From Candidatus Collierbacteria bacterium GW2011_GWA2_42_17 (GTDB lineage: Bacteria > Patescibacteriota > Microgenomatia > UBA1400 > MFAQ01), in contig LCDA01000001.1 of assembly GCA_000998275.1 (NCBI GenBank), positions 116,352 through 180,351 on the forward strand: DNA of 64,000 nt, written 5' to 3'. Below, in pieces: positions 1 to 64,000 of this stretch. A program made the position numbers and the translations under genes. Positions within the stretch are counted from its first letter, which is position 1, and every line of letters starts with the position of its first letter. Under the pieces are notes generated by a model. It had not been told where the DNA came from and searched no databases. It saw only the letters and a program-made list of their open reading frames with translations.

Positions 1-793
1 TGCTACTTTGGGAAGTCAGACTTTTACGGGACTAAATAGCTTAAGAATTGAACCTCCAATCGTCATAACTCTTTCGGGAAGTAAAACCGCCTTTAAAAAC
101 GAAACTGCAAACGTGGCGGGAACTTACACACTAACGTCTGAAATGAGTTCCGTGTCTAAGAGTCAAATATACGTTTATTCAATTTCGCTGACAAATACAA
201 GTACAGTTAATGCCACCGGTGTAGTGATCAAAGACTCACTAAAGGACATACCGGTTACGTTCATGGATGCCAGTGCCGGATGTACTTGGAGTGCAACAGA
301 TACGGAGCTAACGTGTAATACCACGATTAGCCCTGCCGAAACAAAGAAGTTTAATTTTAGAGTAAAAGCTAGCGAGGGGATAGCAAATGGCACAGTAATT
401 ACTAATACCGGAAAGGTTACCTTCCCCAATGGGTCGATGGACTTAGTTAAAGACTTAACCGTGAGTACGGTAGTTGGATGTAACAATACTTGTACTACAA
501 ACGCCGAGTGTGCAACCGGACTAACCTGTGACACCACAACGAGTAAATGCCGAACCGCTGCCTGTTTAACCGAAGATACCTGTACCTGTGCAGTTGCAGC
601 TCAAACTGTCGTAGTCACTTCTGCACCGACGATATCCGCACCAACGCCGACACAGACAGTGATTGCGGTAGTAACAACAGCAACACCAACGCCGACAGTC
701 CTTCCGGAAGCGGGTATTTTTGACCTTCCAGGAATTGCGGCCTTTGGCGGAGGACTACTGCTAGCGGTTGTAGGAATTCTGTTAGCCTTGTAA
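1..793 (+). CDS. Cell-surface protein, 5'-partial. Carries a Cys-rich module, a Thr/Pro-rich linker, and a C-terminal LPEAG motif followed by a hydrophobic helix, resembling a sortase-type sorting signal.
   Basis: The ORF is open to the window edge. The Cys-rich stretch is CNNTCTTNAECATGLTCDTTTSKCRTAACLTEDTCTC. The Thr/Pro linker (APTISAPTPTQT...TPTPTV) is followed by LPEAG plus a Gly/Leu/Ala-rich hydrophobic tail ending the protein. Confidence 0.5.
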   Translation, partial: ATLGSQTFTGLNSLRIEPPIVITLSGSKTAFKNETANVAGTYTLTSEMSSVSKSQIYVYSISLTNTSTVNATGVVIKDSLKDIPVTFMDASAGCTWSATDTELTCNTTISPAETKKFNFRVKASEGIANGTVITNTGKVTFPNGSMDLVKDLTVSTVVGCNNTCTTNAECATGLTCDTTTSKCRTAACLTEDTCTCAVAAQTVVVTSAPTISAPTPTQTVIAVVTTATPTPTVLPEAGIFDLPGIAAFGGGLLLAVVGILLAL

Positions 794-795
794 AT

Positions 796-2052
796 ATGAA
801 GATTGCCGTAATTGGGGGCGGTTTTACCGGACTTGCCTGTGCCCTGGCTCTTGTTGAAAAAGGAGTTGATGTGGTTTTGTATGAAGAAGCGAGCACCTTG
901 GGTGGATTAGCCGGAGGAGTACGTAAAAATAACTGGAAATGGAGCTTGGAGTATTTTTACCATCATATTTTTACAAACGATAGAGAGATTCTAGGGTTGG
1001 CCAAGGATGTGGAAGCGGAGACATTGATTAAAAACCCGGTAACGACGAGTTTCCTTAACAAAAAGGAGGTTCAACTTGATTCTCCCCTTTCTGTTTTAAA
1101 GTTTTCAGGTTTGAGTGTTTTTGGTAGATTAAGAATGGGTGTGGGTTTGGCAATTTTGAAGTTAATTCCAAACGGTTTGTTTCTTGAAAAATACAGAGTG
1201 GTGGATCTACTACCCCGATTAATTGGCAAGGAAGGGTATCGAGTTATTTGGGAGAAACTTCTGAAGGCAAAGTTTGGACCGTTTGCCTCTACCGTAAACA
1301 TGTCTTGGTTTTGGACTAGAGTCGCTAAAAGAACCAAAAATTTGGGATACTTTGAAGGAGGGTTCCAAAAATTGGTAGAAAAAACCGGTGAAAAAATCAT
1401 CAAGCTAGGCGGAGAAATCATACTAGAAAGGAAGATTAAAAGAGTTGAAAAAAAAGAGAGTGGTAAGTGGCTTGTTGACGATACCGATTTCGATGGAGTG
1501 GTCATGACAGTGCCCGCACCAGTGATGGAAAAAATATTGGATGTGGAAATGGATCCTTTTCCAAAGATTTCGTACCTATGGGGACAGACTGTGATGTTGG
1601 AAATAAACCAGAGGTTAATAAACGGCTATTGGATGAATGTTTTGGAAAAGAACTGGCCATTTTTGGTAGTGGTGGAACACACCAATATGATTGATAAAAA
1701 ATATTATGGAAACAACAGAGTTTTGTACCTAGGAAATTACTTGCCGGAAGACAGTAAACAACTAAAAATGTCTAAGGAGGATTTGATTACTATGTACCTT
1801 CCTTATTTGCGAAAAGTGAACCGACTTTTTAGAAAAAAATGGATTAAGAGTGTGGCCGTTTTCCGCAAACCTTTTGCTCAACCGGTTTTTCCGGTGAATT
1901 ATTCAAAAGAGTTACCAAAGATAAAGACTAAATACAAGGGGCTATATTTGGCTAACATGAGTATGGTTTATCCGTTTGATCGAGGAACAAACTATGCCGT
2001 GAAGATGGGAAATGACGTCGCCAAACAAATACTAAGCGACTTAAAACAGTAG
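796..2052 (+). CDS. FAD/NAD(P)-binding oxidoreductase with a UDP-galactopyranose mutase-like N-terminal region.
   Basis: The N-terminal dinucleotide-binding motif is IAVIGGGFTGLACA, followed by LGGLAGG. The segment YHHIFTND resembles the conserved HIFHTND region of Glf/UGM. Length is 418 aa. Confidence 0.45.
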   Translation: MKIAVIGGGFTGLACALALVEKGVDVVLYEEASTLGGLAGGVRKNNWKWSLEYFYHHIFTNDREILGLAKDVEAETLIKNPVTTSFLNKKEVQLDSPLSVLKFSGLSVFGRLRMGVGLAILKLIPNGLFLEKYRVVDLLPRLIGKEGYRVIWEKLLKAKFGPFASTVNMSWFWTRVAKRTKNLGYFEGGFQKLVEKTGEKIIKLGGEIILERKIKRVEKKESGKWLVDDTDFDGVVMTVPAPVMEKILDVEMDPFPKISYLWGQTVMLEINQRLINGYWMNVLEKNWPFLVVVEHTNMIDKKYYGNNRVLYLGNYLPEDSKQLKMSKEDLITMYLPYLRKVNRLFRKKWIKSVAVFRKPFAQPVFPVNYSKELPKIKTKYKGLYLANMSMVYPFDRGTNYAVKMGNDVAKQILSDLKQ

Positions 2053-2053
2053 T

Positions 2054-4009
2054 ATGTGGAGCGTCGATCTGACAACAATCCTCAAAACCTACATCATCAG
2101 CCTTGGCTTACAGTTTTTGATCTGGCCTTTAATCAAAAAGTATTTTTCTAAACTACCGGATCAGGGTTGGGCTTTGGGTAGAGTACTTATCACCCTGATG
2201 GCAGCTCTTTTGATTTGGCAGTTGAGTTACCTGGGAATTGCGGAAAATAATAACGGGAAACTATTCGCAATTTTAGCTTTATTTGGTCTTTTAAGCCTGT
2301 GGCAGATTATTACTCATGGGGTAAAGGCATTCACTGTGGCAAAAACGACGGCTAAAATAATCGCCATTGAAGAGTATCTTTTTTTGGTCGGGTTTGGGGT
2401 GATGGCTTTGATTCGAGCACATGCACCGAGTTTGGATAGCCTGGAAAAATTTATGGATTTTGGTTTTCTGAAGCAGTATTTATTGTCACCTACCTTACCG
2501 GCTCCGGATATGTGGCAGGCTGGACAGACAATTAATTACTACTCTTTTGGACATTTTTGGGCAAGTATTTGGTTAAGAATTTGGGGAGTAGCACCGGCGG
2601 TGGGTTACAACTTGATGTTAGCCTTTATCTTTGGTACTTCGATGAGTTTGGTATTTTTAGTATGTGTAACACTCGCGGGAAACAAAAGTTCTAAAGCGGC
2701 GACATTCGGGGGAATAATTGGTGCCTTGGGAGTGATGGTGGCCGGAAACAGTCATGTAATCTGGTATCTAATTAAGAACAGGAGCCTTGATAATTATTGG
2801 TATGCTGAAGCCACTAGATTCATCCACAATACCATTCATGAGTTTCCCAGTTATAGTTTTGTGGTTTCCGATTTGCATGGTCATGTACTAGATTTACCGA
2901 TTATTCTGACTTTTTTAGTAGTACTGTTTTCCTGGGTTGAAAATAAAAAAAGGGTTTATGAGATAGCGATAGGAGTATTGTTTGGAGTGATGATGATGAC
3001 CAACACCTGGGATGTGGCGGTTTATGGTTTGGTACTTTTGGTTTTGGGGGTACAGATGGTCGTAGCGGACATCGGGGAATTAAAAAAACTTTTGAAAACG
3101 GTGGGGGTAATGTTTGTGTCGTTTTTGTTGGTGGCTTTACCCTGGTGGTTGTCGTTTAGTTCGATTTCAAGTGGGGTGGAGGTAGTAACAGAAAGATCTC
3201 CTTTTTGGCAGTTATTGGTACTGTGGAGCGGAGGACTGGTTATTAATATTCTAGCGGTGATTATTGAAGGAAGAGGTGAGAAAAAAATAGTTATTCGAAC
3301 ACTGGCTCTAAGCGCCGTATTTCTGATTGCAATTCCGGAGTTTGTTTTTGCTCGAGACATTTACCCAAATCATCCAAGGGCAAATACCATGTTTAAACTA
3401 ACTTATCAGGCTTTTATTCTGATGGGGATTTTGTTGGGGGTCACTTTTGGAAGTTTATTAGATAGGGGTAGAAAAATTGTTCTGGGCTTGAGGGTCGTGG
3501 CAATATTTATTATTTTCTTTATCTTTGTGGGGACGATGAACTTCTCGTTTATAGCTTTCACCACTTACTATGGTGGTTTTTCAAATTATTATGGTTTGGA
3601 TGGTGAAAAATGGATGCAAACCAAAGTCCCGGAAAATTATGGAGCAGTGAAATACTTGAGGAAAAATATGAACGGAAAAAATATGGTTGAAGCAGTTGGT
3701 GATAGCTATACCCTATTTAATGTAGTGTCGGTATTTTCCGGAGTGCCGACGATTCAGGGTTGGCGGGTACACGAATGGTTATGGAGAGGTGGTTATAGCA
3801 TGGTGGCTTCCCGAGAAGCCGAGGTGAGAGAAATATATCAAGGAGTGAGTATTGAAAAAACAAAAGAAATACTTGATAAATACAACATTGGCTGGATATT
3901 GGTAGGTCTCGACGAAAAAATAACCTACAAGATTAATGAAGAAAAAATATGGCAACTGGGGGAGATGGTTTGGGAAGAAGGTGATACTTACTTAATTAAA
4001 GTCGAATAG
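2054..4009 (+). CDS. Large polytopic integral membrane protein with more than 10 predicted transmembrane helices and a C-terminal soluble domain. It may be a GT-C-like glycosyltransferase or a polymer-handling protein.
   Basis: Hydrophobic helices run along the first ~480 aa and the last ~170 aa are hydrophilic. The gene is translationally coupled to the upstream flavoenzyme, with the stop and start 1 nt apart. Confidence 0.35.
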   Translation: MWSVDLTTILKTYIISLGLQFLIWPLIKKYFSKLPDQGWALGRVLITLMAALLIWQLSYLGIAENNNGKLFAILALFGLLSLWQIITHGVKAFTVAKTTAKIIAIEEYLFLVGFGVMALIRAHAPSLDSLEKFMDFGFLKQYLLSPTLPAPDMWQAGQTINYYSFGHFWASIWLRIWGVAPAVGYNLMLAFIFGTSMSLVFLVCVTLAGNKSSKAATFGGIIGALGVMVAGNSHVIWYLIKNRSLDNYWYAEATRFIHNTIHEFPSYSFVVSDLHGHVLDLPIILTFLVVLFSWVENKKRVYEIAIGVLFGVMMMTNTWDVAVYGLVLLVLGVQMVVADIGELKKLLKTVGVMFVSFLLVALPWWLSFSSISSGVEVVTERSPFWQLLVLWSGGLVINILAVIIEGRGEKKIVIRTLALSAVFLIAIPEFVFARDIYPNHPRANTMFKLTYQAFILMGILLGVTFGSLLDRGRKIVLGLRVVAIFIIFFIFVGTMNFSFIAFTTYYGGFSNYYGLDGEKWMQTKVPENYGAVKYLRKNMNGKNMVEAVGDSYTLFNVVSVFSGVPTIQGWRVHEWLWRGGYSMVASREAEVREIYQGVSIEKTKEILDKYNIGWILVGLDEKITYKINEEKIWQLGEMVWEEGDTYLIKVE

Positions 4010-5080
4010 CTATTGCTTGCCCTTGAGAAGATTGTCCAGATATTTTTTTAGAGCAGACCAGTTGTTATCTTTGGGAATGAGGACCCACTCACCCTTGAAC
4101 TGATTAACGGGCGGATTATATAGAATGGTGATGCCGTTTTCATCCGGCTGGTCGGAAAAAGTAACCGATTTCACCGGATTATTTCTAGTATCGAGAGCAA
4201 TTTTAGCCAAAGTTGGATAAAGCTCACTACCCAGATTGGTGATGAGATTACGATTGAGAATCTCGAAGAAGACATCAAGCTTGTTTTTGTCCAGGAGAAA
4301 GGCAGGGGTGAGTATTTTTTGACGAAGGGCGGAGATGACTGACTGTTGACGACGAGAACGGGCAAAATCGGTGCCTTCGTCCCCTGTCGAGTGACGGGAG
4401 CGGACAAATTTGAGGGCCATTTCGCCATTTAGATGAGCCGAGCCGGTGGCAAAAGTTATGGTTTCATATCTATCAGAGATAGGTATCGCATTTTCCTTGC
4501 CGAGAATAGGAAATTCAGTGTCGGAGAACCCTGGATTAATATCAACGTCAATGCCACCAAGGAGATCAATCGTTTCCTTAAAAATGGTGAAGTTTATTAT
4601 GGCGGTGTAATGAATCGGGATACCTAGATCTTCGAGAATAGCAGCTTCGGACATTTGAATTCCGGCAGGGGGGTCCTTTTGTTCACCGTAGTAATAGGCG
4701 GTGTTTATTTTTGCTTGAAGTGAGGGTACCCAAAGATCGCGAGGGACACTAATCATGGTTGGAGTTTTGGTTTCATGATTGTAGGAAATGACGATGATAG
4801 TGTCGGCAAGATTTGGTGAGTCAGTGCCTTCACCCCTAATGCCGAGAATTAAAAAATTAGTAATTCCATTGGTATTGTCGAGATTTTCTACCGGTGTTCC
4901 AAAAAAACTTAAAAGGTCTTGGGGGTTAAGGTGAAATCTTGAGAGAAGGCTTAGCCCTTGTGCGCCTAAAAATCCCAGTCCGACAATAAAGAGAGAGGTA
5001 AAAATAATTACGAGATGACGTCTGACAAAGGAAACGAAGCGAATGAGAACTCTGGCAGGTCTGATGTGGGCTAATTTCAT
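4010..5080 (-). CDS. LytR-CpsA-Psr (LCP) family cell-wall glycopolymer phosphotransferase.
   Basis: It has an N-terminal transmembrane anchor followed by the LCP core, with NFLILGIRGEG...DTIIVISYNHETKTPTMISVPRDLWV matching the conserved LLGSD...DT...L....SIPRD signature. Confidence 0.75.
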   Translation of the reverse strand: MKLAHIRPARVLIRFVSFVRRHLVIIFTSLFIVGLGFLGAQGLSLLSRFHLNPQDLLSFFGTPVENLDNTNGITNFLILGIRGEGTDSPNLADTIIVISYNHETKTPTMISVPRDLWVPSLQAKINTAYYYGEQKDPPAGIQMSEAAILEDLGIPIHYTAIINFTIFKETIDLLGGIDVDINPGFSDTEFPILGKENAIPISDRYETITFATGSAHLNGEMALKFVRSRHSTGDEGTDFARSRRQQSVISALRQKILTPAFLLDKNKLDVFFEILNRNLITNLGSELYPTLAKIALDTRNNPVKSVTFSDQPDENGITILYNPPVNQFKGEWVLIPKDNNWSALKKYLDNLLKGKQ

Positions 5081-5773
5081 TTAGATAAGACTGTTGATGA
5101 TTCCGGCAAAAAGAGTTGGCTCAAGGCTATCGGTACCAACCAGGACTCCGTCGATGCGACTTTGATCTACAAAAGATTTGACGTTGTCGGCGGTGACCGA
5201 ACCACCATAGAGAACTGGGGCGACATTGTCCAGTAGAAAACCAATCTGGTTGGTGGTGTGGTTGGCTTCGACTGGATCCAGGGGGTGGCCAGTACCAATA
5301 GCGGCGATTGGTTCATAGACAAAGAAACAACGGGAAACGTCGATGTTGTTCTGAAAAAGTTCTTTTATTTGTTCATCCAGGTATGGTAGATCAAGACAAA
5401 CTATGGGAGTGATGGAGTTTTCCAGAAGAAGCTTGGCTTTTTCGGCTACCATCTGGCTTGTCTCGTTAAAATCACGGCGACGCTCCGAGTGTCCAACGAT
5501 ACAGTAGCTGACAAGTTCTCCAAGCATGTTGGCGGTAATTTCGCCGGTATGTTTTCCGGGAGCAAGATGGGAAACGTCTTGGGCACCGGTGATAATAGGG
5601 ATATTAAGATCGGCAATTTTATGATTAAAAGCGGCGATGTCGGTGAAGGGAAGGCAAAGAATAATGGCGATATCGGCAGGAAATTTTGGCTTAAGGGCAT
5701 GAATCCCATCAATCCAAATTAAGGACTCGGTGAGATTCTGATTACTTTTCCAGTTGCCAATAACGTACTTCAT
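5081..5773 (-). CDS. tpiA: Triosephosphate isomerase.
   Basis: The sequence MKYVIGNWKSN matches the GNWKMN motif, and VGHSERR and other catalytic-loop motifs are present. The likely ATG is at 5771-5773; the ORF track extends to an upstream alternative start at 5785. Confidence 0.85.
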   Translation of the reverse strand: MKYVIGNWKSNQNLTESLIWIDGIHALKPKFPADIAIILCLPFTDIAAFNHKIADLNIPIITGAQDVSHLAPGKHTGEITANMLGELVSYCIVGHSERRRDFNETSQMVAEKAKLLLENSITPIVCLDLPYLDEQIKELFQNNIDVSRCFFVYEPIAAIGTGHPLDPVEANHTTNQIGFLLDNVAPVLYGGSVTADNVKSFVDQSRIDGVLVGTDSLEPTLFAGIINSLI

Positions 5774-5818
5774 GGTTTGAGTCAATTATATGCTAACTTT
5801 CTACTACAATATATTGGC

Positions 5819-7735
5819 ATGGATGATTTTTTAAAAGGACTAAACGAAGAACAAAGGGAGGCGGTGACTTATGGAAAAGGGCCGCTTTTGATTTTGGCGG
5901 GTGCTGGTTCTGGAAAAACGAGGGTGTTGACGTACAGAACAACGTATCTAATCAAAAAAATGGGAATTGGTCCGGAAAAAGTTGCCTTACTGACTTTTAC
6001 AAATAAAGCGGCTGAAGAGATGAGACAAAGGGTAAAAAATTTGGGTGGAGAAGCTGGGTCATTGGGTTTTGCGGGGACATTTCACACTTTTTGTGCCAAA
6101 TTATTGCGAGAATATGGTCAAAATGTGGCGGTAATGCCAAATTACGTCATCTTTGATAGCGACGACTCCGAAGCGGTGATGAAAAAAGTGCTTAAGGAGA
6201 TGGGTATTGATCCAAAGGAATCAAAACCCGGAATGTTTTTGGCTGTGATTAGTAGAATGAAGAATGATTTGGTGAGTGTGACCGAAGCAGAAACTAAAGC
6301 GAGTGATTATTTTCGCCGATTAGTGGTGAAGATATGGAAAGCCTATCAGGACAAACTGAAGAAAAATAATGCGGTAGATTTTGATGATCTAGTGGTTAAG
6401 GCTGTAGAACTTTTGAAAATCAACCGGATCAGAGAAGAGATAAATGAAAAACTGGAATGGATTTTGGTAGATGAGTATCAAGACACCAACAGAGCACAGT
6501 TTGAGATAACCAGACTACTGGCGGGAAAAAAACAAAATATTACGGCTGTGGGGGACGCTGCCCAGGCGATTTATTCTTTCCGCGGAGCTGATTACCGAAA
6601 CCTGGTTTTGTTTAAGACAGAGTATCCAAAGGCAGCAATGGTAAATCTACCGATGAACTATCGAAGTACTCAAAATATTCTGGATACCGCCTATGGGGTG
6701 ATCAGTCATAACACTACGCACCCCACTTTACATTTGGAAACAGTAGAGGGATCGGGTGAGATGGTGAATTTTTTTGAGGCGGGAGACGAACGGGATGAGG
6801 CAAAATATATCGTAGAACAAGGGCGAAAAACAGCGGAAGAAGATGGCGCCGTAGCAATACTTTACCGAACAAATGCTCAGTCACGTGCCTTTGAGGACGA
6901 GTTGATGCGACGAGATATTCCCTACAAACTAGTGGGGGGTTTACGATTTTATAACCGAGCCGAAATTAAAGATCTAGTTGCCTATTTACGGGTACTGAAT
7001 AATCCGAAAGAAGAAATTAGTCGGATAAGAATTGAAAAACTAGGGAAAAGAAGAGCCGAGGTTTTTGATAAATGGCTTGAGCAAAAAACAGATGATGAGA
7101 AACAAGAAAATCCGGGAAGGCTCTTGGAGGAGATTATTAATGTCGTTGGTTTCTTGGAAAGATTTGACGAACGGGATGAGGACGATGCGGCACGAATTGA
7201 AAACATCAATGAACTCTTGGCCGTGGCGTCGGACTACAAAAGTGTGGAGAAATTTTTGGAGAGTGCGGCCTTGTCTGAGTCGGAGATTAAACAACATAAA
7301 TCAAACGCGAAAATTACGCTGATGACAGTGCATGCCGCTAAGGGACTGGAGTTTGAAAACGTGTTTGTGGTGGGACTAGAAGAAGGATTATTCCCCCATT
7401 CACGATCGATGCTTTCCGGAGAGAAAGAGGAAATTGAAGAGGAGCGACGTCTTATTTATGTAGCGATGACACGAGCAAAAAGAAGGCTAACTTTATCTTG
7501 GGCACGAAATAGACTAGTTTTTGGTGGGCGTCATTCTTCGATACCGTCAAGATTTTTGTCCGAAGTTCCGGAGCGACTGTTAAAAAAGGTGGGTGGGGTG
7601 CAGGAAGTCGAGAGAAAAATGTCTAAACCTTTAGCAGAGATTGATGAGTTTGGAGAGAAGAAAAGAATTATTGTCCAAGACTGGGAGATAGCAGAGGCAA
7701 CCAAAGATGATTTTGCCGAGATTGATAATTGGTAG
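5819..7735 (+). CDS. pcrA: UvrD/PcrA-family ATP-dependent DNA helicase.
   Basis: The N-terminus LNEEQREAV...ILAGAGSGKTRVLTYR carries the Walker A motif, DEYQDTN is motif II, and VHAAKGLEFENVF belongs to motif VI. The probable start is the ATG at 5819 (MDDFLKGLNEEQ); the ORF track begins at a TTG at 5777. Confidence 0.85.
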   Translation: MDDFLKGLNEEQREAVTYGKGPLLILAGAGSGKTRVLTYRTTYLIKKMGIGPEKVALLTFTNKAAEEMRQRVKNLGGEAGSLGFAGTFHTFCAKLLREYGQNVAVMPNYVIFDSDDSEAVMKKVLKEMGIDPKESKPGMFLAVISRMKNDLVSVTEAETKASDYFRRLVVKIWKAYQDKLKKNNAVDFDDLVVKAVELLKINRIREEINEKLEWILVDEYQDTNRAQFEITRLLAGKKQNITAVGDAAQAIYSFRGADYRNLVLFKTEYPKAAMVNLPMNYRSTQNILDTAYGVISHNTTHPTLHLETVEGSGEMVNFFEAGDERDEAKYIVEQGRKTAEEDGAVAILYRTNAQSRAFEDELMRRDIPYKLVGGLRFYNRAEIKDLVAYLRVLNNPKEEISRIRIEKLGKRRAEVFDKWLEQKTDDEKQENPGRLLEEIINVVGFLERFDERDEDDAARIENINELLAVASDYKSVEKFLESAALSESEIKQHKSNAKITLMTVHAAKGLEFENVFVVGLEEGLFPHSRSMLSGEKEEIEEERRLIYVAMTRAKRRLTLSWARNRLVFGGRHSSIPSRFLSEVPERLLKKVGGVQEVERKMSKPLAEIDEFGEKKRIIVQDWEIAEATKDDFAEIDNW

Positions 7736-7757
7736 ATTGGCAAATTGAGACAAAAAA

Positions 7758-7778
7758 GGCGGTGAGATGATCACCGCC
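7758..7778. terminator. Perfect 8-bp hairpin (GGCGGTGA-gatg-TCACCGCC) downstream of pcrA. The T-tract is on the minus-strand side only.
   Basis: An inverted repeat is seen in the sequence. It is preceded by CAAAAAA on the plus strand, which reads TTTTTTG after the hairpin on the minus strand, so the functional orientation is ambiguous. Confidence 0.35.
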
Positions 7779-7998
7779 AAGGAAAATTACTCCCGATCTA
7801 CGAAAAGATATTTCCAGAATTTCTTAAGAAAATTCCAGAATGAAAGGCAAAAGTTTCTGTTAATTATCAAGCCATTTTCCTCAAGTAGATCTTCCAGCTC
7901 AGAGTCTCTCAAGATGCCTCCTCAGGGTTTGGATTGAATTGGGCTGATTATAAAGGTTGAGGTATATTATTGTCAAAAAAACAGGATAAAATAGAGAA

Positions 7999-9015
7999 GT
8001 GATTAAAGGAATTTCCGAAATTAATAGACGAAATTTTGACAAAGCGGCAAAACATCCGTTGCAGTCGTGGGCGTGGGGTGAGTTCCGTAAAAAAACCGGT
8101 GTGGGTTTGTCTCGGTTTGGTTTTGGGAAAAAAAGTATTGAGGATGTTTTTCAAATTACTTGGCACCGTATCCCGTATACCAAGTTTTGTATTGGATATT
8201 GTCCAAAATCGACAATCCCAAATAAGGAAGAAGTAACGATGATAAAAGCCGAGGCAGAAAAAAGAGGCGCCATTTTTGTCAAGTTTGAACCAAATGAAAA
8301 AATAAATACGGAGACGGAAAAGAAAATAATTGCATTGGAAAAAGAATTTAACTTCGTAAAAGGTAAACCTCTTTTTACCAAGTATACTTTTCAACTGGAT
8401 ATTTCCAAAAGCGAGGAGGAACTTTTGAAAAATATGCACCAGAAGACGAGATATAATTTGCGTTTGGCAGAAAAAAGGGGGGTGGAAATAATTGAGGATA
8501 GCAGCGAAGTGGGTTTTGAAGATTATTGGAAACTAATGGAGGAGACTACTAAACGACAGGGTTTTTTTGCCCACGGAAAGGAGTATCACTGCAAGATGTG
8601 GCAGACGATGACCGAGTCGGGAATGGGCCACCTTTTTAAGGCAGTTTATGAAGGAAAAACACTAACAGCGTGGATGGTTTTTATATTGAATGACACAATT
8701 TATTATCCTTACGGTGCTTCGAGTAATGAGAATCGAGAAGTAATGGCGAGTAATTTGATGATGTGGGAAGTAATCCGCTATGGCAAGAAACAGGGTTGCC
8801 GTTTATTTGATATGTGGGGTAGTCTGGGACCGACACCAGATATAAAGGATCCATGGTACGGATTTCATAAGTTTAAACAGGGATATGGTGCGGAGTTGGT
8901 CGAGTTTTTGGGAAGTTTTGATTTGGTAGTTAAACCAACCTTGTATAAGCTTTATGGACTGACGGATAGGTTGCGATGGGTGGGACTAAAGTTACTGGCA
9001 GGGCTGAGAAAATAA
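7999..9015 (+). CDS. FemAB-family peptidoglycan interpeptide-bridge aminoacyltransferase, paralogue 1.
   Basis: It has a GTG start. The segment HPLQSWAWGEF resembles the FemX/FemAB N-terminal motif QSWEWGEFK, and the length and predicted GNAT-like fold fit the family. Confidence 0.65.
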   Translation: MIKGISEINRRNFDKAAKHPLQSWAWGEFRKKTGVGLSRFGFGKKSIEDVFQITWHRIPYTKFCIGYCPKSTIPNKEEVTMIKAEAEKRGAIFVKFEPNEKINTETEKKIIALEKEFNFVKGKPLFTKYTFQLDISKSEEELLKNMHQKTRYNLRLAEKRGVEIIEDSSEVGFEDYWKLMEETTKRQGFFAHGKEYHCKMWQTMTESGMGHLFKAVYEGKTLTAWMVFILNDTIYYPYGASSNENREVMASNLMMWEVIRYGKKQGCRLFDMWGSLGPTPDIKDPWYGFHKFKQGYGAELVEFLGSFDLVVKPTLYKLYGLTDRLRWVGLKLLAGLRK

Positions 9016-9836
9016 TGGAGGATATTCGCCAAAATAAAGGGTGGGAGGGACATCTAAAACATCGTGGTTGGAAAACGGTGCAAGTAAAAGCTTCGGACGG
9101 GAGACATACGATGCAGGCTTTTGTTTTACGTCTAGGTTGGTGGCCTTTTTCGATGATGAAAATCCAAAGGTCTAACTATGATCCAGATTTTGAGGAGTTG
9201 AAGAGGCTTAAAAGAAAGTATTGGGTGGCAAACTCAATTATTGAACCACAAAGAGTGCAAAATCCGGAGGCTTTTAGACGAGCAGGTTATTATTTGACTC
9301 GTTTTCCATACTTGGCGATGAGCTCGTATATCAATGATTTAACCAAAAGTGAAAAGGAATTGTGGGGTGGTCTGTCGAATAATGCCAAAAGATTAATCGA
9401 CAAAAACGCGAGAATAATTATTGAAGAGGCCGAACCAAAAAAATTTTGTGAGTTGTGGAAAAAATCGTCAAAGATTTGGATTATGAAACCTGATGAGGTT
9501 GAAAATTTGATAAAAAGTTTTAAGGGAAAGGTAAGGTTGGTGATGAGCCGAATGGGTGACGAATATCATTCCGGATTGATGATTGTTTATTCCAGAGATA
9601 CCGCTAACTATTACATGACTTGGACAAGTGAGGCCGGAAGAAAGTCCGGGGCACACTACAAACTAGTCTGGAACGAAATGCTTCGAGCAAAAAAGATGGG
9701 GCTGAAGTACTGGGATTTTGAAGGAGTATTTGACCCGCGCTGGCCACAAAAAAGGTGGAAGGGTTTCACCGAATTTAAGAGGAGGTTTGGAGGAAGATTG
9801 GTTCAATTTCCAGGAGGATTCTTTCGTTGGCTTTGA
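9015..9836 (+). CDS. FemAB-family aminoacyltransferase, paralogue 2, encoded in tandem.
   Basis: The ATG at 9015 overlaps the stop of the upstream gene in a TAATG arrangement. The C-terminal region YWDFEGVFDPRW...FKRRFGG is typical of the Fem family. Confidence 0.55.
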   Translation: MEDIRQNKGWEGHLKHRGWKTVQVKASDGRHTMQAFVLRLGWWPFSMMKIQRSNYDPDFEELKRLKRKYWVANSIIEPQRVQNPEAFRRAGYYLTRFPYLAMSSYINDLTKSEKELWGGLSNNAKRLIDKNARIIIEEAEPKKFCELWKKSSKIWIMKPDEVENLIKSFKGKVRLVMSRMGDEYHSGLMIVYSRDTANYYMTWTSEAGRKSGAHYKLVWNEMLRAKKMGLKYWDFEGVFDPRWPQKRWKGFTEFKRRFGGRLVQFPGGFFRWL

Positions 9837-9845
9837 GATTTTGGG

Positions 9846-10139
9846 TTAAAAGAGAGATTTTTGTTTGGGAAGTAATTCAAAATTAACTAGGTGGTCTGGT
9901 ACCTCGACAACTTTTATTTTAGCTGTATGGCCGGAAATGAGGGCAATTTGAGAGGGAGAAATGGAAAAGTATTTGGATAAAGACTTGATAATGGCGTCGT
10001 TGGCTCTGCCATCGATGGGAGGTTCTTTGATTGAAACGGCGTAGGTGGTCGGGTCGATTTGAACCACTTTTTCTTGTTTCTTTTTTGGTTTAGCAACGAT
10101 GGTGAGGTGCATGTTACCAGTTGATGGGTGATTGACCAT
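9846..10139 (-). CDS. DUF167/YggU-family small protein.
   Basis: The protein is 97 aa. The segment GRANDAIIKSLSKYFSISPSQIALISGHTAKIKVVEV matches the DUF167 pattern GKAN.ALI.FLAK.L.V....V.I..G.TSR.K...I. Confidence 0.6.
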   Translation of the reverse strand: MVNHPSTGNMHLTIVAKPKKKQEKVVQIDPTTYAVSIKEPPIDGRANDAIIKSLSKYFSISPSQIALISGHTAKIKVVEVPDHLVNFELLPKQKSLF

Positions 10140-10776
10140 GGGCTATTAAATACTCGTTGGTTTTACTGAAGGGTTGGCTACCAAAGAAACCGTTGTGGGC
10201 AGAAAGAGGTGAGGGATGGGCAGATTTAATAACCAGATGTTTTTGCGTGTCAATGAAAGAACCCTTTCTTTGGGCGTAGTTGCCCCAGAGAATAAAGACA
10301 AGATTTTCTTTTGATTCGGCGAGTTGATGGATGATGGCATCGGTAAACTGTTCCCAACCTTTGTTTTGGTGACTACCGGCCTGGTGAGCTCTTACCGTGA
10401 GGGTGGCATTAAGAAGTAAAACTCCCTCCTTAACCCAACGTTCCAGATTGCCAGAAGGAGAAGGACTTTTGTCTACGTCGGCTTTTAGTTCTTTGTAAAT
10501 ATTTTGTAAAGAGGGAGGAAGAGCAGTGCCGTCAGGGACAGAAAAAGAAAGTCCGTGCGCTTGGCCTTCGCCGTGATACGGATCTTGGCCGAGAATAATA
10601 ACCTTAACCTTGTCGACAGGGAGACTGTCGAGAGCATTGAAAATAAATTTGGCGGGAGGATAGACGGTGTGGTTTTTGTATTCGTCGTGAACAAACTCAC
10701 TTAATGATTTGAAGTACGGTTTATCAAACTCGTCTTTGAGTAGTTCTTTCCAACTTTTTTCTAAACGTACAGCCAT
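10114..10776 (-). CDS. ung: Uracil-DNA glycosylase, family 1.
   Basis: The segment KVIILGQDPYHGEGQAHGLSFSV matches the E. coli Ung catalytic motif almost exactly, and the C-terminal HPSPLSA motif is present. Confidence 0.9.
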   Translation of the reverse strand: MAVRLEKSWKELLKDEFDKPYFKSLSEFVHDEYKNHTVYPPAKFIFNALDSLPVDKVKVIILGQDPYHGEGQAHGLSFSVPDGTALPPSLQNIYKELKADVDKSPSPSGNLERWVKEGVLLLNATLTVRAHQAGSHQNKGWEQFTDAIIHQLAESKENLVFILWGNYAQRKGSFIDTQKHLVIKSAHPSPLSAHNGFFGSQPFSKTNEYLIAHGQSPINW

Positions 10777-11372
10777 TAGTATTCGGTCGGGATGTTGGCT
10801 GGCATGGTGGGGATGTTTTTCATTACCTCCGAGAGGTCAGTAAAATTAACATCGGTTGGAACGGTGAATTTACTGTTATCAACTATCCAGGGAGAACATT
10901 TGACGTTTACTTTTTCGTCAAAGTTGACAGCTCCTTTTGCCGTGTTATCTTTGGTTTCGGTTGTTCCTTCCGATTCGGTGATTTTCAGTTTCATACCTTG
11001 GTCCTTTTTCTGTGGGTTCCATGTATACATATATGTGCCATCCGAAACCATACTCATATTGACGCTGGGCATTTCTTTGTCGGTGCTAGTAACAATTACT
11101 TCTTGAGCCATTTTTTTGCCGGAGATGTAGATAGTACCTTGGGTATCGGTTTTTGTACCGTCTGTTTCGTCGACAGCTGAAGTGGAGACAGTACACTTTT
11201 GGTTTTGACCCATGGCAAGAAGATCGCGTAAGGAAGATGATTGTGACTGTTCGGTTGGGGTGGTTTTGTCTTCACCGGCTTGGTTTTCGGTTCCAGTTGG
11301 AGTCTTGACAGTACAAGCGGAGAGAAAAACGGCGGAGATGATAACAAGAGAAAAACGAATTTTGTTAATCAT
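10776..11372 (-). CDS. Lipoprotein of unknown function.
   Basis: It has a signal peptide with a lipobox (MINKIRFSLVIISAVFLSAC) and the rest of the protein is hydrophilic. The likely start is Met7 of the tracked ORF. Confidence 0.5.
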   Translation of the reverse strand: MINKIRFSLVIISAVFLSACTVKTPTGTENQAGEDKTTPTEQSQSSSLRDLLAMGQNQKCTVSTSAVDETDGTKTDTQGTIYISGKKMAQEVIVTSTDKEMPSVNMSMVSDGTYMYTWNPQKKDQGMKLKITESEGTTETKDNTAKGAVNFDEKVNVKCSPWIVDNSKFTVPTDVNFTDLSEVMKNIPTMPANIPTEY

Positions 11373-11396
11373 ATATTCGTAGTATACCAATTACTG

Positions 11397-11996
11397 TCAA
11401 GAGTTTTCCAAACTTTTCCAGAGATACAAACAGGCAAGCGAACGGTAGGGACTCCAGATTTGAGAAATGGCTTCAATTTTAATTTTATCTTCCCTATCCA
11501 CTCCATAGAGTTTGGCAACGGCGGCACGAAGCCCAAGGTCTCCAAGGGAAAATGTGTCTTGTCGACCAAGCGAAAAAATAAGGAACATTTCGGCTGTCCA
11601 ACGACCAATACCTTTGACTGTAGTGAGAGAAGAAATTACTGTTTCGTCCGAAAGAAGATGCAGATTTTCCAAAACCAGTTTGTTGGAAACGATTTCTTCG
11701 GCAAGGGACTTGAGATATGAGGTCTTTTGGCGAGATAGCCCGCAAGAGCGAAGGGTCTCATCACTAAGTTTTAATATTTCTTCGGGGCGGGGAGTTTTTT
11801 CTTTGGGAAACAATGTAAGGAAGCGATCAAAGATGGTTGCGGCGGCTTTATTGGAGAGCTGTTGACTAACGATGGCTTCAAGAAGGTCACGAAAGAGATT
11901 GGTCGAAGGCTTTGGCGAAGAAATGGTGTAGTTATCAATAATGCAGGAAAGAACCGGGTCTTGGCGAAGGTGTTTTATTGCAAGTGAGTTTTCCAT
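11397..11996 (-). CDS. HhH-GPD superfamily DNA glycosylase, AlkA (3-methyladenine glycosylase II)-like.
   Basis: A helix-hairpin-helix (VKGIGRWTAEMFLIFSLGR) is followed by a Gly/Pro-rich loop and a catalytic Asp (SLGDLGLR), which fits the AlkA family. Confidence 0.7.
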   Translation of the reverse strand: MENSLAIKHLRQDPVLSCIIDNYTISSPKPSTNLFRDLLEAIVSQQLSNKAAATIFDRFLTLFPKEKTPRPEEILKLSDETLRSCGLSRQKTSYLKSLAEEIVSNKLVLENLHLLSDETVISSLTTVKGIGRWTAEMFLIFSLGRQDTFSLGDLGLRAAVAKLYGVDREDKIKIEAISQIWSPYRSLACLYLWKSLENS

Positions 11997-11999
11997 AGC

Positions 12000-12785
12000 T
12001 TGATTATAGAGAGAAAGTCGTATAATTTTGAAACTATGACAAGGGTGGAAGACGGTAATAGAAAATTTTTGTTTGACGGGATAACGGAGCTGTTTTATTC
12101 TCCGGAGATTATGTCGGGAGCAAAAGAAAAAATTGAAATGGTGAGAGAATTCTTAGAAGAAAATCCGGAGTATAGCTTTGTTTTATATTTCAACCACATT
12201 TCATTTAATGATCCGGCGGTACTAGTGCACGTGGCCAATCTTTTAAATCCAAAGGGTGAGTGGCATTTACTGGTGCCAATGTCGTATTCGCACGTCGATA
12301 CAAAAAGTGTCAAGGGTTTTTTGTCGTCTTTGGGAATGAATGTTGTTAAAGCGTGCGGAATTGAGGCAATACCCGTAGTACAGACATACCAGCTAAACAA
12401 TCCTAGGTATGGGTACACCGCCGAGGAAGCCAGACAAACATACGTAAACTACGTTCATCGGTTAAAGGAGTTGAAAAGATCAAATACACCAACTGGAGTT
12501 CTGATCAGTCCGGAAGGCCATCGAAGTGACACCGGGAAAATGATGGTGGCCGAGTCCGGGATGGTGGCGGCAGGGAGATTGTTGGCACCGGTAGTGTATG
12601 TACCATTGGCGGTTTCGTATGAGGGTAAGTTTAAAAGAGACGGAATAAACATCGGAAAGAAAATGTGGATAAATATTGGAGAGGTGACAGTTCAAGAAAA
12701 CCCGAGAGAGTACCCGAGCGTGGAGGAGCTGATGAAAAAGTTGGCCGTAGCTTTGCCCGAGGAGATGAGAGGGGTTTGGGGATAG
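12000..12785 (+). CDS. PlsC-like lysophospholipid/glycerol-3-phosphate acyltransferase.
   Basis: The HX4D acyltransferase motif is present as NHISFNDP, with a PEG-type motif (ISPEGHRS) downstream. Confidence 0.5.
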   Translation: MIIERKSYNFETMTRVEDGNRKFLFDGITELFYSPEIMSGAKEKIEMVREFLEENPEYSFVLYFNHISFNDPAVLVHVANLLNPKGEWHLLVPMSYSHVDTKSVKGFLSSLGMNVVKACGIEAIPVVQTYQLNNPRYGYTAEEARQTYVNYVHRLKELKRSNTPTGVLISPEGHRSDTGKMMVAESGMVAAGRLLAPVVYVPLAVSYEGKFKRDGINIGKKMWINIGEVTVQENPREYPSVEELMKKLAVALPEEMRGVWG

Positions 12786-12835
12786 AAAAGTACTTGGTAT
12801 CAATCTAAATACAAAGGGGTGGTATAATATAGGAT

Positions 12836-13483
12836 ATGACATATTTTAACCGAGGTGGAAGTGGAGACAATCGAGCCCAGTATTACAGCCCAAGAGAGGG
12901 AAGTTTTTCCTCAAGAGGTGGGTTTGACAGGGGTTCAGAGAGAAAAGAAATGTTTGACGCCGTGTGCGCTAAATGTGGAGGTGTGGCCAAGGTTCCTTTT
13001 AAACCAAACGGTAGAAAAGAAGTTTTCTGTAGCAAATGTTTTGGTGAAATAAATGGTGAAGAGCCTAGAGGTGGAAACAGATTTGAAAGTAGAGGTAACG
13101 ACAGAGGATTTGGGGGAAGAGATTCTAGAAGTTTTGATAAACCCATGTTTAGTGCTATTTGTGATGAGTGTGGAGATAACTGCCAGGTTCCTTTTGAACC
13201 AAGAAATGGTAAACCGGTACTTTGTAGTGATTGTTTTGCCAAAAAAGATGGTGGAAGAGGTGAGTCTAGATCTTTTGTCCCTTCAGCCCGACCGGCTGCC
13301 GGAAACGTGGATTTGAGTGAACTTAACGCTAAACTGGACAGAATCATCAAGCTTCTAACTCCTACCGAACCGAAGAATATAACGGAGAAGATTCTTGAAA
13401 CTATTGAGATCAATTCCGGAAAAGAAGTTGCTAAGCCCAAGAAAAAGGCCAAAGTAGCTAAGAAAAAGGTTATAAAGGAATAA
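12836..13483 (+). CDS. Double CxxC-x17-CxxC zinc-ribbon protein with an Arg/Gly-rich linker and a Lys-rich C-terminal tail; probably nucleic-acid binding.
   Basis: The two copies are CAKC-x17-CSKC and CDEC-x17-CSDC, each containing a VPF.P.G...V.CS.CF core. Low-complexity stretches (RGGFDRGSER, GNRFESRGNDRGFGGRDSR) separate them, and the protein ends KPKKKAKVAKKKVIKE. Confidence 0.6.
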   Translation: MTYFNRGGSGDNRAQYYSPREGSFSSRGGFDRGSERKEMFDAVCAKCGGVAKVPFKPNGRKEVFCSKCFGEINGEEPRGGNRFESRGNDRGFGGRDSRSFDKPMFSAICDECGDNCQVPFEPRNGKPVLCSDCFAKKDGGRGESRSFVPSARPAAGNVDLSELNAKLDRIIKLLTPTEPKNITEKILETIEINSGKEVAKPKKKAKVAKKKVIKE

Positions 13484-13505
13484 GTTTTAACTAAAACAAA
13501 AGGCA

Positions 13506-13535
13506 AAAAGAGGCTCTATGAGGGTCTCTTTTTGT
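13506..13535. terminator. Putative bidirectional intrinsic terminator between convergent genes.
   Basis: An imperfect hairpin (AGAGGCTC-tat-GAGGGTCTCT) is flanked by A-tracts upstream and TTTTTG downstream. Confidence 0.3.
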
Positions 13536-13547
13536 AACATATCCTAA

Positions 13548-14228
13548 TTATTTTCTCTTGATATTTAGATTAAGAATAAAGAGTACTCCTATTAAGCTTA
13601 AATTGATCAGGACACTAATGCCGATAGCTTGCCATAGAGAGTTTAAAATGGTCCAAATGTAGGAGTTCGAGTTGAGAAAGATCTGGAAGCCAAAATACCA
13701 AGCGAGAAGAGTGACAACGAGGGAAATGATGACGAACGGAAGAGCTTGTTTGATGTCCGACCAGCTGGGGAAAAAGGAGTTGGCCACCGTGAAGAAGAGA
13801 TAACCCTCGAGAAGCAGGAGCCAGATGTCTTTGGCAGTGAAACTAGTTTGGAAGAGTGAGGCAAACCAGATAAGAAGAGCCATGCCGGAGATGAAAGGGG
13901 CGATGCCGACGAGGAAACCTTGAATGGGATTGAGCTTTTGGGTTTGGACGGAACCAAGGGCAACGTGAGTAGATTTTTCATCCAATTTGTCTTCAAGATA
14001 TTCGGGAAAGATTTCAATCTTGCCGGTACGAGCGCCTGTCAGAGCGGCGACGAGGAAATGGGAAATTTCGTGGATGAGGGTGCCGGGAAGAAAGATGGTG
14101 CTCCAGACGATGATGACGGAGTGCTGACTTCCGCCTAGGCGATGAACGAGATGGGATAAGTCGGAGGTCATTCTCTTTTTGGTGAGGAGGAGACAGAAGA
14201 GACTAAGGATAACAAAAAGTAGGGGCAT
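13548..14228 (-). CDS. Polytopic membrane protein with an intramembrane HExxH motif; a putative zinc metalloprotease of the M50/DUF3267 type.
   Basis: The motif LIHEISHFLVAALTG lies inside a hydrophobic helix and about 6 transmembrane segments are predicted. Confidence 0.4.
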   Translation of the reverse strand: MPLLFVILSLFCLLLTKKRMTSDLSHLVHRLGGSQHSVIIVWSTIFLPGTLIHEISHFLVAALTGARTGKIEIFPEYLEDKLDEKSTHVALGSVQTQKLNPIQGFLVGIAPFISGMALLIWFASLFQTSFTAKDIWLLLLEGYLFFTVANSFFPSWSDIKQALPFVIISLVVTLLAWYFGFQIFLNSNSYIWTILNSLWQAIGISVLINLSLIGVLFILNLNIKRK

Positions 14229-14237
14229 GTACTTATT

Positions 14238-17200
14238 TTATTCCTCTTCTTCGGATTGAGTGACCGGGAGGCCGTTTGGCCAGCAGTGATTACGGAAGTC
14301 ACAGCGAACACAGTGGTTGTAGTCCGTGGTGCGATCGAAGTTTAGTGAGCGGATGCTCGCCATTACTTCTCTAATTACTTTCTTTAAATCGTTGACTTCG
14401 GCGGGGGTGATATTGAATCTTTCGCTGTGGAACCTGTTTCCTTTGTCGGCTTCGATAAATTGAAGTTCGGTTTCAGTAACTTTGTAATCGAAAGAGTGGT
14501 CGAGGTCGGCCAAGAGCTGATAGAAAACCAGCTGACGTTTGTAATCGCCGTTGGAACTTTTAGTATTGCCTTCGATATCATTTCTCGTTCGGGGTTGACC
14601 TGTTTTATAGTCGACAAAACGAACGTGTTTTTCTTTTTTGTTTGTTAAATCAATTCTGTCGGCTTTGCCGGTGAGCGGAATATCGTCGAGGACAATTTGG
14701 GAAGTGAGTGATTTACCGAAATTCTTTTCGGTGAAGAGAGCGGGGATGAAACTATCTTTGTAGTAATCATAGTAAAAGGACAAAACTTTCTGACCTTTTT
14801 CCAAGTAGTTTTTGAAGTCCGCTTCGGAGAGAACCTCGCGGCGAAGTGCGGTTTCGAAATCTTTTAGAAAATCTTTTGGCGATTCAACTTTGCCGGTATT
14901 TTTCAGGTTGATATATAGATACTGTAAGGCAAAGTGGACCGCGGTACCAAAGCTCATAGATGGAGGAGTGGTGCGAGGAATACGATAGAGATTGTCCAGC
15001 TTAAATTTGTAGTGGCACTCCAAATATTTATTTAGTGCCGTAGGTGAGAGCTTGAAGTCTTTGATGATTTCTTTGAGGTATTCTTTTTCGCCGGAGGCAA
15101 GAACCGGGGAGACTGGAATGGCTAGGAGTTTGCCTAAAATTTTGGCGGCGTTTTTTTGGAACTTGCCGACTTTGATCAGCTTGCGCGTTTTTTTGGGAAT
15201 CTCATCGAGGAACATTGAAGGAAAAATCATTTTGAGAGAGGTAGGGTACTCGGTGGAGCCGGTGAGGTAGAGATTCTTTTTGGCACGGGTCATGGCCACA
15301 TAAAAGACACGACGTTCTTCGGCATTTTTATCTTCTTTGTCGGTGTCTTCCAGAGCCAGGATACCCGGAGGAAGCTTGATCATCTGTCTTTTGGTGTGAT
15401 TGCCCCAGTGAGTGTCGGCGAAGCGGTAGATAAAGACTGTTTTCCATTCCAGACCTTTAGCTTTGTAGACTGTGGTGAGAGTTACCGCATTGTTGTCGCC
15501 TATTAGCGCCTGCTCTTCCAACTTCAAGCCATTCTCGTCCATGGTTTTTAGATTGAAGACGTAACCAAATAAGTCAAGACCGGGGAAAGCGGCGGATTGT
15601 TTTTTGACATCTTCAAAAAGAGTACCGAAACGATTTAACTCTTGAATCGGTTGAGGTAGGGCGAGGATGTAATCAAGGAGCCCTGATTCTTGAAATATCA
15701 TTTGGAACATCTCAGGAACGGTGTGAGTAGCCGCTTTGGAGTTCCAGCCGAGGAAACGATGAAAGACGTCGATAACGACCGGGTCGATGTCGGGATGAGC
15801 ATCAAGGAGAGTGTCCATGAGAGACTCACGTTTTTCGTGGGCGTAACGAGAGATTTTTAAAATGGAGAGAGGGTTTAGTTTGAAGTACGGAAAATTGAGA
15901 GCCAAAAACAAGTCGAGATCGTCAACCTTGCTTTGAAAAGTAGTGACGAGAGAAATAATTTTGAGGAACTGGGAAATGAGTGGCGTGGAGAGAATGTTGA
16001 CACCACCTTCGAGACGATATGGGAGGCCTTTGGATTTGAAAAGATTGACCAAGTTTTCGATGTCGGCGTTGTCTTTGGTTATGACGGCAAAATCGGATGG
16101 CTTGGCACCGGCTTTAATTTTTCTTTTCAAGGTACTCGCAATGAACTCGTCTTCGAAAAGGGGTGAGGTAAATTTGGCAACTTTAAGGGACAAATCTTGA
16201 AATTTAACGTTGTGGTGGAGAGGGGGTTCGTTGATTATTCCGGCGGAGGCTTCAAGTAAAGTTTGGGTAGAACGATAGTTTTGGTCTAGAACAATTTTCT
16301 TTAAGTTGGGAAATCTTTTTTGGAACTCACGGACATTTTCTTTGGAGGCACCTTGAAATCTAAAAATACTTTGGTTAGGGTCGCCGACGACAAAGACATT
16401 GGCTTCTTGACCCCAGAAACTGGAGAGGGCAAAGATGAGACGGTTTTGGGAGTTGTTGGTATCTTGGTATTCGTCGCCCAGAATGTACTGGAACTTTTCT
16501 TGGTAGGCTAGAAGAAAATCGGCATCTTTTTCGAAGGCTTCAACTACCCAGTTGATCATGTCTTCAAAATCGTAGCGGCCGATGGCAGAAAGTTTGGCTT
16601 GATATTTTTCGTAGATATTGAGAAGGTCGGTATTTTTGCCGACTAATGTTTCCCTTTCGTTGAGAGCGCCTTTTTTCAGGTCCCCTTTTTCGAGTTCAAA
16701 TTCTTCTTGTAAAAGAGTGACCAACTGCTTGTATTTATCAATGGGGTAACCTTCGCGTTTGAGGTCGGCGATGGCGCCAAGAATATATTTAAGATAGTAA
16801 GTGGGGTCGCCGGCCGGTTTTAAAAGAGGAAAAGAATCGCCTTCCAAAATCTCTTTAATTAATTGGATCTTTTCCAGGTCTGTGGCAATACTTAAACCCT
16901 TGGGTCGGCTAAACCTTTCCGGATTTTCGGAGATGATGTCGGAGCAGAAGGAGTGATAGGAGGTGACTTTGACGTAGTAACCGTCTTTGCCGACGAGCTT
17001 TATTAAACGCTCTCTCATTTCGCGAGTGGCGGCGTCGGTATATGTCAAAGCAAGAATGGACTCTGGGTTAGTATCAGTTTCTTTGAGAATATTGGCAATT
17101 CTGGCTGTAAGAACTTGAGTTTTGCCTGTGCCGGGACCAGCGAGAACCAAAACAGGACCTTCGATGGTATCGACGGCTTTTTTCTGCGAATCGTTTAACT

Positions 17201-17240
17201 TTTTGTACGCTAGGTCAAATTCCGGTGTGGTCTGGGGCAT
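14238..17240 (-). CDS. AddA/RecB-like helicase-nuclease: a UvrD-type SF1 helicase fused to a C-terminal PD-(D/E)XK, Cas4-like nuclease with a Cys cluster.
   Basis: Walker A is VLAGPGTGKTQVL and motif II is GDEYQDTN. The C-terminal region TGKADRID...VDYKTG carries the nuclease motifs and ends with the cluster CVRCDFRNHC. Length is 1000 aa. Confidence 0.75.
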   Translation of the reverse strand: MPQTTPEFDLAYKKLNDSQKKAVDTIEGPVLVLAGPGTGKTQVLTARIANILKETDTNPESILALTYTDAATREMRERLIKLVGKDGYYVKVTSYHSFCSDIISENPERFSRPKGLSIATDLEKIQLIKEILEGDSFPLLKPAGDPTYYLKYILGAIADLKREGYPIDKYKQLVTLLQEEFELEKGDLKKGALNERETLVGKNTDLLNIYEKYQAKLSAIGRYDFEDMINWVVEAFEKDADFLLAYQEKFQYILGDEYQDTNNSQNRLIFALSSFWGQEANVFVVGDPNQSIFRFQGASKENVREFQKRFPNLKKIVLDQNYRSTQTLLEASAGIINEPPLHHNVKFQDLSLKVAKFTSPLFEDEFIASTLKRKIKAGAKPSDFAVITKDNADIENLVNLFKSKGLPYRLEGGVNILSTPLISQFLKIISLVTTFQSKVDDLDLFLALNFPYFKLNPLSILKISRYAHEKRESLMDTLLDAHPDIDPVVIDVFHRFLGWNSKAATHTVPEMFQMIFQESGLLDYILALPQPIQELNRFGTLFEDVKKQSAAFPGLDLFGYVFNLKTMDENGLKLEEQALIGDNNAVTLTTVYKAKGLEWKTVFIYRFADTHWGNHTKRQMIKLPPGILALEDTDKEDKNAEERRVFYVAMTRAKKNLYLTGSTEYPTSLKMIFPSMFLDEIPKKTRKLIKVGKFQKNAAKILGKLLAIPVSPVLASGEKEYLKEIIKDFKLSPTALNKYLECHYKFKLDNLYRIPRTTPPSMSFGTAVHFALQYLYINLKNTGKVESPKDFLKDFETALRREVLSEADFKNYLEKGQKVLSFYYDYYKDSFIPALFTEKNFGKSLTSQIVLDDIPLTGKADRIDLTNKKEKHVRFVDYKTGQPRTRNDIEGNTKSSNGDYKRQLVFYQLLADLDHSFDYKVTETELQFIEADKGNRFHSERFNITPAEVNDLKKVIREVMASIRSLNFDRTTDYNHCVRCDFRNHCWPNGLPVTQSEEEE

Positions 17241-17244
17241 GGAC

Positions 17245-18234
17245 TTATTCTATGTCTTTTTTATCGGAATCTAAACCGGACTTCAGACTGTGCGAGGACT
17301 CAAGTTTGTTGCCAATCTGATTTAATGTCTGGGAGGTAGTATTCATAGAGTTGTAAGCATTTGTTAAGTGCTTGCCCAGAAGGGTGAAGTCGCCATTTAA
17401 TTTTTCGTAGTCTTTTTGGACGGCTCGTAAAAGAGTAAAGACCTCGGCGGTTTTGCCGGCAATTTTTTGACCTTCTAAGGAAAGAAGGATTGTTTGTAAA
17501 TTGGCATAGAGAGTGGTCGGGGAAACAGGAAAGACACGAGAGTCTCGGCTGAGGCTCATGATTTCTTCCTCATTGACTATTTCGTAGTAGACGGACTCGG
17601 AAGGAATATACATGAGAGCAAAATCGAGAGTCCCTTCTTCGGGAAGAATATACTTGCCGGAGATATCTTTGAGATGTTTTTTAACGTCACGGATAAAGGC
17701 GGAACGGGCTAGTGATTTTTCAGAGGGTGAGGTGGCTTGATATATCTTTTGGAAATTTTCCATGGGAAACTTGGAGTCTATGGGAAGAATACCGGCTTGG
17801 GTTTTGATGGCGGCGTCGACAATCTGGCCACCTTTGAAGTGGTGTTGAAGAGCGTAGCCGGTTTTGGGAAACATCTGGGCGATTAAATCAGTTAGGACTT
17901 GTTCACCAATGTTACCTCTGAGTTTAGGGGACTTTAGATAGTCTTGGAGATCTTTCATGGAGCGACTGACTTCGCCAAAAGCACCGGCTTCTTTTTTGAG
18001 GTCGCCAATGACGGTGGTTGCTTGATCAAGACGGGAGAAAAGTTCGCGGTAATTTTGTTGGAGTGAAGCCGTTGTTGTTCTATTAGTGGTATCGAACGAT
18101 TGCTGGAGAGACTTGAGCCAAGCGTTGAGGGTAGGGTCGGTGTTTGGTTTTTGCAGCTGGGACTTGAGAAGAAAATAGAGAATCAATAAGCCAAAGAAGA
18201 GAAAAGCTATTACAATTGAAGTATCAGTTGACAT
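17245..18234 (-). CDS. rmuC: DNA recombination protein RmuC.
   Basis: It has an N-terminal transmembrane helix and a coiled coil, followed by a conserved core that includes DFALMYIPSESVYYE, which resembles the RmuC motif DFVLMF.P.E. Confidence 0.65.
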   Translation of the reverse strand: MSTDTSIVIAFLFFGLLILYFLLKSQLQKPNTDPTLNAWLKSLQQSFDTTNRTTTASLQQNYRELFSRLDQATTVIGDLKKEAGAFGEVSRSMKDLQDYLKSPKLRGNIGEQVLTDLIAQMFPKTGYALQHHFKGGQIVDAAIKTQAGILPIDSKFPMENFQKIYQATSPSEKSLARSAFIRDVKKHLKDISGKYILPEEGTLDFALMYIPSESVYYEIVNEEEIMSLSRDSRVFPVSPTTLYANLQTILLSLEGQKIAGKTAEVFTLLRAVQKDYEKLNGDFTLLGKHLTNAYNSMNTTSQTLNQIGNKLESSHSLKSGLDSDKKDIE

Positions 18235-18251
18235 AGATTTATTTTACAGTA

Positions 18252-18620
18252 ATGGAACGAAACAAACACGAAAGAAATAAAAAATATGGATGGTTGGTTT
18301 TTTTTGCCCTTGTTAATTGGCTGGTAATTGCTCTAGCCGTGTGGAAAATAGATCCTGACAATATGGCTAACTTTCTTTTTCCGGGAAGCTACCTGCCAAT
18401 GGGTTTGTTGCTGATGGGGGGGATATTTTGGCTGTTATCGATATTAACAATGTCATCAATTAGAGCTTTACGTTGGACTCTGGGGATTATTATTTATATC
18501 TACTTACGAATTTGGGGGTTGGGGTCTGTCTTAAATGGTATTTTGATTCTTGGATTGCTTTCAGTATGGGAGGTATATATCTATAAGAAAAAACCAAAGG
18601 ATGTGCTACACTTTGATTAA
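18252..18620 (+). CDS. Small integral membrane protein with 3-4 transmembrane helices, function unknown.
   Basis: The sequence is hydrophobic throughout. Confidence 0.35.
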   Translation: MERNKHERNKKYGWLVFFALVNWLVIALAVWKIDPDNMANFLFPGSYLPMGLLLMGGIFWLLSILTMSSIRALRWTLGIIIYIYLRIWGLGSVLNGILILGLLSVWEVYIYKKKPKDVLHFD

Positions 18621-18645
18621 TTAAAGTTATTATTTAGGACAGAAT

Positions 18646-19008
18646 ATGCAACTTTCAAATAATCCTCTTAACAAAACAATTGAGAAACAATTATCAGAGA
18701 TGATGTACGGAATTTTGGCGGAACTTAAGACTCCTGAGGATGTCAAAATGGTAATGAATGATGTGCTAACTGATGGTGAAAGGGTGGCAATTTTGAAAAG
18801 ACTGGGAATTGCCGTGTATCTTGATAAAGGAAGAAATTATGAAGATATAAAAAATAATATTAAGGTGAGTTCGGCGACAATTGCTTCCGTCGCAGAAAAT
18901 TTGGGTAACTCTGGATGGCAGGAAATGATTAAAAGAATTAAGGCAGAAGAGTGGGCATCTGAGTGGACAAATAAAATTTCCGGAGGAATAAAGAGAATTT
19001 TTGGATGA
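18646..19008 (+). CDS. TrpR-like YerC/YecD-family DNA-binding protein.
   Basis: The protein is 120 aa and contains LTDGERVAILKRL...GRNYEDIKNNIKVSSATIASV, a helix-turn-helix of the YerC/YecD type. Confidence 0.6.
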   Translation: MQLSNNPLNKTIEKQLSEMMYGILAELKTPEDVKMVMNDVLTDGERVAILKRLGIAVYLDKGRNYEDIKNNIKVSSATIASVAENLGNSGWQEMIKRIKAEEWASEWTNKISGGIKRIFG

Positions 19009-19022
19009 GCTACAATTGAGGC

Positions 19023-20435
19023 ATGGGAAAGTATTACATCACCACCACATTACCTTACGTTAACGCGGAGCCGCATATTGGTTTCGCCATGGAGATAGTG
19101 CGCGCGGATGTAATGGCGAGATTGCATCGGGCTTTGGGGGATGATGTTTTTTTTAATACCGGTACAGATGAACATGGACAGAAAATTTATCAAAAAGCCG
19201 TTGAGCTAGGAATTGATCCACAGAAATACTGCGATGAAAGTGCAGCAAAGTTTTCTGTTTTAAAAGAAGCACTAAATTTGTCTTACAACAGTTTTGTTCG
19301 TACTACCGATGAGCATCATATAAAAGCAGCACAGGAGTTTTGGAAACTTTGTGATGCAAAAGGAGATATTTATAAGAAGAACTATAAAATTAAGTACTGT
19401 GTGGGGTGTGAGTTGGAAAAGACAGACTCCGACCTGGTGAATGGAAAATGTCCAATTCATCCCCAGATGGAACTGGAGATTCGTGAAGAAGAAAATTATT
19501 TCTTTAGGTTTTCAAATTATCAAGAAAGACTCTTGGAGCTATATAAAAATAATCCCGATTTTGTGCAACCGGATTTCCGTCAGAATGAGATGAAGATTTT
19601 TGTAGGAGGTGGTTTACAAGACTTTAGTATTTCTCGTCTTAAAGCAAAAATGCCCTGGGGAGTGGAAGTCCCTGGAGATTCCGAGCAGGTGATGTTTGTC
19701 TGGTTTGATGCTCTGGTCAACTATATTTCTTCTCTTGGCTGGCCGGAAAACAAGGCTAAATTTAAAGAATATTGGCCTGGAGTGCAAATTTGCGGAAAAG
19801 ATAACCTAAGGCAGCAAACTGCTATGTGGCAAGCAATGCTGATGTCGGCCGGTTTACCAACATCCAAACAGATAGTTGTCGAGGGTTTTATCACTTCTGG
19901 TGGAGCAAAAATGAGTAAGAGTTTGGGAAATGTGATTGACCCTTTGGAGTACGTGGAAAAATACGGCACGGATGCTGTGCGCTATTTTTTGACAGCCGAG
20001 CTGTCTGTTTTTGAGGACTCGGATATAACAAAAGAGCGATTTGAAGAAGCTTTCCAGGCGAGTCTTGCCAATGGTATCGGTAATTTGTGTGCACGCGTGG
20101 CGGCAATGTCAGAGAAAGAAGGGTTAAGAGTGACTTCCGAAACATTGTCTATACGAAAAGAAGTGCTTGAGAAACTTGAAAAATATAGGTTTGACGAAGC
20201 AATGGCATTAATTTGGGAAGAAATTAAAAAAGCCGATGGTTTAATTAATCAGAGACAGGTTTGGAAATTGGAGGGAGAAAAAAAGATTGCTTCTTTAAAT
20301 GAACTCGTTAAGATTATCCGCCAGATTGGAGTAGATCTTGTGCCTTTTATGCCGGCTACTTCCGAGAAAATCATGGCGCAGTATGGCGTAGAGGAAATTA
20401 AAAAAGCGGAGAATTTGTTTGCACGATTATCATAA
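19023..20435 (+). CDS. metG: Methionine--tRNA ligase, short form lacking a C-terminal tRNA-binding appendix.
   Basis: The N-terminal region reads YYITTTLPYVNAEPHIGFA (HIGH region)...FFNTGTDEHGQKI. A Zn-knuckle CVGCE...CPIH and a KMSKS loop are present. Confidence 0.9.
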   Translation: MGKYYITTTLPYVNAEPHIGFAMEIVRADVMARLHRALGDDVFFNTGTDEHGQKIYQKAVELGIDPQKYCDESAAKFSVLKEALNLSYNSFVRTTDEHHIKAAQEFWKLCDAKGDIYKKNYKIKYCVGCELEKTDSDLVNGKCPIHPQMELEIREEENYFFRFSNYQERLLELYKNNPDFVQPDFRQNEMKIFVGGGLQDFSISRLKAKMPWGVEVPGDSEQVMFVWFDALVNYISSLGWPENKAKFKEYWPGVQICGKDNLRQQTAMWQAMLMSAGLPTSKQIVVEGFITSGGAKMSKSLGNVIDPLEYVEKYGTDAVRYFLTAELSVFEDSDITKERFEEAFQASLANGIGNLCARVAAMSEKEGLRVTSETLSIRKEVLEKLEKYRFDEAMALIWEEIKKADGLINQRQVWKLEGEKKIASLNELVKIIRQIGVDLVPFMPATSEKIMAQYGVEEIKKAENLFARLS

Positions 20436-21211
20436 TGTTAATTGATACCCATTGCCACCTGACCGACTCAAAGTTCACTGATGTAAAGGGGGTGATTGCG
20501 GAAGCGGTGGATGCCGGGGTGGAAAAAATATTTATGCCTTCCGGGAGTGTGGAGAATGCCAGAAGAACGGTTTTGATTGCTGAACAGGAGGGTCTTTATG
20601 CGATGGTGGGCGTTCACCCTGAGGAGATTGAGAGTGTGACGGACGTGAATCAAATGATCTATGAGCTAGAAGAAATTAGTAGTAAATCAGAAAGAGTAAT
20701 TGGAATTGGGGAAATTGGCCTAGACTTTTATTACGATAAGGAGAAAAAAACAAAAGAAAAACAGTTGGAAATATTTACGGCTCAAATTGAGCTTGCAGTC
20801 AGATTGAGACTGCCGGTAGTAATTCATATGAGGGAAGCAGAAATGGAGATGAAAGCTATTTTGGAAAGAATGGAGAAGCTCCCAAGAGGCCAGTTTCATT
20901 GTTTTGCGGGGAGTGAGAATTTTCTGAAATATGTCCTAAGTAAGGGTTTCTACGTGAGTTTTGCTGGAAATATCACTTATAAATCGGCTCAAGAGCTACG
21001 TAGGCTCTTGGCTTTGGTACCCCTTTCGAGACTCCTTTTGGAGACAGATAGCCCCTATCTCACCCCCGAACCTGTCCGCGGAACGGTAAATACCCCTGCA
21101 AATGTTAAAATAATAGCTACAGCAATTGCCCAAGAGCTACATTTAGATGCCGAAACAATAATTGATCAAACTGGAAATAATGCCTTATGTTTGTATTCCT
21201 TAGATATCTAA
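20435..21211 (+). CDS. tatD: TatD-family metal-dependent hydrolase/DNase.
   Basis: The N-terminal MLIDTHCHL motif is present, and the 258-aa length fits a TIM-barrel amidohydrolase fold. Confidence 0.85.
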   Translation: MLIDTHCHLTDSKFTDVKGVIAEAVDAGVEKIFMPSGSVENARRTVLIAEQEGLYAMVGVHPEEIESVTDVNQMIYELEEISSKSERVIGIGEIGLDFYYDKEKKTKEKQLEIFTAQIELAVRLRLPVVIHMREAEMEMKAILERMEKLPRGQFHCFAGSENFLKYVLSKGFYVSFAGNITYKSAQELRRLLALVPLSRLLLETDSPYLTPEPVRGTVNTPANVKIIATAIAQELHLDAETIIDQTGNNALCLYSLDI

Positions 21212-22692
21212 TCAACAAATATCCCCACCAAAGTCAAAGGGTACTTGAGATTTTGCCCGGATTTGTGAGCTGGTCATTTATTCTTTTCCCGGTGTGGGGG
21301 TCAATTTTTTGGCCTGTAGGAGTTGCTTATTTCATCATCAGTTTTAATGTTTATTGGCTTTATAGATCACTAACTCTGTCGGTTGCTTCGGTAATGTCAT
21401 ATTTTAGAATTAAAGCGGCAGAAAAGTATGACTGGATGGGAGATGTAAAAGGATTTGCAGACTGGATGGAGGTTAAGCATGTGATTGTGTTGCCTACGTA
21501 TAAGGAACCGGGGGATATCTTGGTGCGCACTTTGGAAGCTTTGGAGAAACAGACTCTTGGGGCAAAACAAATAATTCCTTTGATTGCAATGGAGGCAAGA
21601 GCGGGAGAGGAAATTAACAGAAGCAGAGAGAAACAACTACGAGATAAATTTAAGGGAAAGTTTGCGGAACTACTTTTTACTTATCATCCCGCTAATCTAA
21701 CCGGGGAAGTAGTGGGAAAGTCTTCGAACGCTGCCTGGGCAGGAAAAGAATTTCGAAAAGAGTTAAAAAAACACGATGATTGGGATATGGACAAGATGAC
21801 TATTTCGTCGGTCGATTGTGATGTGGCATTACACCCAAATCACTTGGCGGCCTTGACCTACATGTTTCTTGACGATCCAAATAGATATCACAAGATTTGG
21901 CAGGGGGCGATTGTTTTTTACAACAATATTGAGCGTATCCCCTGGCCAATGAGAGTATTTAACCGTATGAGTAGTGTAATTAATATGGCACAGCTGTCAC
22001 GACCGGACCGTTTAATAAACTTTTCGACTTATTCAATGAGTTTGAGGTTGATGGACGATATTGATTACTGGGATACCGATGTTATTCCCGAGGACTATCG
22101 TATTTTCTTTAAGACATATTTTGCCACGGAAGGAAAAGTAGAGGTGGAACCTTTGTATATTTCGGTGTTTGCCGATGCTGCTGAAGCCGATGGTTTCTGG
22201 AGTACTTACACAAATACATATGAACAGGTAAAGCGTTGGGCGTGGGGAGCTTCGGATGATTCTTATATTATCAAACGATATATTTTGGATACTAAAGCTC
22301 CATTTTGGGACAAAACAATTAGAGTGTTTAAGGTAGTTGAAGATCACTTTATGTGGCCTGTGAACTGGTTTATTATTACGGTCGCGGCCAACCTGCCACC
22401 ACTTTTGAACCCGACATTTTCCAGAACAGTAATGGGGAAAACACTGCCTCAGGTGTCTTCGGCCATTTTGACTTTGTCTCTCGTCAGTATGATTGCGATG
22501 ATTCTCATCGATTTAAAGGCTCGGCCTAAAGTAAAGGATCTGCCTTGGTGGAGAGGAATTGTGTCCCCTTTTGAATTTGTTTTGTTACCTGTGGTAGGTT
22601 TCTTTTTCTCGGCCCTGCCGGGACTGGATGCCCATACTCGCTTAATGATGGGAAGATATATGGAGTATCGAGTAACAGAAAAAAAAGCATAA
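21187..22692 (+). CDS. Processive family-2 glycosyltransferase of the cellulose/chitin/hyaluronan-synthase type, with N- and C-terminal transmembrane domains.
   Basis: The GT2 core reads VIVLPTYKE, the DxD motif is SVDCD, and the processive-synthase signature Q(Q/R)xRW appears as QVKRWAWG. Transmembrane helices flank the core. Confidence 0.7.
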   Translation: MFVFLRYLINKYPHQSQRVLEILPGFVSWSFILFPVWGSIFWPVGVAYFIISFNVYWLYRSLTLSVASVMSYFRIKAAEKYDWMGDVKGFADWMEVKHVIVLPTYKEPGDILVRTLEALEKQTLGAKQIIPLIAMEARAGEEINRSREKQLRDKFKGKFAELLFTYHPANLTGEVVGKSSNAAWAGKEFRKELKKHDDWDMDKMTISSVDCDVALHPNHLAALTYMFLDDPNRYHKIWQGAIVFYNNIERIPWPMRVFNRMSSVINMAQLSRPDRLINFSTYSMSLRLMDDIDYWDTDVIPEDYRIFFKTYFATEGKVEVEPLYISVFADAAEADGFWSTYTNTYEQVKRWAWGASDDSYIIKRYILDTKAPFWDKTIRVFKVVEDHFMWPVNWFIITVAANLPPLLNPTFSRTVMGKTLPQVSSAILTLSLVSMIAMILIDLKARPKVKDLPWWRGIVSPFEFVLLPVVGFFFSALPGLDAHTRLMMGRYMEYRVTEKKA

Positions 22693-22720
22693 TAGTGTTT
22701 GCCTGATATATACTCAAATT

Positions 22721-23068
22721 GTGGCAGAAAGACAAAAAATTACTACTTCGGTGACGTTATTTTGGATCGGAGTGATTGTAGTATTAATTATGGCTGGGGT
22801 AATGGCTTTGTTTTGGAGTAAATTACCACCTCAACTACCTTGGCTTTATTCTTTTCCTTTTGGTGAAAAACAGTTGATTGGAAAAATATGGTTTGTTTGG
22901 ATTTTTGCCGGCACGGAAGGAGTTTTGGTTTTGACAAGACTTTTGGCTAATTGGGCAGGTAAAAATGACGTCACCGTACAAAATACAATCATGGTTGGGG
23001 TAGTGACGGCAATATTTTTGATGGCGGCGAGTTTTTTCCGAGTTATGATGATCTTTCTAAACGTATGA
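22721..23068 (+). CDS. Small membrane protein with 3 transmembrane helices, function unknown. It lies within the glycan-synthesis cluster.
   Basis: It shows a hydrophobic profile and its stop overlaps the start of the downstream gene. Confidence 0.35.
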   Translation: MAERQKITTSVTLFWIGVIVVLIMAGVMALFWSKLPPQLPWLYSFPFGEKQLIGKIWFVWIFAGTEGVLVLTRLLANWAGKNDVTVQNTIMVGVVTAIFLMAASFFRVMMIFLNV

Positions 23069-24138
23069 ACCCGGTAATGGTAATTACGGTAATTCCCTTT
23101 TTTCTGGCTTTGATAATCAGTCTTGTGGTAACGCCCTTGACGATTATATTTTTTAAAAAAAGGGGTTGGGTAATTGACCCCGCTAAAACTCCTCACCCAG
23201 CACATATCCACAAAACCCCGGTGCCCAAAGGTGGAGGAGTTCCGATTTTTTTTGCGGTGGCGGTGACAGTAATGCTTTTGTTAAAACCGGATAGCCATTT
23301 GCTGGCAATTGGTGTGGCTGGGTTATTAACTTTGATTGTGGGACTGATAGATGATATTAGGAGCTCGAGTCCATACCTTAGACTGGGGATGAATTTTTTA
23401 GTAACGGCCATTATCGTCGGTTCTGGAATTGGAATTGCTTTTATAAGTAATCCCTTGGGGGGAGTAATTGATTTGTCGACTCCCAAACTAGGTTTTGATT
23501 TGCTGGGGGAACATCATGAAATTTGGCTCCTCGCTGATTTATTTGCCCTACTTTGGATTCCATCTCTTATGAATGCCATTAATTGGTCGTCTGGGGTGGA
23601 TGGACAAATTAGCGGAGTAATTACTATCGCGGCCGTGGTCTTAGGTCTCATTTCTTTGAACTTTAGTGCGGATATTACGCAATGGCCGGTAGCCATTCTT
23701 GCGTTTGCGACGGCAGGAGCTTTCGCTGGACTGACGGTTTTTCATTTTTATCCGCAAAAAATTATGCCGGGGTACTCGGCAACTTCTTTGGCTGGCTTAT
23801 TGCTGGGTGTGATATCTATTTTGGCGACAGCCAAAGTGGGTGCTTTGATAATCGTCTTAGGAATTCCATTAATTGACTTCTTATATATTATGATTAAAAG
23901 GTTAGTGTCGGGAAAATCGCCGGTATGGGGAGACAAGAGCCATTTACATCACAAACTAATGGCCATGGGTTGGGGAAAAAGAAGAGTAGCACTGTTTTAT
24001 TGGTTTGCGGCAGTGATGCTAGGAGTCGCAGCTTTGAGCTTTGAAGCTCGGACAAAACTTATAATTATGATAGGATTGGTAATATTAATGACAGCATTTA
24101 TCGTATGGCAATACTCATTGCGCTATTCAAAACAGTAA
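23065..24138 (+). CDS. Polyprenyl-phosphate sugar-1-phosphate transferase of the MraY/WecA family (glycosyltransferase family 4).
   Basis: The protein has about 10 transmembrane helices. The IVGLIDDI motif is characteristic of MraY/WecA, and a conserved HH pair occurs in SHLHHKL. Confidence 0.65.
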   Translation: MNPVMVITVIPFFLALIISLVVTPLTIIFFKKRGWVIDPAKTPHPAHIHKTPVPKGGGVPIFFAVAVTVMLLLKPDSHLLAIGVAGLLTLIVGLIDDIRSSSPYLRLGMNFLVTAIIVGSGIGIAFISNPLGGVIDLSTPKLGFDLLGEHHEIWLLADLFALLWIPSLMNAINWSSGVDGQISGVITIAAVVLGLISLNFSADITQWPVAILAFATAGAFAGLTVFHFYPQKIMPGYSATSLAGLLLGVISILATAKVGALIIVLGIPLIDFLYIMIKRLVSGKSPVWGDKSHLHHKLMAMGWGKRRVALFYWFAAVMLGVAALSFEARTKLIIMIGLVILMTAFIVWQYSLRYSKQ

Positions 24139-25037
24139 GACCAAGGCAGTGGTTGAAAAATTTTGCTTTATTTGGGGCCTTGATATTTACAGGACTGCTT
24201 TACCAAAAGGGGGCATTCGGATTAGTGACACAGGCGTTTTTTATTTTTACGATTTTATCCAGCGCGACATATATTTTTAATGATCTTTTGGATGTTAGTA
24301 CCGACCGATTGCATCCATTTAAAAAAAATAGACCAATTGCTTCTGGCGCCTTACCAATACCGGTAGCTTTTTTTGCATTAATTTCCGGAACAATTATTGG
24401 CCTGACTTGGGCATATACTTTAAATCTATTTTTCTTTATCAGTTGTTTGGTGTACCTTTTCATTCAGGTTTTGTATACCGGGTTTTTGAAAAAAATAGCG
24501 ATTATCGATGTAATCGTAATTGCCTTGGGATATCTAATTCGAGTTTATGCGGGAGCTTTCGTAATTTCGGCACACATGGATGTGTGGTTTTTACTGACGG
24601 TAATCTCAGCTTCGCTATTTTTGGCGGTGGGGAAACGAAGGGGAGAGATGACACTGATGATGTCCTCGGGAAAGGGGTCATCTACTAGAGAAACTCTAAA
24701 GCACTATACAGAGAAACTCTTGGATATTTACACAGCCATGTTTGCGACCGCAACTTGGATTACCTACTCTTTATTTACCTTTAATCATCCCAAGATTGTG
24801 CCGGACGGTAGGGCACTATCCTTAATTTCGATACTACCAAAGACATTAATCTCCGAAAAGTGGATGATGATCACAATCCCCTTTGTGGTTTATGGCATCA
24901 TGAGATATTTGCAGCTTATCTACGAAAAAAATGAGGGAGAAAGCCCGGAGAGAGTGTTGTTTTCGGACAAACCTTTAATCATCACTGTAGGCTTGTGGGT
25001 AGTGGTGATAATTGGTGTTTTGTACTATATTGCCTAA
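24105..25037 (+). CDS. UbiA-family prenyltransferase, decaprenyl-phosphate phosphoribosyltransferase-like.
   Basis: The Asp-rich motif NDLLDVSTDRLHPFKKNRPIASG matches NDxxDxxxD, and a polytopic membrane topology is predicted. Confidence 0.65.
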   Translation: MAILIALFKTVRPRQWLKNFALFGALIFTGLLYQKGAFGLVTQAFFIFTILSSATYIFNDLLDVSTDRLHPFKKNRPIASGALPIPVAFFALISGTIIGLTWAYTLNLFFFISCLVYLFIQVLYTGFLKKIAIIDVIVIALGYLIRVYAGAFVISAHMDVWFLLTVISASLFLAVGKRRGEMTLMMSSGKGSSTRETLKHYTEKLLDIYTAMFATATWITYSLFTFNHPKIVPDGRALSLISILPKTLISEKWMMITIPFVVYGIMRYLQLIYEKNEGESPERVLFSDKPLIITVGLWVVVIIGVLYYIA

Positions 25038-25041
25038 AATT

Positions 25042-25929
25042 TTACTTAACCAACTTGGCGTAAGTAGAGGAGACAAAGCCCCAAGAGCCTTTGGTATATT
25101 CAATTTGATACCAACCGGAGTTTGTGGATTCTTTGTAGGGGAAAATGTCACCAGGATTGACTTTGGCGAGCTCGTTGCTTCCGGTTGAGGCTGTTTCACG
25201 AACCTTTAACCAGCCTGTTGGAGTTGAAAGAATCTCGACATAGGGCTTGGCAAGGGTTGCTGAGGAAGTTGCTTGTTTGGGAAGAGGAGTAACTGTTTTG
25301 GCGGGTGTGGGGGTGACAAGACCTGCCGAGGGAGTAGCACTGCCAATAGTAGGTGTAGGTGTGGGAGTAATATCGAGAGCAGACATGGTGAAGTTTAAAA
25401 CCAAACGATATCCAGCCTGAACCGAAGCATTAACTATTTTGTCTTGATAACCTGGGTTGGTAAAAGTGAAGACGTGGGGCCCCGGTTCAATATCAATACT
25501 CCTGGGGGAAAAACCCTCGGGCTTGCCGTCGATACTTATTGTGGCACTGGCGGGAAGACTAACAATACTAACTGCGGCAGCTTTATTGTTACTGAGTTTT
25601 TCAAAGGAAAGAGTATAGCTGTGAGATTTGTCCAGAGTTTCACCAAACTCACGATGAACGGTAGTTAGGGCGCCGCCAAGAAGGTCAGCTTTGGTTTCCC
25701 AGGTTTGACCACTATCAACAGCCGTCATTTGGATGGTGTAGGAGCCTGGTTTTTTGTTATCGATGTATACAGGAGTTTTGCCGACAGATTCTCCGTTTAT
25801 CAGGACATTAGCTTCGGGACTAGAGGTAACTTGGATACCGGCTTTTTTGGCGAAGGGGTTAAGATTGCACCCGGCAAGAAAAACGGAAAAAATAAGGATA
25901 GCAGAGAGCTTGAGTAAGTTTGTCTTCAT
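25042..25929 (-). CDS. Lipoprotein with a PEGA domain, a Thr/Pro-rich linker and a C-terminal bacterial SH3-like domain.
   Basis: The lipobox is LAGC. The PEGA-type beta domain reads TSSPEANVLINGESVGKTP. A TPTPTPT linker precedes the C-terminal region WLKVRETASTGSNELAKVNPGDIF...WYQIEY, which is SH3b-like. Confidence 0.55.
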   Translation of the reverse strand: MKTNLLKLSAILIFSVFLAGCNLNPFAKKAGIQVTSSPEANVLINGESVGKTPVYIDNKKPGSYTIQMTAVDSGQTWETKADLLGGALTTVHREFGETLDKSHSYTLSFEKLSNNKAAAVSIVSLPASATISIDGKPEGFSPRSIDIEPGPHVFTFTNPGYQDKIVNASVQAGYRLVLNFTMSALDITPTPTPTIGSATPSAGLVTPTPAKTVTPLPKQATSSATLAKPYVEILSTPTGWLKVRETASTGSNELAKVNPGDIFPYKESTNSGWYQIEYTKGSWGFVSSTYAKLVK

Positions 25930-25978
25930 TTGTGTCTATGATAGCAGATTATGTCAAGATGTCGAACACAAGATATTG

Positions 25979-26050
25979 AGGCCGGAGAGGGAATCGAACC
26001 CTCGCATGGCGGTTTTGCAGACCGCATCGTTACCACTTCGACATCCGGCC
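25979..26050 (-). tRNA. tRNA-Cys with anticodon GCA.
   Basis: The 72-nt minus-strand sequence has a 7-bp acceptor stem GGCCGGA/TCCGGCC. The anticodon stem GCGGT/ACCGC encloses the loop CTGCAAA, giving anticodon GCA. The T-arm is GAGGG-TTCGATT-CCCTC with discriminator U. CCA is not encoded. Confidence 0.85.
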
Positions 26051-26119
26051 ACTTCAGGCACTATTTTACCATTTATGAGAAGGATTAATTTAATGGTTGT
26101 TTTCTGATGATATTTATTA

Positions 26120-26148
26120 TTGACTTTTGGGTTTTATTTGGTAATAAT
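26120..26148 (+). promoter_or_regulatory. Sigma-70-like promoter candidate, TTGACT-17nt-AATAAT, upstream of the homing-endonuclease ORF.
   Basis: The hexamers and 17-nt spacing were read directly from the sequence, about 80 nt upstream of the ATG at 26228. Confidence 0.3.
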
Positions 26149-26227
26149 TAATTGTGGAAAGAGACAAAAGAGGTGGATATAACAGGAAAAAGATTAATGA
26201 AATTTTTTTAAAGTATGGTCTCCTTCC

Positions 26228-26860
26228 ATGGCTTACGTCTTAGGCTTTATTTATGCCGATGGAGCCGTGGAGGATTGTAGAAAGTCATCAAGAACTTGTT
26301 ATCTTTGTCTTTCAAATAATGACCTTGATATTCTGAGGGATATTTTATGGGTAATGTCAACTAAGCAAACTATTGTAATTCGAGGTCCTCGAGTCATGAA
26401 AATTGACGATAGAGAGTATTGGTGTAAAACAAATTATTATGTGAGAATTGGGAACAAAGTAATTTATGATGATTTGACTAAACTCGGATTATGCCCCAGA
26501 AAGTCATTGGTAATCGAGTTGCCCGAAATACCCAACGAATTCTTCAGTTATTTTCTGAGAGGATATTTTGATAGTGATGGTTGTATCCATATTGAAAATA
26601 TAAGACGACGCTTAAAGATAATATTCACAAGTGGAAGTAGGAGTTTTCTGGAGAAACTCGGAACATATATTGGCCGTTTAGTAAGCGAGCGACATGTTCC
26701 TATATATACTAATCGTAGATCGTTTCAACTTAGTTACGGAGGAAATTGTGCAAAAAATGTTGCAGCATTGATTTATCAAGATATCGTTTCTGCCCCATAT
26801 TTGAAGTACAAATATGAGAAATATACTAATTATTTATCCACTAAAAAAGTGACTGTTTAA
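26228..26860 (+). mobile_element. Free-standing LAGLIDADG-family homing endonuclease ORF carrying two LAGLIDADG motifs.
   Basis: The two motifs are LGFIYADGAV and LRGYFDSDGCI. The ORF is markedly AT-richer than the flanking gap and tRNA genes. It lies between tRNA-Cys and gap, and no intron or intein context is visible. Confidence 0.7.
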
Positions 26861-26865
26861 GTAAC

Positions 26866-27951
26866 TTAGTAGAGATCGCCGGCTTTGATGACTTCCTCAA
26901 CAAGACGATTGGCATAGCCCCATTCATTGTCGTACCAAGCGAGAACTTTCACCAGAGTACCGTCGACGACACGGGTCATTTCGAGATCAACAATGCTAGA
27001 TTCCGGACGGCCAACGATATCAGAAGAGACTAATGGTTCGTCAGTCACGGCTAAAATACCACGGTATCTAGGGTCATTGGCGGCATCCATAAAAATTTGG
27101 TTTATTTCTTCGACGGAAGTGGAGCGCCGAGTAATAAAGGTAAAGTCGGTAATGGAACCAGTGATGACGGGAACACGAAGGGAGATGCCATCAAAAAGCC
27201 CTTGGAGTTCGGGAATAGCTTGAGTGGCAGCAATGGCAGCTCCGGTAGAAGTAGGCACAATATTTTGAGCGGCGGCACGAGCGCGGCGAAGATCACGATG
27301 AGAGTTATCTTGAAGATTTTGATCGTCGGTGTAGCCATGCACTGTAGTGAGCATGGCCTTGAGAATGCCAATCTTGGAGTGAAGGATATCAGCTACGGGG
27401 GCAACACTGTTGGTAGTACACGAAGCATTGCTAATCACAGAAAGTGTGCCGGTGCGATCTTTGGTGATGACGTCTTGGTCGTTGACGCCTAAAACAGCCG
27501 TAGGTACACCTCCGCCCTTGGCAGGAGCGGAAAGAACAACAAATCTGGCACCCCCCTGAAGATGAAGAATGGCTTTGTCCAGGCTCGTAAAAGCTCCCGT
27601 AGACTCGATGACGACCTCGACACCGAACTGAACCCAGGGAATCTTAGCTGGGTCTCGTTGGGCAAGGACGGGGATTTTAAGAGTTTTTTTAGGATGTTCA
27701 ATAGTGATGTAGCCAATGATTGGTTTGGCGTCCGTGGCTTCTTTGGGATCTTGAACTTCCTCAGAAGAGATGGAGTAGGGAAGGGTGCCGTAGGCAGTGT
27801 CGTGACGGAGAAGATAAGCCCAGCCGGCAACGTTTTGCGAACCGGAAGTATTAATAGCGACGAGATTGGCGTCGTCAAGGTGATTATGTAACCAAACACG
27901 CATAGCGGAGCGTCCGATCCTTCCGAAACCATTAATCGAAAAGTTAACCAT
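26866..27951 (-). CDS. gap: Glyceraldehyde-3-phosphate dehydrogenase.
   Basis: The N-terminus reads INGFGRIGR, and the active-site region SNASCTTNSVAP is present with the catalytic Cys. Confidence 0.9.
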   Translation of the reverse strand: MVNFSINGFGRIGRSAMRVWLHNHLDDANLVAINTSGSQNVAGWAYLLRHDTAYGTLPYSISSEEVQDPKEATDAKPIIGYITIEHPKKTLKIPVLAQRDPAKIPWVQFGVEVVIESTGAFTSLDKAILHLQGGARFVVLSAPAKGGGVPTAVLGVNDQDVITKDRTGTLSVISNASCTTNSVAPVADILHSKIGILKAMLTTVHGYTDDQNLQDNSHRDLRRARAAAQNIVPTSTGAAIAATQAIPELQGLFDGISLRVPVITGSITDFTFITRRSTSVEEINQIFMDAANDPRYRGILAVTDEPLVSSDIVGRPESSIVDLEMTRVVDGTLVKVLAWYDNEWGYANRLVEEVIKAGDLY

Positions 27952-27971
27952 AGGGCAGGTTATAAATATAA

Positions 27972-28952
27972 CTAACTCAGTTTAGCATTTTTAAGGGTTT
28001 CCAGCATAGGATGGGTGCCACTAGCCAGAAACTCGAGCATTGCACCACCTCCGGTGCTGACGAAGCTAAAAGAGGCATAGGAGAAGCCCAGAACAGGTAT
28101 CGCGGCTAGGGTATCACCGCCACCTAAAATAGAGTAGGCTTGAGAGTCAATGATGGTTTTGAAAATAGCTTTAGTAGCTTGGCCATGAATGCCATCTTCA
28201 TACATGCCAACAGGGCCATTAAGAACGATGGTTTTGGCTTCGAGAATCGAGCTTATGAACCGAGAGGTAGTCGTTTCGTTAAGATCAAAACCGTCTGGAG
28301 TCCTATCTTCCTGCTTGGCAAATAACCCACCAAGAAGAACCTGGTCAAACTTTTGACTTACTTTATTGATTATTTCCAGCTTATTTTGCTTTGTTCCTGA
28401 AGCTAACAGAAGAGTTGGGTGAAGGGGATTATTAAGTACTTTTTGGAGCGTTTGGACTTCTTCATCAAACCTAAAACCGGTCAAAGTTGGTAAAATTTCG
28501 GGTATTAAGGTTAAACTGGTCGAGTCACGATACGTGGCAAAGGCTTCATAAATGTAAATATCGGCACCGATGGCTAGTTCATTGGCAAATCCCCTATCTA
28601 ATTTTTCTTCTCGAGGGTCGAACCTTAAATTTTCCATAAGAACCAAGGGGGGTTCCCCCTTCCACCTCTCCCCTGGAGAAATACCCGAAGGAAGAAGTAA
28701 AATAGATTGATTTAACAGTCTATTTAAGCTATCTCTTACGGGAGCCAGGCTTAAAGAGGAGCCCTCCCCTGTTGGGCGGCCAAGATGACCAATAATAACT
28801 GTTTTTTTGGCGTGCTCAAGACAAAGCTTTATCGTGGGTAGAAGAGCTAGGAGACGGTAGTCGTTTTTGACCCTGCCCTCTTGGCTAATGGGGACATCCA
28901 GATCAGCTCGAAGCAAGACGTTTTTGTTTTGGATTTGTTCTTTGGTTAACAT
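27972..28952 (-). CDS. pgk: Phosphoglycerate kinase, compact 326-aa form.
   Basis: The N-terminal region reads VLLRADLDVP and the hinge reads VLMENLRFDPREE. The C-terminal Gly-rich nucleotide loop is present as GGGDTLAAI. Confidence 0.8.
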   Translation of the reverse strand: MLTKEQIQNKNVLLRADLDVPISQEGRVKNDYRLLALLPTIKLCLEHAKKTVIIGHLGRPTGEGSSLSLAPVRDSLNRLLNQSILLLPSGISPGERWKGEPPLVLMENLRFDPREEKLDRGFANELAIGADIYIYEAFATYRDSTSLTLIPEILPTLTGFRFDEEVQTLQKVLNNPLHPTLLLASGTKQNKLEIINKVSQKFDQVLLGGLFAKQEDRTPDGFDLNETTTSRFISSILEAKTIVLNGPVGMYEDGIHGQATKAIFKTIIDSQAYSILGGGDTLAAIPVLGFSYASFSFVSTGGGAMLEFLASGTHPMLETLKNAKLS

Positions 28953-29079
28953 ATCTAGATTAAGGATATACCAAGTCAGGGGCTATGGGTTTGACATTGG
29001 CAATTTGATATGGTATGATACCGTTCGCTTGAGAAATTCAAGCATTTTTTGTACCTGATGCGGGGCAATACCCGCGTTT

Positions 29080-29676
29080 ATGATACTAAACATACTACCA
29101 AAAACCAGAACATCAAACCCTGTTTCAAAACTCATCAGACCGATGTTCGAAGGAAAAACTATTAAAGCTGTCTTGGGTGGAATCATTTCAATGACCTCCT
29201 TGGCTTCCGGACTAGTTTTCCTCCCAATCGACCAGTCTGTGGTCGCTGCAAATATACAAACTCTTAATACGGAGATCCCTCTTGAGACCCGTAAGAGTTA
29301 TGCCAATGTTCTTCCTGCTTATACAGGTGTTTCTCAGGGTTTCCGTTTTGGACACCCCGGAATCGACCTAACAGCTCCTTTGGGATCTAAGATCTACCCT
29401 ATTAAGGAAGGTGTCGTTATTAAGGTTCAGTACCTTAAGTATGACTATGGCAGAGCTGTATGGATTGATAACGGAAACGATACCGTTTCTTTATATGGAC
29501 ACATGGGCAAGATTTTCGTCAACGAGGGAGATACTATAACAACCGATAAGCCGATTGGTGAGGTTGGTTTAACCGGAAAAACTACCGGACCTCACCTTCA
29601 CCTTGAGGTGATCAAAAACGAGAAAAATATTAACCCCCAGCCTTATTTGGCTTTGGGTAGAGTAAACAAGAGATAA
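29080..29676 (+). CDS. Secreted M23-family (LytM-like) metalloendopeptidase.
   Basis: The HxxxD motif appears as FGHPGIDL and the HxH motif as TGPHLHLEV. An N-terminal transmembrane/signal segment is present. Confidence 0.8.
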   Translation: MILNILPKTRTSNPVSKLIRPMFEGKTIKAVLGGIISMTSLASGLVFLPIDQSVVAANIQTLNTEIPLETRKSYANVLPAYTGVSQGFRFGHPGIDLTAPLGSKIYPIKEGVVIKVQYLKYDYGRAVWIDNGNDTVSLYGHMGKIFVNEGDTITTDKPIGEVGLTGKTTGPHLHLEVIKNEKNINPQPYLALGRVNKR

Positions 29677-29825
29677 ACAGTTTTCAACAGATTAATATAA
29701 CAATTTGATTGATTTATCAATTATTTGTGTTGTGTGGAAAACCCGTTTATTTTGTGAATAAGATATTAATTATTAAAAAAATCCCCGCCACGCTTCTTGC
29801 GTACAGGGTTCTTCGGATGAAGAAA

Positions 29826-29850
29826 AGACCTCTTGCGAGGTCTTTCTTTG
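29826..29850. terminator. Bidirectional intrinsic terminator between the M23 peptidase gene (+) and groEL (-).
   Basis: The hairpin AGACCTC-ttgc-GAGGTCT is followed by TTCTTTG on the plus strand and preceded by an A-tract, which reads as a T-tract on the minus strand. Confidence 0.55.
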
Positions 29851-29869
29851 TAGCTTTGATAAATTGCTG

Positions 29870-31800
<1,931 letters not shown>

Positions 31801-31850
31801 ACTTTATTTGTAGATAATTGATAAGGCTTAGGAGTTGAGTATACACTAAA

Positions 31851-31875
31851 TAGCACTCACACTCCTCGAGTGCTA
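31851..31875. promoter_or_regulatory. CIRCE inverted repeat (HrcA operator) upstream of groES. It sits next to a TTGACA-17nt-TAAAAA promoter on the minus strand, whose hexamers lie at 31899-31904 and 31876-31881.
   Basis: The element TAGCACTC-acactcctc-GAGTGCTA matches the consensus TTAGCACTC-N9-GAGTGCTAA in 8 of 9 positions per arm. The -35 and -10 hexamers were read on the minus strand. Confidence 0.75.
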
Positions 31876-31907
31876 TTTTTACTTATAACTTGACCTGTTG
31901 TCAAGAC

Positions 31908-32507
31908 CTAGAGAGCTGCTCCTTGAAAATTAGGGCAGTTAGCTTTGTACCAAGCCATTGCTTTGGCAGAACAAGAGATTATTTTAGCTTCGTCGAGTAT
32001 TGGCATACAGTCTACCCAACCATTAGCTGGACAGATAAAGTTAGCTGAAGCCGAAGCGGTAGAGATTGGGGTGACTTCCGGAGTAAGAGAGGGAGTAATA
32101 GTAATTATTGGGGTTGGAGTAACAGCAGGAACTTCTGTACTAGACATAGGGAGAAAACGAGCAGCAAGGACTCCAATGAGAATACCAAAGAGAATTAAAG
32201 CTATACCAATAAAAAAGATACGGAGAAAGCCGGAAGAACTAGACGACGAGGGAACCGTTGTTATCGGAAGTGGTGGCATCGGGGGTGTTTCCTGGTACAT
32301 TGGCTGGGAGATCGACTCTGGGGACTGGGACTGGGAGGTTTGATTTGGTGTCTGGGACACTAAGGGTGGATTCGGGTCGCTGCTCCAAGCTGTCGGTGGA
32401 GTTGTCTCTTGGCTTGTCGGGGAAAAAGATGGGGTTGACGTCTGATTTTGGGGGTCGCTGTCCGGGAGAGGATTTTGTGGGGGGTTGATGTTTCGATCTG
32501 GGTCCAT
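31908..32507 (-). CDS. Pro/Ser/Thr/Gln-rich membrane-anchored protein with a small Cys-containing C-terminal domain. The start is uncertain because it overlaps the 3' end of the upstream gene.
   Basis: The N-terminal half is low-complexity, one transmembrane helix is present (IFFIGIALILFGILIGVLAARFL), and the C-terminal region is FICPANGWVDCMP...C...C. About 270 nt overlap out of frame with the ORF at 32239-35469. Confidence 0.35.
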   Translation of the reverse strand: MDPDRNINPPQNPLPDSDPQNQTSTPSFSPTSQETTPPTAWSSDPNPPLVSQTPNQTSQSQSPESISQPMYQETPPMPPLPITTVPSSSSSSGFLRIFFIGIALILFGILIGVLAARFLPMSSTEVPAVTPTPIITITPSLTPEVTPISTASASANFICPANGWVDCMPILDEAKIISCSAKAMAWYKANCPNFQGAAL

Positions 32508-35469
32508 TATTGTTATTTTGATTATTATTAATATTGGTTCCGAAAGTGAGAAGGTTTTTGTTTTTTAAAACATCTAAGACTGATGTTGTAATTCTAAGTT
32601 TACCTCCTTGGGTAGAAGTTTTTGCCAGTTCTAAAGCTTCGTCATAACTTACCCATTTAGAGTCATTGTATTCTTCATCTGAAGGAAATTTCAAATTGGT
32701 AGATGAGGAAGTGGCATAGAGGAAATAATATTTTTTGCCCTTCATGTTGACCTGATTGCCGGAGTCAAGTTTTAGTTCTCGCAACCCTTGTTTATCGGGA
32801 GGAAACTCAATTTTATCGACGGATAAAAGAGTGGGTTTAAAACTTGACTGTTTGACAAAATCTTCACCCAACTCTTCAGTCATTTCACGTTTGAAAGCGT
32901 CGACGAGAGTCTCGTGATTCTCCACTCCCCCTTGTGGCAGTTGCCAGAGTTGATGAATTTTTTGATAAACAAAAAGAATCTTGCCGGAGTTCAAAAAGCA
33001 ACCAACAACACTGGGGCGAAGTCCTTCGGCTCTGTCTTTGTCCAGTTCTTCCAGGGAGGGTTCTTTTGAAAATACTGTTGATGATTGCTTCGTCGCTTCA
33101 TTTCTCTTAATGACTGGGGGTGGGGGTTGTTGCTGTGGTCGATAAGGAGTGGCTTGAGAATAGGAACGGGGTCTGGGAGGTGTGCTGGGGGCATAAATAG
33201 AGGCCTGGGTCATGTCGAGAGCCTCGGTTTTGCGATAGTATTGTTCTTCACTGGCGGCAATAATTTTTTGACGACTATCATCTTTAATTTCCGGAAGTGG
33301 CAGGGTGGTGGCCGAGAAGGGATTAGAGATGGAGGCATTAACAGAGATTTTGACGATGATCTGATAACGAGCAAGGCCAACGAGATCGTCTTGGGTGTAG
33401 AAGTTTCCCAATTCATTCATAAGGCGGTTGGCATCGGCGGCCCCAACTACAAAGCTTATGAGGGTACCGGCATTACCAAAAATAGCATCTTGAATTTCAA
33501 TTGGAAGCTGGGCGGTGTACTGATTGGCAAGAATTAGATTTAAACGATATTTGCGAGCTTCGGAAAGGATTTTTATAAAAGAGGTGGTGGCAAAGTTTTG
33601 AAATTCATCAACATAGAGGAAGAAGTCTTTACGTTCTGTCTCGGCCATGTTGGCACGATTCATGGCGGCAATCTGAATTTGAGAAATAAACATGGCTCCA
33701 AGTAGAGCCGCATTATCTTCACCAATTTTACCTTGAGGCAGATTGAGAATAATAATTTTGCCGTTGTTCATGAGATTTTCAAAATCAACGGTGGAAGTAG
33801 GATGGCTGATAATATCTCTAATTGTGGGTGAAGTAATGAACTGGCCGACTTTGTTTAAGATGGGAGAGATAGCCTCGGACTGAAATTTTTCTGAGTATTT
33901 GTCGTATTCATCATGCCAGAAGTTATGGAGAACAGGATCTTGAACTGCCGAAAGATATTCTTCTCTGAAGGGCTTATTGGTAAGGAGTCGAGGAACATCA
34001 AGAAGGGTGGCTCCCGGCTTACCAACAAGTGTAAGGAGGGTGTTTCTTAAAATATATTCCAACCGAGGACCCCAGGAGTTACCGTAGAGTTTACTAAAAA
34101 TAGAGACTATGCCCGAAGCGACTAGTTCTGAGTAAGCTGGATTTTTAACATAGAGAGGATTGAGATGAAAAGATTTACCAACAACTGAAGGGTCGAGGTA
34201 AGCAACATCATTAATTCTGTCTGAAGGAATGTAGTCTAAGAGGTGCTCGGCCGTGTCCCCGTGAGGATCTACCAAAGCCATTCCTTCACCATGACGAATA
34301 TCGTTAATAGCCATGTTGGCTAAAAGGGTTGATTTACCGGTACCAGACTTACCCAAAATATATACGTGGCGGCGACGATCCTCCCCTTTTTTCATACCAA
34401 AAGAGACAATTCTGTTTTTATATTCTGTTTTGGCAAAGAAATTAATATCCTGCTTTTCCTCTTCGGAGAGATCTTCGGCAATGGGAAGATTTGCCGGTGG
34501 CTCTCCCCTTAAAGTCTTTCCCCAGGCAATACCTTTGATGTTCGCGAGATTTACACCGGGTAAGTGATAAATGGCGGCTATTTCGGCGTAGTTTAGGTAC
34601 TGATATTGATTAGAGTAGCGAGCAGAACGTTCGATAATCATTTCCTTTAACTTTCCGTGAGAAGACGGCTTGACGACTTTAAGCTTAAAGCTATTGCCTT
34701 CGGAAAGAGCGTAGGTACCAAAAGCGGCAGATATTTGAGAAAGAAGTTGCCTGGAGCTCGACTCGCTCTGAGAAATAGCGGCGAGACGAATATCGCAACT
34801 AAAGGCTTGATAGGCAAGTTTTTTCTCGACGAAAGGTTTTTGAGCGTTTGGTTGGGATTTTTCACCTTCGGTGACTGGTTTGGGCTCGAGAGATTTACGA
34901 AGAGCTTTTTGCCAGTTTCCGGGAGCGGCAAAAAGGCAAATTTGAATTACAGCCGCTTGACCTGCCGGAATACGGGAGAGGCTGCCTAAAATGGCGGTCA
35001 TTTGGTCAACCTTTTCGTCTTCGGTGACGTTGAGGGGAAGCTGAGAGGGAGATGAGAGCACCAACTGACCCATTTGAGGCTGGCCGTGAGACAACCAGTC
35101 GGCAAGGTAGTCTTTCATGGGGGTAATGAGAGCAGTTGGATACTGGGCTGCAATTTGAGAACGAACAAGGTGTTCGAGACGTTCCGGACAGGCAATAATA
35201 AAATAGGTAGTTTGACTGAGATTGGCAATTTCCAAGGTAATGGTTTCGTAGGTGTTGAGAAGTCTATCCATGAAACTAGCCTTAAGAGAAGACTTGATGG
35301 AAGCTAAAAACTCAACAAAAGCAGATTGACCCGTAAGTGAGTCTTTGGCAGGACGAATCTGCAGAACCGAATATTTGGGCAAGGCCATAGGATAAGTATA
35401 TACAAAACTAGGCGGTCGCGGGGGTAGAAAGTATAGTTTGAACCGGTTGTTTGGAGCCTGTGTCAACAA
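32239..35469 (-). CDS. TraG/TraD/VirD4-like (TrwB-type) P-loop ATPase, a type IV coupling protein-like DNA-binding ATPase without transmembrane helices, fused to a Nudix hydrolase domain and a low-complexity tail.
   Basis: Walker A is YILGKSGTGKST, followed by LVDPHGD, and Walker B is FFLYVDEFQNF. The C-terminal T4CP-like region reads LANQYTAQLP...GNAGTLISF. After a Pro/Gln linker comes the Nudix box GGVENHETLVDAFKREMTEELGEDF. The final ~130 aa are Asn/Pro/Ser-rich. Confidence 0.6.
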   Translation of the reverse strand: MLTQAPNNRFKLYFLPPRPPSFVYTYPMALPKYSVLQIRPAKDSLTGQSAFVEFLASIKSSLKASFMDRLLNTYETITLEIANLSQTTYFIIACPERLEHLVRSQIAAQYPTALITPMKDYLADWLSHGQPQMGQLVLSSPSQLPLNVTEDEKVDQMTAILGSLSRIPAGQAAVIQICLFAAPGNWQKALRKSLEPKPVTEGEKSQPNAQKPFVEKKLAYQAFSCDIRLAAISQSESSSRQLLSQISAAFGTYALSEGNSFKLKVVKPSSHGKLKEMIIERSARYSNQYQYLNYAEIAAIYHLPGVNLANIKGIAWGKTLRGEPPANLPIAEDLSEEEKQDINFFAKTEYKNRIVSFGMKKGEDRRRHVYILGKSGTGKSTLLANMAINDIRHGEGMALVDPHGDTAEHLLDYIPSDRINDVAYLDPSVVGKSFHLNPLYVKNPAYSELVASGIVSIFSKLYGNSWGPRLEYILRNTLLTLVGKPGATLLDVPRLLTNKPFREEYLSAVQDPVLHNFWHDEYDKYSEKFQSEAISPILNKVGQFITSPTIRDIISHPTSTVDFENLMNNGKIIILNLPQGKIGEDNAALLGAMFISQIQIAAMNRANMAETERKDFFLYVDEFQNFATTSFIKILSEARKYRLNLILANQYTAQLPIEIQDAIFGNAGTLISFVVGAADANRLMNELGNFYTQDDLVGLARYQIIVKISVNASISNPFSATTLPLPEIKDDSRQKIIAASEEQYYRKTEALDMTQASIYAPSTPPRPRSYSQATPYRPQQQPPPPVIKRNEATKQSSTVFSKEPSLEELDKDRAEGLRPSVVGCFLNSGKILFVYQKIHQLWQLPQGGVENHETLVDAFKREMTEELGEDFVKQSSFKPTLLSVDKIEFPPDKQGLRELKLDSGNQVNMKGKKYYFLYATSSSTNLKFPSDEEYNDSKWVSYDEALELAKTSTQGGKLRITTSVLDVLKNKNLLTFGTNINNNQNNNNGPRSKHQPPTKSSPGQRPPKSDVNPIFFPDKPRDNSTDSLEQRPESTLSVPDTKSNLPVPVPRVDLPANVPGNTPDATTSDNNGSLVV

Positions 35470-36019
35470 TCTTTACTTCAGAAAAAAGAACGTTCTCAAT
35501 AATGAGACCTTTGTCTTCAAAAAGTTTATTAAGTTCGTTTTTGATGGTTGTTTCTATTTGAGTTCGTTCCGGACCAATTTCGGTATGGTCGAATTGGCTA
35601 AAAGCAGAAGAAATACGACTTCTGGAGTAGGGGCGGACAACTTTGGAGATAAAGTTATCGCCGATGTTTTCCCAAAGCTCTGGAGCGTTGGCTTTGTCGA
35701 GCTTAAAAAGAACCGAGCCTTCAATGGAGATTGTTTTGTTGTCTTTGGTGGTAGCCGTAATAGGCTCATCTCCGAGAGACTCTTTTTGAGAAAGATCAAA
35801 ACCGTGGCGAATGGTATACTCAAGAATTTGAGCGTTGAAGAGTTTGGCTATTTGCCAAAAGGGAATCTTAAGGTGAAGTCCAGGACCCCAAACCCGCTTT
35901 AGAACGCCCAAACCGCGATCATAAACACAGGCAACGTGTCCGGGTGGAACGGAAATGAAAAAACCGCCGACAATTTCGTCAACGAGAAAGGAAACAACCA
36001 ATTTATCAAAATCTGCCAT
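35408..36019 (-). CDS. SPFH/Band-7 (HflC/prohibitin-like) domain protein, short form.
   Basis: The segment VPPGHVACVYDRGLGVLKRVWGPGLHLKIPFWQ matches the SPFH N-terminal signature V.EG..GVV.RFGK....GPGLHFKIPF. Confidence 0.55.
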   Translation of the reverse strand: MADFDKLVVSFLVDEIVGGFFISVPPGHVACVYDRGLGVLKRVWGPGLHLKIPFWQIAKLFNAQILEYTIRHGFDLSQKESLGDEPITATTKDNKTISIEGSVLFKLDKANAPELWENIGDNFISKVVRPYSRSRISSAFSQFDHTEIGPERTQIETTIKNELNKLFEDKGLIIENVLFSEVKIVDTGSKQPVQTILSTPATA

Positions 36020-36030
36020 AACTTCTGATA

Positions 36031-36837
36031 TTATATCGTCTTTTCAGGTGGAGTTGGTGTTGGTAATGAAGAAAGGGGAAGTTCTGCCTCCGAAGGTGTC
36101 TCTGTTGTGGTGCTGGGGGCGGTTTTTTTGGAGAGAGAATAATAAAGATAGAGAAGCTGTCTGACTAGACGAACAACCATGGTAAAGGCAATCGAGGTAA
36201 TAATATAGACCTTTTTGCCGGCAGGGAGGAACATAAAAATGACAAAGCAAAAAATGGGAAAGATAATAACTAAGGAAACGAAGTCTTTTTTGTCGGGTTT
36301 GACCGGAGAGAAATAAAGATGCATAGCTTCATTGGTGGCAATCATTAAACTCTGAAGAATGTTTAGAGTGTTGTTGGTGTGAGATAGATCATAGATACCA
36401 AGAAACATAAGGTCGATGGGGGTCTGAATTTTGGGCATAAAATCATAGAGCAAGTGAAGGTCGGCACCTTCGAGACCAGTAGTAAAGATACGATAAAGCA
36501 TGAGGATGACCATGACCTGGATGACAACATTGATGATTTCCGAGATAATCGCGCCGGGGCGAGTACGCATGACCCGACGAGTTTCGGCTTTAAGACGAAT
36601 AGGATCAGAGGCCAAATCCTTTTTTAATTGTTTTATCTTTTTGGCAATTTCGTACTTGTCCTCGGCGGAGCGGTCGCCGGCAAGATCAACAGGCAAAAGA
36701 ATAAGGCGAACGGAAACAGCAAATAAAATAACGGCGATGCCCATGTCCGGACTGGGTAAAATTTGTCCAACTAGCCAGTAAAGACCGACTAAAATATTGA
36801 AAAATGGTTGGTAAAAGTAAGTAGTAAAGATTTCCAT
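36031..36837 (-). CDS. YidC/Oxa1-family membrane insertase, second paralogue.
   Basis: The first transmembrane helix reads GIAVILFAVSVRLILLP. The cytosolic helical hairpin KKIKQLKKDLASDPIRLKAETRRVMRTRPG matches the YidC pattern KMQ.LQP....I.EKYK.D.QK.QQE.M.LY...G.NP. Confidence 0.65.
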   Translation of the reverse strand: MEIFTTYFYQPFFNILVGLYWLVGQILPSPDMGIAVILFAVSVRLILLPVDLAGDRSAEDKYEIAKKIKQLKKDLASDPIRLKAETRRVMRTRPGAIISEIINVVIQVMVILMLYRIFTTGLEGADLHLLYDFMPKIQTPIDLMFLGIYDLSHTNNTLNILQSLMIATNEAMHLYFSPVKPDKKDFVSLVIIFPIFCFVIFMFLPAGKKVYIITSIAFTMVVRLVRQLLYLYYSLSKKTAPSTTTETPSEAELPLSSLPTPTPPEKTI

Positions 36838-36854
36838 TGTTAAGGTAATTATAA

Positions 36855-37667
36855 CTAGTTGTTTTTGAGATAATTGGTTAGAACGGTTGAGAGATCATTC
36901 TTGTGGAAGTAGGCTGCGTGAAGAGAGACAACTTCGGTGGTTTTTTTAGGAAGCATATAGAAATATTGAAGGATAAATAATAGGTAGTTAAGAGGAGCAA
37001 TAATAAAAAATAAGGGGTTTGATTTCTTTTTTGGGTATTTTTTATCAGATAGTTTGTGGTAGGCATTAGCCAGGTAGTGACTAGTCCAACGGTTGGATCT
37101 AATAAAGTTTTGGTAGGTGCCTCCCCTGTCAAACAGGGGTCTTACCTGGAGAACTTCGTGAGCAGTGTAAATATTTTGACGTTTTTTGGGGACAGTAAGA
37201 GAAAACATGTCAAGCCAAAGATTAGGACAGAAAGCATTTTTTATTTTTATTGAAGAGTTATCCCCCGGATGACGACGATTAAAAAATAAGGAAAGAAAAA
37301 ATAAAAATAGGGGTCTGGTGAACCAAAGGGTGTTTGGTTCCGTAATTATTAACAAATCAAGGTCGTCGTTTTTTTTAGTGTTATTGGCAGCAACAGAACC
37401 GGTAAAGGCAATGAGACGAATAAAAGGAAACAGGTGGATAAATTTGAGGAGTTTGAGGGCAATTATTTCCTTTTGTTTGGTATTGGCTAAAAGACTTTTT
37501 TTAAGATTTATATCCTTGGGGTTGAGGGTGTTTGTATATTTTTTGATTAATGATTTAGGTACCAAACGAGGAGAAATTAACCAAAAATGAATTTCCTCTA
37601 GAGAAAGAGGGAAATTAAAATAACCTCCGTAGGCAATGGTTTTAGCAACGGCTGAAGCTAAATTCAT
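36855..37667 (-). CDS. Hypothetical protein with a minimal nucleotidyltransferase-fold motif.
   Basis: The segment FTGSVAANNTKKNDDLDLLII fits the GS-x9-DxD pattern of the Pol-beta-type NTase fold. There are no other recognisable motifs. Confidence 0.3.
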   Translation of the reverse strand: MNLASAVAKTIAYGGYFNFPLSLEEIHFWLISPRLVPKSLIKKYTNTLNPKDINLKKSLLANTKQKEIIALKLLKFIHLFPFIRLIAFTGSVAANNTKKNDDLDLLIITEPNTLWFTRPLFLFFLSLFFNRRHPGDNSSIKIKNAFCPNLWLDMFSLTVPKKRQNIYTAHEVLQVRPLFDRGGTYQNFIRSNRWTSHYLANAYHKLSDKKYPKKKSNPLFFIIAPLNYLLFILQYFYMLPKKTTEVVSLHAAYFHKNDLSTVLTNYLKNN

Positions 37668-37670
37668 GGC

Positions 37671-39140
37671 TTAGGGAGTGGTGGCGGCGGCGGGGGCTGC
37701 AACTAAACCATACTGAGATAAAACCTGAGCAAAGCCGTTATTTAGAGTTACAAGTGCCTTGACGACATCTTGGTTCTGAGAGACGGCATTAACAGCATCT
37801 TCCAAGTATTTAATCAGACGAGAATTAAGGGCCGTCTTGGCGTCTCTGGTATTACTAGCGGTATAAAAAGTATGAGCAGTTTCGAAACTGGTGACAAAAG
37901 GAGAAACAACGGGGTTGTTTTGAGCAAGCGAGGCGACAGCTTTGTTGGCTGGTGGTTGGGGAAATTCTCTGTCTGATGTGGCCGCATCAAAAAGAATTTG
38001 CTGAGCTTTAGCTGAGGCTAAGAAACTAACAAATTTCCAGGCTTCTTGGGGATGTTTGGAATTTTTACCTACTGCTTCGAACCAAAAAGAGGTCCAGTTA
38101 ACAATATCCGAGTCCGGAAGTTGAGGAACGGCAACGGTTTGCCAGGAAAGGGAAGGGTTGATGGATTTTATTTCGGGAGCTCTCCAGAGGGGAGCAATAA
38201 TCATGGCAACTTTTTCATTAGCAAAAGCGACGGTGGAAGGAGGCAGGGTGTCATCCCAAACACGATGTTTGGTAACAAAGTCGGTGTAGTAACTCAGGGT
38301 AGCGGAAGCCTCCGCACCCTTGATGTCGGTTAATTTGACACCAGCTTGGAGGAGCATAAGACTAACAATGTCTGGCCAGTGATCAACATTTCCAGTATTA
38401 CCAAGGGCAATTCCGGCACGAGTTAACTTGCCAGTAAGAGGATCTACTTCTTTGAGGGTTTTGGCAGCAGATAAAACATCTTCCCAGGTTTTTGGGGGCA
38501 AGAGAGATTTTTGCTGAAACATAGAGTTATTCATAAAAAGTGCCAAACCATCCATAGTTATCGGCACACCATAGACTTGAGTTCCAGAAATCAACATCTT
38601 ACTTACGATGGGATAAAAATTGGTGGAGACTTCGGTAGCCGACACAGAGTTGGCGGGTGCAGGAAAAAGATTTTTTGCAAAGAGAGGAAGCCAGGTGGAG
38701 TGCAGTCTGATAACGTCAGGAGAGTTTTGACCTTCAAGGGCTGTCTTGATACGATCTTGATAATCTTGAGGTGACTGGAGTTGGTAACTAATTTTGATGC
38801 CTGGATTTTGAGTTTCAAATTCATCAATTACCGGTTTCATTACTGAAGATGGTTCCCAAAGTCCATAGTATGTCAAGGTAATGGTTTGTCCCGTGGTGAC
38901 AGATTCTGAAGGTAATCTGGAACCGATGAACTTGGTTATGCCATAGACAAGCAAACCAACAACAAGAATTCCCGCGAGAAGGGGAAGAATAATTTTAATT
39001 GGCGAGGGTTTGACAACAGGGGGCTTGACAGAGACTGGAGCTTGATAACTTGGGGGGGGTGGAGTGGCTTCCTCGGGGGTGGGTAGCGGAGCAGCTTCCC
39101 CTGGTACGGATGGGCCTGGAATTGGAAATTGGTTGTCCAT
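37671..39140 (-). CDS. Extracellular solute-binding protein (ABC transporter, family 1, sugar-type) with a Pro-rich N-terminal region and a signal-anchor helix.
   Basis: The protein has the length and profile of a family-1 substrate-binding protein, including LTYYGLWEPSS...PGIKISY. The N-terminal transmembrane segment is IILPLLAGILVVGLLVYGI. Confidence 0.55.
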   Translation of the reverse strand: MDNQFPIPGPSVPGEAAPLPTPEEATPPPPSYQAPVSVKPPVVKPSPIKIILPLLAGILVVGLLVYGITKFIGSRLPSESVTTGQTITLTYYGLWEPSSVMKPVIDEFETQNPGIKISYQLQSPQDYQDRIKTALEGQNSPDVIRLHSTWLPLFAKNLFPAPANSVSATEVSTNFYPIVSKMLISGTQVYGVPITMDGLALFMNNSMFQQKSLLPPKTWEDVLSAAKTLKEVDPLTGKLTRAGIALGNTGNVDHWPDIVSLMLLQAGVKLTDIKGAEASATLSYYTDFVTKHRVWDDTLPPSTVAFANEKVAMIIAPLWRAPEIKSINPSLSWQTVAVPQLPDSDIVNWTSFWFEAVGKNSKHPQEAWKFVSFLASAKAQQILFDAATSDREFPQPPANKAVASLAQNNPVVSPFVTSFETAHTFYTASNTRDAKTALNSRLIKYLEDAVNAVSQNQDVVKALVTLNNGFAQVLSQYGLVAAPAAATTP

Positions 39141-39205
39141 ATAAAAATATCAGCTAAAATAGTAGAGTCGGGTTGCGAGCGACACTGTATTAGAGTATAG
39201 CAAGA

Positions 39206-40921
39206 ATGAATAAATTTAAAAACCTCATCTGGATTTTTGTGATATGTATTTTAGTGGTTAGTGCCGCCTTTACGGGATATAGATTAGCTTTTAGGAATTT
39301 AATTTTCCCCAAGGTGTCCGTGGCTGGTATTGGGGTGGGTGGAATGGATAAAATAACGGCTTTAAAACTTGTTAGTAAATATTTTTCAACAAATCCCAAC
39401 AACGTGATCTTAAGAATTAACGAGAAGGAAATTAATAAATTAGATGAGATCAAGGTGGAGCGAGATTTCAATTGGGCCATCGAGCAAGCATACTCGGTGG
39501 GAAGAAACGGAAATATATTAACCCAAGTATCTGAACAGTTAAGAACTCTTTACTCTTCGAGAAGTATTTCGGTGCCGATTAGTTATGAAGGGGATGATTT
39601 GGAAGTGTATGTCGACCAGTTAGCAACTGACTTTAATCAGAAACCAGTTTGGCCAAAATTGGTCATCGAAAAAGATAAAATTATGGCTGTATCGGGTAAA
39701 GATGGACTGGAGATAGATAAACTCCAACTTACAAGTAAGATTGTTGAAAGTTGGTCACTCCCGGATAAACAAATTATTGATGTGCCAACAGGGGTTGTCT
39801 CAGCGAAGGAAAATAAAGAGCTGGTTGATAGAGCAATTGCTTCTATAAACGAGTGGGGAGGGAGGAGATTAACCCTAAAACATGAGGGTTTTGAAACAAG
39901 TCTTAGTCAAGATGAGATGGTGGCTCTTTATGGATTGACACGAGAGGTTGTAAACAAAGATCAATTTGGAAATTTGTTAGCAAGAATACAACCATTGGTG
40001 GAAACGGAGTCCAGGGACGCAGTTTTTAGATTTGAAGAGGAAAAGGTTTTGGAGTTTAAACCCGAGGTTGTGGGAAGAGTAATTGACGTTCCTGCTTTTA
40101 ATGAAAAACTGGGTGAAGCTTTGGTAACGGCTAATAGTGAAATATTAGAAATTCCGGTAATTTTTTCTTACCCAAAAATTAAGGCCGGGGATATAAATAA
40201 CCTGGGTATTAAGGAGTTAATCGGAGAGGGTAAATCGCTGTTTTCTCATTCGATTCCAGGGAGAGTATTCAATGTTAATTTAGCAGCATCGAGGATAAAC
40301 AGCACAATTGTTGCTCCAGGTGAAGAGTTTTCATTTAATGATGCTGTTGGGGATATTTCAAAGGCGTCTGGATATCAGTCGGCGTATATTATCAGTGGAG
40401 GAAAAACAGTATTAGGCGATGGAGGTGGAGTGTGTCAAGTATCGACAACAGTCTTTAGAGCGGCTCTTAATGCGGGACTGACGATTACTGAGAGAAAAGC
40501 ACATGCCTATCGAGTGGGTTATTACGAGCAAGACAGCAAACCAGGAATTGATGCAACTGTATACAACCCAACAGCTGATTTAAAATTTTTGAACGACACA
40601 GGGAATCATATCCTGATACAAACCAAAGTCGACACAAAAAATATGAATATGAGTGTACAAATTTATGGAACAAAAGATGGTAGGGTGGCGAGTATTTCCG
40701 TCCCAAAAATTTCCTCGCAAACTCCGCCACCGGCAACTCTGTATGTTGACGATCCAACTCTACCTCTCGGACAGATGAAACAGATTGACTGGTCGGCCTG
40801 GGGGGCAAAAGTGTCTTTTAACTACAAGGTGACTAAGGGAACCGAGACATTATTTGAAAAGACTTTTTATAGCAACTATCAACCTTGGCGGGCAGTATAT
40901 CTTAAAGGAACAAAGATCTAG
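39206..40921 (+). CDS. VanW-family protein with an N-terminal transmembrane anchor.
   Basis: The core VanW domain motif GGGVCQVSTTVFRAALNAGLTITERKAHAY is present. Confidence 0.75.
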   Translation: MNKFKNLIWIFVICILVVSAAFTGYRLAFRNLIFPKVSVAGIGVGGMDKITALKLVSKYFSTNPNNVILRINEKEINKLDEIKVERDFNWAIEQAYSVGRNGNILTQVSEQLRTLYSSRSISVPISYEGDDLEVYVDQLATDFNQKPVWPKLVIEKDKIMAVSGKDGLEIDKLQLTSKIVESWSLPDKQIIDVPTGVVSAKENKELVDRAIASINEWGGRRLTLKHEGFETSLSQDEMVALYGLTREVVNKDQFGNLLARIQPLVETESRDAVFRFEEEKVLEFKPEVVGRVIDVPAFNEKLGEALVTANSEILEIPVIFSYPKIKAGDINNLGIKELIGEGKSLFSHSIPGRVFNVNLAASRINSTIVAPGEEFSFNDAVGDISKASGYQSAYIISGGKTVLGDGGGVCQVSTTVFRAALNAGLTITERKAHAYRVGYYEQDSKPGIDATVYNPTADLKFLNDTGNHILIQTKVDTKNMNMSVQIYGTKDGRVASISVPKISSQTPPPATLYVDDPTLPLGQMKQIDWSAWGAKVSFNYKVTKGTETLFEKTFYSNYQPWRAVYLKGTKI

Positions 40922-40964
40922 GGTTTTTAATTTAATTTGATTCAATCTGAGTTAAAATAGGAAG

Positions 40965-41996
40965 ATGAAAGTTTTAGCAATTGAAAGTACTTGTGATGAA
41001 ACGGCGGCAGCGGTTGTGGAAAATTGCGGAGAGGGAGTAAAGATACTTAATAGTGTGGTAGCCAGTTCGGTGTTGATGCACCAAAAATATGGTGGCATCG
41101 TACCGGAAGTGGCGGCACGTGAGCAAATCAAAAGTATAATTCCGGTAATTACCGAGTCTGTTGGAGAAGATAAAGACTCGATTCAAGGAGTTGCGGTTAG
41201 CTTTGGCCCAGGGTTAATGGGAAGTTTGTTAGTGGGTGTAGAGTCGGCAAAAGCTTTGTCTTGGGCATGGAAGAAGCCTCTTTATTCTGTAAATCATATG
41301 GCGGCACATGTTTTTGCCAACTGGATAGTCGAAGACAAAAATACCGAAGTACCGATGTTCCCCGCCGTGGGATTGGTGGTAAGTGGAGGACATACTGACT
41401 TGGTATTAATGAAAAATACAAAAGAATGGGAGTGGGTTGGAGGAACTCGTGATGATGCCGTAGGAGAAGCTTTTGATAAGGCGGCGAGACTGTTGGGTCT
41501 TCCCTATCCGGGTGGACCGGAAATTTCCAAAGCAGTAGAAAGAGTAACGGTACAAATGAAAGAAAGGTTTGGTTCAAAATTTAAATTACCCAGACCACTT
41601 TTTAATGAAGACAGCTTGGATATGAGTTTTTCCGGTTTGAAGGCGGCAATTTCCAAGATAGTCACAACTTTAGGGAGCGTTGATGAGAAAACACGTGACG
41701 TGTTGGCGTGGGAGTTCTCGGAGGCAGTAATTGAGATATTAATTAAAAAAACGATGCTGGCAGTGGAGAGGTACAAGCCAAAAAGTGTACTGATGGCTGG
41801 TGGAGTGGCGGCGAATAAACAGTTGAGAGAGAATTTAAAAATGGCAGTTGAAGGTGTTGGGGAAGTTAAATTCTTTTGTCCGGAGCTTAGATATTGTGGA
41901 GACAATGCGGCAATGGTGGGAGCAGCCGCGATAATTGCTCCTCGCGAAGTAAAACCAGTAAATTTGAAGCCGGATCCAAGTGTGACAACGGTTTAA
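40965..41996 (+). CDS. tsaD: tRNA N6-adenosine threonylcarbamoyltransferase TsaD (Kae1/Gcp).
   Basis: The N-terminus MKVLAIESTCDETAAAVVE is present, along with the metal-binding histidines HMAAH and a GGVAANKQLRE motif. Confidence 0.9.
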   Translation: MKVLAIESTCDETAAAVVENCGEGVKILNSVVASSVLMHQKYGGIVPEVAAREQIKSIIPVITESVGEDKDSIQGVAVSFGPGLMGSLLVGVESAKALSWAWKKPLYSVNHMAAHVFANWIVEDKNTEVPMFPAVGLVVSGGHTDLVLMKNTKEWEWVGGTRDDAVGEAFDKAARLLGLPYPGGPEISKAVERVTVQMKERFGSKFKLPRPLFNEDSLDMSFSGLKAAISKIVTTLGSVDEKTRDVLAWEFSEAVIEILIKKTMLAVERYKPKSVLMAGGVAANKQLRENLKMAVEGVGEVKFFCPELRYCGDNAAMVGAAAIIAPREVKPVNLKPDPSVTTV

Positions 41997-42136
41997 GGAC
42001 CAGTAGCGACTTATCCCTCTCCTCTAAATGTCATAAATTCTTTGACATCGCGACTGTAGTAGACAAGAGTATTTTTTCCTGTTCTTTTCTGTCCATGGCT
42101 GAATGTAGCGCGAGTGATGATAAAATCAAGAAGTAA

Positions 42137-44188
42137 ATGCAGAAAAATTACGATCATACACAGTTTGAAGATAAACTCTATAAAGCTTGGGAGAAAAGTG
42201 GTGTTTTTACTCCCCCTACTGGAGAAGAACTAATTAAGAGTGGTAAGAAGCCGTTCACTATCATTATGCCTCCTCCCAATGCAAATGATCCTTTGCATAT
42301 TGGACACGCAATGTTTGTAACGGTGGAAGATATCTTTATTCGCTATCACAGAATGAAGGGTGAGGCTGCCTTGTGGCTTCCCGGAACGGATCATGCGGGA
42401 GTTGAAACTCAGTTTGTGTTTGAGAAGAAACTGGCCAAAGAAGGCAAAAGTAGATTTGATTTTGATCGTGAGACTTTATACAAAATGATCTGGGATTATG
42501 TCCAGGAAAATACGGGGGTAGCTTTAAACCAGATGAAAAAATTGGGAGCTAGTGCGGACTGGAGCAGATATAAATTTACATTGGATCCGGAAATTATCGA
42601 GGAAGTAGTAAAGACATTTGGGAGGCTGCATGAAGATGGATTGATTTATCGAGCCGAAAAGTTGGTTAATTACTGTACCAGATGTGGCACGGCCTATTCC
42701 GAACTGGAGGTAGAGCATGAAGAAAGAGAGGATAAGCTTTATACCATTGATTATGGTCTGCTCAAAGTGGCAACTACCAGGCCGGAAACGATGCTTGGAG
42801 ATACGGCTGTAGCAGTGAATCCAAAAGACAAAAGATATAGGGACTTAATTGGAAAGACAGTTACTGTGCCATTAATTGATAGAGAGATTCCAGTTATTGG
42901 AGATGAGATGGTAGATATGGAGTTTGGTACCGGAGCAGTAAAAATTACCCCGGCGCATGACCCTAATGATTGGGAAGTGGGAGTAAAACACAAACTGGAA
43001 GTAGTTTCCGTGATTGGAACAAACGGAAAAATGACGGACAAGGCAGGAGAGTATGCCGGATTATCGGTAAGTGCCGCTAGAGAAAAAGTAATTGACGATT
43101 TGGGAAATAAATTAGTTGAGGTAAAACCATATGTTCACAGTGTCGGTGTTTGTTACCGCTGTCATCGAGTTATTGAGCCTCTACCAATCAAACAGTTCTT
43201 CATTAAGGTTAAACCTTTGGCTGACAAAGCTTTGGCTGCTTTGAACTCGAAAGAAACAGTAATTTTGGGAGCAGGAAGGGATAAAATTTTGCGCCATTGG
43301 CTTTTAAATCTTCGTGACTGGAATATTAGTCGACAGATTGTTTGGGGCATTAGGATCCCCGTTTGGTATACCGACGAGAAGAAACTCGATTATGTAGTGT
43401 CGGAGACCTCCCCCGGTGAAGGATATATTCAAGAAACAGACACTTTTGATACCTGGTTTTCTTCCGGGCAGTGGCCGGTGGTGACACTTAAAACAAATAA
43501 GCCGGAAGATTTTGAAGCTTATTATCCGACCAACATAATGGAAACGGCATATGATATTCTCCCCTTCTGGGTGATGAGAATGATGTTGTTGTCAATTTAT
43601 TTAACAGGAAAGTCACCTTTTAAATATGTCTATTTGCACGGACTAGTGCGTGATGAGCAAGGAAGAAAAATGAGTAAAAGTATAGGAAATGCCATTAACC
43701 CTCTTGAACTATGTACAAAGTATGGGACTGATTCTCTCCGAATGGCTCTGGTGATGAGCACTACTGCGGGACAGGATAGTAATACAGGAGAAAATAAAGT
43801 GAGAGGAATGAGAAACTTTGGTAATAAAATCTGGAATGCGGGAAGATTTATCGCCGAAAAACAGGCCGAGGATATGGTAATGACCGGAGAAAAAGACGGC
43901 GAGTTTACTAAAAAACTTTCCGAGGTGACGAATGAGGTGACTAAGCTCCTTGACCAGATGAAGGTGGGGTTGGCATCTGAGACGGTCTACAATGAGTTCT
44001 GGCACTGGTTTTGTGATGAGGGCATCGAAATGAATAAACAAAAAAAGGTGAGTGATGCAATGTTGAAAGAAGGATATAAAAAGATGCTCGCCCTACTACA
44101 TCCTTTTGTACCTTTTGTCACTGAAGCAATCTGGCAAGAGATGTTTGTCGACGAAGGACTACTGATTTCTTATTCGTGGCCGAAATAA
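42137..44188 (+). CDS. valS: Valine--tRNA ligase, 683 aa, truncated relative to canonical ValRS and lacking the C-terminal coiled-coil domain.
   Basis: The HIGH-region reads IIMPPPNANDPLHIGHA. The segment ATTRPETMLGDTAVAVNPKDKRYRDLIGKTVTVPLIDREIPVIGDEMVDMEFGTGAVKITPAHDPND is near-identical in pattern to E. coli ValRS. The KMSKS loop is present and the protein ends soon after HPFVPFVTEAIWQ. Confidence 0.85.
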   Translation: MQKNYDHTQFEDKLYKAWEKSGVFTPPTGEELIKSGKKPFTIIMPPPNANDPLHIGHAMFVTVEDIFIRYHRMKGEAALWLPGTDHAGVETQFVFEKKLAKEGKSRFDFDRETLYKMIWDYVQENTGVALNQMKKLGASADWSRYKFTLDPEIIEEVVKTFGRLHEDGLIYRAEKLVNYCTRCGTAYSELEVEHEEREDKLYTIDYGLLKVATTRPETMLGDTAVAVNPKDKRYRDLIGKTVTVPLIDREIPVIGDEMVDMEFGTGAVKITPAHDPNDWEVGVKHKLEVVSVIGTNGKMTDKAGEYAGLSVSAAREKVIDDLGNKLVEVKPYVHSVGVCYRCHRVIEPLPIKQFFIKVKPLADKALAALNSKETVILGAGRDKILRHWLLNLRDWNISRQIVWGIRIPVWYTDEKKLDYVVSETSPGEGYIQETDTFDTWFSSGQWPVVTLKTNKPEDFEAYYPTNIMETAYDILPFWVMRMMLLSIYLTGKSPFKYVYLHGLVRDEQGRKMSKSIGNAINPLELCTKYGTDSLRMALVMSTTAGQDSNTGENKVRGMRNFGNKIWNAGRFIAEKQAEDMVMTGEKDGEFTKKLSEVTNEVTKLLDQMKVGLASETVYNEFWHWFCDEGIEMNKQKKVSDAMLKEGYKKMLALLHPFVPFVTEAIWQEMFVDEGLLISYSWPK

Positions 44189-44213
44189 AAATTTGACATA
44201 CATATACCAAAAA

Positions 44214-44237
44214 GGCGCCGGGGAGGGCGCCTTTTCT
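44214..44237. terminator. Bidirectional intrinsic terminator between valS (+) and rplY (-).
   Basis: The GC-rich hairpin GGCGCCGGGGAGGGCGCC is flanked by CAAAAA upstream and TTTTCT downstream. Confidence 0.55.
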
Positions 44238-44252
44238 AGGTCAATAATTTTA

Positions 44253-44945
44253 TTATTCTTTGGAAGCTTCCTCGGGTTTGGCTTCACCTTCGGCAGGTTT
44301 TTCGCCCTCCACAACTTCACCTTCGGCGGATGTTTCCGCTCCGGTGGCATCCTCAGGAACTTCTTCGACAGGAATGACTTCCTCTTTCATAGGTTCTTGG
44401 AGAGAGACAACCATTTGTTCCGGATCGGTTTTAATCTCGACTTCGGCAGATACTTTGGCATCGGAAACCAGAAGGTGATCACCAATTGCTTTGAGTGAGC
44501 TAATGTCGAAGGTAATACTTTCAGGAATTTCGGTAGGTAGAGCCTCAATTTCAATTTCGTTGAGAGATTGGGAGAGAACGGCTTCATTGGAAGCAACAAG
44601 TTCAGATTCTCCAATGATTTCGACTGGAACGTTGGCGGTAACTTTTTCTTTAAGATTAACTTGGTGAAAATCGACGTGGAGTTTGTCTCCGGTAATAGGA
44701 TTGAAGTGAACTGAGGTAACAAGAGTAGGACGTTCTTTGTCTTCACCTTCGACCTTGACATAAATAAGACTGGTTTCACCGGCCTCTTTGTAAACACGAT
44801 TAAACTCGACACCATTGATCTGAATAGCTTGACTTTCGATGGTTTTTCCAAAAAGATTGGCAGGGATGACGCCGGTACGGCGGAGTTGTTTGACTTTACT
44901 TCCTAAAACGGTTCTTTTGTCGGCTTTCAGTATAAATTTTTGCAT
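44253..44945 (-). CDS. rplY: 50S ribosomal protein L25 / general stress protein Ctc, with an acidic C-terminal extension.
   Basis: The L25 N-terminal domain reads MQKFILKADKRTVLGSKVKQLRRTGVIPANLFGK, and the C-terminal tail is Glu-rich. Confidence 0.8.
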   Translation of the reverse strand: MQKFILKADKRTVLGSKVKQLRRTGVIPANLFGKTIESQAIQINGVEFNRVYKEAGETSLIYVKVEGEDKERPTLVTSVHFNPITGDKLHVDFHQVNLKEKVTANVPVEIIGESELVASNEAVLSQSLNEIEIEALPTEIPESITFDISSLKAIGDHLLVSDAKVSAEVEIKTDPEQMVVSLQEPMKEEVIPVEEVPEDATGAETSAEGEVVEGEKPAEGEAKPEEASKE

Positions 44946-44983
44946 GATTCGTATTGTAACTTATTAGCCTTAGCTTCACAAGT

Positions 44984-47623
44984 TTATTGAGTGTTTTGAT
45001 CAAGAGTGAAGCCAAAAGAGGAAGTATGAGGAGGAAGGGTTATTTTCATAACAGCAGGTTCGGAGGTAAAAGGTGAAGTAACAACCTTGGGAAGTAAATT
45101 TTCAGGATAAATTATTTTGAGAGTGGTACCTGAGTCGGTAGTTCCCGGTTGGCGGTATTCGGTAATTGAGTAGGATAAAGGTGTAGAAAATGTTTCAGAA
45201 GTGGGGGTGGTTGTTTTTATCACGACTAAAGTGTCCCTGTTGGGAAAAATTGTCAGAGGAATTTTATAGACATCGAATGATCCTTCTATTGTTTTAGTGA
45301 CACCTTTGGTAGATGAGGGTAGATCATTTAAGAGTACTTTGTCGAGAGTGGATGGACTGGGAACATACAAATAATAGGTGTTGGCAATAGAGGAGTCTGA
45401 AGAAAATGTTTGGTTCGTGGTGTAGCTGATTTGATACTCGTGTTGAATTGATGAGGAAGTGATATTAATTGAGTGACTTAACAAACGTTTCGACCAAGGA
45501 TTTCTTCTGAGTGGTGAAATAGTAGACTCACTTAGAGAGAGTGTTTGGGCTGTGCAGACACTTGAGGAGGTGATGCCAGCATTGCAGGGGTGCGGAACAA
45601 TAACCCCGGAGTATGACTGGTATGTTAAGAGACGTTGGGTGCTGATATCGGATGACCAAATTAAAATTTGATTGTCCCCTATCGTTTTGGCAATAGTCCG
45701 CCCAAGAACAGGTAAAGAAATATTTTGATTAAACAGTCTATCCAGATATTGGTCAAAAATTTCCTGGTAAACTGCTGAACCTGAGGCTTCTAAATAACTA
45801 GCTTTATATTGATCAATTATGGGAGATTTTTCTTCCAATAAAAGTTGTTCGATGAGAAGGTTGTTGGTGGCAACAATAAAATCGAGTTTCGTTTTCAGAG
45901 TTTTTTCCAGGTATGTAGAAACCTCGACAGAAGATTTGGCGAAGTCAGGATTTTGTGTTAGGTTCACAAGTTTTGATTTAGGTGCAGAAGCAAAGCGGCT
46001 GTTTTTTGAAGTAGCAAGATCTGTGTCTTGGACGAGTTTCTCGAGTTCAGATTCGGTGAAATATTTTTTGGTGATGAGTTTACCTTGATTGAGAGTAAGA
46101 AGAAGATAATAATCAATTTCGCCACCACTTGGACGAAGAACCTGGCTGTTTTGAAGATATACAAGGATATTTTTAGTTTTGTCCCCCGATAAAACGGCCG
46201 GGATGATATCGGTTACTTTAATAAATTGAGCAACTTGTTCCTCTAAATTCTTTAGGTTTTTGTATTCATCATTATTTTTTAATTTTTTTTCAAGAAAACT
46301 TGGAATCTTGCCGCTGCTGCTTAAAAAGGATATTTGATTGAGATTTTCGTAGATTTGACTGAGATTAGAGTGCAGAGCAAGACTAAGGTCGTTGTAATTA
46401 GTTTTTGATTCTTCGTTGTTTAAAGACAGGAGAAGGTTTTCAGCCATGACGTAAGTTTGATGAAGATTTCCAAGACTGGATGAAGTGTAATCAATAAACG
46501 AGTAGAGATTAAAAATTTTTTCGGTGCTGCGTGGAGAAGCTAGATTGGATAGAGGTACGAGTGGCCTAAAGGTTGACTCCCCTATTTCTTTTAGTTTGAT
46601 TGAGTTATTTAGTGATGAAATAGACAGTTGGAGATTTCCATCAAGGGCTTGATTAATTGATTTTTCAAGCTGTAGCAGAGAGAGTCCGGTAGCTAAGGTA
46701 AACACTCCCCCCATAAAAATGATGATAACTACAGCAGCAATTAATAGATTGGTGCCTATTTTCTTGAATGTGGGGAGGCTGGTTTCCTTTTTAGGACGAG
46801 GTTGATAGATCCAGGTTAGTAGCCGATGTAGAGGATTTGTTTTTATAGGTTTGGTTTCGGCTTTTATCGAGCTGTCGGTATAAAAGGTGATTATTTGTTT
46901 TAGATCGTCAACAATTTCCCTTTCCGGATTCCAGTTGAGTTCTCCCCGAGATTTGTTGCCAATAGATCGTAAGGAATTAATTTCAGGATCATCTTTGCCG
47001 GTGGCATTAATTTCCGGTTCGTCTTGACTGACGGTAGAAATATTTTTCTTGAGGAGATAGGCTAGTTCGAGATCGGAAATTGGATCACCTAGTATCCAAA
47101 AGCTTTTACCGGAGGTGTTTGATAAAAAGAGAGTCTTAATAATGGCTAGGGTAAAGTCTTCAAGGGCTAGGGGAAAGTATAAATTTTCGCCCTTTCGAGA
47201 AATGTTTATTTTTTTTGACGTAATGGCTTCGTAAAATTGAGTGTCCAGTGGTGTTGAGGGATTTGGAGAGTAGTGTTGATAAACGTCCTTGGTAAAGATC
47301 AGGCGATGAAGAGGTTTGTCCTTTCCTAGATCATCAAGCATTTTTTGAAAATAATGGTTTTTTTCAATATCGAGGGAGTTTCCGTGAAGAATGATGACAG
47401 CGAGCTTGACATCATTTTCACGACAAGAATGATAGGTTTCAATGAGATTTTGACTGATGTGAGTAAGATCTTTTTGTAGATCAATAAGAAATATGCGATA
47501 AGCGAAGGTTCCCCCTTTATTTTTAACGAACTTTATTTCCTGGTGGAGTTGGTTGTCCAAAAAATTAACCTCTAAGTCGGAGTTGTTACTGCTTATTGAG
47601 ATTTGGACTTCCCTCTGTGGCAT
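44984..47623 (-). CDS. Large (879 aa) membrane-anchored protein of unknown function, with an N-terminal cytoplasmic alpha/beta-like domain, one transmembrane helix and a ~550-aa extracellular region.
   Basis: The transmembrane helix is LLIAAVVIIIFMGGVFTLATGLSLL. No catalytic motif was recognised. The C-terminal region is rich in Asn, Ser and Thr. Confidence 0.3.
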   Translation of the reverse strand: MPQREVQISISSNNSDLEVNFLDNQLHQEIKFVKNKGGTFAYRIFLIDLQKDLTHISQNLIETYHSCRENDVKLAVIILHGNSLDIEKNHYFQKMLDDLGKDKPLHRLIFTKDVYQHYSPNPSTPLDTQFYEAITSKKINISRKGENLYFPLALEDFTLAIIKTLFLSNTSGKSFWILGDPISDLELAYLLKKNISTVSQDEPEINATGKDDPEINSLRSIGNKSRGELNWNPEREIVDDLKQIITFYTDSSIKAETKPIKTNPLHRLLTWIYQPRPKKETSLPTFKKIGTNLLIAAVVIIIFMGGVFTLATGLSLLQLEKSINQALDGNLQLSISSLNNSIKLKEIGESTFRPLVPLSNLASPRSTEKIFNLYSFIDYTSSSLGNLHQTYVMAENLLLSLNNEESKTNYNDLSLALHSNLSQIYENLNQISFLSSSGKIPSFLEKKLKNNDEYKNLKNLEEQVAQFIKVTDIIPAVLSGDKTKNILVYLQNSQVLRPSGGEIDYYLLLTLNQGKLITKKYFTESELEKLVQDTDLATSKNSRFASAPKSKLVNLTQNPDFAKSSVEVSTYLEKTLKTKLDFIVATNNLLIEQLLLEEKSPIIDQYKASYLEASGSAVYQEIFDQYLDRLFNQNISLPVLGRTIAKTIGDNQILIWSSDISTQRLLTYQSYSGVIVPHPCNAGITSSSVCTAQTLSLSESTISPLRRNPWSKRLLSHSINITSSSIQHEYQISYTTNQTFSSDSSIANTYYLYVPSPSTLDKVLLNDLPSSTKGVTKTIEGSFDVYKIPLTIFPNRDTLVVIKTTTPTSETFSTPLSYSITEYRQPGTTDSGTTLKIIYPENLLPKVVTSPFTSEPAVMKITLPPHTSSFGFTLDQNTQ

Positions 47624-47866
47624 TTATTTAAGTATAAACGAAGATACTTGGTGAAGTATTTTGAATTATCTTTGTATTTACATTTTCTATTTTTTAATTT
47701 GTGCTCATTTGATTTATTATTATGTGCCTGATTTGAGGTAATTTATGTTCATACTTTTCACACATGAAAATCTAAACCTGAGGCTATCTAAAGTTATCCA
47801 CAGCATTAATGGTAACAAAAACCATTGTTATAGAAATAAAAGCCGTGGTGGAAATAAAAGGGAAGT

Positions 47867-48298
47867 CTACTTATCGAGAGCTTCGTTTACCAGTTTGTCC
47901 GCTTCTTTATTTTGTTCACGAGGAACGGTAATAAAAGTCATGAGTTCTATTTGACCTTTTTCTCTTAGACTCCTGACCAGGTCAACCACTTGTTGACGAA
48001 GGGCTTTGAGGTGAGGAAGTTTTACTTTATATTTGCCGGTGATTTGTCTGACTATCAGCTCCGAGTCAAGAATATATTTTAGTTTTTGACTGAAGATCTT
48101 TTTTTCAAGGAGAACCTCGAGACTTCTAATGACGGCGGTATACTCGGCAACGTTATTGGTATTTTCACCAATAGTTTCTGAGATGGTGAAGACCTTTTTA
48201 CCGCTTGAGTGGGCATAGACGCCTATGCCGGCAGGACCAGGATTACCACGAGAACCACCATCAGTATTTATTTCCAGAAGTTCATATTTTTCAGTCAT
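47867..48298 (-). CDS. rnhA: Ribonuclease HI.
   Basis: The N-terminal region reads INTDGGSRGNPGPAGIGV and the NNVAEYTA segment (E of DEDD) is present. The length fits RNase HI. Confidence 0.8.
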   Translation of the reverse strand: MTEKYELLEINTDGGSRGNPGPAGIGVYAHSSGKKVFTISETIGENTNNVAEYTAVIRSLEVLLEKKIFSQKLKYILDSELIVRQITGKYKVKLPHLKALRQQVVDLVRSLREKGQIELMTFITVPREQNKEADKLVNEALDK

Positions 48299-48307
48299 GT
48301 AGGTATT

Positions 48308-49450
48308 TTAGAACATAATTGCCAAAGCGAAAAGGAAAATTAGTTTGTTTTGGGGGAGAGTCCAGAAATAGTGGTCAAAGGTGCCGGTGAAAATGACGAT
48401 AGCAAGGAGTCCGAGAACAAGGGGGTTGGTCAAGATCTTAAAGGTCTTTTTTTTTAGAGCGGTAATGATGAGAAATAGCGAACCGAGAATACCCATTTCA
48501 GAAAGATAAAGATAGATGAGATTATGAACGGGCTGAAGTTTGGAGGGGGTTAAAAAGGAACCGGGGAGAAGTTTTTCTAAAGAGGGAATGAAGTTCCCTA
48601 GACCGGTACCGGTAAGAGGATTTTGAAGAAGAATTTTTTTGAGATAGAAAAAATAGAAGAGGCGATCAGATATAGGTTGCCAGCTGGAGATAAAATTTTG
48701 TAGAAATGGTTGAACGAAGGTAAAAAGAAGAGAAAAAATGATAATTATTTCTGGTTTAAGGTTGAATAGAAGAAAGGCAAGAAAAATAATGGCTGATTTA
48801 GAAAAGGTAATAATAATTCCAACGAAGGGAATTATTTTGTGCCAAGGCCGAGATGCTTTTTTAAAGAAGAGATAAAAAACGATAAGAAGATATCCGGCAA
48901 GAGAGTTTGCGTGGGAGAAGGTACTAATAGGCCGGAGGATTTCCTGTCCAAAAAAATTGAAGCGTCCAATTCCAGGGGTGATGGAGGAATAGGTTCTTTC
49001 ACCAAGAAAGTAGAGAGGGCCGCCAAGGGATGATTGGAAGAGTAATTGAAGTACTTCCAAAATAACGACAAAGGATGTACCAAAAAGAAGGGGAGAACTA
49101 ATATCTTTCCATTGGAGTTTCCGAAGACGAAGTGTGAGAAAAACTAAAAGATAGAGATTAAAACGGAGCCACCAAAACAGGGAGTTGAGGGGAGAAATGG
49201 AAAATAGAGTATTGAGAAAAATAATTGACAAAAATATACCAAGGGGAAGGAGATTCTTTTTAAGATAAATTAAAATTAGTTTTAGATTTAAGGAAATTAA
49301 GAAAATCAACAGAATGTCGAGAAAATAGAGAGTAGGTGAGAGATAATCAATTTTGATGCCGGCGACACGAGAAAAAGCTGGCCAAAAGTGAAGACCTAGC
49401 TGGGTAGGTAAGAAAAGAACAATAATCTTAATTAAGAGGTTGCTTAGCAC
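48308..49450 (-). CDS. O-antigen ligase/polymerase-like (Wzy_C / PglL-type) polytopic membrane protein.
   Basis: The protein has about 10 transmembrane helices. An SHANSLAGY segment is followed by PVHNLIYLYLSEMGILG, which matches the Wzy_C signature H-N-x2-L-x4-E-x-G. Confidence 0.5.
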   Translation of the reverse strand: MLSNLLIKIIVLFLPTQLGLHFWPAFSRVAGIKIDYLSPTLYFLDILLIFLISLNLKLILIYLKKNLLPLGIFLSIIFLNTLFSISPLNSLFWWLRFNLYLLVFLTLRLRKLQWKDISSPLLFGTSFVVILEVLQLLFQSSLGGPLYFLGERTYSSITPGIGRFNFFGQEILRPISTFSHANSLAGYLLIVFYLFFKKASRPWHKIIPFVGIIITFSKSAIIFLAFLLFNLKPEIIIIFSLLFTFVQPFLQNFISSWQPISDRLFYFFYLKKILLQNPLTGTGLGNFIPSLEKLLPGSFLTPSKLQPVHNLIYLYLSEMGILGSLFLIITALKKKTFKILTNPLVLGLLAIVIFTGTFDHYFWTLPQNKLIFLFALAIMF

Positions 49451-49474
49451 TTGCCCCGATTGTACAAGAAAAAC

Positions 49475-49933
49475 TTAGTTTTGAGGAACAATAACCATCT
49501 GGCGGAAAGGGGCTTCTCCGCGAGACTCAGTTTTAATACCGGGGAATTCGGAAAGGAACATGTGAATAATGCGACGTTCATAGGAACTGAGATTGGGAAG
49601 AATAATTTCCTTTTGAAGACTGACGGCTCTCTCAGCAGCATCTTGAGCTAACTCTTTGAGAGTTTCTTCGCGACGTTCCTGATAGTCATTGACGTTGAGA
49701 TGAAGTTTTGGCCAGACACCAAATCTCTGAAAAATTATTAGGGAAAAAATCATGCGAAGAGCCGAAAGACCTTCACCATGATGACCGACAAAAACACCGG
49801 CTGATTCTTGGGGGAGAGTAAGAGAGATATTGACGTTTTCATCGTCGGCTAGATCAATGGCTATTTGATCTTCATTGAGGGCAAGTTGGGAGAGAACGTT
49901 AGAAAGTATTTCTTTTATTTTTGACTGATCCAT
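49475..49933 (-). CDS. jag: Jag/KhpB-like RNA-binding protein with KH and R3H domains.
   Basis: The R3H motif is YERRIIHMFLSEFPGIKTESRGEAPFRQMVI. The gene sits immediately downstream of yidC in the conserved origin-region arrangement. Confidence 0.75.
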   Translation of the reverse strand: MDQSKIKEILSNVLSQLALNEDQIAIDLADDENVNISLTLPQESAGVFVGHHGEGLSALRMIFSLIIFQRFGVWPKLHLNVNDYQERREETLKELAQDAAERAVSLQKEIILPNLSSYERRIIHMFLSEFPGIKTESRGEAPFRQMVIVPQN

Positions 49934-49964
49934 TTTGGTTGTTATTTATTTTTAAGCAAATTGA

Positions 49965-50717
49965 TTATTTTCCGGTCACTCGAGTAATAAGTACACGAGC
50001 CTTGTTGTAGAAGGGAATAAGACCGCCCCAACCAGAGAAGAAGTATTGTTGAACAAGAGAAAAAACGGTAGAGATAACCCAGTAAAGGACAAGCCCAGAT
50101 TGGAAGTTAAGAGAGATAATAACGGTCATGAGGGGCATCATATAGATCATTTGTTTTTGCATACTGGAGGCCATTTCAAGATTATTTTCTTCTTTTTTCT
50201 TTTCGTCTTTCTTTTTGGGGTTGTGAACATGTGACTCAATTCCGGACTGCATCATAAGAGAAAAAACGAGTTGAGAAACACCGGCAAGGATAGGCATAAT
50301 GTAAGTACGATCGGGTTTGGTGAGATCGAGATAGAGGAAATATGGGTTGAGAACTGTGCCACCAACAGAGGACTGTTTAAGAAAATACATGAAGACTTGG
50401 TAGAGAGAAATAAGAATAATAATCTGAAAAATTTGAGGAAGACAGCCGGCAGCAGGGTTGATACCTCTTTCTTTATAGAGAGCAACTTGGGCTTGCTGTA
50501 GGGCGGCTTTGTCGGTGTGTTTGGATTTGAGTCTATCTAGTTCAGGTTTAAGATCCTGCATCTTTTTGGCGGAACGAAGAGAGGGAATAACTAAAGGAAG
50601 AAGAATTATCTTGGTAATAAGGGTAATAGCAATGATGGAAAGACCAAGATTGCCACCGAAGAGTTGGTAGAAAAAAAGAAGTGATTGATAAAGGATTCCG
50701 TTTATTGGTGCGAGCAT
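49965..50717 (-). CDS. yidC: YidC membrane insertase, origin-proximal copy.
   Basis: The first transmembrane helix is LSIIAITLITKIILLPL. The YidC hairpin reads KKMQDLKPELDRLKSKHTDKAALQQAQVALYKERGINPAAGCLP. The gene lies in the rnpA-yidD-yidC-jag cluster. Confidence 0.85.
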   Translation of the reverse strand: MLAPINGILYQSLLFFYQLFGGNLGLSIIAITLITKIILLPLVIPSLRSAKKMQDLKPELDRLKSKHTDKAALQQAQVALYKERGINPAAGCLPQIFQIIILISLYQVFMYFLKQSSVGGTVLNPYFLYLDLTKPDRTYIMPILAGVSQLVFSLMMQSGIESHVHNPKKKDEKKKEENNLEMASSMQKQMIYMMPLMTVIISLNFQSGLVLYWVISTVFSLVQQYFFSGWGGLIPFYNKARVLITRVTGK

Positions 50718-50719
50718 AG

Positions 50720-50983
50720 TTATTTAATTTTATCAGGAACAGGGTCGAAACCACCTTTTGAGAAGGGATTACATCTTAGGATTCTATTAAGTGACAGTTT
50801 TGTCCCTTGAATAATACCATATCGGCGGTAAGCTGTCTTGGAATAGACAGAACAAGTGGGGGTAAAACGACAGGCAAAAGAGGAACCAAAGAAAGCTTTA
50901 CCGAAGGCATGGTAAAAAGGCGAGAAATATTTGTGGTAAAGAGAAAACATATTATTTGGAAAAAATATTTTTAAGATCTTCAA
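50720..50983 (-). CDS. yidD: Membrane protein insertion efficiency factor YidD.
   Basis: The segment [46 protein letters not shown] is the YidD signature. Confidence 0.85.
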
Positions 50984-51290
50984 TGAGGGATTGATGATCT
51001 TCTATCAAAACCTGCTTTTTGGGAATTAACAGATAGTCTTTTGGGGAAATTAAAGAAAAAATGTCTTCGACGAGAGCTGAGGTTATTCTTTTAATTTTGT
51101 TGCGATCAGTAGCGAGAGGGGCGGTTTTTTTTGACAAGAGAATAGCCAGACGGGGAGATTGAGACTTATTATTCTCGGGAGTGTCCGCAACAACTAAGGT
51201 AAAAAATTTACCAAAAACGGTCTTACCAACTTTGTTTAAGCGGTCCCTTTCAAAACGGAGAGATAAGCGATGAGCTCTAGCTAGAGCCAT
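50952..51290 (-). CDS. rnpA: Ribonuclease P protein component.
   Basis: The protein is basic and 112 aa, and lies between rpmH and yidD. Its N-terminal segment [24 protein letters not shown] is RnpA-like. Confidence 0.75.
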
Positions 51291-51293
51291 AGA

Positions 51294-51431
51294 TTAAACG
51301 GATAATTTTGTCCTACCTTTGGCGCGGCGACGTTTGATAACGTTGCGACCGTCATGGGTGGCCATTTTAATGCGGAAACCGTGGGTACGAATGCGTTTCT
51401 TTTTCTTGGGTTGATAGACTCTTTTTGGCAT
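51294..51431 (-). CDS. rpmH: 50S ribosomal protein L34. It is absent from the ORF track because it is shorter than 60 aa.
   Basis: Manual translation of the minus strand gives [45 protein letters not shown], which matches the L34 consensus ...HGFRARMAT.NGR.V...RR.KGR..L.V. Confidence 0.9.
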
Positions 51432-51617
51432 GGTTTTATTTTATCATTTCCGCCAGGAGCGGACAGGGATTAACGGGTTATTATACCTCAATCTTATTGA
51501 TTTATAATATCAATTTGTTTTTTTAAGATCCAATAATGATTGAAGAAGATTTTGCGGAGATCGGGCACAGTGATGTTCTGTGATGTCTTTTTGATGGGTA
51601 TTTTGGGGGTTGTAGGT

Positions 51618-51626
51618 TGTGGATAA
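51618..51626. promoter_or_regulatory. Perfect DnaA box (TGTGGATAA = TTATCCACA) in the rpmH-dnaA intergenic region.
   Basis: An exact 9-mer consensus lies 48 nt upstream of the dnaA start. Confidence 0.6.
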
Positions 51627-51673
51627 CGTGATAAAACTGAACTACACCTGCCCGATTATTAATATTTTATGTT

Positions 51674-53056
51674 ATGGAAATTGACGCCAGTCATCTATGG
51701 CAAGCAGTCTGCGGAGAGCTGGTGGTTTCTATGTCTCAAGCCGGTTTTAATGGATTTGTAAAACCCTGTTATATCAAAACGATAACACCAATCGACAACG
51801 AGAGAATAATTGTGGAGCTGGCAGCGCCGACAGCATACCACGTGAGGACAATCGATGAAAAATACTTCAGTACCATTAAACAGGCGATGGAAAAAATATC
51901 ACACAAGAGATGTGATGTGGCTTTAATTGTGGTGGAGGCGCAAAAAAAAGAAAAGGAAACAAAAACCAGTTCGAGAAACGAGAAGGAAGAACCAAATATG
52001 AATTTGTTTGTTTCAAATGAGCCCGACAAACAAGTGGGTAATAATTTAAACCCTAGATACCAATTTGAAAATTACGTAATGGGGAGTTCGAATCGCCTGG
52101 CTTTTGCCGCTGGAAAAGCGGTGGTAGATTTTCCCGGTACCCGACACAATCCTTTGTTTATCTATGGGGGAGTAGGAGTGGGTAAAACTCATCTAATGCA
52201 TGCCGTAGGTCACGAGTTAGTTAAAAAAGGGATTGGTAAAGTGGTTTATGTAACCTCGGAGCAATTTACTAATGATTTGGTGAATTCACTCCGATCAAAA
52301 ATGACTGAGGCTTTTAAGAAAAAATACCGTCAGGTGGGAGCGCTGCTGATTGATGATGTCCAGTTCTTTGGAGGAAAGGACTCAACACAAGAGGAGTTTT
52401 TCCATACTTTTAATGAACTAACAAATAAGTCGGCACAGATTGTGATGACATCTGATCGTAAACCTCAGGACATCGAAGGTTTAGAGGATAGATTGAAAAG
52501 TAGATTTTTGGGAGGAATGGCCGTAGATATCGGTTTACCGGACTACGAAATGAGATTGGCAATCTTAAGACAAAAAGCTCAGGAAATTAAAGTCGAAGTT
52601 GAGGATGGAGCCTATGAATTAATGGCAAATAACTTTAATACTAATGCTCGAGAACTTGAAGGTACTTTTGTAAAGTTGGCGGTTGGAGCAAGTCTGGAAG
52701 AGGGAGTACTGACGAAGGAAATGGTGCAACAAACAATGGGACTGCCGGCGAGTTTTATAAAGGAAGTTAAGGTAAGACCTATTAAGGTAGTATCAACAGT
52801 GGCTAAATATTTTGATTACAGAAATAAAGATTTATTGGGAACAAGCAGAAAAGCCGATTTGGTGGTGGCCCGCCACATTGCCATGTTTTTATTACGTGAT
52901 ACCTTAAATATTCAGTTGGAGAAAGTGGGGGAGATTATGGGTGGAAGAGATCATACCACCGTGATGCACGCAGTCGAAAAAATGAAGATTGAAGTAAACA
53001 AAAATGCCGATGTAAGGCGAAAAGTAACAGCCATTAAACAGGCGTTATACACTTAG
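51674..53056 (+). CDS. dnaA: Chromosomal replication initiator protein DnaA.
   Basis: The AAA+ Walker A is GGVGVGKTHLMHAVG and Walker B is LLIDDVQF. The C-terminal DNA-binding signature reads IAMFLLRDTLNIQLEKVGEIMGGRDHTTVMHA. Confidence 0.95.
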   Translation: MEIDASHLWQAVCGELVVSMSQAGFNGFVKPCYIKTITPIDNERIIVELAAPTAYHVRTIDEKYFSTIKQAMEKISHKRCDVALIVVEAQKKEKETKTSSRNEKEEPNMNLFVSNEPDKQVGNNLNPRYQFENYVMGSSNRLAFAAGKAVVDFPGTRHNPLFIYGGVGVGKTHLMHAVGHELVKKGIGKVVYVTSEQFTNDLVNSLRSKMTEAFKKKYRQVGALLIDDVQFFGGKDSTQEEFFHTFNELTNKSAQIVMTSDRKPQDIEGLEDRLKSRFLGGMAVDIGLPDYEMRLAILRQKAQEIKVEVEDGAYELMANNFNTNARELEGTFVKLAVGASLEEGVLTKEMVQQTMGLPASFIKEVKVRPIKVVSTVAKYFDYRNKDLLGTSRKADLVVARHIAMFLLRDTLNIQLEKVGEIMGGRDHTTVMHAVEKMKIEVNKNADVRRKVTAIKQALYT

Positions 53057-53360
53057 GTATCCACATTTTATCCCCAACACGTGGATAACTTGGAAAAAAG
53101 TGGATTAATAAGATTAAATTAAAAATTAGTGTTGATAAGGGAGTAAAGTTATCCCGAAAATTATCAACAAAAAAAATGAGTTGTTCTGAAAATAATAGTC
53201 TTTAAAAATAGATAATTGTTGCAAAAATACGGATATAACAAACGAAGATAATTTAATAACAAGAAAGACAGGCGATGAGCAAAGCTATAATCAACAAATC
53301 AACAGACATTACTACTACTGTTACTATTTTAGATTAATATAATAATTAGAAGAAAATTCT
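53057..53360. promoter_or_regulatory. Probable oriC: the dnaA-dnaN intergenic region with a cluster of DnaA-box-like 9-mers and an AT-rich unwinding region.
   Basis: The box-like 9-mers are gTATCCACA (53057-53065), TTATCCcCA (53068-53076), GTGGATAAC (53081-53089), GTGGATTAA (53100-53108), GTTATCCC (~53149) and TTATCAACA (53161-53169). An AT-rich tract of over 150 nt follows. Confidence 0.65.
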
Positions 53361-54473
53361 ATGAAAATAATTGTCGAATCAGGAGAACTTAAAAGAACTT
53401 TAGGAATAGTGAGCCGAGGTGTGAGTTCAAGACCTCAGCTACCAATATTGTCAGGGGTGATGCTTAAAGCGAAAGATAATGAAGTAAGTTTGGTGGCGAC
53501 GGACTTGGAAATAAGTTTTTGGCTCAGTCTTTCAGCTAAGGTTGAAGAAGAGGGTGAAGTGGTGGTACCGGCAAAGTTGTTTTCAGAGCTGGTGTCGAGT
53601 TTTCCTTCTGGAAATGTAACTTTGTCTGTAGAAAAACATGTAGTCAAAATCGAAGTAGATGGCATTGTTTCTGAAATTGTGGGTCAGGGAGCTGAAGACT
53701 TTCCGAGTGTTCCGAGAGCCAATAAGGCTCAAGTCGTCCTTCGAAGTGGAGATTTTAGACAAAAAATAGACAGAGTGTGTGTGAGTGCGGCTCGTGATGA
53801 TACAAGACCAGTGTTGACAGGAGTGCTGTGGGAGATCAATGAAGAAAAGGTGTCTTTGGTGGCGACAGACGGATATCGTTTGTCGGTTGATAGTCTGACT
53901 TTGTCAAAAACAGAACTAGAGAAAGAAACACGACTAATTCTTCCGGCAAGATCACTGCAAGAAATTTCGAAAATGTTGGGTGAAACAGGAGCGGATGATT
54001 TTTCGTTGGAGTTTAATAAAAGTAATCAACAGGTCATTTTTAAAGTAGGGGAGATTGAGGTAACTTCGAGACTAATCGCAGGCGAGTTTCCTCCTTATCA
54101 ACAGATCATGCCGAACACTTACTCATCAAGAGCGGTATTTGGCAAAGGAGAGATACTAGAAGGCGTCAAAAGAGCCAGTTTGTTTGCAAGGGACAATGCT
54201 AATATCGTAAAGCTACAGATGGAAAAAGATAAAGTGGTGGTGAGAGCAGAAAATTCACAAGTAGGAACAAGTGTGAGTAACGTCCCGGCAACGACAGAAG
54301 GTGATGAATTAACGGTGGCTTTTAATGCTAGATATCTGCTGGATTATTTGGCTAGCTGTACTTCAGAAACAGTAATTTGGGAAACTGAAGGTGAGCTAAA
54401 ACCAAGTGTATTTCGAAATGAGGATGAGAAAACCTGGGTTCAGGTAGTGATGCCTGTTCGGGTTCAGGAGTAA
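53361..54473 (+). CDS. dnaN: DNA polymerase III beta sliding clamp.
   Basis: The N-terminus reads MKIIVESGELKRTLGIVSRGVSSRPQLPILSGVMLKA. The three-domain 370-aa length and the position after dnaA fit the sliding clamp. Confidence 0.9.
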   Translation: MKIIVESGELKRTLGIVSRGVSSRPQLPILSGVMLKAKDNEVSLVATDLEISFWLSLSAKVEEEGEVVVPAKLFSELVSSFPSGNVTLSVEKHVVKIEVDGIVSEIVGQGAEDFPSVPRANKAQVVLRSGDFRQKIDRVCVSAARDDTRPVLTGVLWEINEEKVSLVATDGYRLSVDSLTLSKTELEKETRLILPARSLQEISKMLGETGADDFSLEFNKSNQQVIFKVGEIEVTSRLIAGEFPPYQQIMPNTYSSRAVFGKGEILEGVKRASLFARDNANIVKLQMEKDKVVVRAENSQVGTSVSNVPATTEGDELTVAFNARYLLDYLASCTSETVIWETEGELKPSVFRNEDEKTWVQVVMPVRVQE

Positions 54474-54474
54474 T

Positions 54475-55494
54475 TTACTTTGAGGCAGGTAAAGCATAGA
54501 TGCCGGACTGTTGGGTGACGTTGGTGCCGGTTAAATTTCCTTCGAGAATATAGATGGGAAGGTAGACATTTTGAATTTGAAGATAGCCAATTTGTGATTG
54601 GGAGACAGAAAGATCTATTTTTTTACTGGAAGCTGTTTGAAAATTTACATCAAGATCAGGAGAGGCATTTAATCTTTGAGCAGAGTTAGCTAATTTTTTA
54701 ACATCAACGAAAGGATAAATAACTAATTCCTTGCCTAGGGCGACGGAAGTAAAGCCACCAACAATAGAGATACTATGAATATTTAGATTGTGATCAAGAT
54801 AGAAGGTAAAAACAGCACCAGTTTCCGACTGAGCGAGGACAGGAAATTGATTGATTGACTGATAGAAGGAAACGCGAACAAGATCGGCATTTTCTATGGT
54901 TGAAGGAGAAGAATAAATATTAAAAGTTTTATAGTAATCGACCCTTTGATTTATAAGGGTGGCTTCAACATCTTCACCAAAAAGATCCTTGATGATTTTG
55001 CGAGCGGCAGTGAGACTATTTTCTTGAGTAAAGAGAGGTCCATCTTGAACAGGAGGATTATTGGTGGAGTAGATAATGGAGTTGTTTTTGGTGTTAATAA
55101 CAAGAGAGTGTTTGCTGTTTGACCAGATGGAGATATTAGTGTCTTTGACAGTGACCTTTTGAGAATTTGAAAAACCGAGTAAAGAAGGAAGTCTGTTCTG
55201 ATTATCAGATGAAGTTAAAGGCGAAACAAGTGAGTATTCATAAAGTTTTTCCGGTGTTTGGGGATCTTTAACTTCGTTCCATTTGATATTTAAAACAGGA
55301 GTGGGTAGGGGAGAGGTAGTAGTGGAGGTAGTGGTAACAAGAGAAGGAATAAGAGGTTCGGTGCTTGGAGATTTTTCGGTTTGTAAAACACCAGTAAAGG
55401 CGTTGATAACAATAATTAAGACGACAACAACGGCAAGAATTATTAAGTTGGTTCGGAGTTTTGATTGGGTAAAAAAATTAAGGATGTTTTTCAT
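54475..55494 (-). CDS. Secreted, signal-anchored protein with a Thr-rich linker, function unknown. It is the last gene of the T4SS-like module.
   Basis: The N-terminal transmembrane helix is LIILAVVVVLIIVINAF, followed by TTTSTTTSPLPTP and a ~260-aa extracytoplasmic domain. Confidence 0.35.
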   Translation of the reverse strand: MKNILNFFTQSKLRTNLIILAVVVVLIIVINAFTGVLQTEKSPSTEPLIPSLVTTTSTTTSPLPTPVLNIKWNEVKDPQTPEKLYEYSLVSPLTSSDNQNRLPSLLGFSNSQKVTVKDTNISIWSNSKHSLVINTKNNSIIYSTNNPPVQDGPLFTQENSLTAARKIIKDLFGEDVEATLINQRVDYYKTFNIYSSPSTIENADLVRVSFYQSINQFPVLAQSETGAVFTFYLDHNLNIHSISIVGGFTSVALGKELVIYPFVDVKKLANSAQRLNASPDLDVNFQTASSKKIDLSVSQSQIGYLQIQNVYLPIYILEGNLTGTNVTQQSGIYALPASK

Positions 55495-55503
55495 ATGGTT
55501 ATA

Positions 55504-58167
55504 TTAGTTAGTATAAACCTGAGGTCTATTAGAACAGCTGGTTATACCAGGGTAAAGTTCACCAAGGGGGCAGTTTTCGGAAAGTTGAATTCCACCGGCC
55601 GGACATTGATTGTAAAGAAGACCTTTGTATTCATAGTGAAGGTGAGGTCCCGTTCCAGCAGTACCGGTGGTTCCTAAAATAGAACCAATTTCGACGCTAC
55701 CTCCGACGGCAACATCAATACTGGTGAGATGAGCATAAACAACTTTAAAAGCGGTGCCATCTTCGAGGACAGAATCAATAATGAGAATGTCGGTATTGAG
55801 ATACTCCGATGAAAAACCGGCAAAACTAACAACACCAAAGGTGGTACTAATAACAGGAGTACCAAGAGGGGTACCAATATCAATAGATTGATCATAACCG
55901 GTGTTACCATGAGAACCTTTTCCCCCCGGACCTTGAGTGAGGATATAACCTTCACCAACCGGCCAGGTATTGGGACATCCAGGAAGAATTGTACCGGTAT
56001 AGGCAGTTTTGGGGGTCGATTCAAGTTGAACAAGAGTGGATATTAAAGGAGCAACGACAATGGAGGTGATGTAAAAGAAAAAGACAATAAGAGTACCGGC
56101 GGTAATGATACCAACAGCGGAACTAGCAGCAACCACAGTAGTGGTGCCAAGACCGGAAAAAAAGGAGACTACTCCTCCCGCAAAAGAGGCGATACCCATG
56201 GCGGGGATAGCAAGAACGTCACGAGTTTTTACTTCTTCACCATAGACAGATCTGGCAAGAGCTTTAGTAAAGCCAATAATTTTTTCGCCGACCCAAAAAG
56301 AGATATCAATTAAGACGGCAAGAAGAAGTCCGAGACCGGGAACGACATTGGCAACTTGAGCACCAGCTTCGAGAGCAACTTTGATACCAACTTTGGCACC
56401 GACTTTAACGGCAGCTTTGGTGGCGGCCTGTTGAGCAAGTTTTTTAAAGGTTTCCTTGAGACCGTTTTTGAGAAGCATTTCGGCTCCTTTTTTGAGAGTC
56501 TCGTTTGTAAGGCGTTGGACTAATTGTCTGGTAATAAATTCACCGGCTTTTCGACCCGCCCAAGATCGAAGAGTTCCCCAAGGATCTTGAATAACCCGAA
56601 AAACAGTACCAAAACCTCCGGGAATTTTATCTGAGACTCTTCCAAAAAATTTTGAAACTGAACCGAAAGTTCGGCCAATTCTGGTAGATGTTTGAGAAAT
56701 CTCTTTTCCTAAAAGAGACTGGGAGATCTTTCTGATTTGGCTGCCGGCAGAGTCAAAAATATCTTTGCGTGTGGTATAAAGTTTTCCTAGAGCAGAGTCG
56801 GGTTTATTTTGGGCAAAAAGACGAGCTTTGGTGAGAAGCTGGGGAGTAAGTTCTTTGCCATATAAAAGAACGGCTTGCGGAGACAAATCAGAATTTTGTG
56901 TTTGGGGGGTGTTGAGAAGACTGGCGGCATATTCAGCTTGATAACCTGAGTTGGGACGGAGAGTCCCCGGAAAATTTTGTCGAAGGGCATCTTCAAGAAG
57001 ATGAGCATCATCCATAGGGGTGGGGATATGGGCTTTAATACCGTTAATCTCAAGATTGTTATGAATTGAAACAATATTTTTATTGGCTAGTTCAATTCGA
57101 TCCTGGAGATCTGGATCGTGAGAAAGTCTTTCTTCACGGTTTTTTTCAAAGCCTTTGAAAGACTCCGTTTGTTTGGTTATTAAATCGGTAAGTTGGGTCG
57201 AATGAGATTCTATTGAGGCCGAAAGATGTTCATTTTCAGCAATAAGATTTTTTATTTCAAGAGATAATTTTTTCTTTTCTGATTCGGGCAGAGAGGAAAT
57301 TTCATCTTGGAGACTAATAATTATTTGTTCATTATCGGAAATTTTTGTTTCAGATACGGTAGCTTGACTATTTAAAGAAGTCACTTCTTGATAAATAGTG
57401 GAAACAAAACCTCCGGGAATGGTAGCAAGATTAGTTTTATCCGACTCTGCAAGAGATGAAATGTCGATTTGGAGAGTAGAAGCTTGAATTGCCGTGTCGA
57501 GATCTCGGACACCAACGAGATTAAGTTCGGCTGCTGAGGAAATAATTTGCTCTTGTAATTTAGGAGAGAGTTTGGAAAAGCCAGTATAAGTATGGGCAAC
57601 TTCTTTGATGGCAACGAAGGATGAGTTTAAAGCTTCTTTTTTGGATCCTGATTTAGGAGACCCAAGAGAAACAAGAAGGTCATCTACCTGTTTAAAATTT
57701 TCTCCTTGAGATTGTCTTCTTTCTCGATTGGCCAAAGCAAGATCTTTAATTTTAGAATGAGCGATGGCAATTTTGACTTGTTCGGCAACCGTTTTTTGAG
57801 GACTTGATTTAATTTCTTCACTTTCAAGTAAGGCAAGATTTTGTTGATACTCGGCAACCAGAGCTTCAATTTCCGGAGGAATTGAAGCTGCTTGTTCTTT
57901 AGTTGTTTCCTTTTTTATAACCTCTTCTTTTTCTTTTTCCGCTTGTTTTTCTAGATTGGCGATGTAGTCGGTGACAGCAGAAATAGGAAGATTTTTGAGA
58001 AATTTGGAGTAGCTGTTGGTGAAAAAATATTTTTCGCCAAAGTATTTTTGGGCAAGGGAAAAGATTTTTAAATCATCTTTGGTGAGAGAGGCTTCCGCTT
58101 TTTGAGAACTGAGAAGATCAGTTACTTGATGAAGCTGCTGGATAACAATTTCTTTTCCTGATGCCAT
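55504..58167 (-). CDS. Protein of 887 aa with a long N-terminal coiled coil, a transmembrane cluster and a C-terminal M23 metallopeptidase domain. It is a putative T4SS-associated cell-wall hydrolase, comparable to the PrgK/TcpG functional class.
   Basis: The first ~550 aa are heptad-rich and Glu/Lys/Leu-rich. A hydrophobic block follows, from VPGLGLLLAVLIDISFW to GTLIVFFFYITSIVVAPLISTL. The C-terminal M23 core reads GYDQSIDIG...TGPHLHYEY. Confidence 0.55.
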   Translation of the reverse strand: MASGKEIVIQQLHQVTDLLSSQKAEASLTKDDLKIFSLAQKYFGEKYFFTNSYSKFLKNLPISAVTDYIANLEKQAEKEKEEVIKKETTKEQAASIPPEIEALVAEYQQNLALLESEEIKSSPQKTVAEQVKIAIAHSKIKDLALANRERRQSQGENFKQVDDLLVSLGSPKSGSKKEALNSSFVAIKEVAHTYTGFSKLSPKLQEQIISSAAELNLVGVRDLDTAIQASTLQIDISSLAESDKTNLATIPGGFVSTIYQEVTSLNSQATVSETKISDNEQIIISLQDEISSLPESEKKKLSLEIKNLIAENEHLSASIESHSTQLTDLITKQTESFKGFEKNREERLSHDPDLQDRIELANKNIVSIHNNLEINGIKAHIPTPMDDAHLLEDALRQNFPGTLRPNSGYQAEYAASLLNTPQTQNSDLSPQAVLLYGKELTPQLLTKARLFAQNKPDSALGKLYTTRKDIFDSAGSQIRKISQSLLGKEISQTSTRIGRTFGSVSKFFGRVSDKIPGGFGTVFRVIQDPWGTLRSWAGRKAGEFITRQLVQRLTNETLKKGAEMLLKNGLKETFKKLAQQAATKAAVKVGAKVGIKVALEAGAQVANVVPGLGLLLAVLIDISFWVGEKIIGFTKALARSVYGEEVKTRDVLAIPAMGIASFAGGVVSFFSGLGTTTVVAASSAVGIITAGTLIVFFFYITSIVVAPLISTLVQLESTPKTAYTGTILPGCPNTWPVGEGYILTQGPGGKGSHGNTGYDQSIDIGTPLGTPVISTTFGVVSFAGFSSEYLNTDILIIDSVLEDGTAFKVVYAHLTSIDVAVGGSVEIGSILGTTGTAGTGPHLHYEYKGLLYNQCPAGGIQLSENCPLGELYPGITSCSNRPQVYTN

Positions 58168-58175
58168 GAGTTGAT

Positions 58176-60017
58176 TTAAGTAGTTTGTTGCTTACGTGCT
58201 TCGAGAATTTCCGAGGGTTTAGTGGTGGCCAGAGCATGTTCGTCGGGGGAGGAAATAACTCTTATGGCAACATGGTTTTGTCCAGCAAAGAAAATACCTT
58301 CACCTACACCAGCCGAGACCAAAAGCTGTTTTTCTCCTTGAGAGAGATAAAAGACTTCGGCAATTTGATTGATGGCGGCAGAAGATTGTTTTAGAAGAAA
58401 TTTGAGAGCAGAGTTGGTAATGATGGCTTTACCATAAGGGGAAGCTAAAAAGTCATCTACATTCTGAGAAATGACGGTAACCCCGAGATAGTATTTGCGA
58501 GCACGTTTGACAAAGCCTTGGAGAATTTTGGCAGAGTCTTCGAAACGCATAAGATACCAGGCTTCATCGACAATAAGCATCCGCTTTCGGAGATTTTTGC
58601 GAATCTCGGTCCAGACAAAATCAAGAATCATAAACATAACAATCGGACGGATTTCGTCGGCAAGATCACGCAGAGAAAAAACGGTTATTGGAGCATCAAT
58701 ATTGATATTTGATTGTTGATCAAAAGTGCCCTTGATACTTCCCATGACGTAGCGTTCGAGTCTGGCAGCCAAAACTTTAGCGGTCTGGTCTTCCATACCA
58801 ATGATGGCGCGGTAGAGGTCTTCCATTCGAGGAGGTTCTTGGGTATGAGTGGCAGGATCGTCGGTAATGTTTTTTTGACGATAGGTGAGAACTAGAGCAC
58901 GATTCATAGTGGCTTCTTCCATGGGAGACATAGCACCAATCATTATTTTAAGAAGGGACATGAGGAAGAGGTATTTATAACCCATTTCGTCTTCGGTACT
59001 TTCCGCAGGTCGAGCAATTTGAAAAGGATTAATTTTATGAGGAGAGCTGGAAGAAAAAGAAATATAGTTACCACCAACTGCTTTGGTAACCATTTCATAC
59101 TCATTTTCCGGGTCAAGAATAATAATTTGGGTGTCAAACATAAGAGAGCGGAGAATTTCCAACTTGACGGCGTAAGATTTTCCGGCGCCAGCCGTGGCCA
59201 GAACAAGCATATTGGCATTTTCCAGAGAGAAACGATCAAAAATGATAAGGGAGTCGTTGTGGGCATTAATTCCGTAAAGAATTCCTTGATTGTCGGAGAG
59301 TTCGGAACTGGTAAAAGGAAAGGTGGTGGACAGAGCGGTAGTGTCCATGTTTCGGGTAATCATTAATTTGTCTTTACAGTAAGGAAGGGTGGTCTTGAAA
59401 GCATCCTCCATGGAAAGAGAGGCAACTTTGCTGATGATCAGAAGAGAGGCGAGCATACTTTGAACCTGAGAGGTGACGGTGTTAAGTTCTTTTTCGGACT
59501 CGGCAGAGATACTGATGTAGAGAGAAAATTGAAAAAAACGTTCGGCTCCCTTAACGAGTTGTGCCTGAAGAGACTTGGCATCTTCAAGAGCGGCTTCGGT
59601 AGCTGCTTGGGGAATACGACCCCTTTCAATATCCGTGTTGATCTCGGCTTCCATCTCGGCCAGACGGCGCCTGAGATTGTCTAAGGTGTCTTTGGAGTCA
59701 CTGGGATAGACGTACATAGAAATATCAAGAGAGTGATTGAAGTTTATGAGAGGGGCGAGCCAGTTGGCTGAGACATAGCGAGGATAACCGGTGATAAAGA
59801 GAGTACGGATGTAGTTGTCATCGATTTTTATAAAGGAAAAATCAACTTCAATGGAAGAAGGAGCTAAGACATCCTGAATTGAGGCGGCATTGGCGGTGTC
59901 TTTGATAGCCGAAAGGGGAGCTCGAGGTTTTTCTTCCTTGGGTGTGACAGGAGATGCCGCTACTGTTGGTATAGTTTCGGTCTTTTTGGCACCAAGAGAG
60001 AAGAGATTTAACCCCAT
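58176..60017 (-). CDS. VirB4/TraC/TrsE-family type IV secretion ATPase, short Gram-positive-type form of 613 aa.
   Basis: Walker A is LVLATAGAGKSYAV and Walker B is RMLIVDEAWYLM. The C-terminal motif reads VTVISQNVDDF, and the N-terminal VirB4-type domain contains YIRTLFITGYPRYVSANWL. Confidence 0.7.
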   Translation of the reverse strand: MGLNLFSLGAKKTETIPTVAASPVTPKEEKPRAPLSAIKDTANAASIQDVLAPSSIEVDFSFIKIDDNYIRTLFITGYPRYVSANWLAPLINFNHSLDISMYVYPSDSKDTLDNLRRRLAEMEAEINTDIERGRIPQAATEAALEDAKSLQAQLVKGAERFFQFSLYISISAESEKELNTVTSQVQSMLASLLIISKVASLSMEDAFKTTLPYCKDKLMITRNMDTTALSTTFPFTSSELSDNQGILYGINAHNDSLIIFDRFSLENANMLVLATAGAGKSYAVKLEILRSLMFDTQIIILDPENEYEMVTKAVGGNYISFSSSSPHKINPFQIARPAESTEDEMGYKYLFLMSLLKIMIGAMSPMEEATMNRALVLTYRQKNITDDPATHTQEPPRMEDLYRAIIGMEDQTAKVLAARLERYVMGSIKGTFDQQSNINIDAPITVFSLRDLADEIRPIVMFMILDFVWTEIRKNLRKRMLIVDEAWYLMRFEDSAKILQGFVKRARKYYLGVTVISQNVDDFLASPYGKAIITNSALKFLLKQSSAAINQIAEVFYLSQGEKQLLVSAGVGEGIFFAGQNHVAIRVISSPDEHALATTKPSEILEARKQQTT

Positions 60018-60044
60018 GATTTAAGTATAACCTAAGGTCATTAA

Positions 60045-60698
60045 TTAGGAATTAGCGGGGATATTGGTGGGGATTGAACTTATGGTGGTTGAGCTCTGGT
60101 TGTAGATGGTGTAGAAGAAGGTAACGAGTTCGCTGGTAGTGAGTTGAGAAGCTTTGAGACCAATACGGGCAAATTGTCTAATCAAATGGTCTCGACGAGG
60201 ATAAAGAACGGTAGAGGCCTTTTCTTCAATATAGACAAGGTCAAAGGGCGGTTTTTGAGGAGCTTTGGCAAAAGGATTAAAAGATGATTTTGAGAGACCG
60301 AGTTCAATTTCGGAGAAAGGAATAATGACATAAAATTTCTTTTCCAAAACACGATTTTCCTTGACTAGAGATTTAACAAATTGACGATAAGCCAGAAGTT
60401 GCTCCTTTATTTTTTGTGAGGAGACGGATTGAATACGAGTGTCAATAAGGCCAAGGTAGTCAGAGATATTTTTCCTTTGGGAACGGACAAGAATTTGAAT
60501 AGGGAAAGAAAGAGAGTTTAAGAGACCGGCGTAGGCATAAATGGTGGCATCTTGTTCTTCTTCGGAGAGAAGGTTGAAGTTTATAGCTGTAGTTTTGAGA
60601 ACCAGAGCAGCTGAGCCATCTTTAAGGAAAACAAGGTGATCTTTAATGGCGTAGATATCGAGATGTTCTTGGGTGGAGGCTTTGATGTTGTCGGGCAT
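60045..60698 (-). CDS. Hypothetical soluble protein of 217 aa encoded between the PrgI-like protein and VirB4; a T4SS-module component of unknown role.
   Basis: The call rests on operon context only. No motifs were recognised. Confidence 0.3.
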   Translation of the reverse strand: MPDNIKASTQEHLDIYAIKDHLVFLKDGSAALVLKTTAINFNLLSEEEQDATIYAYAGLLNSLSFPIQILVRSQRKNISDYLGLIDTRIQSVSSQKIKEQLLAYRQFVKSLVKENRVLEKKFYVIIPFSEIELGLSKSSFNPFAKAPQKPPFDLVYIEEKASTVLYPRRDHLIRQFARIGLKASQLTTSELVTFFYTIYNQSSTTISSIPTNIPANS

Positions 60699-60700
60699 GT

Positions 60701-61594
60701 TTATTGAGCTTGAATTTTTAGAGGTTTAACAATTTCTCCGGTGAGTTCTAAGGAGTAGGGAGCAAAAGAAAAACCTTCTTTTTCGGCAAGAATTTGAAAT
60801 AGACCGGAGTCTAGAGGGCGAGCAAACATAAACTGTCCGAGTTTGTTGCTCTTGGTAGCACGGAGAGTGAGGTTGTCTTTTTTGATTTCGACCAAAACAG
60901 AGTCAAGAATGTGGCCGGAGGGAGTTAGGGTAAGGCCAACGAGTGTATTGGGTGTGGTGGAAGTAAAAGGAATGGGAAGATTTACTGTGGGGGCGGGAGT
61001 TTTTGTTGATGTGACAGGTTGGGTTGGGGGTAGGGGCTGAGAGGAAACGTTGGGTGTTGGGATTGGTTCTTGAGTGGTTGGCATTGGTTCCGGAACAACA
61101 ACTGTTGGGGTAACAACTGTTTCGGTAATAGAGGTAGTCACAATTGATTGGGGAACGGGGGTGTTTGGCACGATTTCTGGTTGCTTTGGAGAGATAACAG
61201 GTGGTTGGGTTATTTCAATACGAGCATTGGTAACCGGTTGAGTGACTTGGAGATTGTTTTCTTTGGTGGGGACGGCGGTTTCGGTTCCGGCAGCAGTGGC
61301 CGGAGTTCTTTTCCAGGAGTATTGGGTGGGTGAGTAGATTGATTTAATGAAGGCAATCAACCAGACATCAAGAGAACGACCTTGAACAGGGAGAAAGGCC
61401 ATACCAACACCAAGAAGAAGAAAAGCAAAAACAATGGGATATTTAAAGAAGAAGGGTAAGGGAATACTGTAGGCAATGATGGCAAAAATGATGCAGACAC
61501 CAAGAGAAGCAAATTGTTTTAAAGTCATGTCACCAATTAGCCTGAAGCGGTAACTACTGATGTCTTGGGGTAAAGGATGCTGTTGAATGGCCAT
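60701..61594 (-). CDS. VirB3/PrgI-like two-transmembrane protein with an N-terminal cytosolic peptide, extended by a Thr/Pro-rich linker and a C-terminal beta-rich domain.
   Basis: After the cytosolic N-terminus (QQHPLPQDISSYRFRLIGDMTLKQFASL) come transmembrane helices VCIIFAIIAYSIPLPFFF and IVFAFLLLGVGMAFL. A ~110-aa Pro/Thr/Val/Gln linker follows, then a folded C-terminal domain. Confidence 0.4.
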   Translation of the reverse strand: MAIQQHPLPQDISSYRFRLIGDMTLKQFASLGVCIIFAIIAYSIPLPFFFKYPIVFAFLLLGVGMAFLPVQGRSLDVWLIAFIKSIYSPTQYSWKRTPATAAGTETAVPTKENNLQVTQPVTNARIEITQPPVISPKQPEIVPNTPVPQSIVTTSITETVVTPTVVVPEPMPTTQEPIPTPNVSSQPLPPTQPVTSTKTPAPTVNLPIPFTSTTPNTLVGLTLTPSGHILDSVLVEIKKDNLTLRATKSNKLGQFMFARPLDSGLFQILAEKEGFSFAPYSLELTGEIVKPLKIQAQ

Positions 61595-61681
61595 AGGTCT
61601 TCATTCAGTATAGCGAATTTGTGGTAAAAAGTAAGATTGATGATATAATTTAGACAGTTATAGGTTTATATTTAACAAGAG

Positions 61682-63871
61682 ATGTCAGAAATACAGTTAA
61701 GTGAGAGAATGCAACGATTAATCGAAAAAAAAGGTGGTATTCCCGGTGTGGACAATGTGAGTTTACCAAGAGAACAGAAAACGGAAACTGTACCTTCAAC
61801 TGAAATTGAAAAGAAAATTGACGAATATAATGCTAGTGACGATTTAAGTTTGGTATTGGCAGTTGTTTCTCGTGAGGATCGATCAGATACGACAAGATAT
61901 CTGGAGCATAAAGAGAAGGTTAATGAAGCAAATAACAGATTAAAAGAACACGGAGTAGACGTGGATTCCTTTACAAGACGAGATATACAAGTTGGAACTG
62001 AAGAAGGAAATAAAGTTTTGGGACAAAGAAAAGCAGTTTTGCGAGAAATGTTGGTAAAAATTAAGGAAGATAAAGATTTAAACGATGAGGAAAAAAAGAT
62101 TGTTGACATAATAAATTTGAAGGTGAGTGATTTAAGGAGAAATGAAGAGTTTCAAGGAGAAATAAAAAAAGAAAAACAAACAACAATTGTTCCAAAACAA
62201 GAGAAAGAAAATCCTCCACAAGAAGAGAGAAAAAAATCTGAGACTGATCAGAGATTGGAAAATATTGGGAGATATCCAGCATTGCTCGAACAGAGAAGAG
62301 CGCTGATGACGTTAAGAGATATGTTGGTTAAGAAAGGTGCCTCTCCCGAGGATATTGAGAAAGTGAACGGGGCAGCGAGGGCTCTAACAGAAAAGGAAAA
62401 CCAAAGGATTCAAGAATATAGAGAAAAAGGGGAAATGAGACCGGAACTAGAAGAGTCTTTGAGTAGATACAATGTGGAACTAGAGAAGGCTTATGATATG
62501 TCAGCAAACATAATCAATGTCTATCAGATGTCCCCAATGGAAGGAGTACTAACAAGATCTTTGGCAGAAGTGAGGAGTGTTGGTGTCGATGGTGAAGATC
62601 TTGCTAAGGAATTAGAAAAAGAACTCTTGGACATGGGTCTTTTGCACGACCTGAGATTAATGGTGAATAGTAGGGGGGCTGTTGACGATTCGATGTTGAA
62701 ATACGCATCAGAATTAAAAGGAAAACAATTTGATAGATTAATTCATCTACAAGACAGAATGTCCCAACACGATAATGATGGTGTGACGTTGTGTTTGGCG
62801 AAGATAGATGAAGAGGCAAGGAGATCATATAACGATATCAACGGCAACAAAAACAATATTTTTAAATTGGAAGATCCAAACCTGGAAGATAGAGTCCTCG
62901 AAGCAACAAAGAGTAATAGGCTACACTATTTAATTGCGAGGGATCTTTATCGAGTTACTGGCGGAGAAGCAAGGTACGGTGTGGCCGGATATGCTCATCA
63001 AGATGGTAGTAAGGGGAATGCTTGGGTAATTGAAAAGAATGGTGATGATAATAATGGAGCTTTCTTTAGAAAAGCAATGAATAAGAGAAGAGATCTCGTG
63101 GGGGCGGTGGATTCAACAGCTAGTGGAAATTATGTCTTAAGATACTGGCCAGAACTTTGGAAACATCTTGACCCCGGAGTGAGTAGTTTTTGGGAAAAGC
63201 TATGGTCCGACGCAGAAAAAGCTGCTGGGGAAAATGCTAGTTTTTTTAAAACTCAGAGCGAAATCCGTATGAAAGTTGATAATGAGGTTGGTATTCCACC
63301 AAGAGAGTATGCTGTTTTGACAGTAGAAGCTTTAAGAAACTTGAGGCTTGGGGTAGAAGAGCCAGGAAAGGTGTCTTTAGATAATGAGATAGCGTTTAAT
63401 ACATGGCTGGAAACCATAGGAAAAGTGTCAACGACGATGTCAAAAGAGATACAGTACATGAGCAACCCAAACTTTAAATCTTTTCAGTCGATACTTGGAG
63501 TAGATTATTACCCAGTGATAATGAGAGAAAGATTAAAGGATGGAAAAAAAATTAGGATTAATAGAGAACAATATTTATTGGAAAGATTGGGAGATCTGGT
63601 TGAAAATTACAAAAAATCTCAGACGATGTCACTGACTCAGATGGCAAAAGAATTAAATGAATATAGAGTTTCTGGTTTTTTGTTCAGAACTGACGAGGAA
63701 CTGAAGGATTTTAAGAAAAGATATGGAATTCCAGAAGGAGGAAAGGCCGAGGATCTTCAAAACTTAAAAGATTTTGGAAAAAAACTTACTGGGAAAGATA
63801 GCGGTGCCCGTAAGGTGGCGGGTAGTGTTGCGGGCGATATTCTAGAAAAAATTCTTAAGGGAGGATTCTAA
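61682..63871 (+). CDS. Hypothetical 729-aa protein with a Lys/Glu-rich coiled-coil N-terminal half and a globular C-terminal half, transcribed divergently from the T4SS-like module.
   Basis: It has no transmembrane helices or signal peptide, and no catalytic motif such as a relaxase HUH was recognised. Confidence 0.3.
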   Translation: MSEIQLSERMQRLIEKKGGIPGVDNVSLPREQKTETVPSTEIEKKIDEYNASDDLSLVLAVVSREDRSDTTRYLEHKEKVNEANNRLKEHGVDVDSFTRRDIQVGTEEGNKVLGQRKAVLREMLVKIKEDKDLNDEEKKIVDIINLKVSDLRRNEEFQGEIKKEKQTTIVPKQEKENPPQEERKKSETDQRLENIGRYPALLEQRRALMTLRDMLVKKGASPEDIEKVNGAARALTEKENQRIQEYREKGEMRPELEESLSRYNVELEKAYDMSANIINVYQMSPMEGVLTRSLAEVRSVGVDGEDLAKELEKELLDMGLLHDLRLMVNSRGAVDDSMLKYASELKGKQFDRLIHLQDRMSQHDNDGVTLCLAKIDEEARRSYNDINGNKNNIFKLEDPNLEDRVLEATKSNRLHYLIARDLYRVTGGEARYGVAGYAHQDGSKGNAWVIEKNGDDNNGAFFRKAMNKRRDLVGAVDSTASGNYVLRYWPELWKHLDPGVSSFWEKLWSDAEKAAGENASFFKTQSEIRMKVDNEVGIPPREYAVLTVEALRNLRLGVEEPGKVSLDNEIAFNTWLETIGKVSTTMSKEIQYMSNPNFKSFQSILGVDYYPVIMRERLKDGKKIRINREQYLLERLGDLVENYKKSQTMSLTQMAKELNEYRVSGFLFRTDEELKDFKKRYGIPEGGKAEDLQNLKDFGKKLTGKDSGARKVAGSVAGDILEKILKGGF

Positions 63872-64000
63872 GATTGGTTTAGTGTGGAGAATAATTCAAA
63901 GCTTTACTCTTCGAAGAGTGACGGTTTATGCACTTTTCTTACTGAGTGATTGATCAACTACTCAGGCGAGGGTGTAGGGGTGGTACCACCGCCCGCTCCT

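Follow-up and report, generated by a model that had tools for sequence, protein, structure and literature searches.

Background

What is a gene with the marks of a homing endonuclease doing on its own beside a tRNA gene in a bacterial chromosome, and is it still at work there? The question is raised by a locus of Candidatus Collierbacteria bacterium GW2011_GWA2_42_17, carried by a stretch of 64,000 nucleotides (GCA_000998275.1 LCDA01000001.1:116352-180351) that we analysed as a whole and call the window, all coordinates being counted from its first letter. Homing endonucleases are mostly known from introns and inteins, or as free-standing genes of phages and organelles; here the setting is cellular and phylum-wide, and the niche is the flank of tRNA genes. 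The answer that we favour, and consider probable, is that positions 26154-26860 (plus strand) hold a free-standing homing endonuclease gene with its own promoter, which would practise intronless homing directed at a tRNA gene and whose copy in the window is decaying.

Results

The gene product and its surroundings

The gene and its immediate neighbour comprise the following features:

25978..26050, minus strand: tRNA-Cys(GCA), intact, with a U73 discriminator (73 nt by ARAGORN; 25979-26050, 72 nt, 62 bits by Rfam)
26063..26068, minus strand: candidate -10 box TAAAAT of the tRNA-Cys promoter, of putative function, within the conserved block GGCACTATTTTAYCAT
26228..26860, plus strand: LAGLIDADG ORF as called, 210 aa (ORF call, Pfam, alignment, tblastn, AlphaFold2, Foldseek)
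26240-26269, plus strand: LAGLIDADG motif 1, LGFIYADGAV, aa 5-14, catalytic Asp D11
26555-26587, plus strand: LAGLIDADG motif 2, LRGYFDSDGCI, aa 110-120, catalytic Asp D117

The two canonical motifs had already been recognised by a sequence-only reading of this locus, and a profile search bears them out, the ORF matching Pfam LAGLIDADG_3 (PF14528) in two stretches at 44.8 bits against a cut-off of 22.5 (E=1.5e-11). Neither D11 nor D117 varies among the 24 homologues of the family alignment, and the 210-codon frame keeps both catalytic motifs, with no internal stop and no further indel. An AlphaFold2 model of the product, built on 24 homologues (pLDDT 81.6, pTM 0.79), has two alpha-beta-beta-alpha-beta-beta-alpha halves arranged as a pseudo-dimer, with the secondary structure H-E-E-H-E-E-E-E-H occurring twice. 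When this model was compared with the PDB by Foldseek, the top 50 matches were all LAGLIDADG proteins (TM 0.45-0.62, E 1e-8 to 1e-5), including I-Tsp061I, the bI3 maturase, the TliVMA intein endonuclease, I-AniI, I-DmoI and I-SceI; a phmmer search of the PDB with the sequence of the product gave no match. Motifs, profile and model together show the predicted product of the window gene to be a LAGLIDADG endonuclease of the single-chain type, with two motifs and the catalytic Asp of each. Site-specific, Mg-dependent cleavage leaving 4-nt 3' overhangs is a trait of the superfamily and, by analogy, a putative property of this enzyme. The exact protein is present at NCBI as [quoted passage not shown].

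The endonuclease gene sits between the divergently transcribed tRNA-Cys gene, only 103 nt from its start codon, and the 3' end of a GAPDH gene, whose convergent stop codon (26866-26868, minus strand) is 5 nt from its own. The tRNA-Cys is intact, as had been stated from the sequence, and the GGCACTATTTTAYCAT block in front of it is kept in all syntenic alleles that share the tRNA orientation of the window, including two that are described below, the gene-less L163 and the deletion stump of L167. The ORF is indeed AT-richer than its surroundings: its GC content of 0.344 is the lowest among the 48 ORFs of at least 150 aa in the window (mean 0.424, sd 0.027, z=-2.9), its GC3 is 0.284 (z=-2.45), and composition along the window is not uniform, with only 1.5% of 633-nt windows reaching so low a GC content.

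The view that the gene lies outside any intron or intein also stands. Rfam detected no group I intron and no other RNA family besides tRNA in 25800-27000, even at E<=10; ARAGORN found no intron-bearing or split tRNA when introns of up to 1500 nt were allowed; and there was neither a Hint or intein match in Pfam nor an extein sequence at the ORF. No recombinase ORF is present in the insert of about 740 nt that contains the gene, and no att-like repeats or tRNA-Cys fragments were found flanking the gene or elsewhere in the window. These searches show that the predicted gene of the window is free-standing, outside intron and intein alike.

The start of the gene and a one-nucleotide deletion

Upstream of the called ORF, four further features have to be considered:

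26120..26148, plus strand: sigma-70-type promoter of the endonuclease gene, TTGACT-N17-(T)AATAAT (consensus scan, 10/12 positions)
26154..26243, plus strand: ancestral 5' end of the gene, with a GTG start, codons 1-16 VERDKRGGYNRKKINE matching the N-terminus of the family, then out-of-frame IFLKYGLLPWLTS and a stop
26199..26203, plus strand: frameshift site, one A missing (GAAAAT to GAAAT) against all aligned relatives (DNA alignments)
26204..26210, plus strand: slippery heptamer T_TTT_TTA in the GTG frame, where, speculatively, a -1 slip would give the full-length protein

The promoter, which had been proposed from its consensus, is nearly invariant among relatives, with at most 2 mismatches in four of the five that have the same arrangement (in L002 after a 1-nt offset), and it is also retained in L167, L170 and L171; it is weaker in L005 and L006, with 6-7 mismatches out of 29. 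Compared with the sister genome L001 it diverges by 8.8%, inside an otherwise divergent patch. Because the -10 box ends 5 nt before GTG 26154, the endonuclease mRNA is probably leaderless or nearly so.

In the protein alignment, most homologues are 232-240 aa long and start with M-E-R-D-K-R-G-G-Y-N-R-K-K-I-N-E-D-F-F-K-x-W-S-P-K, followed by an invariant M-A-Y-V-L-G-F. When the homologue P0002 was used as a tblastn query, its residues 1-20 mapped to 26154-26213 and its residues 17-229 to 26201-26839 in another frame; the in-frame family homology of the main ORF starts at 26201 (NFFKVWSPS-MAY...), and the GTG frame closes at TAG 26241-26243, forming an upstream ORF of 29 codons. Judging from these alignments, ATG 26228 is not the ancestral start, and the called ORF is the 3' 210 codons of a predicted 236-codon gene beginning at GTG 26154, in other words the tail of a FRAMESHIFTED gene. 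The frame at 26228-26860 thus exists as first read, and it was mistaken for the full gene; the 210-aa "hypothetical protein" of the annotation covers no more than the end of a frameshifted gene with a GTG start. As the alignments show, the 1-nt deletion, in codon 17, cuts the start codon off from the 26 conserved residues of the N-terminus, among them the FFxxW motif common to the family. Since the N(E)xFFxxW segment, just before helix 1, is kept in nearly all of the 80 relatives examined, a product begun at ATG 26228 would be deprived of a conserved part.

The sequence at the frameshift is identical, base for base, in two independent JGI assemblies (L168, L169), which shows the deletion to be real and fixed in this population; the protein of the frameshifted allele is indexed in 83 blocks of the sequence collection. 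In-frame leaders of the ordinary kind are present in the closest relatives, L170 (79% identity) and L171, whose short gene calls reflect a mere choice of ATG over GTG as start. A separate 1-nt deletion is present in L003, upstream, at A_AAA_AAA followed by TAA. Given the in-frame leaders of L170 and L171, the deletions of the window and of L003 read as homopolymer mutations, that is, as early decay; programmed -1 frameshifting was also considered and judged unlikely, the frameshift being absent from these two closest relatives. The window copy is therefore probably impaired, as far as can be read from its frame, and with its frameshift it may do nothing at present.

A family that adjoins tRNA genes

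By scanning a single genome for each GTDB species with patterns we obtained at least 453 related loci, of which the best 80 (31-67% identity) were studied; as these were fetched by motif patterns (RGYFDGDG), decayed copies are under-sampled among them. Apart from two with the label Candidatus Omnitrophota (L029, L038), almost all bear the label of a CPR/Patescibacteria metagenome-assembled genome or are plainly mislabelled ones. In a representative library the family, which is large and specific to Patescibacteria, amounts to 1,446 clusters at 50% identity (E<=1e-10), so that the statement that free-standing LAGLIDADG genes are uncommon in bacteria does not hold in this phylum.

The gene abuts a tRNA gene in 78 of the 80 best loci (Cys 58, Asp 19, Met only 1; ARAGORN together with an nhmmer tRNA-Cys profile), and the two others end at contig ends. 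At five of the 19 tRNA-Asp loci the tRNA-Asp is split by a group I intron of 196-227 nt that default ARAGORN misses (in L070, Rfam Intron_gpI gives 41 bits, E=1e-8). Six loci had at first been scored as exceptions with no tRNA; four of them proved to contain an intron-split tRNA-Asp and the other two are those at contig ends. Adjacency to a tRNA gene is a rule of the family, not a coincidence of one locus, and while the window locus is an ordinary, slightly broken member, this rule is the interesting part.

A neighbour-joining tree divides the family into three clades that track tRNA type and arrangement. In the Asp clade the gene lies between tRNA-Met and tRNA-Asp, and the ORF overlaps the tRNA in 9 of 12 tRNA-Asp loci. 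In the Microgenomates clade it follows tRNA-Cys, the -35 box starting 2-15 nt past the 3' end of the tRNA, and the divergent arrangement seen in the window is that of a derived subclade. In the third, large clade (Cys-C) the gene is upstream of tRNA-Cys, usually followed by tRNA-Leu(UAA), an arrangement that we take to resemble the glyW-cysT-leuZ operon of E. coli. No stop codon precedes the tRNA in 33 of 46 Cys-C ORFs; these run 7-77 nt into it (median 18 nt), and the remaining ORFs stop 0-12 nt short of it. By and large, the endonuclease clades agree with the division of hosts into superphyla (Microgenomates versus Parcubacteria), which implies that the gene has long been passed on vertically and would also fit some benefit to the host.

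Occupied, empty and deleted alleles

To look at the locus independently of its content, we collected eight syntenic relatives through homologues of the neighbouring PEGA/SH3 lipoprotein, without selecting for the endonuclease gene, and compared the slot that separates the GAPDH stop from the start of the lipoprotein gene. An intact endonuclease gene is found in L164. In L163, L166 and the P0156 contig, tRNA-Cys is the sole content of the slot, and the spacers measure 125-196 nt (a 72-nt spacer is also given for L163); tRNA-Cys is accompanied by a small membrane ORF in L162 and L165, and in L161 the slot contains an ORF of 332 aa that matches HEPN weakly. L167 has a deletion stump, in which the promoter, start codon GTG and 31 initial codons are joined to the GAPDH stop. 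The gene is thus absent or deleted in seven of the eight, and, with the window, L001-4, L014, L164, L170 and L171 as occupied slots, the locus proves to be polymorphic among syntenic relatives, being occupied, empty or reduced to a stump. The gene thus behaves as a mobile, selfish element.

The allele of L163 contains no interrupted gene, and the extra DNA of the window relative to it, about 740 nt, corresponds to the promoter and the ORF; the insertion beside tRNA-Cys that had been proposed is supported. The L163 spacer is itself scar-like, keeping the promoter piece TGGCTTTTGGGT and an A-rich piece that resembles the 3' end of the ORF. A never-invaded target with the tRNA orientation of the window was not seen among these alleles, L163 and L167 both looking like deletion scars, and a GAPDH-based metagenome scan for empty alleles returned only relatives at 58-60% with no tRNA-Cys nearby. 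The endonuclease alleles found at the same position in relatives are only 58-67% identical. The idea of a recent acquisition is therefore right as to the foreign composition of the gene, and is better replaced, in view of these divergent alleles and deletion scars, by allele replacement in a slot that has long been occupied.

Allele replacement and turnover of tRNA-Cys

Comparison with the sister genome L001 delimits one more feature:

26008..26865, no strand: divergent, replaced patch comprising tRNA-Cys positions 8-43, the spacer and the endonuclease gene, its right edge being the GAPDH stop

Identity in a sliding window falls to 0.45-0.78 inside the patch and is 0.85-1.0 outside it, with sharp boundaries. 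The flanking proteins of L001 are 95-97% identical to those of the window and its endonuclease 64%. By the Nei-Gojobori method, four flanking genes have a pS of 0.38-0.39 with dN/dS of 0.03-0.07, and the endonuclease gene has a saturated pS of 0.75 with a pN of 0.24. Saturation set against flanks at 0.38-0.39 implies that the two alleles are much older than the split of their hosts. Neutral decay since that split was considered as a source of the 36% DNA divergence from L001 and is ruled out by the saturated pS, by a pN lower than pS and by the intact ORFs. These substitution patterns show the window and L001 alleles to have been kept, as estimated from the two sequences, under purifying selection, and on the same estimates the allele has been replaced in at least one of the two lineages.

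The patch extends into the tRNA gene. At tRNA-Cys positions 8-43 (nt 26008-26043), 13 of 36 nucleotides differ from L001, with stems compensated, and none of 30 differ in the 3' part; this divergence of 36% is the same as that of the endonuclease gene, against about 11% in flanking coding sequence (Fisher p=8e-5). Between L003 and L167, whose contigs are 93% identical overall and whose sequences are 84-100% identical over 400 nt on each side of the locus, the body of tRNA-Cys alone has been swapped (79% identity), the adjoining promoters being 98-100% identical. The orientation of tRNA-Cys flips among syntenic genomes, and in L001 the endonuclease stop codon is immediately followed by part of a second tRNA-Cys, its 3' half, beginning at the anticodon loop. 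The body swap, the flips and this remnant make the tRNA-Cys gene a recombination hot spot, and its pattern of divergence is consistent with co-conversion, as far as alignment can tell. A simple model in which resistant tRNA alleles exclude the endonuclease was rejected, because tRNA-Cys sequences are not sorted by presence or absence of the gene: L166, without it, and L004 and L014, with it, have essentially one tRNA-Cys sequence.

Discussion

Alternative explanations

Could the gene have been domesticated for a host role linked to the tRNA operon (for instance as a DNA-binding regulator of tRNA transcription, or as an RNA-processing or maturase-like factor), and be retained vertically instead of homing? 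Such a role would be in keeping with the near-universal intactness of the sampled genes, with a placement next to tRNA genes that very distant Patescibacteria share, with clades that roughly match host groups, with the many members in which ORF and tRNA must form one transcript, and with CPR genomes being streamlined and purging junk. The sampled loci, however, had been picked by an intact motif, and in the relatives collected without that selection the gene is missing or deleted in all but one of eight. The frameshifts of the window and of L003, the low GC content and the saturated synonymous sites (flanks pS 0.39) also speak against it, as does the invariance of both catalytic Asp residues, which domesticated LAGLIDADG proteins (WhiA, many maturases) typically lose. 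We regard domestication as quite improbable. Still less credible, to the point that we hardly entertain it, is the idea of a larger integrative element with tRNA-Cys as attachment site and the ORF as its cargo, or of an ORF left over from an intron or intein. It is true that tRNA genes are classic integration sites, that the slot carries other cargo in some relatives (the 332-aa ORF of L161 with its weak HEPN match, the small membrane ORFs of L162 and L165) and that UniRef names the protein "Intein-containing"; but the extra DNA relative to L163 is limited to promoter and ORF, about 740 nt, with neither an integrase nor a flanking att-type repeat, and the ORF, bounded by its promoter and by the convergent GAPDH stop, is accompanied by no ribozyme, Hint domain or extein.

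A different matter is whether the window copy, despite its frameshift, is still a working endonuclease. It could be made by reinitiation, as the 210-aa product, given that the upstream ORF of 29 codons stops 13 nt after ATG 26228, or by a slip at the T_TTT_TTA heptamer (26204-26210), in which case the low level of the slip product would curb a toxic nuclease in the manner of a built-in throttle. In favour of one or the other route, the 210-codon frame has remained free of stops and indels with both catalytic motifs, the frameshifted allele is fixed in independent samples and its protein occurs in the 83 collection blocks, the heptamer lies exactly where a -1 shift restores the family length and the FFKxW motif, and L003 has its own deletion at A_AAA_AAA. 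Homopolymers, though, are mutation hot spots and slippery by nature, so that such a coincidence is to be expected; the leaders of L170 and L171 are in frame, so that the shift is private and recent; no Shine-Dalgarno sequence can be read upstream of ATG 26228; and the short product would be missing the N(E)xFFxxW segment. We think a working copy rather unlikely, and return to our preferred reading, that of a tRNA-targeted homing endonuclease gene whose copy in the window is decaying.

A possible mechanism of homing

Under this preferred reading, the enzyme would break both DNA strands, at the tRNA gene or next to it, in alleles without the endonuclease gene, and recombinational repair from an occupied allele would copy the gene together with adjacent tRNA sequence, that is, intronless homing with co-conversion; spread between cells would probably occur by DNA uptake. 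The DNA recognised may lie at or inside the adjacent tRNA gene, whose sequence is conserved across many hosts, and targeting conserved sequence is the usual strategy of homing endonucleases. The islands of tRNA divergence, the break of the L001 remnant at the anticodon loop and the zero-spacer junctions between ORF and tRNA point to a target at the D-arm or anticodon arm, or at the tRNA boundary. A simple form of this mechanism is opposed by three results given above: tRNA sequences unsorted by presence of the gene, a set of alleles in which no never-invaded target with the tRNA orientation of the window was seen, and endonuclease clades that broadly match host groups and so point to long vertical persistence. 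The window copy would probably be in the early degeneration phase of the homing cycle, either inactive or made at a low level, via reinitiation at ATG 26228 or ribosome slippage.

Taking all parts together, we offer, tentatively and as something to which we would not yet give even chances, a broader reading: a phylum-wide guild of free-standing LAGLIDADG endonucleases that would use tRNA genes as a niche for homing. The DNA recognised by a given clade would be that of a single tRNA gene (Cys, Asp, possibly Leu), with the site probably near the anticodon arm or at the edge of the gene. With flush insertion, and the ORF often ending in the tRNA, expression would be tied to transcription of the tRNA operon and to RNase P processing; the endonucleases would drive, as an arms race, an unusually fast, compensated turnover of tRNA gene sequence, and the Asp clade might mobilise ORF-less group I introns in trans.

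Comparison with known systems

The nearest precedent for a free-standing endonuclease among tRNA genes is SegB of phage T4, which resides in the phage tRNA cluster, has a 27-bp site that includes the T-psi-C motif, and drives inheritance of the surrounding tRNA genes (PMC2330249). Like SegB (and others of the SegF/SegG/MobE type), the window gene is free-standing and adjoins a tRNA gene, and the neighbouring arm of tRNA-Cys has diverged equally; a break in the allele without the gene, with co-conversion of neighbouring tRNA sequence, belongs to the SegB system and would apply by extension to the window family. SegB, by contrast, is a GIY-YIG enzyme of a virulent phage and spreads in mixed infections, whereas the window family is of the LAGLIDADG type, belongs to cellular CPR chromosomes, is known here from sequence, and stands flush with one particular tRNA gene, the ORF often ending inside it.

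As to the protein itself, the window product resembles I-DmoI, I-Tsp061I and the endonuclease domains of the PI-PfuI and TliVMA inteins in its size class (about 200-240 aa) and in having two motifs per chain, each with a catalytic Asp, and it shares with the I-DmoI/I-Tsp061I group a predicted alpha-beta-beta-alpha-beta-beta-alpha pseudo-dimer fold. Those enzymes are encoded in rRNA introns or inteins, while the window gene is intergenic, is only 12-19% identical to them, and belongs to a family with an extra conserved N-terminal N(E)xFFxxW segment. The "collaborative homing" reportedly described by Zeng, Bonocora and Shub in 2009 for the free-standing F-CphI, beside a psbA intron of cyanophages, may be a parallel for the five tRNA-Asp loci (of 19) at which the tRNA-Asp immediately downstream of the endonuclease gene is interrupted by a group I intron without an ORF; unlike F-CphI, the tRNA-Cys locus of the window has no intron.

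Within the CPR, LAGLIDADG endonucleases such as I-ShaI are known inside 16S and 23S rRNA genes, often in group I introns (PMC11270868). The window family is of the same phylum and superfamily, and its putative targets are likewise regions of highly conserved RNA genes; unlike I-ShaI, it lies outside the tRNA genes and, in the tRNA-Cys clades, is free of introns. The account of the rRNA insertions leaves tRNA unmentioned (PMC11270868). Group I tRNA introns have recently been reported in Patescibacteria and are of the same class as the intron of the split tRNA-Asp genes here, the survey listing few intron-encoded endonucleases and none of the kind of the window family (PMC13011429). In the open-access literature we found no published account of tRNA-flanking, free-standing LAGLIDADG genes in CPR, and the tRNA-flanking family is apparently undescribed so far.

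Conclusions

If these enzymes do cut in or beside tRNA genes, their activity would explain why tRNA-Cys differs between near-identical CPR genomes, and their presence would be a marker of gene flow, by DNA uptake and recombination, among uncultivated, ultra-small bacteria. It would also represent a new coupling of the expression of a selfish gene to tRNA processing, and the family would provide many natural meganuclease scaffolds with predictable, conserved targets.

Variation around tRNA-Cys

The orientation of tRNA-Cys flips among close syntenic genomes when the relatives found through the lipoprotein (L161-L167) are compared with the window (25930-26865): it lies on the lipoprotein strand in the window, the family loci L001-L004, L163, L165 and L167, and opposite to that strand in L161, L162, L164 and L166. 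Its place between the GAPDH stop and the lipoprotein start varies as well. At L161, in a close relative, the slot occupied in the window by the endonuclease gene instead contains an ORF of 332 aa (2825-3823) that is read from the other strand, with a weak RiboL-PSP HEPN match (E=8e-5) that falls under the Pfam cut-off.

Partial copies of tRNA-Cys are found as well. In the sister genome (L001), the 3' half of a second tRNA-Cys (5632-5680), extending from the anticodon loop through the acceptor end, lies immediately 3' of the endonuclease stop codon, in the same orientation as the endonuclease gene. The full tRNA-Cys is upstream on the other strand. Homology of the half copy stops at the anticodon loop's 5' edge. 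At L165, 19 nt of the tRNA-Cys 3' end (GAGGCCGGAGAGGGAATCG) are repeated about 125 nt away from the full gene, and the DNA between them includes a T-loop-like GTTCGATTCCCGG. This has the look of a scar left by an old insertion or duplication.

L165: about 2806-2960 (locus coordinates), stretch with the tRNA-Cys 3'-end copy, next to tRNA-Cys 2733-2805 on its lipoprotein-proximal side

Reading frames and promoter element

Besides that of the window, a second endonuclease gene of this clade is frameshifted, that of L003, where an independent 1-nt deletion in the A-run of the leader (4930-4945) gives AGA AAA AAA TAA. The promoter-like element (TTGACTTTTGGGATTTGTTTGGTATAATT) occurs a second time at L006:7856-7884, where the gene downstream is an unrelated one. 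Strong promoters in these bacteria may have the TTTTGGG..TTTGG spacer as a general trait.

In the members whose gene lies upstream of the tRNA (among L009-L080), most ORFs have no stop ahead of the tRNA, and the stop falls in its acceptor or D-arm, often as TAA/TAG in the D-arm or D-loop. Cutting of the ORF-tRNA co-transcript by RNase P would then produce a non-stop mRNA.

Examples of ORF-tRNA overlap
L036:5655-5672
L013:5660-5666
L067:5334-5343

Introns, repeats and a second LAGLIDADG ORF

At the loci listed below, the tRNA-Asp(GTC) gene directly downstream of a free-standing LAGLIDADG gene is split in the anticodon loop by a group I intron that is 196-227 nt long and ORF-less, a layout that resembles "collaborative homing". 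These split genes were detected neither by default ARAGORN nor by Rfam at the gathering threshold.

Split tRNA-Asp(GTC)
L061:5649-5919
L069:2015-2305
L070:758-1046
L073:4081-4383
L079:5611-5881

With introns allowed, ARAGORN predicts additional intron-containing tRNAs (Phe, Met, Arg-GCG) in the retrieved Patescibacteria loci.

Predicted intron-containing tRNAs
L022:493-815
L071:4068-4366 and 6459-6723
L074:7042-7298
L076:3396-3768

The tRNA-Asp 3' end also recurs as exact direct repeats of 18-19 nt, 130-200 nt downstream of the tRNA, which are att-like.

tRNA-Asp 3'-end repeats
L029:7141-7158
L038:7157-7174
L067:5610-5628
L074:5838-5856

Finally, L040 contains a second LAGLIDADG ORF (3651-4343; motif LRGLIDGDG), which ends about 10 nt short of tRNA-Leu (4353-4438), and its position between this tRNA and tRNA-Cys (3204-3279) suggests that more tRNA-specific subfamilies exist.

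Follow-up and report, generated by a model that had tools for sequence, protein, structure and literature searches.

The gene under study lies on the minus strand of a 64,000-nucleotide stretch of DNA (the window) and corresponds to protein KKS32840.1 of Ca. Collierbacteria GW2011_GWB2_42_12. Its features are collected in Table 1 together with those of a T4SS module elsewhere in the window, which is a possible unlinked partner. The initial annotation had described one ORF of 1076 aa, and a single ORF is indeed present (32239..35469, minus, when called mechanically from TTG 35469), but an internal ATG (MALPKYSV..., window 35388) is the start in all 40 aligned homologs and the NCBI model KKS32840.1 begins at the same codon, and for this reason the real gene is most likely the shorter one of 1049 aa. 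With the ATG start, 19 nt separate the gene from the preceding SPFH gene, in place of the 62-nt overlap that the TTG start would create. The overlap of the 3' end with the ORF at 31908-32507, which had been flagged for checking, is only 41 nt when the annotated 123-aa start of that ORF is used.

The groES and groEL genes lie downstream and the SPFH and YidC genes upstream, as first reported, and the order SBP-YidC-SPFH-gene-GroES-GroEL is kept in relatives down to 60% identity. The ORF represents a genuine and conserved gene of an ultra-small bacterium of the CPR/Patescibacteria.

Table 1. Positions in the window of the ATPase-Nudix gene, its domains and motifs, and the T4SS module
Feature	Coordinates	Strand	Remarks
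Whole gene	32239..35388	minus	1049 aa + stop; KKS32840.1 / UU94_C0001G0069
N-terminal domain	34519..35388	minus	residues 1-290; PF26449/DUF8128; VirB4-N-terminal-domain-like alpha/beta fold
P-loop NBD	33214..34461	minus	~residues 310-725; HerA/FtsK superfamily, T4CP type
Walker A GKSGTGKS	34330..34353	minus	invariant in family alignment
VDPHGD motif	34255..34272	minus	D-P-H-G-D invariant across family alignment
Walker B FLYVDE	33604..33621	minus	followed by FQNF
Pro/Ser/Thr/Gln-rich linker	33073..33210	minus	~residues 727-772; disordered
Nudix domain	32557..33054	minus	~residues 779-944; NudH/RppH/Ap4A-hydrolase subtype
Nudix box GGVENHETLVDAFKREMTEELGE	32863..32931	minus	7/7 canonical positions intact
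Asn/Pro-rich disordered tail	32242..32538	minus	residues 951-1049; last residues are the conserved GSLVV
Terminal peptide GSLVV	32242-32256	minus	GSLVV-type ending in Nudix clade
T4SS module	54475..61594	minus	possible unlinked partner
PrgI/VirB3-like	60701-61594	minus	T4SS module
TrsD-like	60045-60698	minus	T4SS module
VirB4	58176-60017	minus	T4SS module
M23 hydrolase	55504-58167	minus	T4SS module
Hypothetical	54475-55494	minus	T4SS module

A VirB4-Type N-Terminal Domain and a T4CP-Type Motor

The N-terminus of KKS32840.1 is a folded alpha/beta domain that was found to have the VirB4-type N-terminal domain fold, and PF26449 (DUF8128) is a precomputed match on this protein and on nearly all of its relatives. 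The P-loop NBD that follows contains Walker A, VDPHGD (the characteristic motif of the HerA/VirB4/VirD4 clade), and Walker B exactly as the initial annotation had described. When the family profile was compared with the PDB, the matches were TrwB (6e-9) and DotL (3e-6), with no VirB4 chains found, and a single-sequence phmmer search with the ATPase protein also matches TrwB and DotL. The AlphaFold2 model has a seven-helix insert within the NBD (~residues 418-528), which may correspond to the all-alpha domain inserted in the NBD of T4CPs. The Walker motifs are a likeness to the T4CPs (VirD4/TrwB/TraD/DotL), and Foldseek gives TM-scores of 0.5-0.6 (normalized to the T4CP chains) over ~400 residues. 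The earlier description as a TraG/VirD4-like ATPase holds insofar as TrwB and DotL are the nearest relatives, but Pfam TrwB_AAD_bind (20.1 versus a cutoff of 20.5) and TraG-D_C (20.8 versus 22) both fall just short and DUF87/HerA-central (25.5 versus 23.2) is the sole Pfam ATPase model above its curated cutoff. The NCBIfam T4CP models are likewise short of theirs (conju_CD1115, 34.5 versus 250; SXT_TraD, 30.9 versus 366), and PF10412, PF02534, or PF12696 are precomputed on some relatives. We assign the ATPase to the HerA/FtsK superfamily of P-loop proteins, with the T4CPs as its nearest relatives as judged by sequence. The likeness to VirB4/TrwK/TraC lies in the fold of the N-terminal domain and does not extend to a sequence-level match to the VirB4 profiles CagE_TrbE_VirB, P-loop_TraG, and TIGR00929, the latter two being far under their cutoffs (E=0.013 and E=0.0086, respectively) and hhalign against the window's own VirB4 giving a probability of 1% and no similarity; moreover, that separate, bona fide VirB4 holds the place in the T4SS operon beside VirB3.

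A canonical conjugative coupling protein that exports relaxase-bound DNA would account for the T4CP-type NBD and for the CONJScan t4cp2 match, away from virB4, that is listed for KKS32840.1 in the supplement of PMC12102498, but we regard this role as very improbable. As had been noted at the outset, there is no transmembrane segment in KKS32840.1 (maximum 19-aa Kyte-Doolittle hydropathy, 1.37), and the 290-aa VirB4-type domain stands in place of the N-terminal anchor of the T4CPs. No relaxase gene was seen near the ATPase-Nudix gene, and the chromosomal housekeeping locus carries no signs of a mobile element. PMC12102498, moreover, counts no more than 109 relaxases across 103 Patescibacteria genomes, and it concludes that the patescibacterial T4SS is specialized for tasks apart from conjugation. 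A cytoplasmic DNA translocase with no relation to a T4SS, which like HerA/FtsK would serve in recombination, in repair, or in the handling of the chromosome, with an arm that binds DNA ends and a Nudix domain that sanitizes nucleotides or processes DNA 5' ends, is also unlikely, if less so. It would agree with the DUF87 result and with the Foldseek match to HerA at 1e-11, and with aspects of gene order considered below, but the N-terminal domain is VirB4-like and is not the HAS-barrel of HerA, and at the profile level the family resembles TrwB and DotL rather than HerA or FtsK.

The Tethered Nudix Domain

The presence of both domains in one polypeptide, as originally claimed, is borne out by a Pfam NUDIX score of 47.5 bits (cutoff 21.1), by the AlphaFold2 model, in which the Nudix domain has a pLDDT of ~90, and by recurrence in relatives. 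Motifs, composition, and predicted disorder all agree with the Pro/Gln linker, textbook Nudix box, and Asn/Pro tail that had been described, with both linker and tail disordered in the AlphaFold2 prediction and the box intact against the consensus GX5EX7REUXEEXGU. By full-domain comparison the domain is of the NudH/RppH/Ap4A-hydrolase type: it aligns over its full length with the Ap4A hydrolase 1F3Y (1e-7) and E. coli RppH (8e-5), its top NCBIfam matches are RppH models, and it shares with RppH, NudH, and plant-type Ap4A hydrolases the canonical box and the flanking blocks (L/Y)RP-V-G, WQ-PQGG, and (K/Q)K-(Y/W)F. It differs from RppH/NudH in being tethered to a large ATPase, where those are free enzymes of ~160 aa, and in scoring far under the NCBIfam RppH equivalog cutoffs (best 38.1 bits versus 116-259).

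From the end of the core to the WxLPQGG motif of the Nudix domain there are 106-186 aa in the 27 proteins measured, and the low pTM of the AlphaFold2 model (0.48) indicates no fixed inter-domain geometry. A tether this long, at over 100 residues, also fits two functionally independent activities. Such independence is the core of a Rosetta-stone explanation, in which a housekeeping RppH/NudH, concerned with mRNA 5'-end decay or Ap4A clearance, was joined to a conserved neighboring ATPase gene in a streamlined genome. We judge this to be rather unlikely, for all that the linker is long and disordered, the Nudix domain is a complete and canonical NudH-type enzyme, CPR genomes are compact, and the gene sits within a housekeeping run; the evidence against it comes from the relatives.

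Distribution of the Fusion and of the Core Family

Among the 120 closest clusters at 90% identity, 95 carry the ATPase-Nudix fusion, and since these come from NCBI, JGI, ENA, and Logan assemblies, an error of assembly at the domain junction, for which a check had been advised, is ruled out as its source. The suggested survey of related genomes shows how restricted the fusion is, as a Nudix arm was found in one of 150 diverse family representatives and is confined to one Collierbacteria-level clade. All 7 canonical positions of the box are kept in the subclade of the window and 2-5 of them in many sister lineages, and in other sister lineages the domain is lost or replaced; therefore, catalysis cannot be central to the core function of the family. 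Degeneration or loss of this kind is also not expected of an essential housekeeping RppH, and no standalone NudH homolog lies beside the core gene in non-fused relatives; both points speak against the Rosetta-stone explanation.

The ATPase core, in contrast to the Nudix domain, is widespread. The core family is Patescibacteria-specific and near-ubiquitous in the phylum; at species level it is present in at least 600 genomes, with every major CPR group represented, and it forms 6,100 clusters at 50% identity (E<=1e-30). What occupies the C-terminal arm varies, the slot holding a zinc finger (9 of 51 genome loci; 11 of 95 representatives), an S1 domain (at least 4 of 95 representatives), a Nudix domain, or nothing, and one locus (L004) has S1 in the very syntenic slot of the Nudix domain. 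Thus, the architecture that was initially called unusual is so in its clade-specific Nudix domain but not in its near-ubiquitous ATPase core or in having a variable arm. Zinc finger, S1, and Nudix modules all belong to types whose usual targets are nucleic acids, and their exchange, including S1 in the same slot in sisters, looks like selection for a module class and not like an accidental join. A conserved terminal peptide is found in 22 of 95 family extensions, whereas the background rate is 1 in 1045 windows. A variable C-terminal extension with a short conserved peptide at its end is a further likeness to the T4CPs, and it resembles the C-terminal tails by which TraD and DotL recruit substrate adaptors, although in KKS32840.1 the tail bears an enzyme.

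By its t4cp2 and PF26449 matches, KKS32840.1 is a member of the Patescibacteria "T4CP homologs" of PMC12102498, and it differs in its Nudix arm, which is restricted to the one Collierbacteria-level clade. That study counts 5,713 such homologs in 2,918 genomes, only 148 of them near virB4, and raises their possible exaptation. It also reports, which counts against the function proposed below, that the T4CP homolog of Ca. Southlakia epibionticum (DUF8128 or other) is non-essential for epibiotic growth while other T4SS genes of this organism are essential. The study does not mention a Nudix domain, and in the passages considered here neither the VirB4-like N-terminal domain nor the variable C-terminal modules are described.

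Gene Neighborhoods

The VirB4-type module that had been placed about 20 kb away is present, but at a distance of ~23 kb and 21 CDS (module at 55.5-61.6 kb). In three Microgenomates loci (L008, L009, and L012) the core gene divergently adjoins PrgI-TrsD-VirB4, the T4SS genes there being 46-58% identical to the window's module and the cores being the nearest non-Collierbacteria orthologs (47-49% identity), and on a short contig (L015) the PrgI part alone adjoins the core gene. Most family members, KKS32840.1 included, lie away from virB4, which speaks against a T4SS-linked model; the family also differs from the T4CPs in being usually unlinked to a T4SS, and KKS32840.1 in being unlinked to a relaxase.

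Saccharibacteria share a conserved array of dprA-topA-HTH(sigma70_r4/HARE)-core, in which TopA was found at 23, the HTH protein at 25, and DprA at 9 of 82 loci. This synteny could be a matter of operon inheritance with no functional coupling. The array fits a HerA/FtsK-like translocase, as do the scarcity of copies near virB4 and the exaptation raised in PMC12102498, while the direct adjacency of the closest outgroup orthologs to PrgI-TrsD-VirB4, and the lack of a NurA-like nuclease near the gene in the window, argue against it.

The initial suggestion of a defense module finds no contextual support in the gene neighborhood. An anti-phage ATPase of the MADS mad8/HerA type, whose Nudix domain would be the effector and break down a nucleotide signal or an NAD-derived molecule, is suggested by the PADLOC mad8 match (E=6.7e-19, residues 330-665), by weak matches to HerA-type defense models, and by PDC-S07, which matches part of the Nudix domain. 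We nevertheless hold it to be highly unlikely in view of the stable housekeeping synteny, a near-universal rather than patchy presence in the phylum, and a mad8 match that spans the generic P-loop core alone. No defense-type genes adjoin the gene, and the protein differs from the HerA types in having neither the HAS-barrel nor NurA, Sir2, or another partner.

Proposed Function

Based on the domain composition and the neighborhoods, we tentatively favor, as a possibility that falls short of probable, a soluble, T4CP-like ATPase that handles nucleic acids and carries a tethered module for 5'-end processing, and that works on the T4SS, uptake, or recombination side. The protein would be a soluble, probably ring-forming NTPase in which the DUF8128 VirB4-type domain precedes the VirD4/T4CP-type NBD and a long disordered C-terminal arm ends in the short conserved peptide. 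We propose, as the most likely role of the family, the handling of single-stranded nucleic acid on the cytoplasmic side of the patescibacterial T4SS or of a DNA-uptake/recombination pathway, with the VirB4-like domain as the docking element that replaces the missing membrane anchor. The arm would bear lineage-specific substrate modules, and in the Collierbacteria clade this is the NudH/RppH-type Nudix domain, whose catalytic residues are complete here and which is predicted to clear the 5' end of the handled nucleic acid of pyrophosphate or a nucleotide cap, or else to hydrolyze Np4N.

Implications

Patescibacteria represent a large share of bacterial diversity, and they do not synthesize nucleotides and rely on the nucleic acids of their hosts. 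A bolder proposal, and one we consider distinctly improbable, is that the DUF8128-T4CP family is a cytoplasmic receptor or motor for the uptake of host nucleic acid that enters via the T4SS, a coupling protein in reverse, with the arm modules capturing or processing the strand. The Nudix domain of the Collierbacteria would then take the 5' triphosphate or cap off host RNA after import and so license 5'-monophosphate-dependent decay and nucleotide salvage. If true, this would provide the uptake machinery still lacking for the feeding on host RNA that has been reported (bioRxiv 10.64898/2026.06.21.733656), the mechanism of which its authors call unresolved.

The family of this soluble T4CP-like ATPase is among the most widespread uncharacterized ones of the phylum and has so far been counted simply as a "T4CP homolog." The combination of a VirB4-type domain that may serve in docking, a VirD4-type motor, and interchangeable arm modules, in the company of dprA-topA or PrgI-TrsD-VirB4, makes it a testable nucleic-acid-handling candidate at the T4SS/competence interface, and the joining of a VirB4-type N-terminal domain to a VirD4-type NBD bears on the evolution of coupling proteins from VirB4-like ancestors. 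The Nudix fusion also opens an uncommonly direct biochemical route, since what the tethered enzyme prefers as a substrate should reveal the cargo of the motor. It is a lineage-specific variant of a very large uncharacterized family that may handle incoming nucleic acids.

Gene model and domain architecture

The initial annotation described a TraG/VirD4-like ATPase fused to a Nudix hydrolase in the ORF 32239-35469, and this mechanical ORF (minus strand, 1076 aa, TTG start) is present in the window. The gene is most likely 32239-35388 (1049 aa), because an internal ATG (MALPKYSV...) is the start in the NCBI model and in all 40 of the 40 aligned homologues, and the TTG start at 35469 was dropped in favor of the ATG at 35388. 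The target protein is an exact match to KKS32840.1 / UU94_C0001G0069 of Candidatus Collierbacteria bacterium GW2011_GWB2_42_12 (GCA_000997955.1). When ORF 31908-32507 is given its annotated start (123 aa), its large 3' overlap with the gene comes down to 41 nt, and tblastn found no second copy of the gene in the window. An assembly error or a frameshift where the domains join, for which a check had been advised, is ruled out since the fusion is common to independent NCBI, JGI, ENA, and Logan assemblies, with PF00293 (Nudix) carried by 95 of the 120 nearest clusters at 90% identity, and since linker lengths of 106 to 186 residues occur among the 27 proteins measured.

The four motifs quoted in the initial annotation are all at verified coordinates, there is indeed no TM helix (maximum 19-residue hydropathy 1.37), and the linker and tail described as Pro/Gln- and Asn/Pro-rich are Pro/Ser/Thr/Gln-rich and Asn/Pro-rich, respectively. 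In an AlphaFold2 model (40 homologues; mean pLDDT 75.5), three domains fold with confidence and two segments are disordered, and the ATPase and the Nudix domain are both folded in one polypeptide, as had been claimed.

Features of the target protein and of the T4SS module in the window
Feature	Location	Strand	Description	Basis
Walker A			GKSGTGKS, target protein	coordinates verified
VDPHGD motif			target protein	coordinates verified
Walker B			FLYVDE-FQNF, target protein	coordinates verified
Nudix box			GGVENHETLVDAFKREMTEELGE, target protein	coordinates verified
N-terminal domain	residues 1-290			AlphaFold2 model
ATPase	residues about 310-725		helical insert about 418-528	AlphaFold2 model
Disordered linker	residues 728-773			AlphaFold2 model
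Nudix domain	residues about 780-945			AlphaFold2 model
Disordered tail	residues 952-1050			AlphaFold2 model
T4SS module	54475-61594	-	Patescibacteria-type; PrgI/VirB3-like; TrsD-like (217 aa); VirB4 (613 aa); M23-peptidase protein (887 aa); hypothetical (339 aa)	

The N-terminal domain, missed in the initial annotation, is Pfam PF26449/DUF8128 by precomputed annotation. Modeled alone (pLDDT 89.9, pTM 0.89), it has nine TrwK/VirB4 chains as its nine best Foldseek matches (E 8e-8 to 3e-5), and the full-length model aligns with TrwK over about 860 columns (E 1e-13). For the ATPase, the TrwB/TraD/TraG-type assignment made at the outset stands in part. A family profile of 150 diverse members searched against all PDB sequences matched TrwB (6e-9), DotL (3e-6), and, marginally, HerA, with no VirB4 among the matches, and NCBIfam gave weak VirD4-like and TraD matches; however, the T4CP Pfam models lie just below their cutoffs (TrwB_AAD_bind 20.1 versus 20.5, TraG-D_C 20.8 versus 22), and DUF87/HerA-central is the only ATPase model above its own (25.5 versus 23.2). 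From these fold and profile matches we conclude that the core, comprising DUF8128 and the ATPase (NBD), is a hybrid of a VirB4-type N-terminal domain fold and a VirD4/T4CP-type NBD. The protein is a paralogue neither of the VirB4 encoded in the window nor of ORF 61682-63871, as hhalign found no similarity to either. We regard it as highly improbable that this protein, with its TrwB- and DotL-related NBD and no TM helix, is a canonical conjugative T4CP.

The Nudix domain passes its Pfam cutoff (47.5 versus 21.1). Over its whole length it can be aligned with the plant-type Ap4A hydrolase 1F3Y (1e-7) and with E. coli RppH (8e-5), including the flanking (L/Y)RP-V-G, WQ-PQGG, and (K/Q)K-(Y/W)F blocks. 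All of the top NCBIfam models are RppH models, at scores far below the equivalog cutoffs, and by its sequence the domain is NudH-type with an intact box. A housekeeping RppH may have been joined to the ATPase in a Rosetta-stone fusion with no coupling between the two, which we consider possible although unlikely.

Family breadth and earlier records

Among the families specific to Patescibacteria, that of the DUF8128-NBD core is one of the large ones. It was found in at least 600 genomes by a pattern scan using one genome per species, and the 80 best loci cover Collier-, Gottesman-, Levy-, Shapiro-, Ames-, Dojka-, Berkel-, Peregrini-, Gracili-, Buchanan-, Uhr-, Moranii-, and Doudnabacteria together with many Saccharibacteria. 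When 1.84 billion representatives at 50% identity were searched exhaustively with HMMER, 6,100 clusters matched with E ≤ 1e-30 and 21,672 with E ≤ 1e-3. Phage relatives (phrog_5156; Bacillus phage G gp156; SPO1 gp27.4) cover the ATPase only, are uncharacterized, and were set aside as offering no functional lead.

Fifty of the 150 representatives begin directly at the ATPase, without an aligned DUF8128, and at three loci (L045, L070, and L076) a separate 437-507-aa ORF, which might encode an N-terminal domain that has split off or diverged strongly, lies between an HTH gene and the ATPase. At two others (L039:1394-6063 and L041:1350-5974), a core match of roughly 720 aa is spread over about 4.7 kb of DNA, which indicates that the gene contains a large insert, perhaps an intein, an intron, or a mobile element. 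Several loci (L005, L006, L009, L010, L014, and L017, among others) come from TPA MAGs titled “uncultured Gammaproteobacteria” or “Pseudomonadales” that carry CPR-type genes and Collierbacteria-like synteny; these labels are probably wrong, as probably is that of the family protein P0008 (Spirochaetia).

According to a survey of Patescibacteria T4SS and T4CPs (PMC12102498, Microb Genom 2025), there are 5,713 VirD4-type T4CP homologues in 2,918 genomes, only 148 of them near virB4, and their exaptation cannot be ruled out. The survey notes that the homologue of Ca. Southlakia epibionticum, which may or may not be a DUF8128 protein, is non-essential. The supplementary table has KKS32840.1 as a t4cp2-profile match “not near virB4”: it is #696 and VirB4 is #675, 21 CDS apart and one gene past the survey's 20-CDS window. 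A second T4CP-profile match, KKS32632.1, is elsewhere in the genome. The survey makes no mention of Nudix, and literature searches on DUF8128, on Nudix with coupling proteins, and on Patescibacteria with Nudix found nothing relevant. Existing records list the target as a T4CP homologue and also as a DUF8128 / “NUDIX domain-containing” protein; no description was found of the VirB4-NTD and VirD4-NBD hybrid, of the modular arm, or of its RppH-type Nudix occupant specific to one clade.

The C-terminal arm and the history of the Nudix domain

The arm, the C-terminal extension beyond the core, is a modular, variable slot, and the Nudix fusion is restricted to one clade. Most Microgenomates proteins from outside Collierbacteria end 0-7 residues past the core, and an extension of at least 60 aa, mostly of low complexity, is present in 95 of the 150 representatives (median 132 aa over all 150). 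Representatives were scanned with Pfam on the extensions only, and with local HMMs. Of 51 genome-locus extensions scanned with Pfam, 9 have a treble-clef zinc finger (PF23477), 4 have Nudix, and 1 has S1, and the 95 representative extensions hold CxxC...CxxC modules (11/95), a GG-KWY-G mini-motif (7/95), and S1 (at least 4/95). Nudix is frequent among the closest clusters but occurs in exactly one of the 150 diverse representatives (P0032, standing for the Collierbacteria clade). A terminal peptide, [PAS][GD][QEDR]x[IV]x[FLI], lies within the last 18 residues of 22 of the 95 extensions, compared with 1 in 1045 background windows. Examples at the extreme C-terminus are LQPGQSIKL and IKPGEVVEFK (P0140, P0177, P0183, P0195, P0205, P0218, and others), and alternative endings in the family are VPEDLLKxxLE and WTQ[LFI]. 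The Nudix clade has a conserved [GD][ST]L[IV][IV]-COOH ending, GSLVV in the target protein.

Collierbacteria synteny is fixed (SBP, hypothetical, YidC, SPFH, target gene, small protein, GroES, GroEL), and the slot holds Nudix at six of the loci (L001-L003 and L005-L007) and S1 at L004. In an approximate neighbor-joining tree of the core, built without bootstrap support, Nudix-bearing, S1-bearing, and arm-less forms are interleaved. All seven canonical Nudix box positions are intact in the subclade of the window and a few others; many sister lineages keep only 2-5 of the 7 (E7 to Q/K/L, R15 to K/H/Q, G22 to T), with E19 or E20 occasionally lost, and the NudH-specific blocks outside the box stay conserved. 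Two proteins in the homologue alignment (P0091 and P0103) align across the Nudix region with 2-3 of the 7 positions and no Pfam NUDIX match, and in both the domain seems to be in decay. The history is most simply read as a single early acquisition of Nudix, after which the domain repeatedly decayed, was lost, or was replaced. In this genome it has probably stayed catalytic, but catalysis is not required universally.

Genomic neighborhoods

The gene lies, as initially placed, between SPFH and YidC upstream and groES/groEL downstream, in a closely packed series of housekeeping genes on one strand, with spacings of 3, 17, 11, and 19 nt followed by the 41-nt overlap. A terminator scan found no convincing internal terminator in this run, and a promoter scan was uninformative apart from a promoter-like site upstream of groES. 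The initial annotation had also raised a defense module, and a PADLOC match to mad8 (7e-19) would fit a defense ATPase. However, this match is confined to the P-loop core and the gene stands among housekeeping genes in conserved synteny rather than in a defense island, so that we give such a role very little credence; a domain description of mad8 was not found in the accessible text of the MADS preprint.

The distant VirB4-type module reported earlier is present, with the PrgI/VirB3-like, TrsD-like, VirB4, and M23 genes at 55.5-61.6 kb, and the PMC12102498 supplement places eight VirB2-like genes 7-17 CDS from this VirB4. In the closest orthologues from outside Collierbacteria (47-49% identity; L008 from Gottesmanbacteria, L009, and L012), the core lies immediately beside a PrgI, TrsD-like, VirB4 block, in divergent orientation. 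This block shares 46-58% identity with the module in the window; on a further short contig (L015), PrgI alone is visible beside the core. In the window, the position held by the DUF8128-ATPase at these four loci is taken by ORF 61682-63871 (plus strand, 729 aa), which is divergent from the PrgI-like gene and has no Pfam match.

A second recurring association, with DNA-processing genes, is found in Saccharibacteria, where the order dprA, topA, HTH (sigma70 region 4 and HARE-HTH), core is conserved across L034-L084 (e.g., L053, L063, L072, and L074), often followed by a convergent FtsW-MurG block. Over 82 loci, the partners are the HTH protein in 25, TopA in 23, and DprA in 9. The HTH-core pair reaches into Parcubacteria lineages, there preceded by a SecDF-PPIase fusion, and in Shapirobacteria topA and dprA are convergently downstream of the core. 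None of the dprA/topA/HTH partners is within the window. A translocase of DNA metabolism independent of T4SS would be another role for the core, and we judge it unlikely.

Elsewhere in the window, a 210-aa ORF beside GAPDH (26228-26860, plus strand) has a weak precomputed LAGLIDADG_3 (homing endonuclease) match in the source gene table. Every 2-kb bin has a positive GC skew (0.03-0.39) though genes are on both strands, and the skew falls to 0.03-0.05 at 28-32 kb around groEL. An ordinary-looking DNA-repair cluster at 5777-7735 (plus), 10114-11996 (minus), and 14238-18234 (minus) encodes a UvrD-type helicase, UDG-family and HhH-GPD glycosylases, RmuC, and an AddA-like helicase-nuclease (1000 aa, UvrD and PD-(D/E)XK).

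Proposed function

We put forward, as a plausible but tentative reading, that the core would be a ring NTPase that works on single-stranded nucleic acid. Its VirB4-like NTD may stand in for the absent TM anchor by docking to inner-membrane components of the T4SS; in R388 the VirB4 NTD contacts VirB3 and VirB8. T4CP C-terminal tails recruit substrates and adaptors, and by analogy the arm may present a substrate-binding or substrate-processing module, which in Collierbacteria would be a Nudix domain acting on the substrate 5' end (PPP, NAD, or Np4N cap) or on Np4N. The initial annotation was sound in what it observed and is only partly supported in how it interpreted this.

A cultivated patescibacterium is reported to take up host RNA, possibly via T4SS-like tubes, and to salvage it via PNPase and kinases, the uptake mechanism being unresolved according to the authors (bioRxiv 10.64898/2026.06.21.733656, 2026 preprint). 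With its RNA-type modules (S1, RppH-like Nudix) or zinc fingers, and with either the T4SS operon or dprA-topA as neighbors, the T4CP-like soluble ATPase is an obvious candidate for the cytoplasmic receptor or motor for imported nucleic acid, a purely conjectural role that we consider a long shot. If true, the Nudix arm would make imported RNA eligible for decay that depends on a 5'-monophosphate.

Follow-up and report, generated by a model that had tools for sequence, protein, structure and literature searches.

A five-gene block beside dnaA and dnaN in a Collierbacteria-like genome as the likely core of a chromosomal Patescibacteria-type T4SS

A large part of bacterial diversity belongs to the Patescibacteria, which depend on host cells and whose T4SS is, to our knowledge, the only one that was shown to be essential for the growth of its own owner, in a Saccharibacterium. 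The question that is raised by the locus studied here, which lies next to dnaA and dnaN in a Collierbacteria-like (Microgenomatia) genome, is whether five co-oriented genes form the core of such a system or whether they belong to an apparatus with another task, to a mobile element or to a phage. Based on the analysis of the window, i.e., the whole 64-kb stretch of DNA that contains the locus, we consider it likely, with a probability of roughly 0.85, that the block is the core of a chromosomal Patescibacteria-type T4SS that is derived from the MPF-FATA type and has lost its relaxase. All five of the ORFs that an earlier note on this DNA had described were confirmed at exactly the coordinates that it gave; they are located on the minus strand (61594-54475) and, according to the ORF listing, are tightly packed with intergenic gaps of 2, 27, 8 and 9 nt. 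The view of the earlier note that they constitute a conjugation-type T4SS-like module was supported, as the ATPase did not classify as an FtsK or HerA protein and the neighbouring proteins were not phage tail proteins.

The third gene of the block (58176..60017, minus strand) encodes a protein of 613 aa that had been taken for a VirB4-family ATPase, which was borne out by the match to the NCBIfam family conju_CD1110 (E 7.5e-112; 375 bits against a curated cut-off of 325) as well as to Pfam P-loop_TraG (E 4e-28). Its best relative of solved structure was the Thermoanaerobacter VirB4 (PDB 4AG5; E 1.2e-44), TrwK was matched in the PDB at E 3e-6, and both the Walker A (GAGKS) and the Walker B (LIVDEAW) motifs, as read off the translation, were intact. 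An FtsK or HerA identity was rejected, because the HerA equivalog was matched at E 0.062 (11.8 bits) compared to E 7.5e-112 for the CD1110 VirB4 family; the match to DUF87 was confined to the P-loop. Approximately 8000 homologues were found, and nine of the ten source names that were listed among the best 120 of them were Collierbacteria, Woesebacteria, Microgenomates or the Patescibacteria group, the remaining one being Spirochaetia. Together with the findings of Quinonero-Coronel (2025; PMC12102498), in which the Patescibacteria VirB4 proteins formed a clade nested in MPF-FATA, these best hits suggest that the protein is a VirB4 of the Gram-positive (MPF-FATA, CD1110) type that belongs to the Patescibacteria clade. 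The motor is strongly constrained: between the same two genomes, VirB4 and its TrsD-like neighbour (83% and 81% identity to the relative locus L001) are better conserved than DnaA and DnaN (72% and 66%). In some relatives, an intein is inserted inside the Walker A motif of VirB4, for which no published description was found. Inteins typically occupy highly conserved sites of essential proteins, and the system is probably important to the cell.

The gene directly upstream of virB4 (60045..60698, minus strand), whose 217-aa product had been listed as unknown, could be assigned. The protein matched the NCBIfam family VirB4_plasma (E 8.9e-8) over the profile positions 127-281, and VirB4 takes up the same profile at positions 291-877; this colinear split was repeated in phrog_2666. 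On the evidence of these profiles, the 217-aa protein is homologous to the N-terminal part of a full-length VirB4 but is encoded by a gene of its own. It carries no TM helix, and its orthologue in L001, which is 81% identical, bears the Pfam domain PF26593 (TraC-like). The TrsD/TraD family was matched at E 3.6e-4 with 20.4 bits against a cut-off of 200, and the kinship to the TrsD of pGO1 is therefore remote. Among the MPF-FATA subclasses that have been characterised, a TrsD that is encoded on its own and is homologous to the VirB4 N-terminus occurs solely in the trs region of pGO1/pSK41 (PMC12102498).

The first gene (60701..61594, minus strand) encodes a protein of 297 aa, in which the Pfam domain PrgI was detected at residues 8-90 (E 4e-7; 30.9 bits against a cut-off of 27) with two TM helices inside it (residues ~22-73). 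A Pro/Thr-rich linker follows and then a conserved C-terminal domain of ~80 aa, which is 36-99% identical across the Microgenomatia loci and looks like a beta-sandwich, its matches to transthyretin-like beta-sandwiches being weak and sub-threshold (E 0.035-0.09). Thus, the proposed identity as a PrgI/VirB3-like protein with two TM helices held, but the extension cannot be called extracellular, because two TM helices put both of the termini on one side of the membrane.

Among the ORFs of the 64-kb window that were scanned, there was no relaxase domain and no VirB11-like or pilin-like gene, the Pfam and NCBIfam searches gave no match to VirB6, PrgH or TcpH, and no tandem small two-TM ORFs that would form a pilin array were present in the window, which agrees with the earlier note. 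VirB2-like pilin arrays are abundant in Microgenomatia and are frequent, although not universal, in the Patescibacteria T4SS (PMC12102498), and an array may lie outside the window in this genome. Two membrane ORFs of small size, at 18252 and 22721, matched no family. The candidate for a coupling protein that had been put forward, a Nudix-fused VirD4/TrwB-like P-loop ATPase of 1076 aa, is encoded ~19 kb from the block (32239..35469, minus strand). It matched NUDIX (E 2.4e-12) and DUF87 (25.5 bits), was slightly under the cut-offs of TrwB_AAD_bind and TraG-D_C, and was well under that of the NCBIfam VirD4-like family CD1115 (E 1e-8). TrwB (E 3.9e-5) and DotL (E 1.2e-4) were matched in the Walker A region only. 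The VirD4-like match is weak and the protein lacks any TM helix, which leaves the fusion as a possible relative of the coupling proteins.

If the block is the core of a T4SS, VirB4 with its intact ATPase motifs would be the motor, the two-helix PrgI/VirB3-like protein may hold it at the membrane, as in the systems that have a VirB3-VirB4 pair, and the TrsD-like subunit would work with VirB4 as its detached N-terminal domain. As there is no relaxase and the coupling-like gene is distant and weakly matched, DNA conjugation is most likely absent. The cargo would more likely consist of proteins or other macromolecules that pass between the epibiont and its host, as was proposed for Southlakia epibionticum.

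The most serious competitor of this explanation is that the apparatus imports DNA or other nucleic acids, in the manner of the Helicobacter ComB or the archaeal Ced apparatus, and supplies a nucleotide-auxotrophic cell with the nucleic acids of its host. VirB4 matched CedB weakly (E 1.9e-15) and CedD (E 3.6e-5; 22.6 bits against a cut-off of 600), the Nudix fusion also matched CedD (E 9.7e-5), and the domain that is fused to this candidate coupling ATPase resembles the RppH/Ap4A-hydrolase-like Nudix proteins, which act on nucleotides or the 5' ends of RNA. The absence of a relaxase makes conjugative export unlikely, and the acquisition of host RNA was proposed for a cultivated relative that has tubular structures, which are perhaps T4SS pili (preprint 10.64898/2026.06.21.733656). 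However, the match to CedB, at 56.6 bits, stayed far under the cut-off of 700, whereas CD1110 passed its own, and the window yielded no component that is specific to import, be it of ComB, of Ced or of another system. Moreover, the loss of comEC in S. epibionticum ended its competence but did not affect its viability (PMC12857230), so the known DNA-uptake route does not explain why the T4SS is essential. We regard import as unlikely, and the movement of proteins or other macromolecules by a relaxase-less T4SS as the better explanation.

The fourth gene (55504..58167, minus strand) encodes a protein of 887 aa that, as had been claimed, combines membrane helices with an M23 peptidase at its C-terminus. 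It begins with an all-helical domain of ~590 aa that lacks a signal peptide and is therefore presumably cytoplasmic, continues with three to four TM helices (~601-715), which were modelled at low confidence, and ends in an M23/LytM metallopeptidase (residues 760-848; Peptidase_M23 57.4 bits), whose fold matches include the LytM domain of PrgK. PrgK, TraG and CwlT open the peptidoglycan of their own cell for their apparatus. By analogy, the tethered endopeptidase would open the cell's own peptidoglycan so that the apparatus can span the wall, and the membrane helices would lie beside the motor. The 887-aa protein is a candidate for the function of VirB1 and perhaps for a part of that of VirB6.

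The last gene (54475..55494, minus strand) encodes a protein of 339 aa that had been described as secreted with a Thr-rich linker. The Thr/Pro-rich linker is present, but it follows an N-terminal anchor helix (residues ~10-41) that is apparently uncleaved, and there is no obvious signal peptide, which points to a bitopic membrane protein rather than to a secreted one. Its modelled ectodomains (moderate confidence) are tandem helix-plus-antiparallel-sheet units of a PepSY/cystatin/NTF2-like kind; VirB8-like and NTF2-like structures were among the matches, the nearest ones being the PepSY-type YpeB and YycH and not VirB8. Profiles of 8 and 71 family members that were compared with the PDB gave no link to VirB8, TcpC or PepSY, and a Pfam scan of every member of the family gave no hits. 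There is also no sequence similarity to the VirB8-like bitopic proteins TcpC of pCW3 and TraM/TraH of pIP501. Based on its position, modelled fold and topology, the 339-aa protein is a candidate VirB8 counterpart, i.e., it may be a wall-spanning scaffold of the VirB8 type, and the gene order, which is like prgI-prgJ-prgK-prgL, is consistent with this.

Both genes downstream of virB4 diverge far faster than VirB4 itself. Among strains whose VirB4 proteins are 90-98% identical, the C-terminal wall hydrolase of the 887-aa protein is swapped (M23, C39-like, amidase or other) and the 339-aa protein is replaced or its identity falls to 25-60%. No homologues of either protein were detectable by sequence outside the Collierbacteria group. 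Homology to the proteins that take the equivalent positions in a genome of the Woesebacteria and in a relative whose VirB4 is 96% identical was unsupported (hhalign probabilities of 16%, 38% over 11 residues only, and 1.5%), and only the architecture is common to them. We found no published description of this fast divergence or of hydrolase swapping among strains with near-identical VirB4 proteins. Such rapid swapping is unexpected for an enzyme that opens solely the wall of its own cell, and it counts against reading the block as a T4SS core, as do the failure to detect a VirB6-like channel, the 887-aa protein having three to four TM helices only, and the lack of pilin genes in the window, which are essential in the Saccharibacterium. 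A speculative and rather unlikely idea is that the outward parts are fast-turnover cassettes that are directed against the envelope of the host and not against the cell's own wall. If it is true, the type of hydrolase domain would predict the host range, and domain swapping would offer a testable handle on host specificity. It is very unlikely, and clearly less likely than nucleic-acid import, that a former T4SS was reused for remodelling the envelope or peptidoglycan, e.g., linked to division, and now acts like FtsEX-EnvC or SpoIIIA-SpoIIQ with no transfer of a substrate.

The nearest characterised relatives of the proteins come from Gram-positive plasmids and ICEs (CD1110 from CTn2, TrsD from pGO1 and PrgI from pCF10), which would be expected if the block were the remnant of an integrated conjugative element or plasmid beside dnaN. 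Several observations oppose such an origin. The GC content of the block (41.8%) is that of the window (41.7%), its codon usage is near that of the other minus-strand genes (distance 0.11), and no flanking or att-like direct repeats were found around it. No integrase, relaxase or phage hallmark gene was detected among the scanned ORFs of the window, and there is no tRNA beside the block, the sole tRNA of the window being located at 25978. PrgI, TrsD and VirB4 were adjacent in 52 of the 55 testable Microgenomatia-like loci, and in 43 of the 45 that had enough downstream sequence to be counted, a convergent dnaN was found 0.15-6.4 kb downstream, with the order PrgI-TrsD-VirB4-[variable genes]-dnaN-dnaA being kept. 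Relatives with an orthologous block had its genes annotated as PrgI, TraC-like, P-loop_TraG and Peptidase_M23. In the more distant Saccharimonadia-like loci, TrsD and VirB4 were adjacent in all cases (12/12) and dnaN lay within 5.7-8.3 kb in 7/11. Since the composition is native, repeats are absent and the site beside dnaN-dnaA is kept over class-level distances, across the Microgenomatia and partly the Saccharimonadia, the claim that the block is core chromosome and not an integrated element holds; with VirB4 being conserved beyond DnaA, the remnant of a mobile element was rejected as effectively refuted. A prophage remnant, in which a packaging or ejection ATPase would accompany a tape-measure or ejectosome protein with an M23 lysin, is even less credible and effectively refuted: VirB4 and TrsD matched phrog_2666, a VirB4-like family mislabelled 'terminase large subunit', the resemblance of the 887-aa protein to tape-measure, endolysin and gp16-type ejection proteins was restricted to its M23 domain (residues ~720-850), the Foldseek match to the cyanophage A4 pre-ejectosome (9k2v_A; E 8e-5; 799 columns) had a TM-score of 0.10, the PrgI-like and 339-aa proteins had no PHROG match, and the neighbours of the ATPase did not score as tail proteins.

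With the mobile element and the phage set aside, the chromosomal T4SS can be compared with the described ones. Wang (2023; PMC10633639) showed that the T4SS of the Saccharibacterium Southlakia epibionticum (SEML1_0006-0019) is essential, is needed for host-dependent growth and has no recognisable coupling or relaxase proteins. In the Patescibacteria, TrsD and PrgI adjoin virB4, relaxases are rare and the T4CP is distant, and in Microgenomatia the T4SS lies near dnaA/dnaN (PMC12102498); these systems are also covered by a review (PMC12857230). The block shares with them the chromosomal position near dnaA/dnaN, the MPF-FATA VirB4 with TrsD and a PrgI/VirB3-like protein alongside, the peptidase or wall hydrolase directly after virB4, the absence of a relaxase and a T4CP-like gene that is far away or missing; in the Saccharimonadia loci of our analysis, too, TrsD-VirB4 was followed by dnaN-dnaA. 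Because all of these features match the published T4SS, both the system and its placement were already known (2023-2025), and the five-gene block is most likely a member of the known Patescibacteria T4SS and no new kind of system. Unlike the system of S. epibionticum and PMC12102498, the window has neither a VirB2-like pilin array nor a VirB6 homologue, the two genes after virB4 have no homologues that could be detected by sequence beyond the Collierbacteria group, and PrgI has an extra C-terminal domain. The locus thus provides a clean and compact Microgenomatia example, and the 887-aa and 339-aa proteins are candidates for subunits that the published HMM survey missed in this class.

Similarly, in the MPF-FATA conjugative systems (pCF10, pIP501, ICEBs1, pCW3 and CTn2), a peptidoglycan hydrolase is encoded together with VirB4 and a VirB3-like protein; unlike the block, they carry the coupling protein, relaxase and oriT on one mobile element. 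They also have the VirB6-like PrgH, ConG or TcpH, for which the 887-aa protein could substitute. The order prgI-prgJ-prgK-prgL of pCF10 from Enterococcus faecalis is mirrored by the block. However, pCF10 is a plasmid with the VirB6-like PrgH, the coupling protein PcfC, the relaxase PcfG, oriT and adhesins, its VirB4 is a single protein and not split into TrsD and VirB4, and its PrgK adds SLT and CHAP domains and lacks the ~590-aa N-terminal helical domain of the 887-aa protein. The trs region of the staphylococcal pGO1/pSK41 (TrsC, TrsD, the VirB4 TrsE and the hydrolase TrsG) is alike in its separate TrsD and in having no recognisable VirB6, but it belongs to a conjugation system that is carried on a plasmid and includes both relaxase and coupling protein, and the best match of our VirB4 was the CD1110 (CTn2) family and not the TrsE of pGO1.

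Finally, the earlier note had placed the block next to the replication origin. The neighbours agree with this: dnaA (51674-53056) and dnaN (53361-54473) are both on the plus strand, dnaN is convergent with the block, its stop being 1 nt from that of the 339-aa gene, and the Bac_DnaA and DNA_pol3_beta Pfam domains were found on the orthologues in identically arranged relatives. The GC skew, on the other hand, keeps its sign at dnaA and throughout the window, as it does on either side of dnaA in the Collierbacteria relatives and over 10 kb past the left end of the window in relatives, and no published treatment of a non-switching skew at dnaA in Collierbacteria was found. Promoter and terminator scans gave no signal above chance, and folding of the dnaA-dnaN spacer was uninformative. 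Because the skew is unswitched despite oriC-like boxes, replication in Collierbacteria is perhaps not bidirectional from dnaA, a suggestion that we consider doubtful; if it is correct, the published rationale of gene dosage near the origin for the position of the locus falls. The oriC-like features themselves lie in the spacer between dnaA and dnaN (53057..53360), in which five DnaA-box 9-mers with one mismatch are clustered within 53057-53169 and the GC content is 26% (24% in 53170-53360), and a single perfect DnaA box is located upstream of dnaA at 51618.

The five-gene block beside dnaN is, at a probability of roughly 0.85, a real, native and conserved type IV secretion system (T4SS) core of the kind already known from Patescibacteria. 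All five ORFs that the earlier note had claimed were found on the minus strand at exactly its coordinates; in order, they encode a PrgI-like protein of 297 aa (61594-60701), a TrsD-like protein of 217 aa (60698-60045), VirB4 of 613 aa (60017-58176), a protein of 887 aa (58167-55504) and one of 339 aa (55494-54475), with intergenic gaps of 2, 27, 8 and 9 nt. Transcription of the block converges with that of dnaN (53361-54473, plus strand), beyond which lies dnaA (51674-53056, plus strand); past dnaA, the minus strand carries rpmH, rnpA, yidD, yidC and a jag-like gene. The divergent neighbour of the block (61682-63871, plus strand) encodes a highly charged 729-aa protein without a family; relatives carry a similar-sized gene at this position (658 aa in the homologous locus L001) with almost no detectable similarity, the only match being in locus L005 (36%).

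The 297-aa protein passed the Pfam PrgI cut-off at residues 8-90 (30.9 bits against 27), and its two transmembrane helices are followed by a Pro/Thr-rich linker and a C-terminal domain of about 80 aa, which is kept across Microgenomatia and gave beta-sandwich matches that were all sub-threshold. The 217-aa protein, previously described as unknown, proved to be TrsD-like: on a full-length VirB4 model it covered positions 127-281 (E 8.9e-8), with the 613-aa protein carrying on along that model from position 291 to 877, and it also matched the TrsD/TraD family (E 3.6e-4). This colinear split, which was repeated on phrog_2666, and the Pfam TraC-like match of an 81%-identical orthologue mean that, at the sequence level, the 217-aa protein is the N-domain of VirB4 encoded as a separate gene. 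Although PHROGs annotates phrog_2666 as "terminase large subunit", TrsD and VirB4 both align to it in colinear fashion (E 9e-29); this name is probably an error, and it might cause such loci to be misread in phage annotation. The assignment of the 613-aa protein to the VirB4 ATPases held, as it scored 375 bits against the Gram-positive CD1110 VirB4 family (cut-off 325, E 7.5e-112), whereas the FtsK/HerA models remained at noise level and that identity was rejected. Among solved structures, the Thermoanaerobacter VirB4 4AG5 comes closest (E 1.2e-44), and both the Walker A (GAGKS) and the Walker B (LIVDEAW) motif can be read in the translation of the 613-aa protein. About 8000 homologues were found, the best of which are 99% identical and named Candidatus Collierbacteria or Microgenomates group bacterium; this places the window in a genome of the Patescibacteria (CPR), class Microgenomatia.

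The gene order was compared by tblastn in 80 loci from a scan of one genome per species. PrgI and TrsD lay immediately upstream of VirB4 in 52 of the 55 Microgenomatia-like loci with enough sequence. In 43 of 45, a convergent dnaN and then dnaA followed downstream at a distance of 0.15-6.4 kb (median 3.6 kb). Past dnaA, yidC was present in many of these loci and rnpA was detectable mainly in closer relatives. The more distant Saccharimonadia-like loci retained TrsD-VirB4 throughout (12/12), and dnaN-dnaA was found 5.7-8.3 kb downstream in 7 of 11. Many public MAG contigs with a Patescibacteria-type locus (L004, L005, L010-L014, L034 and others) have record titles that name Pseudomonadales, Gammaproteobacteria, Spirochaetia, Nevskiaceae or Methanoperedens, which are probably taxonomic mislabels.

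The block matches published surveys, and therefore the earlier reading of a Gram-positive-type T4SS module is correct, although the system was already known (PMC12102498, PMC10633639). Quinonero-Coronel et al. (2025), who surveyed 3,035 Patescibacteria genomes, placed the Patescibacteria VirB4 proteins in a monophyletic clade nested in MPF-FATA, the T4SS class of single-membrane bacteria (PMC12102498). They found TrsD to be the most abundant accessory component, mostly adjoining virB4, and reported PrgI/VirB3 homologues, VirB1 homologues (some with Peptidase_M23 domains), T4CP homologues that mostly lay at a distance from virB4, and very few relaxases; VirB6 was scarce in Microgenomatia and VirB8 nearly missing, and the commonest virB4 neighbours in Microgenomatia and Paceibacteria were dnaA, dnaN, rnpA and rpmH (PMC12102498). 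In Southlakia epibionticum, Wang et al. (2023) showed the homologous cluster SEML1_0006-0019 to be essential and to be without recognisable coupling or relaxase proteins (PMC10633639), and a 2025 review counts the Patescibacteria systems among the established branches of the T4SS superfamily (PMC12857230). What is of interest here is the swapping of ectodomains, the candidate substitutes for VirB8 and VirB1/VirB6, an intein in relatives and an anomaly of the GC skew.

One tight, conserved gene string combines a VirB4 motor whose ATPase motifs are intact, a VirB3-like anchor, the N-domain detached from VirB4, an M23 enzyme tethered to the membrane and an anchored protein that bears alpha/beta ectodomains. 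By analogy with Gram-positive T4SSs, these proteins may assemble into an envelope-spanning translocon. In pCF10 the gene order is prgI-prgJ-prgK-prgL, which the order PrgI, (TrsD), VirB4, hydrolase and small bitopic protein mirrors; because of this likeness, the 339-aa protein could be a VirB8-type scaffold and the 887-aa protein a VirB1-type wall opener, which might also supply helices to the membrane channel, as no VirB6 was found among the window ORFs scanned. The system may serve to export proteins or effectors or to import nucleic acids. Conjugation is improbable because no relaxase was found among the window ORFs scanned and the sole VirD4-like gene of the window is a weak match whose product has no TM helix and carries a fused Nudix domain. 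This soluble 1076-aa protein (35469-32239, minus strand), which had been suggested as the coupling protein, is a possible relative of such proteins; it joins, in an unusual combination, a VirD4/TrwB/HerA-like P-loop ATPase (Walker A near residue 365) to a C-terminal RppH/Ap4A-hydrolase-like Nudix domain (residues 815-950).

The block belongs to the core chromosome, as the earlier note had argued, and the composition, repeat and synteny checks agree. Its GC content is 41.8% (window 41.7%), in codon usage it differs little from other minus-strand genes, no att-like repeats were found flanking it, and the sole tRNA of the window is about 28 kb away. A mobile element was rejected on the basis of this native composition, the missing repeats, the conserved synteny and the lack of a relaxase or integrase among the window ORFs scanned, which are housekeeping genes (metG, leuS, groEL, GAPDH, tsaD, tatD, UvrD/AddAB-type helicases, LCP, FemAB). 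A prophage remnant was likewise rejected, since no phage structural domains occurred among the scanned ORFs and the PHROG matches on the 887-aa protein were confined to its M23 domain.

The claim that the block abuts the replication origin stood only in part. The dnaA-dnaN spacer has five one-mismatch DnaA boxes in 113 nt followed by a stretch of 24% GC, by sequence a classical oriC signature, and one perfect box lies upstream of dnaA. However, the plus-strand GC skew is strongly positive throughout the 64 kb (overall +0.23) and does not change sign at dnaA (51674), in the spacer or anywhere else within 1-64000. The third-codon-position skew lay between +0.27 and +0.72 in nearly all of the genes examined, whichever strand they were on, and near zero in the first ORF (8-793). 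Collierbacteria relatives likewise have no switch on either side of dnaA, and in relatives the skew stays positive over the 10 kb past the left end of the window; in Woesebacteria-like relatives it switches at dnaA. For this lineage only, the missing switch weakens both the proximity to the origin and the published gene-dosage rationale.

Within the same genome pairs, VirB4 and TrsD were more conserved than DnaA and DnaN: identities between the window and L001 were 83%, 81%, 72% and 66%, respectively, and those of the 887-aa and 339-aa proteins were 32% and 25%. The 339-aa family is small, with only 8 clusters at 90% identity and, out of 1.84 billion, 102 representatives at 50% identity. The 42 homologues of the 887-aa protein share a conserved N-terminal and TM body and differ in the C-terminal enzyme, which is M23 in 25, C39-like in 7 to 8 and Amidase_2 in 2; in the remainder no enzyme was detected. 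The M23 domain of the window lies within 55504-56000, and swapped types were seen in homologues P0130-P0170 and at L004:11854-14598. When contigs with VirB4 and contigs with 887-aa homologues were paired by length, these variants appeared to adjoin VirB4 proteins 90-98% identical to that of the window. This was verified directly for L004, in which a VirB4 of 96% identity is followed by a 914-aa protein whose end is C39-like, and a 155-aa anchored protein takes the place of the 339-aa one. On the complete Woesebacteria chromosome L043, the order is VirB4, a 984-aa protein (11805-15370), a 192-aa anchored protein and dnaN; the 984-aa protein has a long polytopic region rich in Gly/Ala and, at its C-terminus, an HExxH (HEVSHH) domain instead of a wall hydrolase, and these downstream proteins match those of the window in architecture alone, their homology not being demonstrable. 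Neither the rate contrast nor the hydrolase swapping was found in the published accounts of Patescibacteria T4SSs (PMC12102498, PMC10633639, PMC12857230). Some Collierbacteria virB4 genes (L065:1970-5611; also L066 and L068) encode 1213 aa, with an insertion of about 600 aa carrying LAGLIDADG-like motifs that interrupts Walker A (GAGK|S...VHN|SYAVKL) and resembles an intein that contains a homing endonuclease. Two adjacent FemAB-family genes lie at 7999-9836 on the plus strand of the window, which suggests that the peptidoglycan contains interpeptide bridges. Lysostaphin- and zoocin-like M23 enzymes, to which the M23 domain of the block is closest among solved structures, have bridges of this kind as their substrate.
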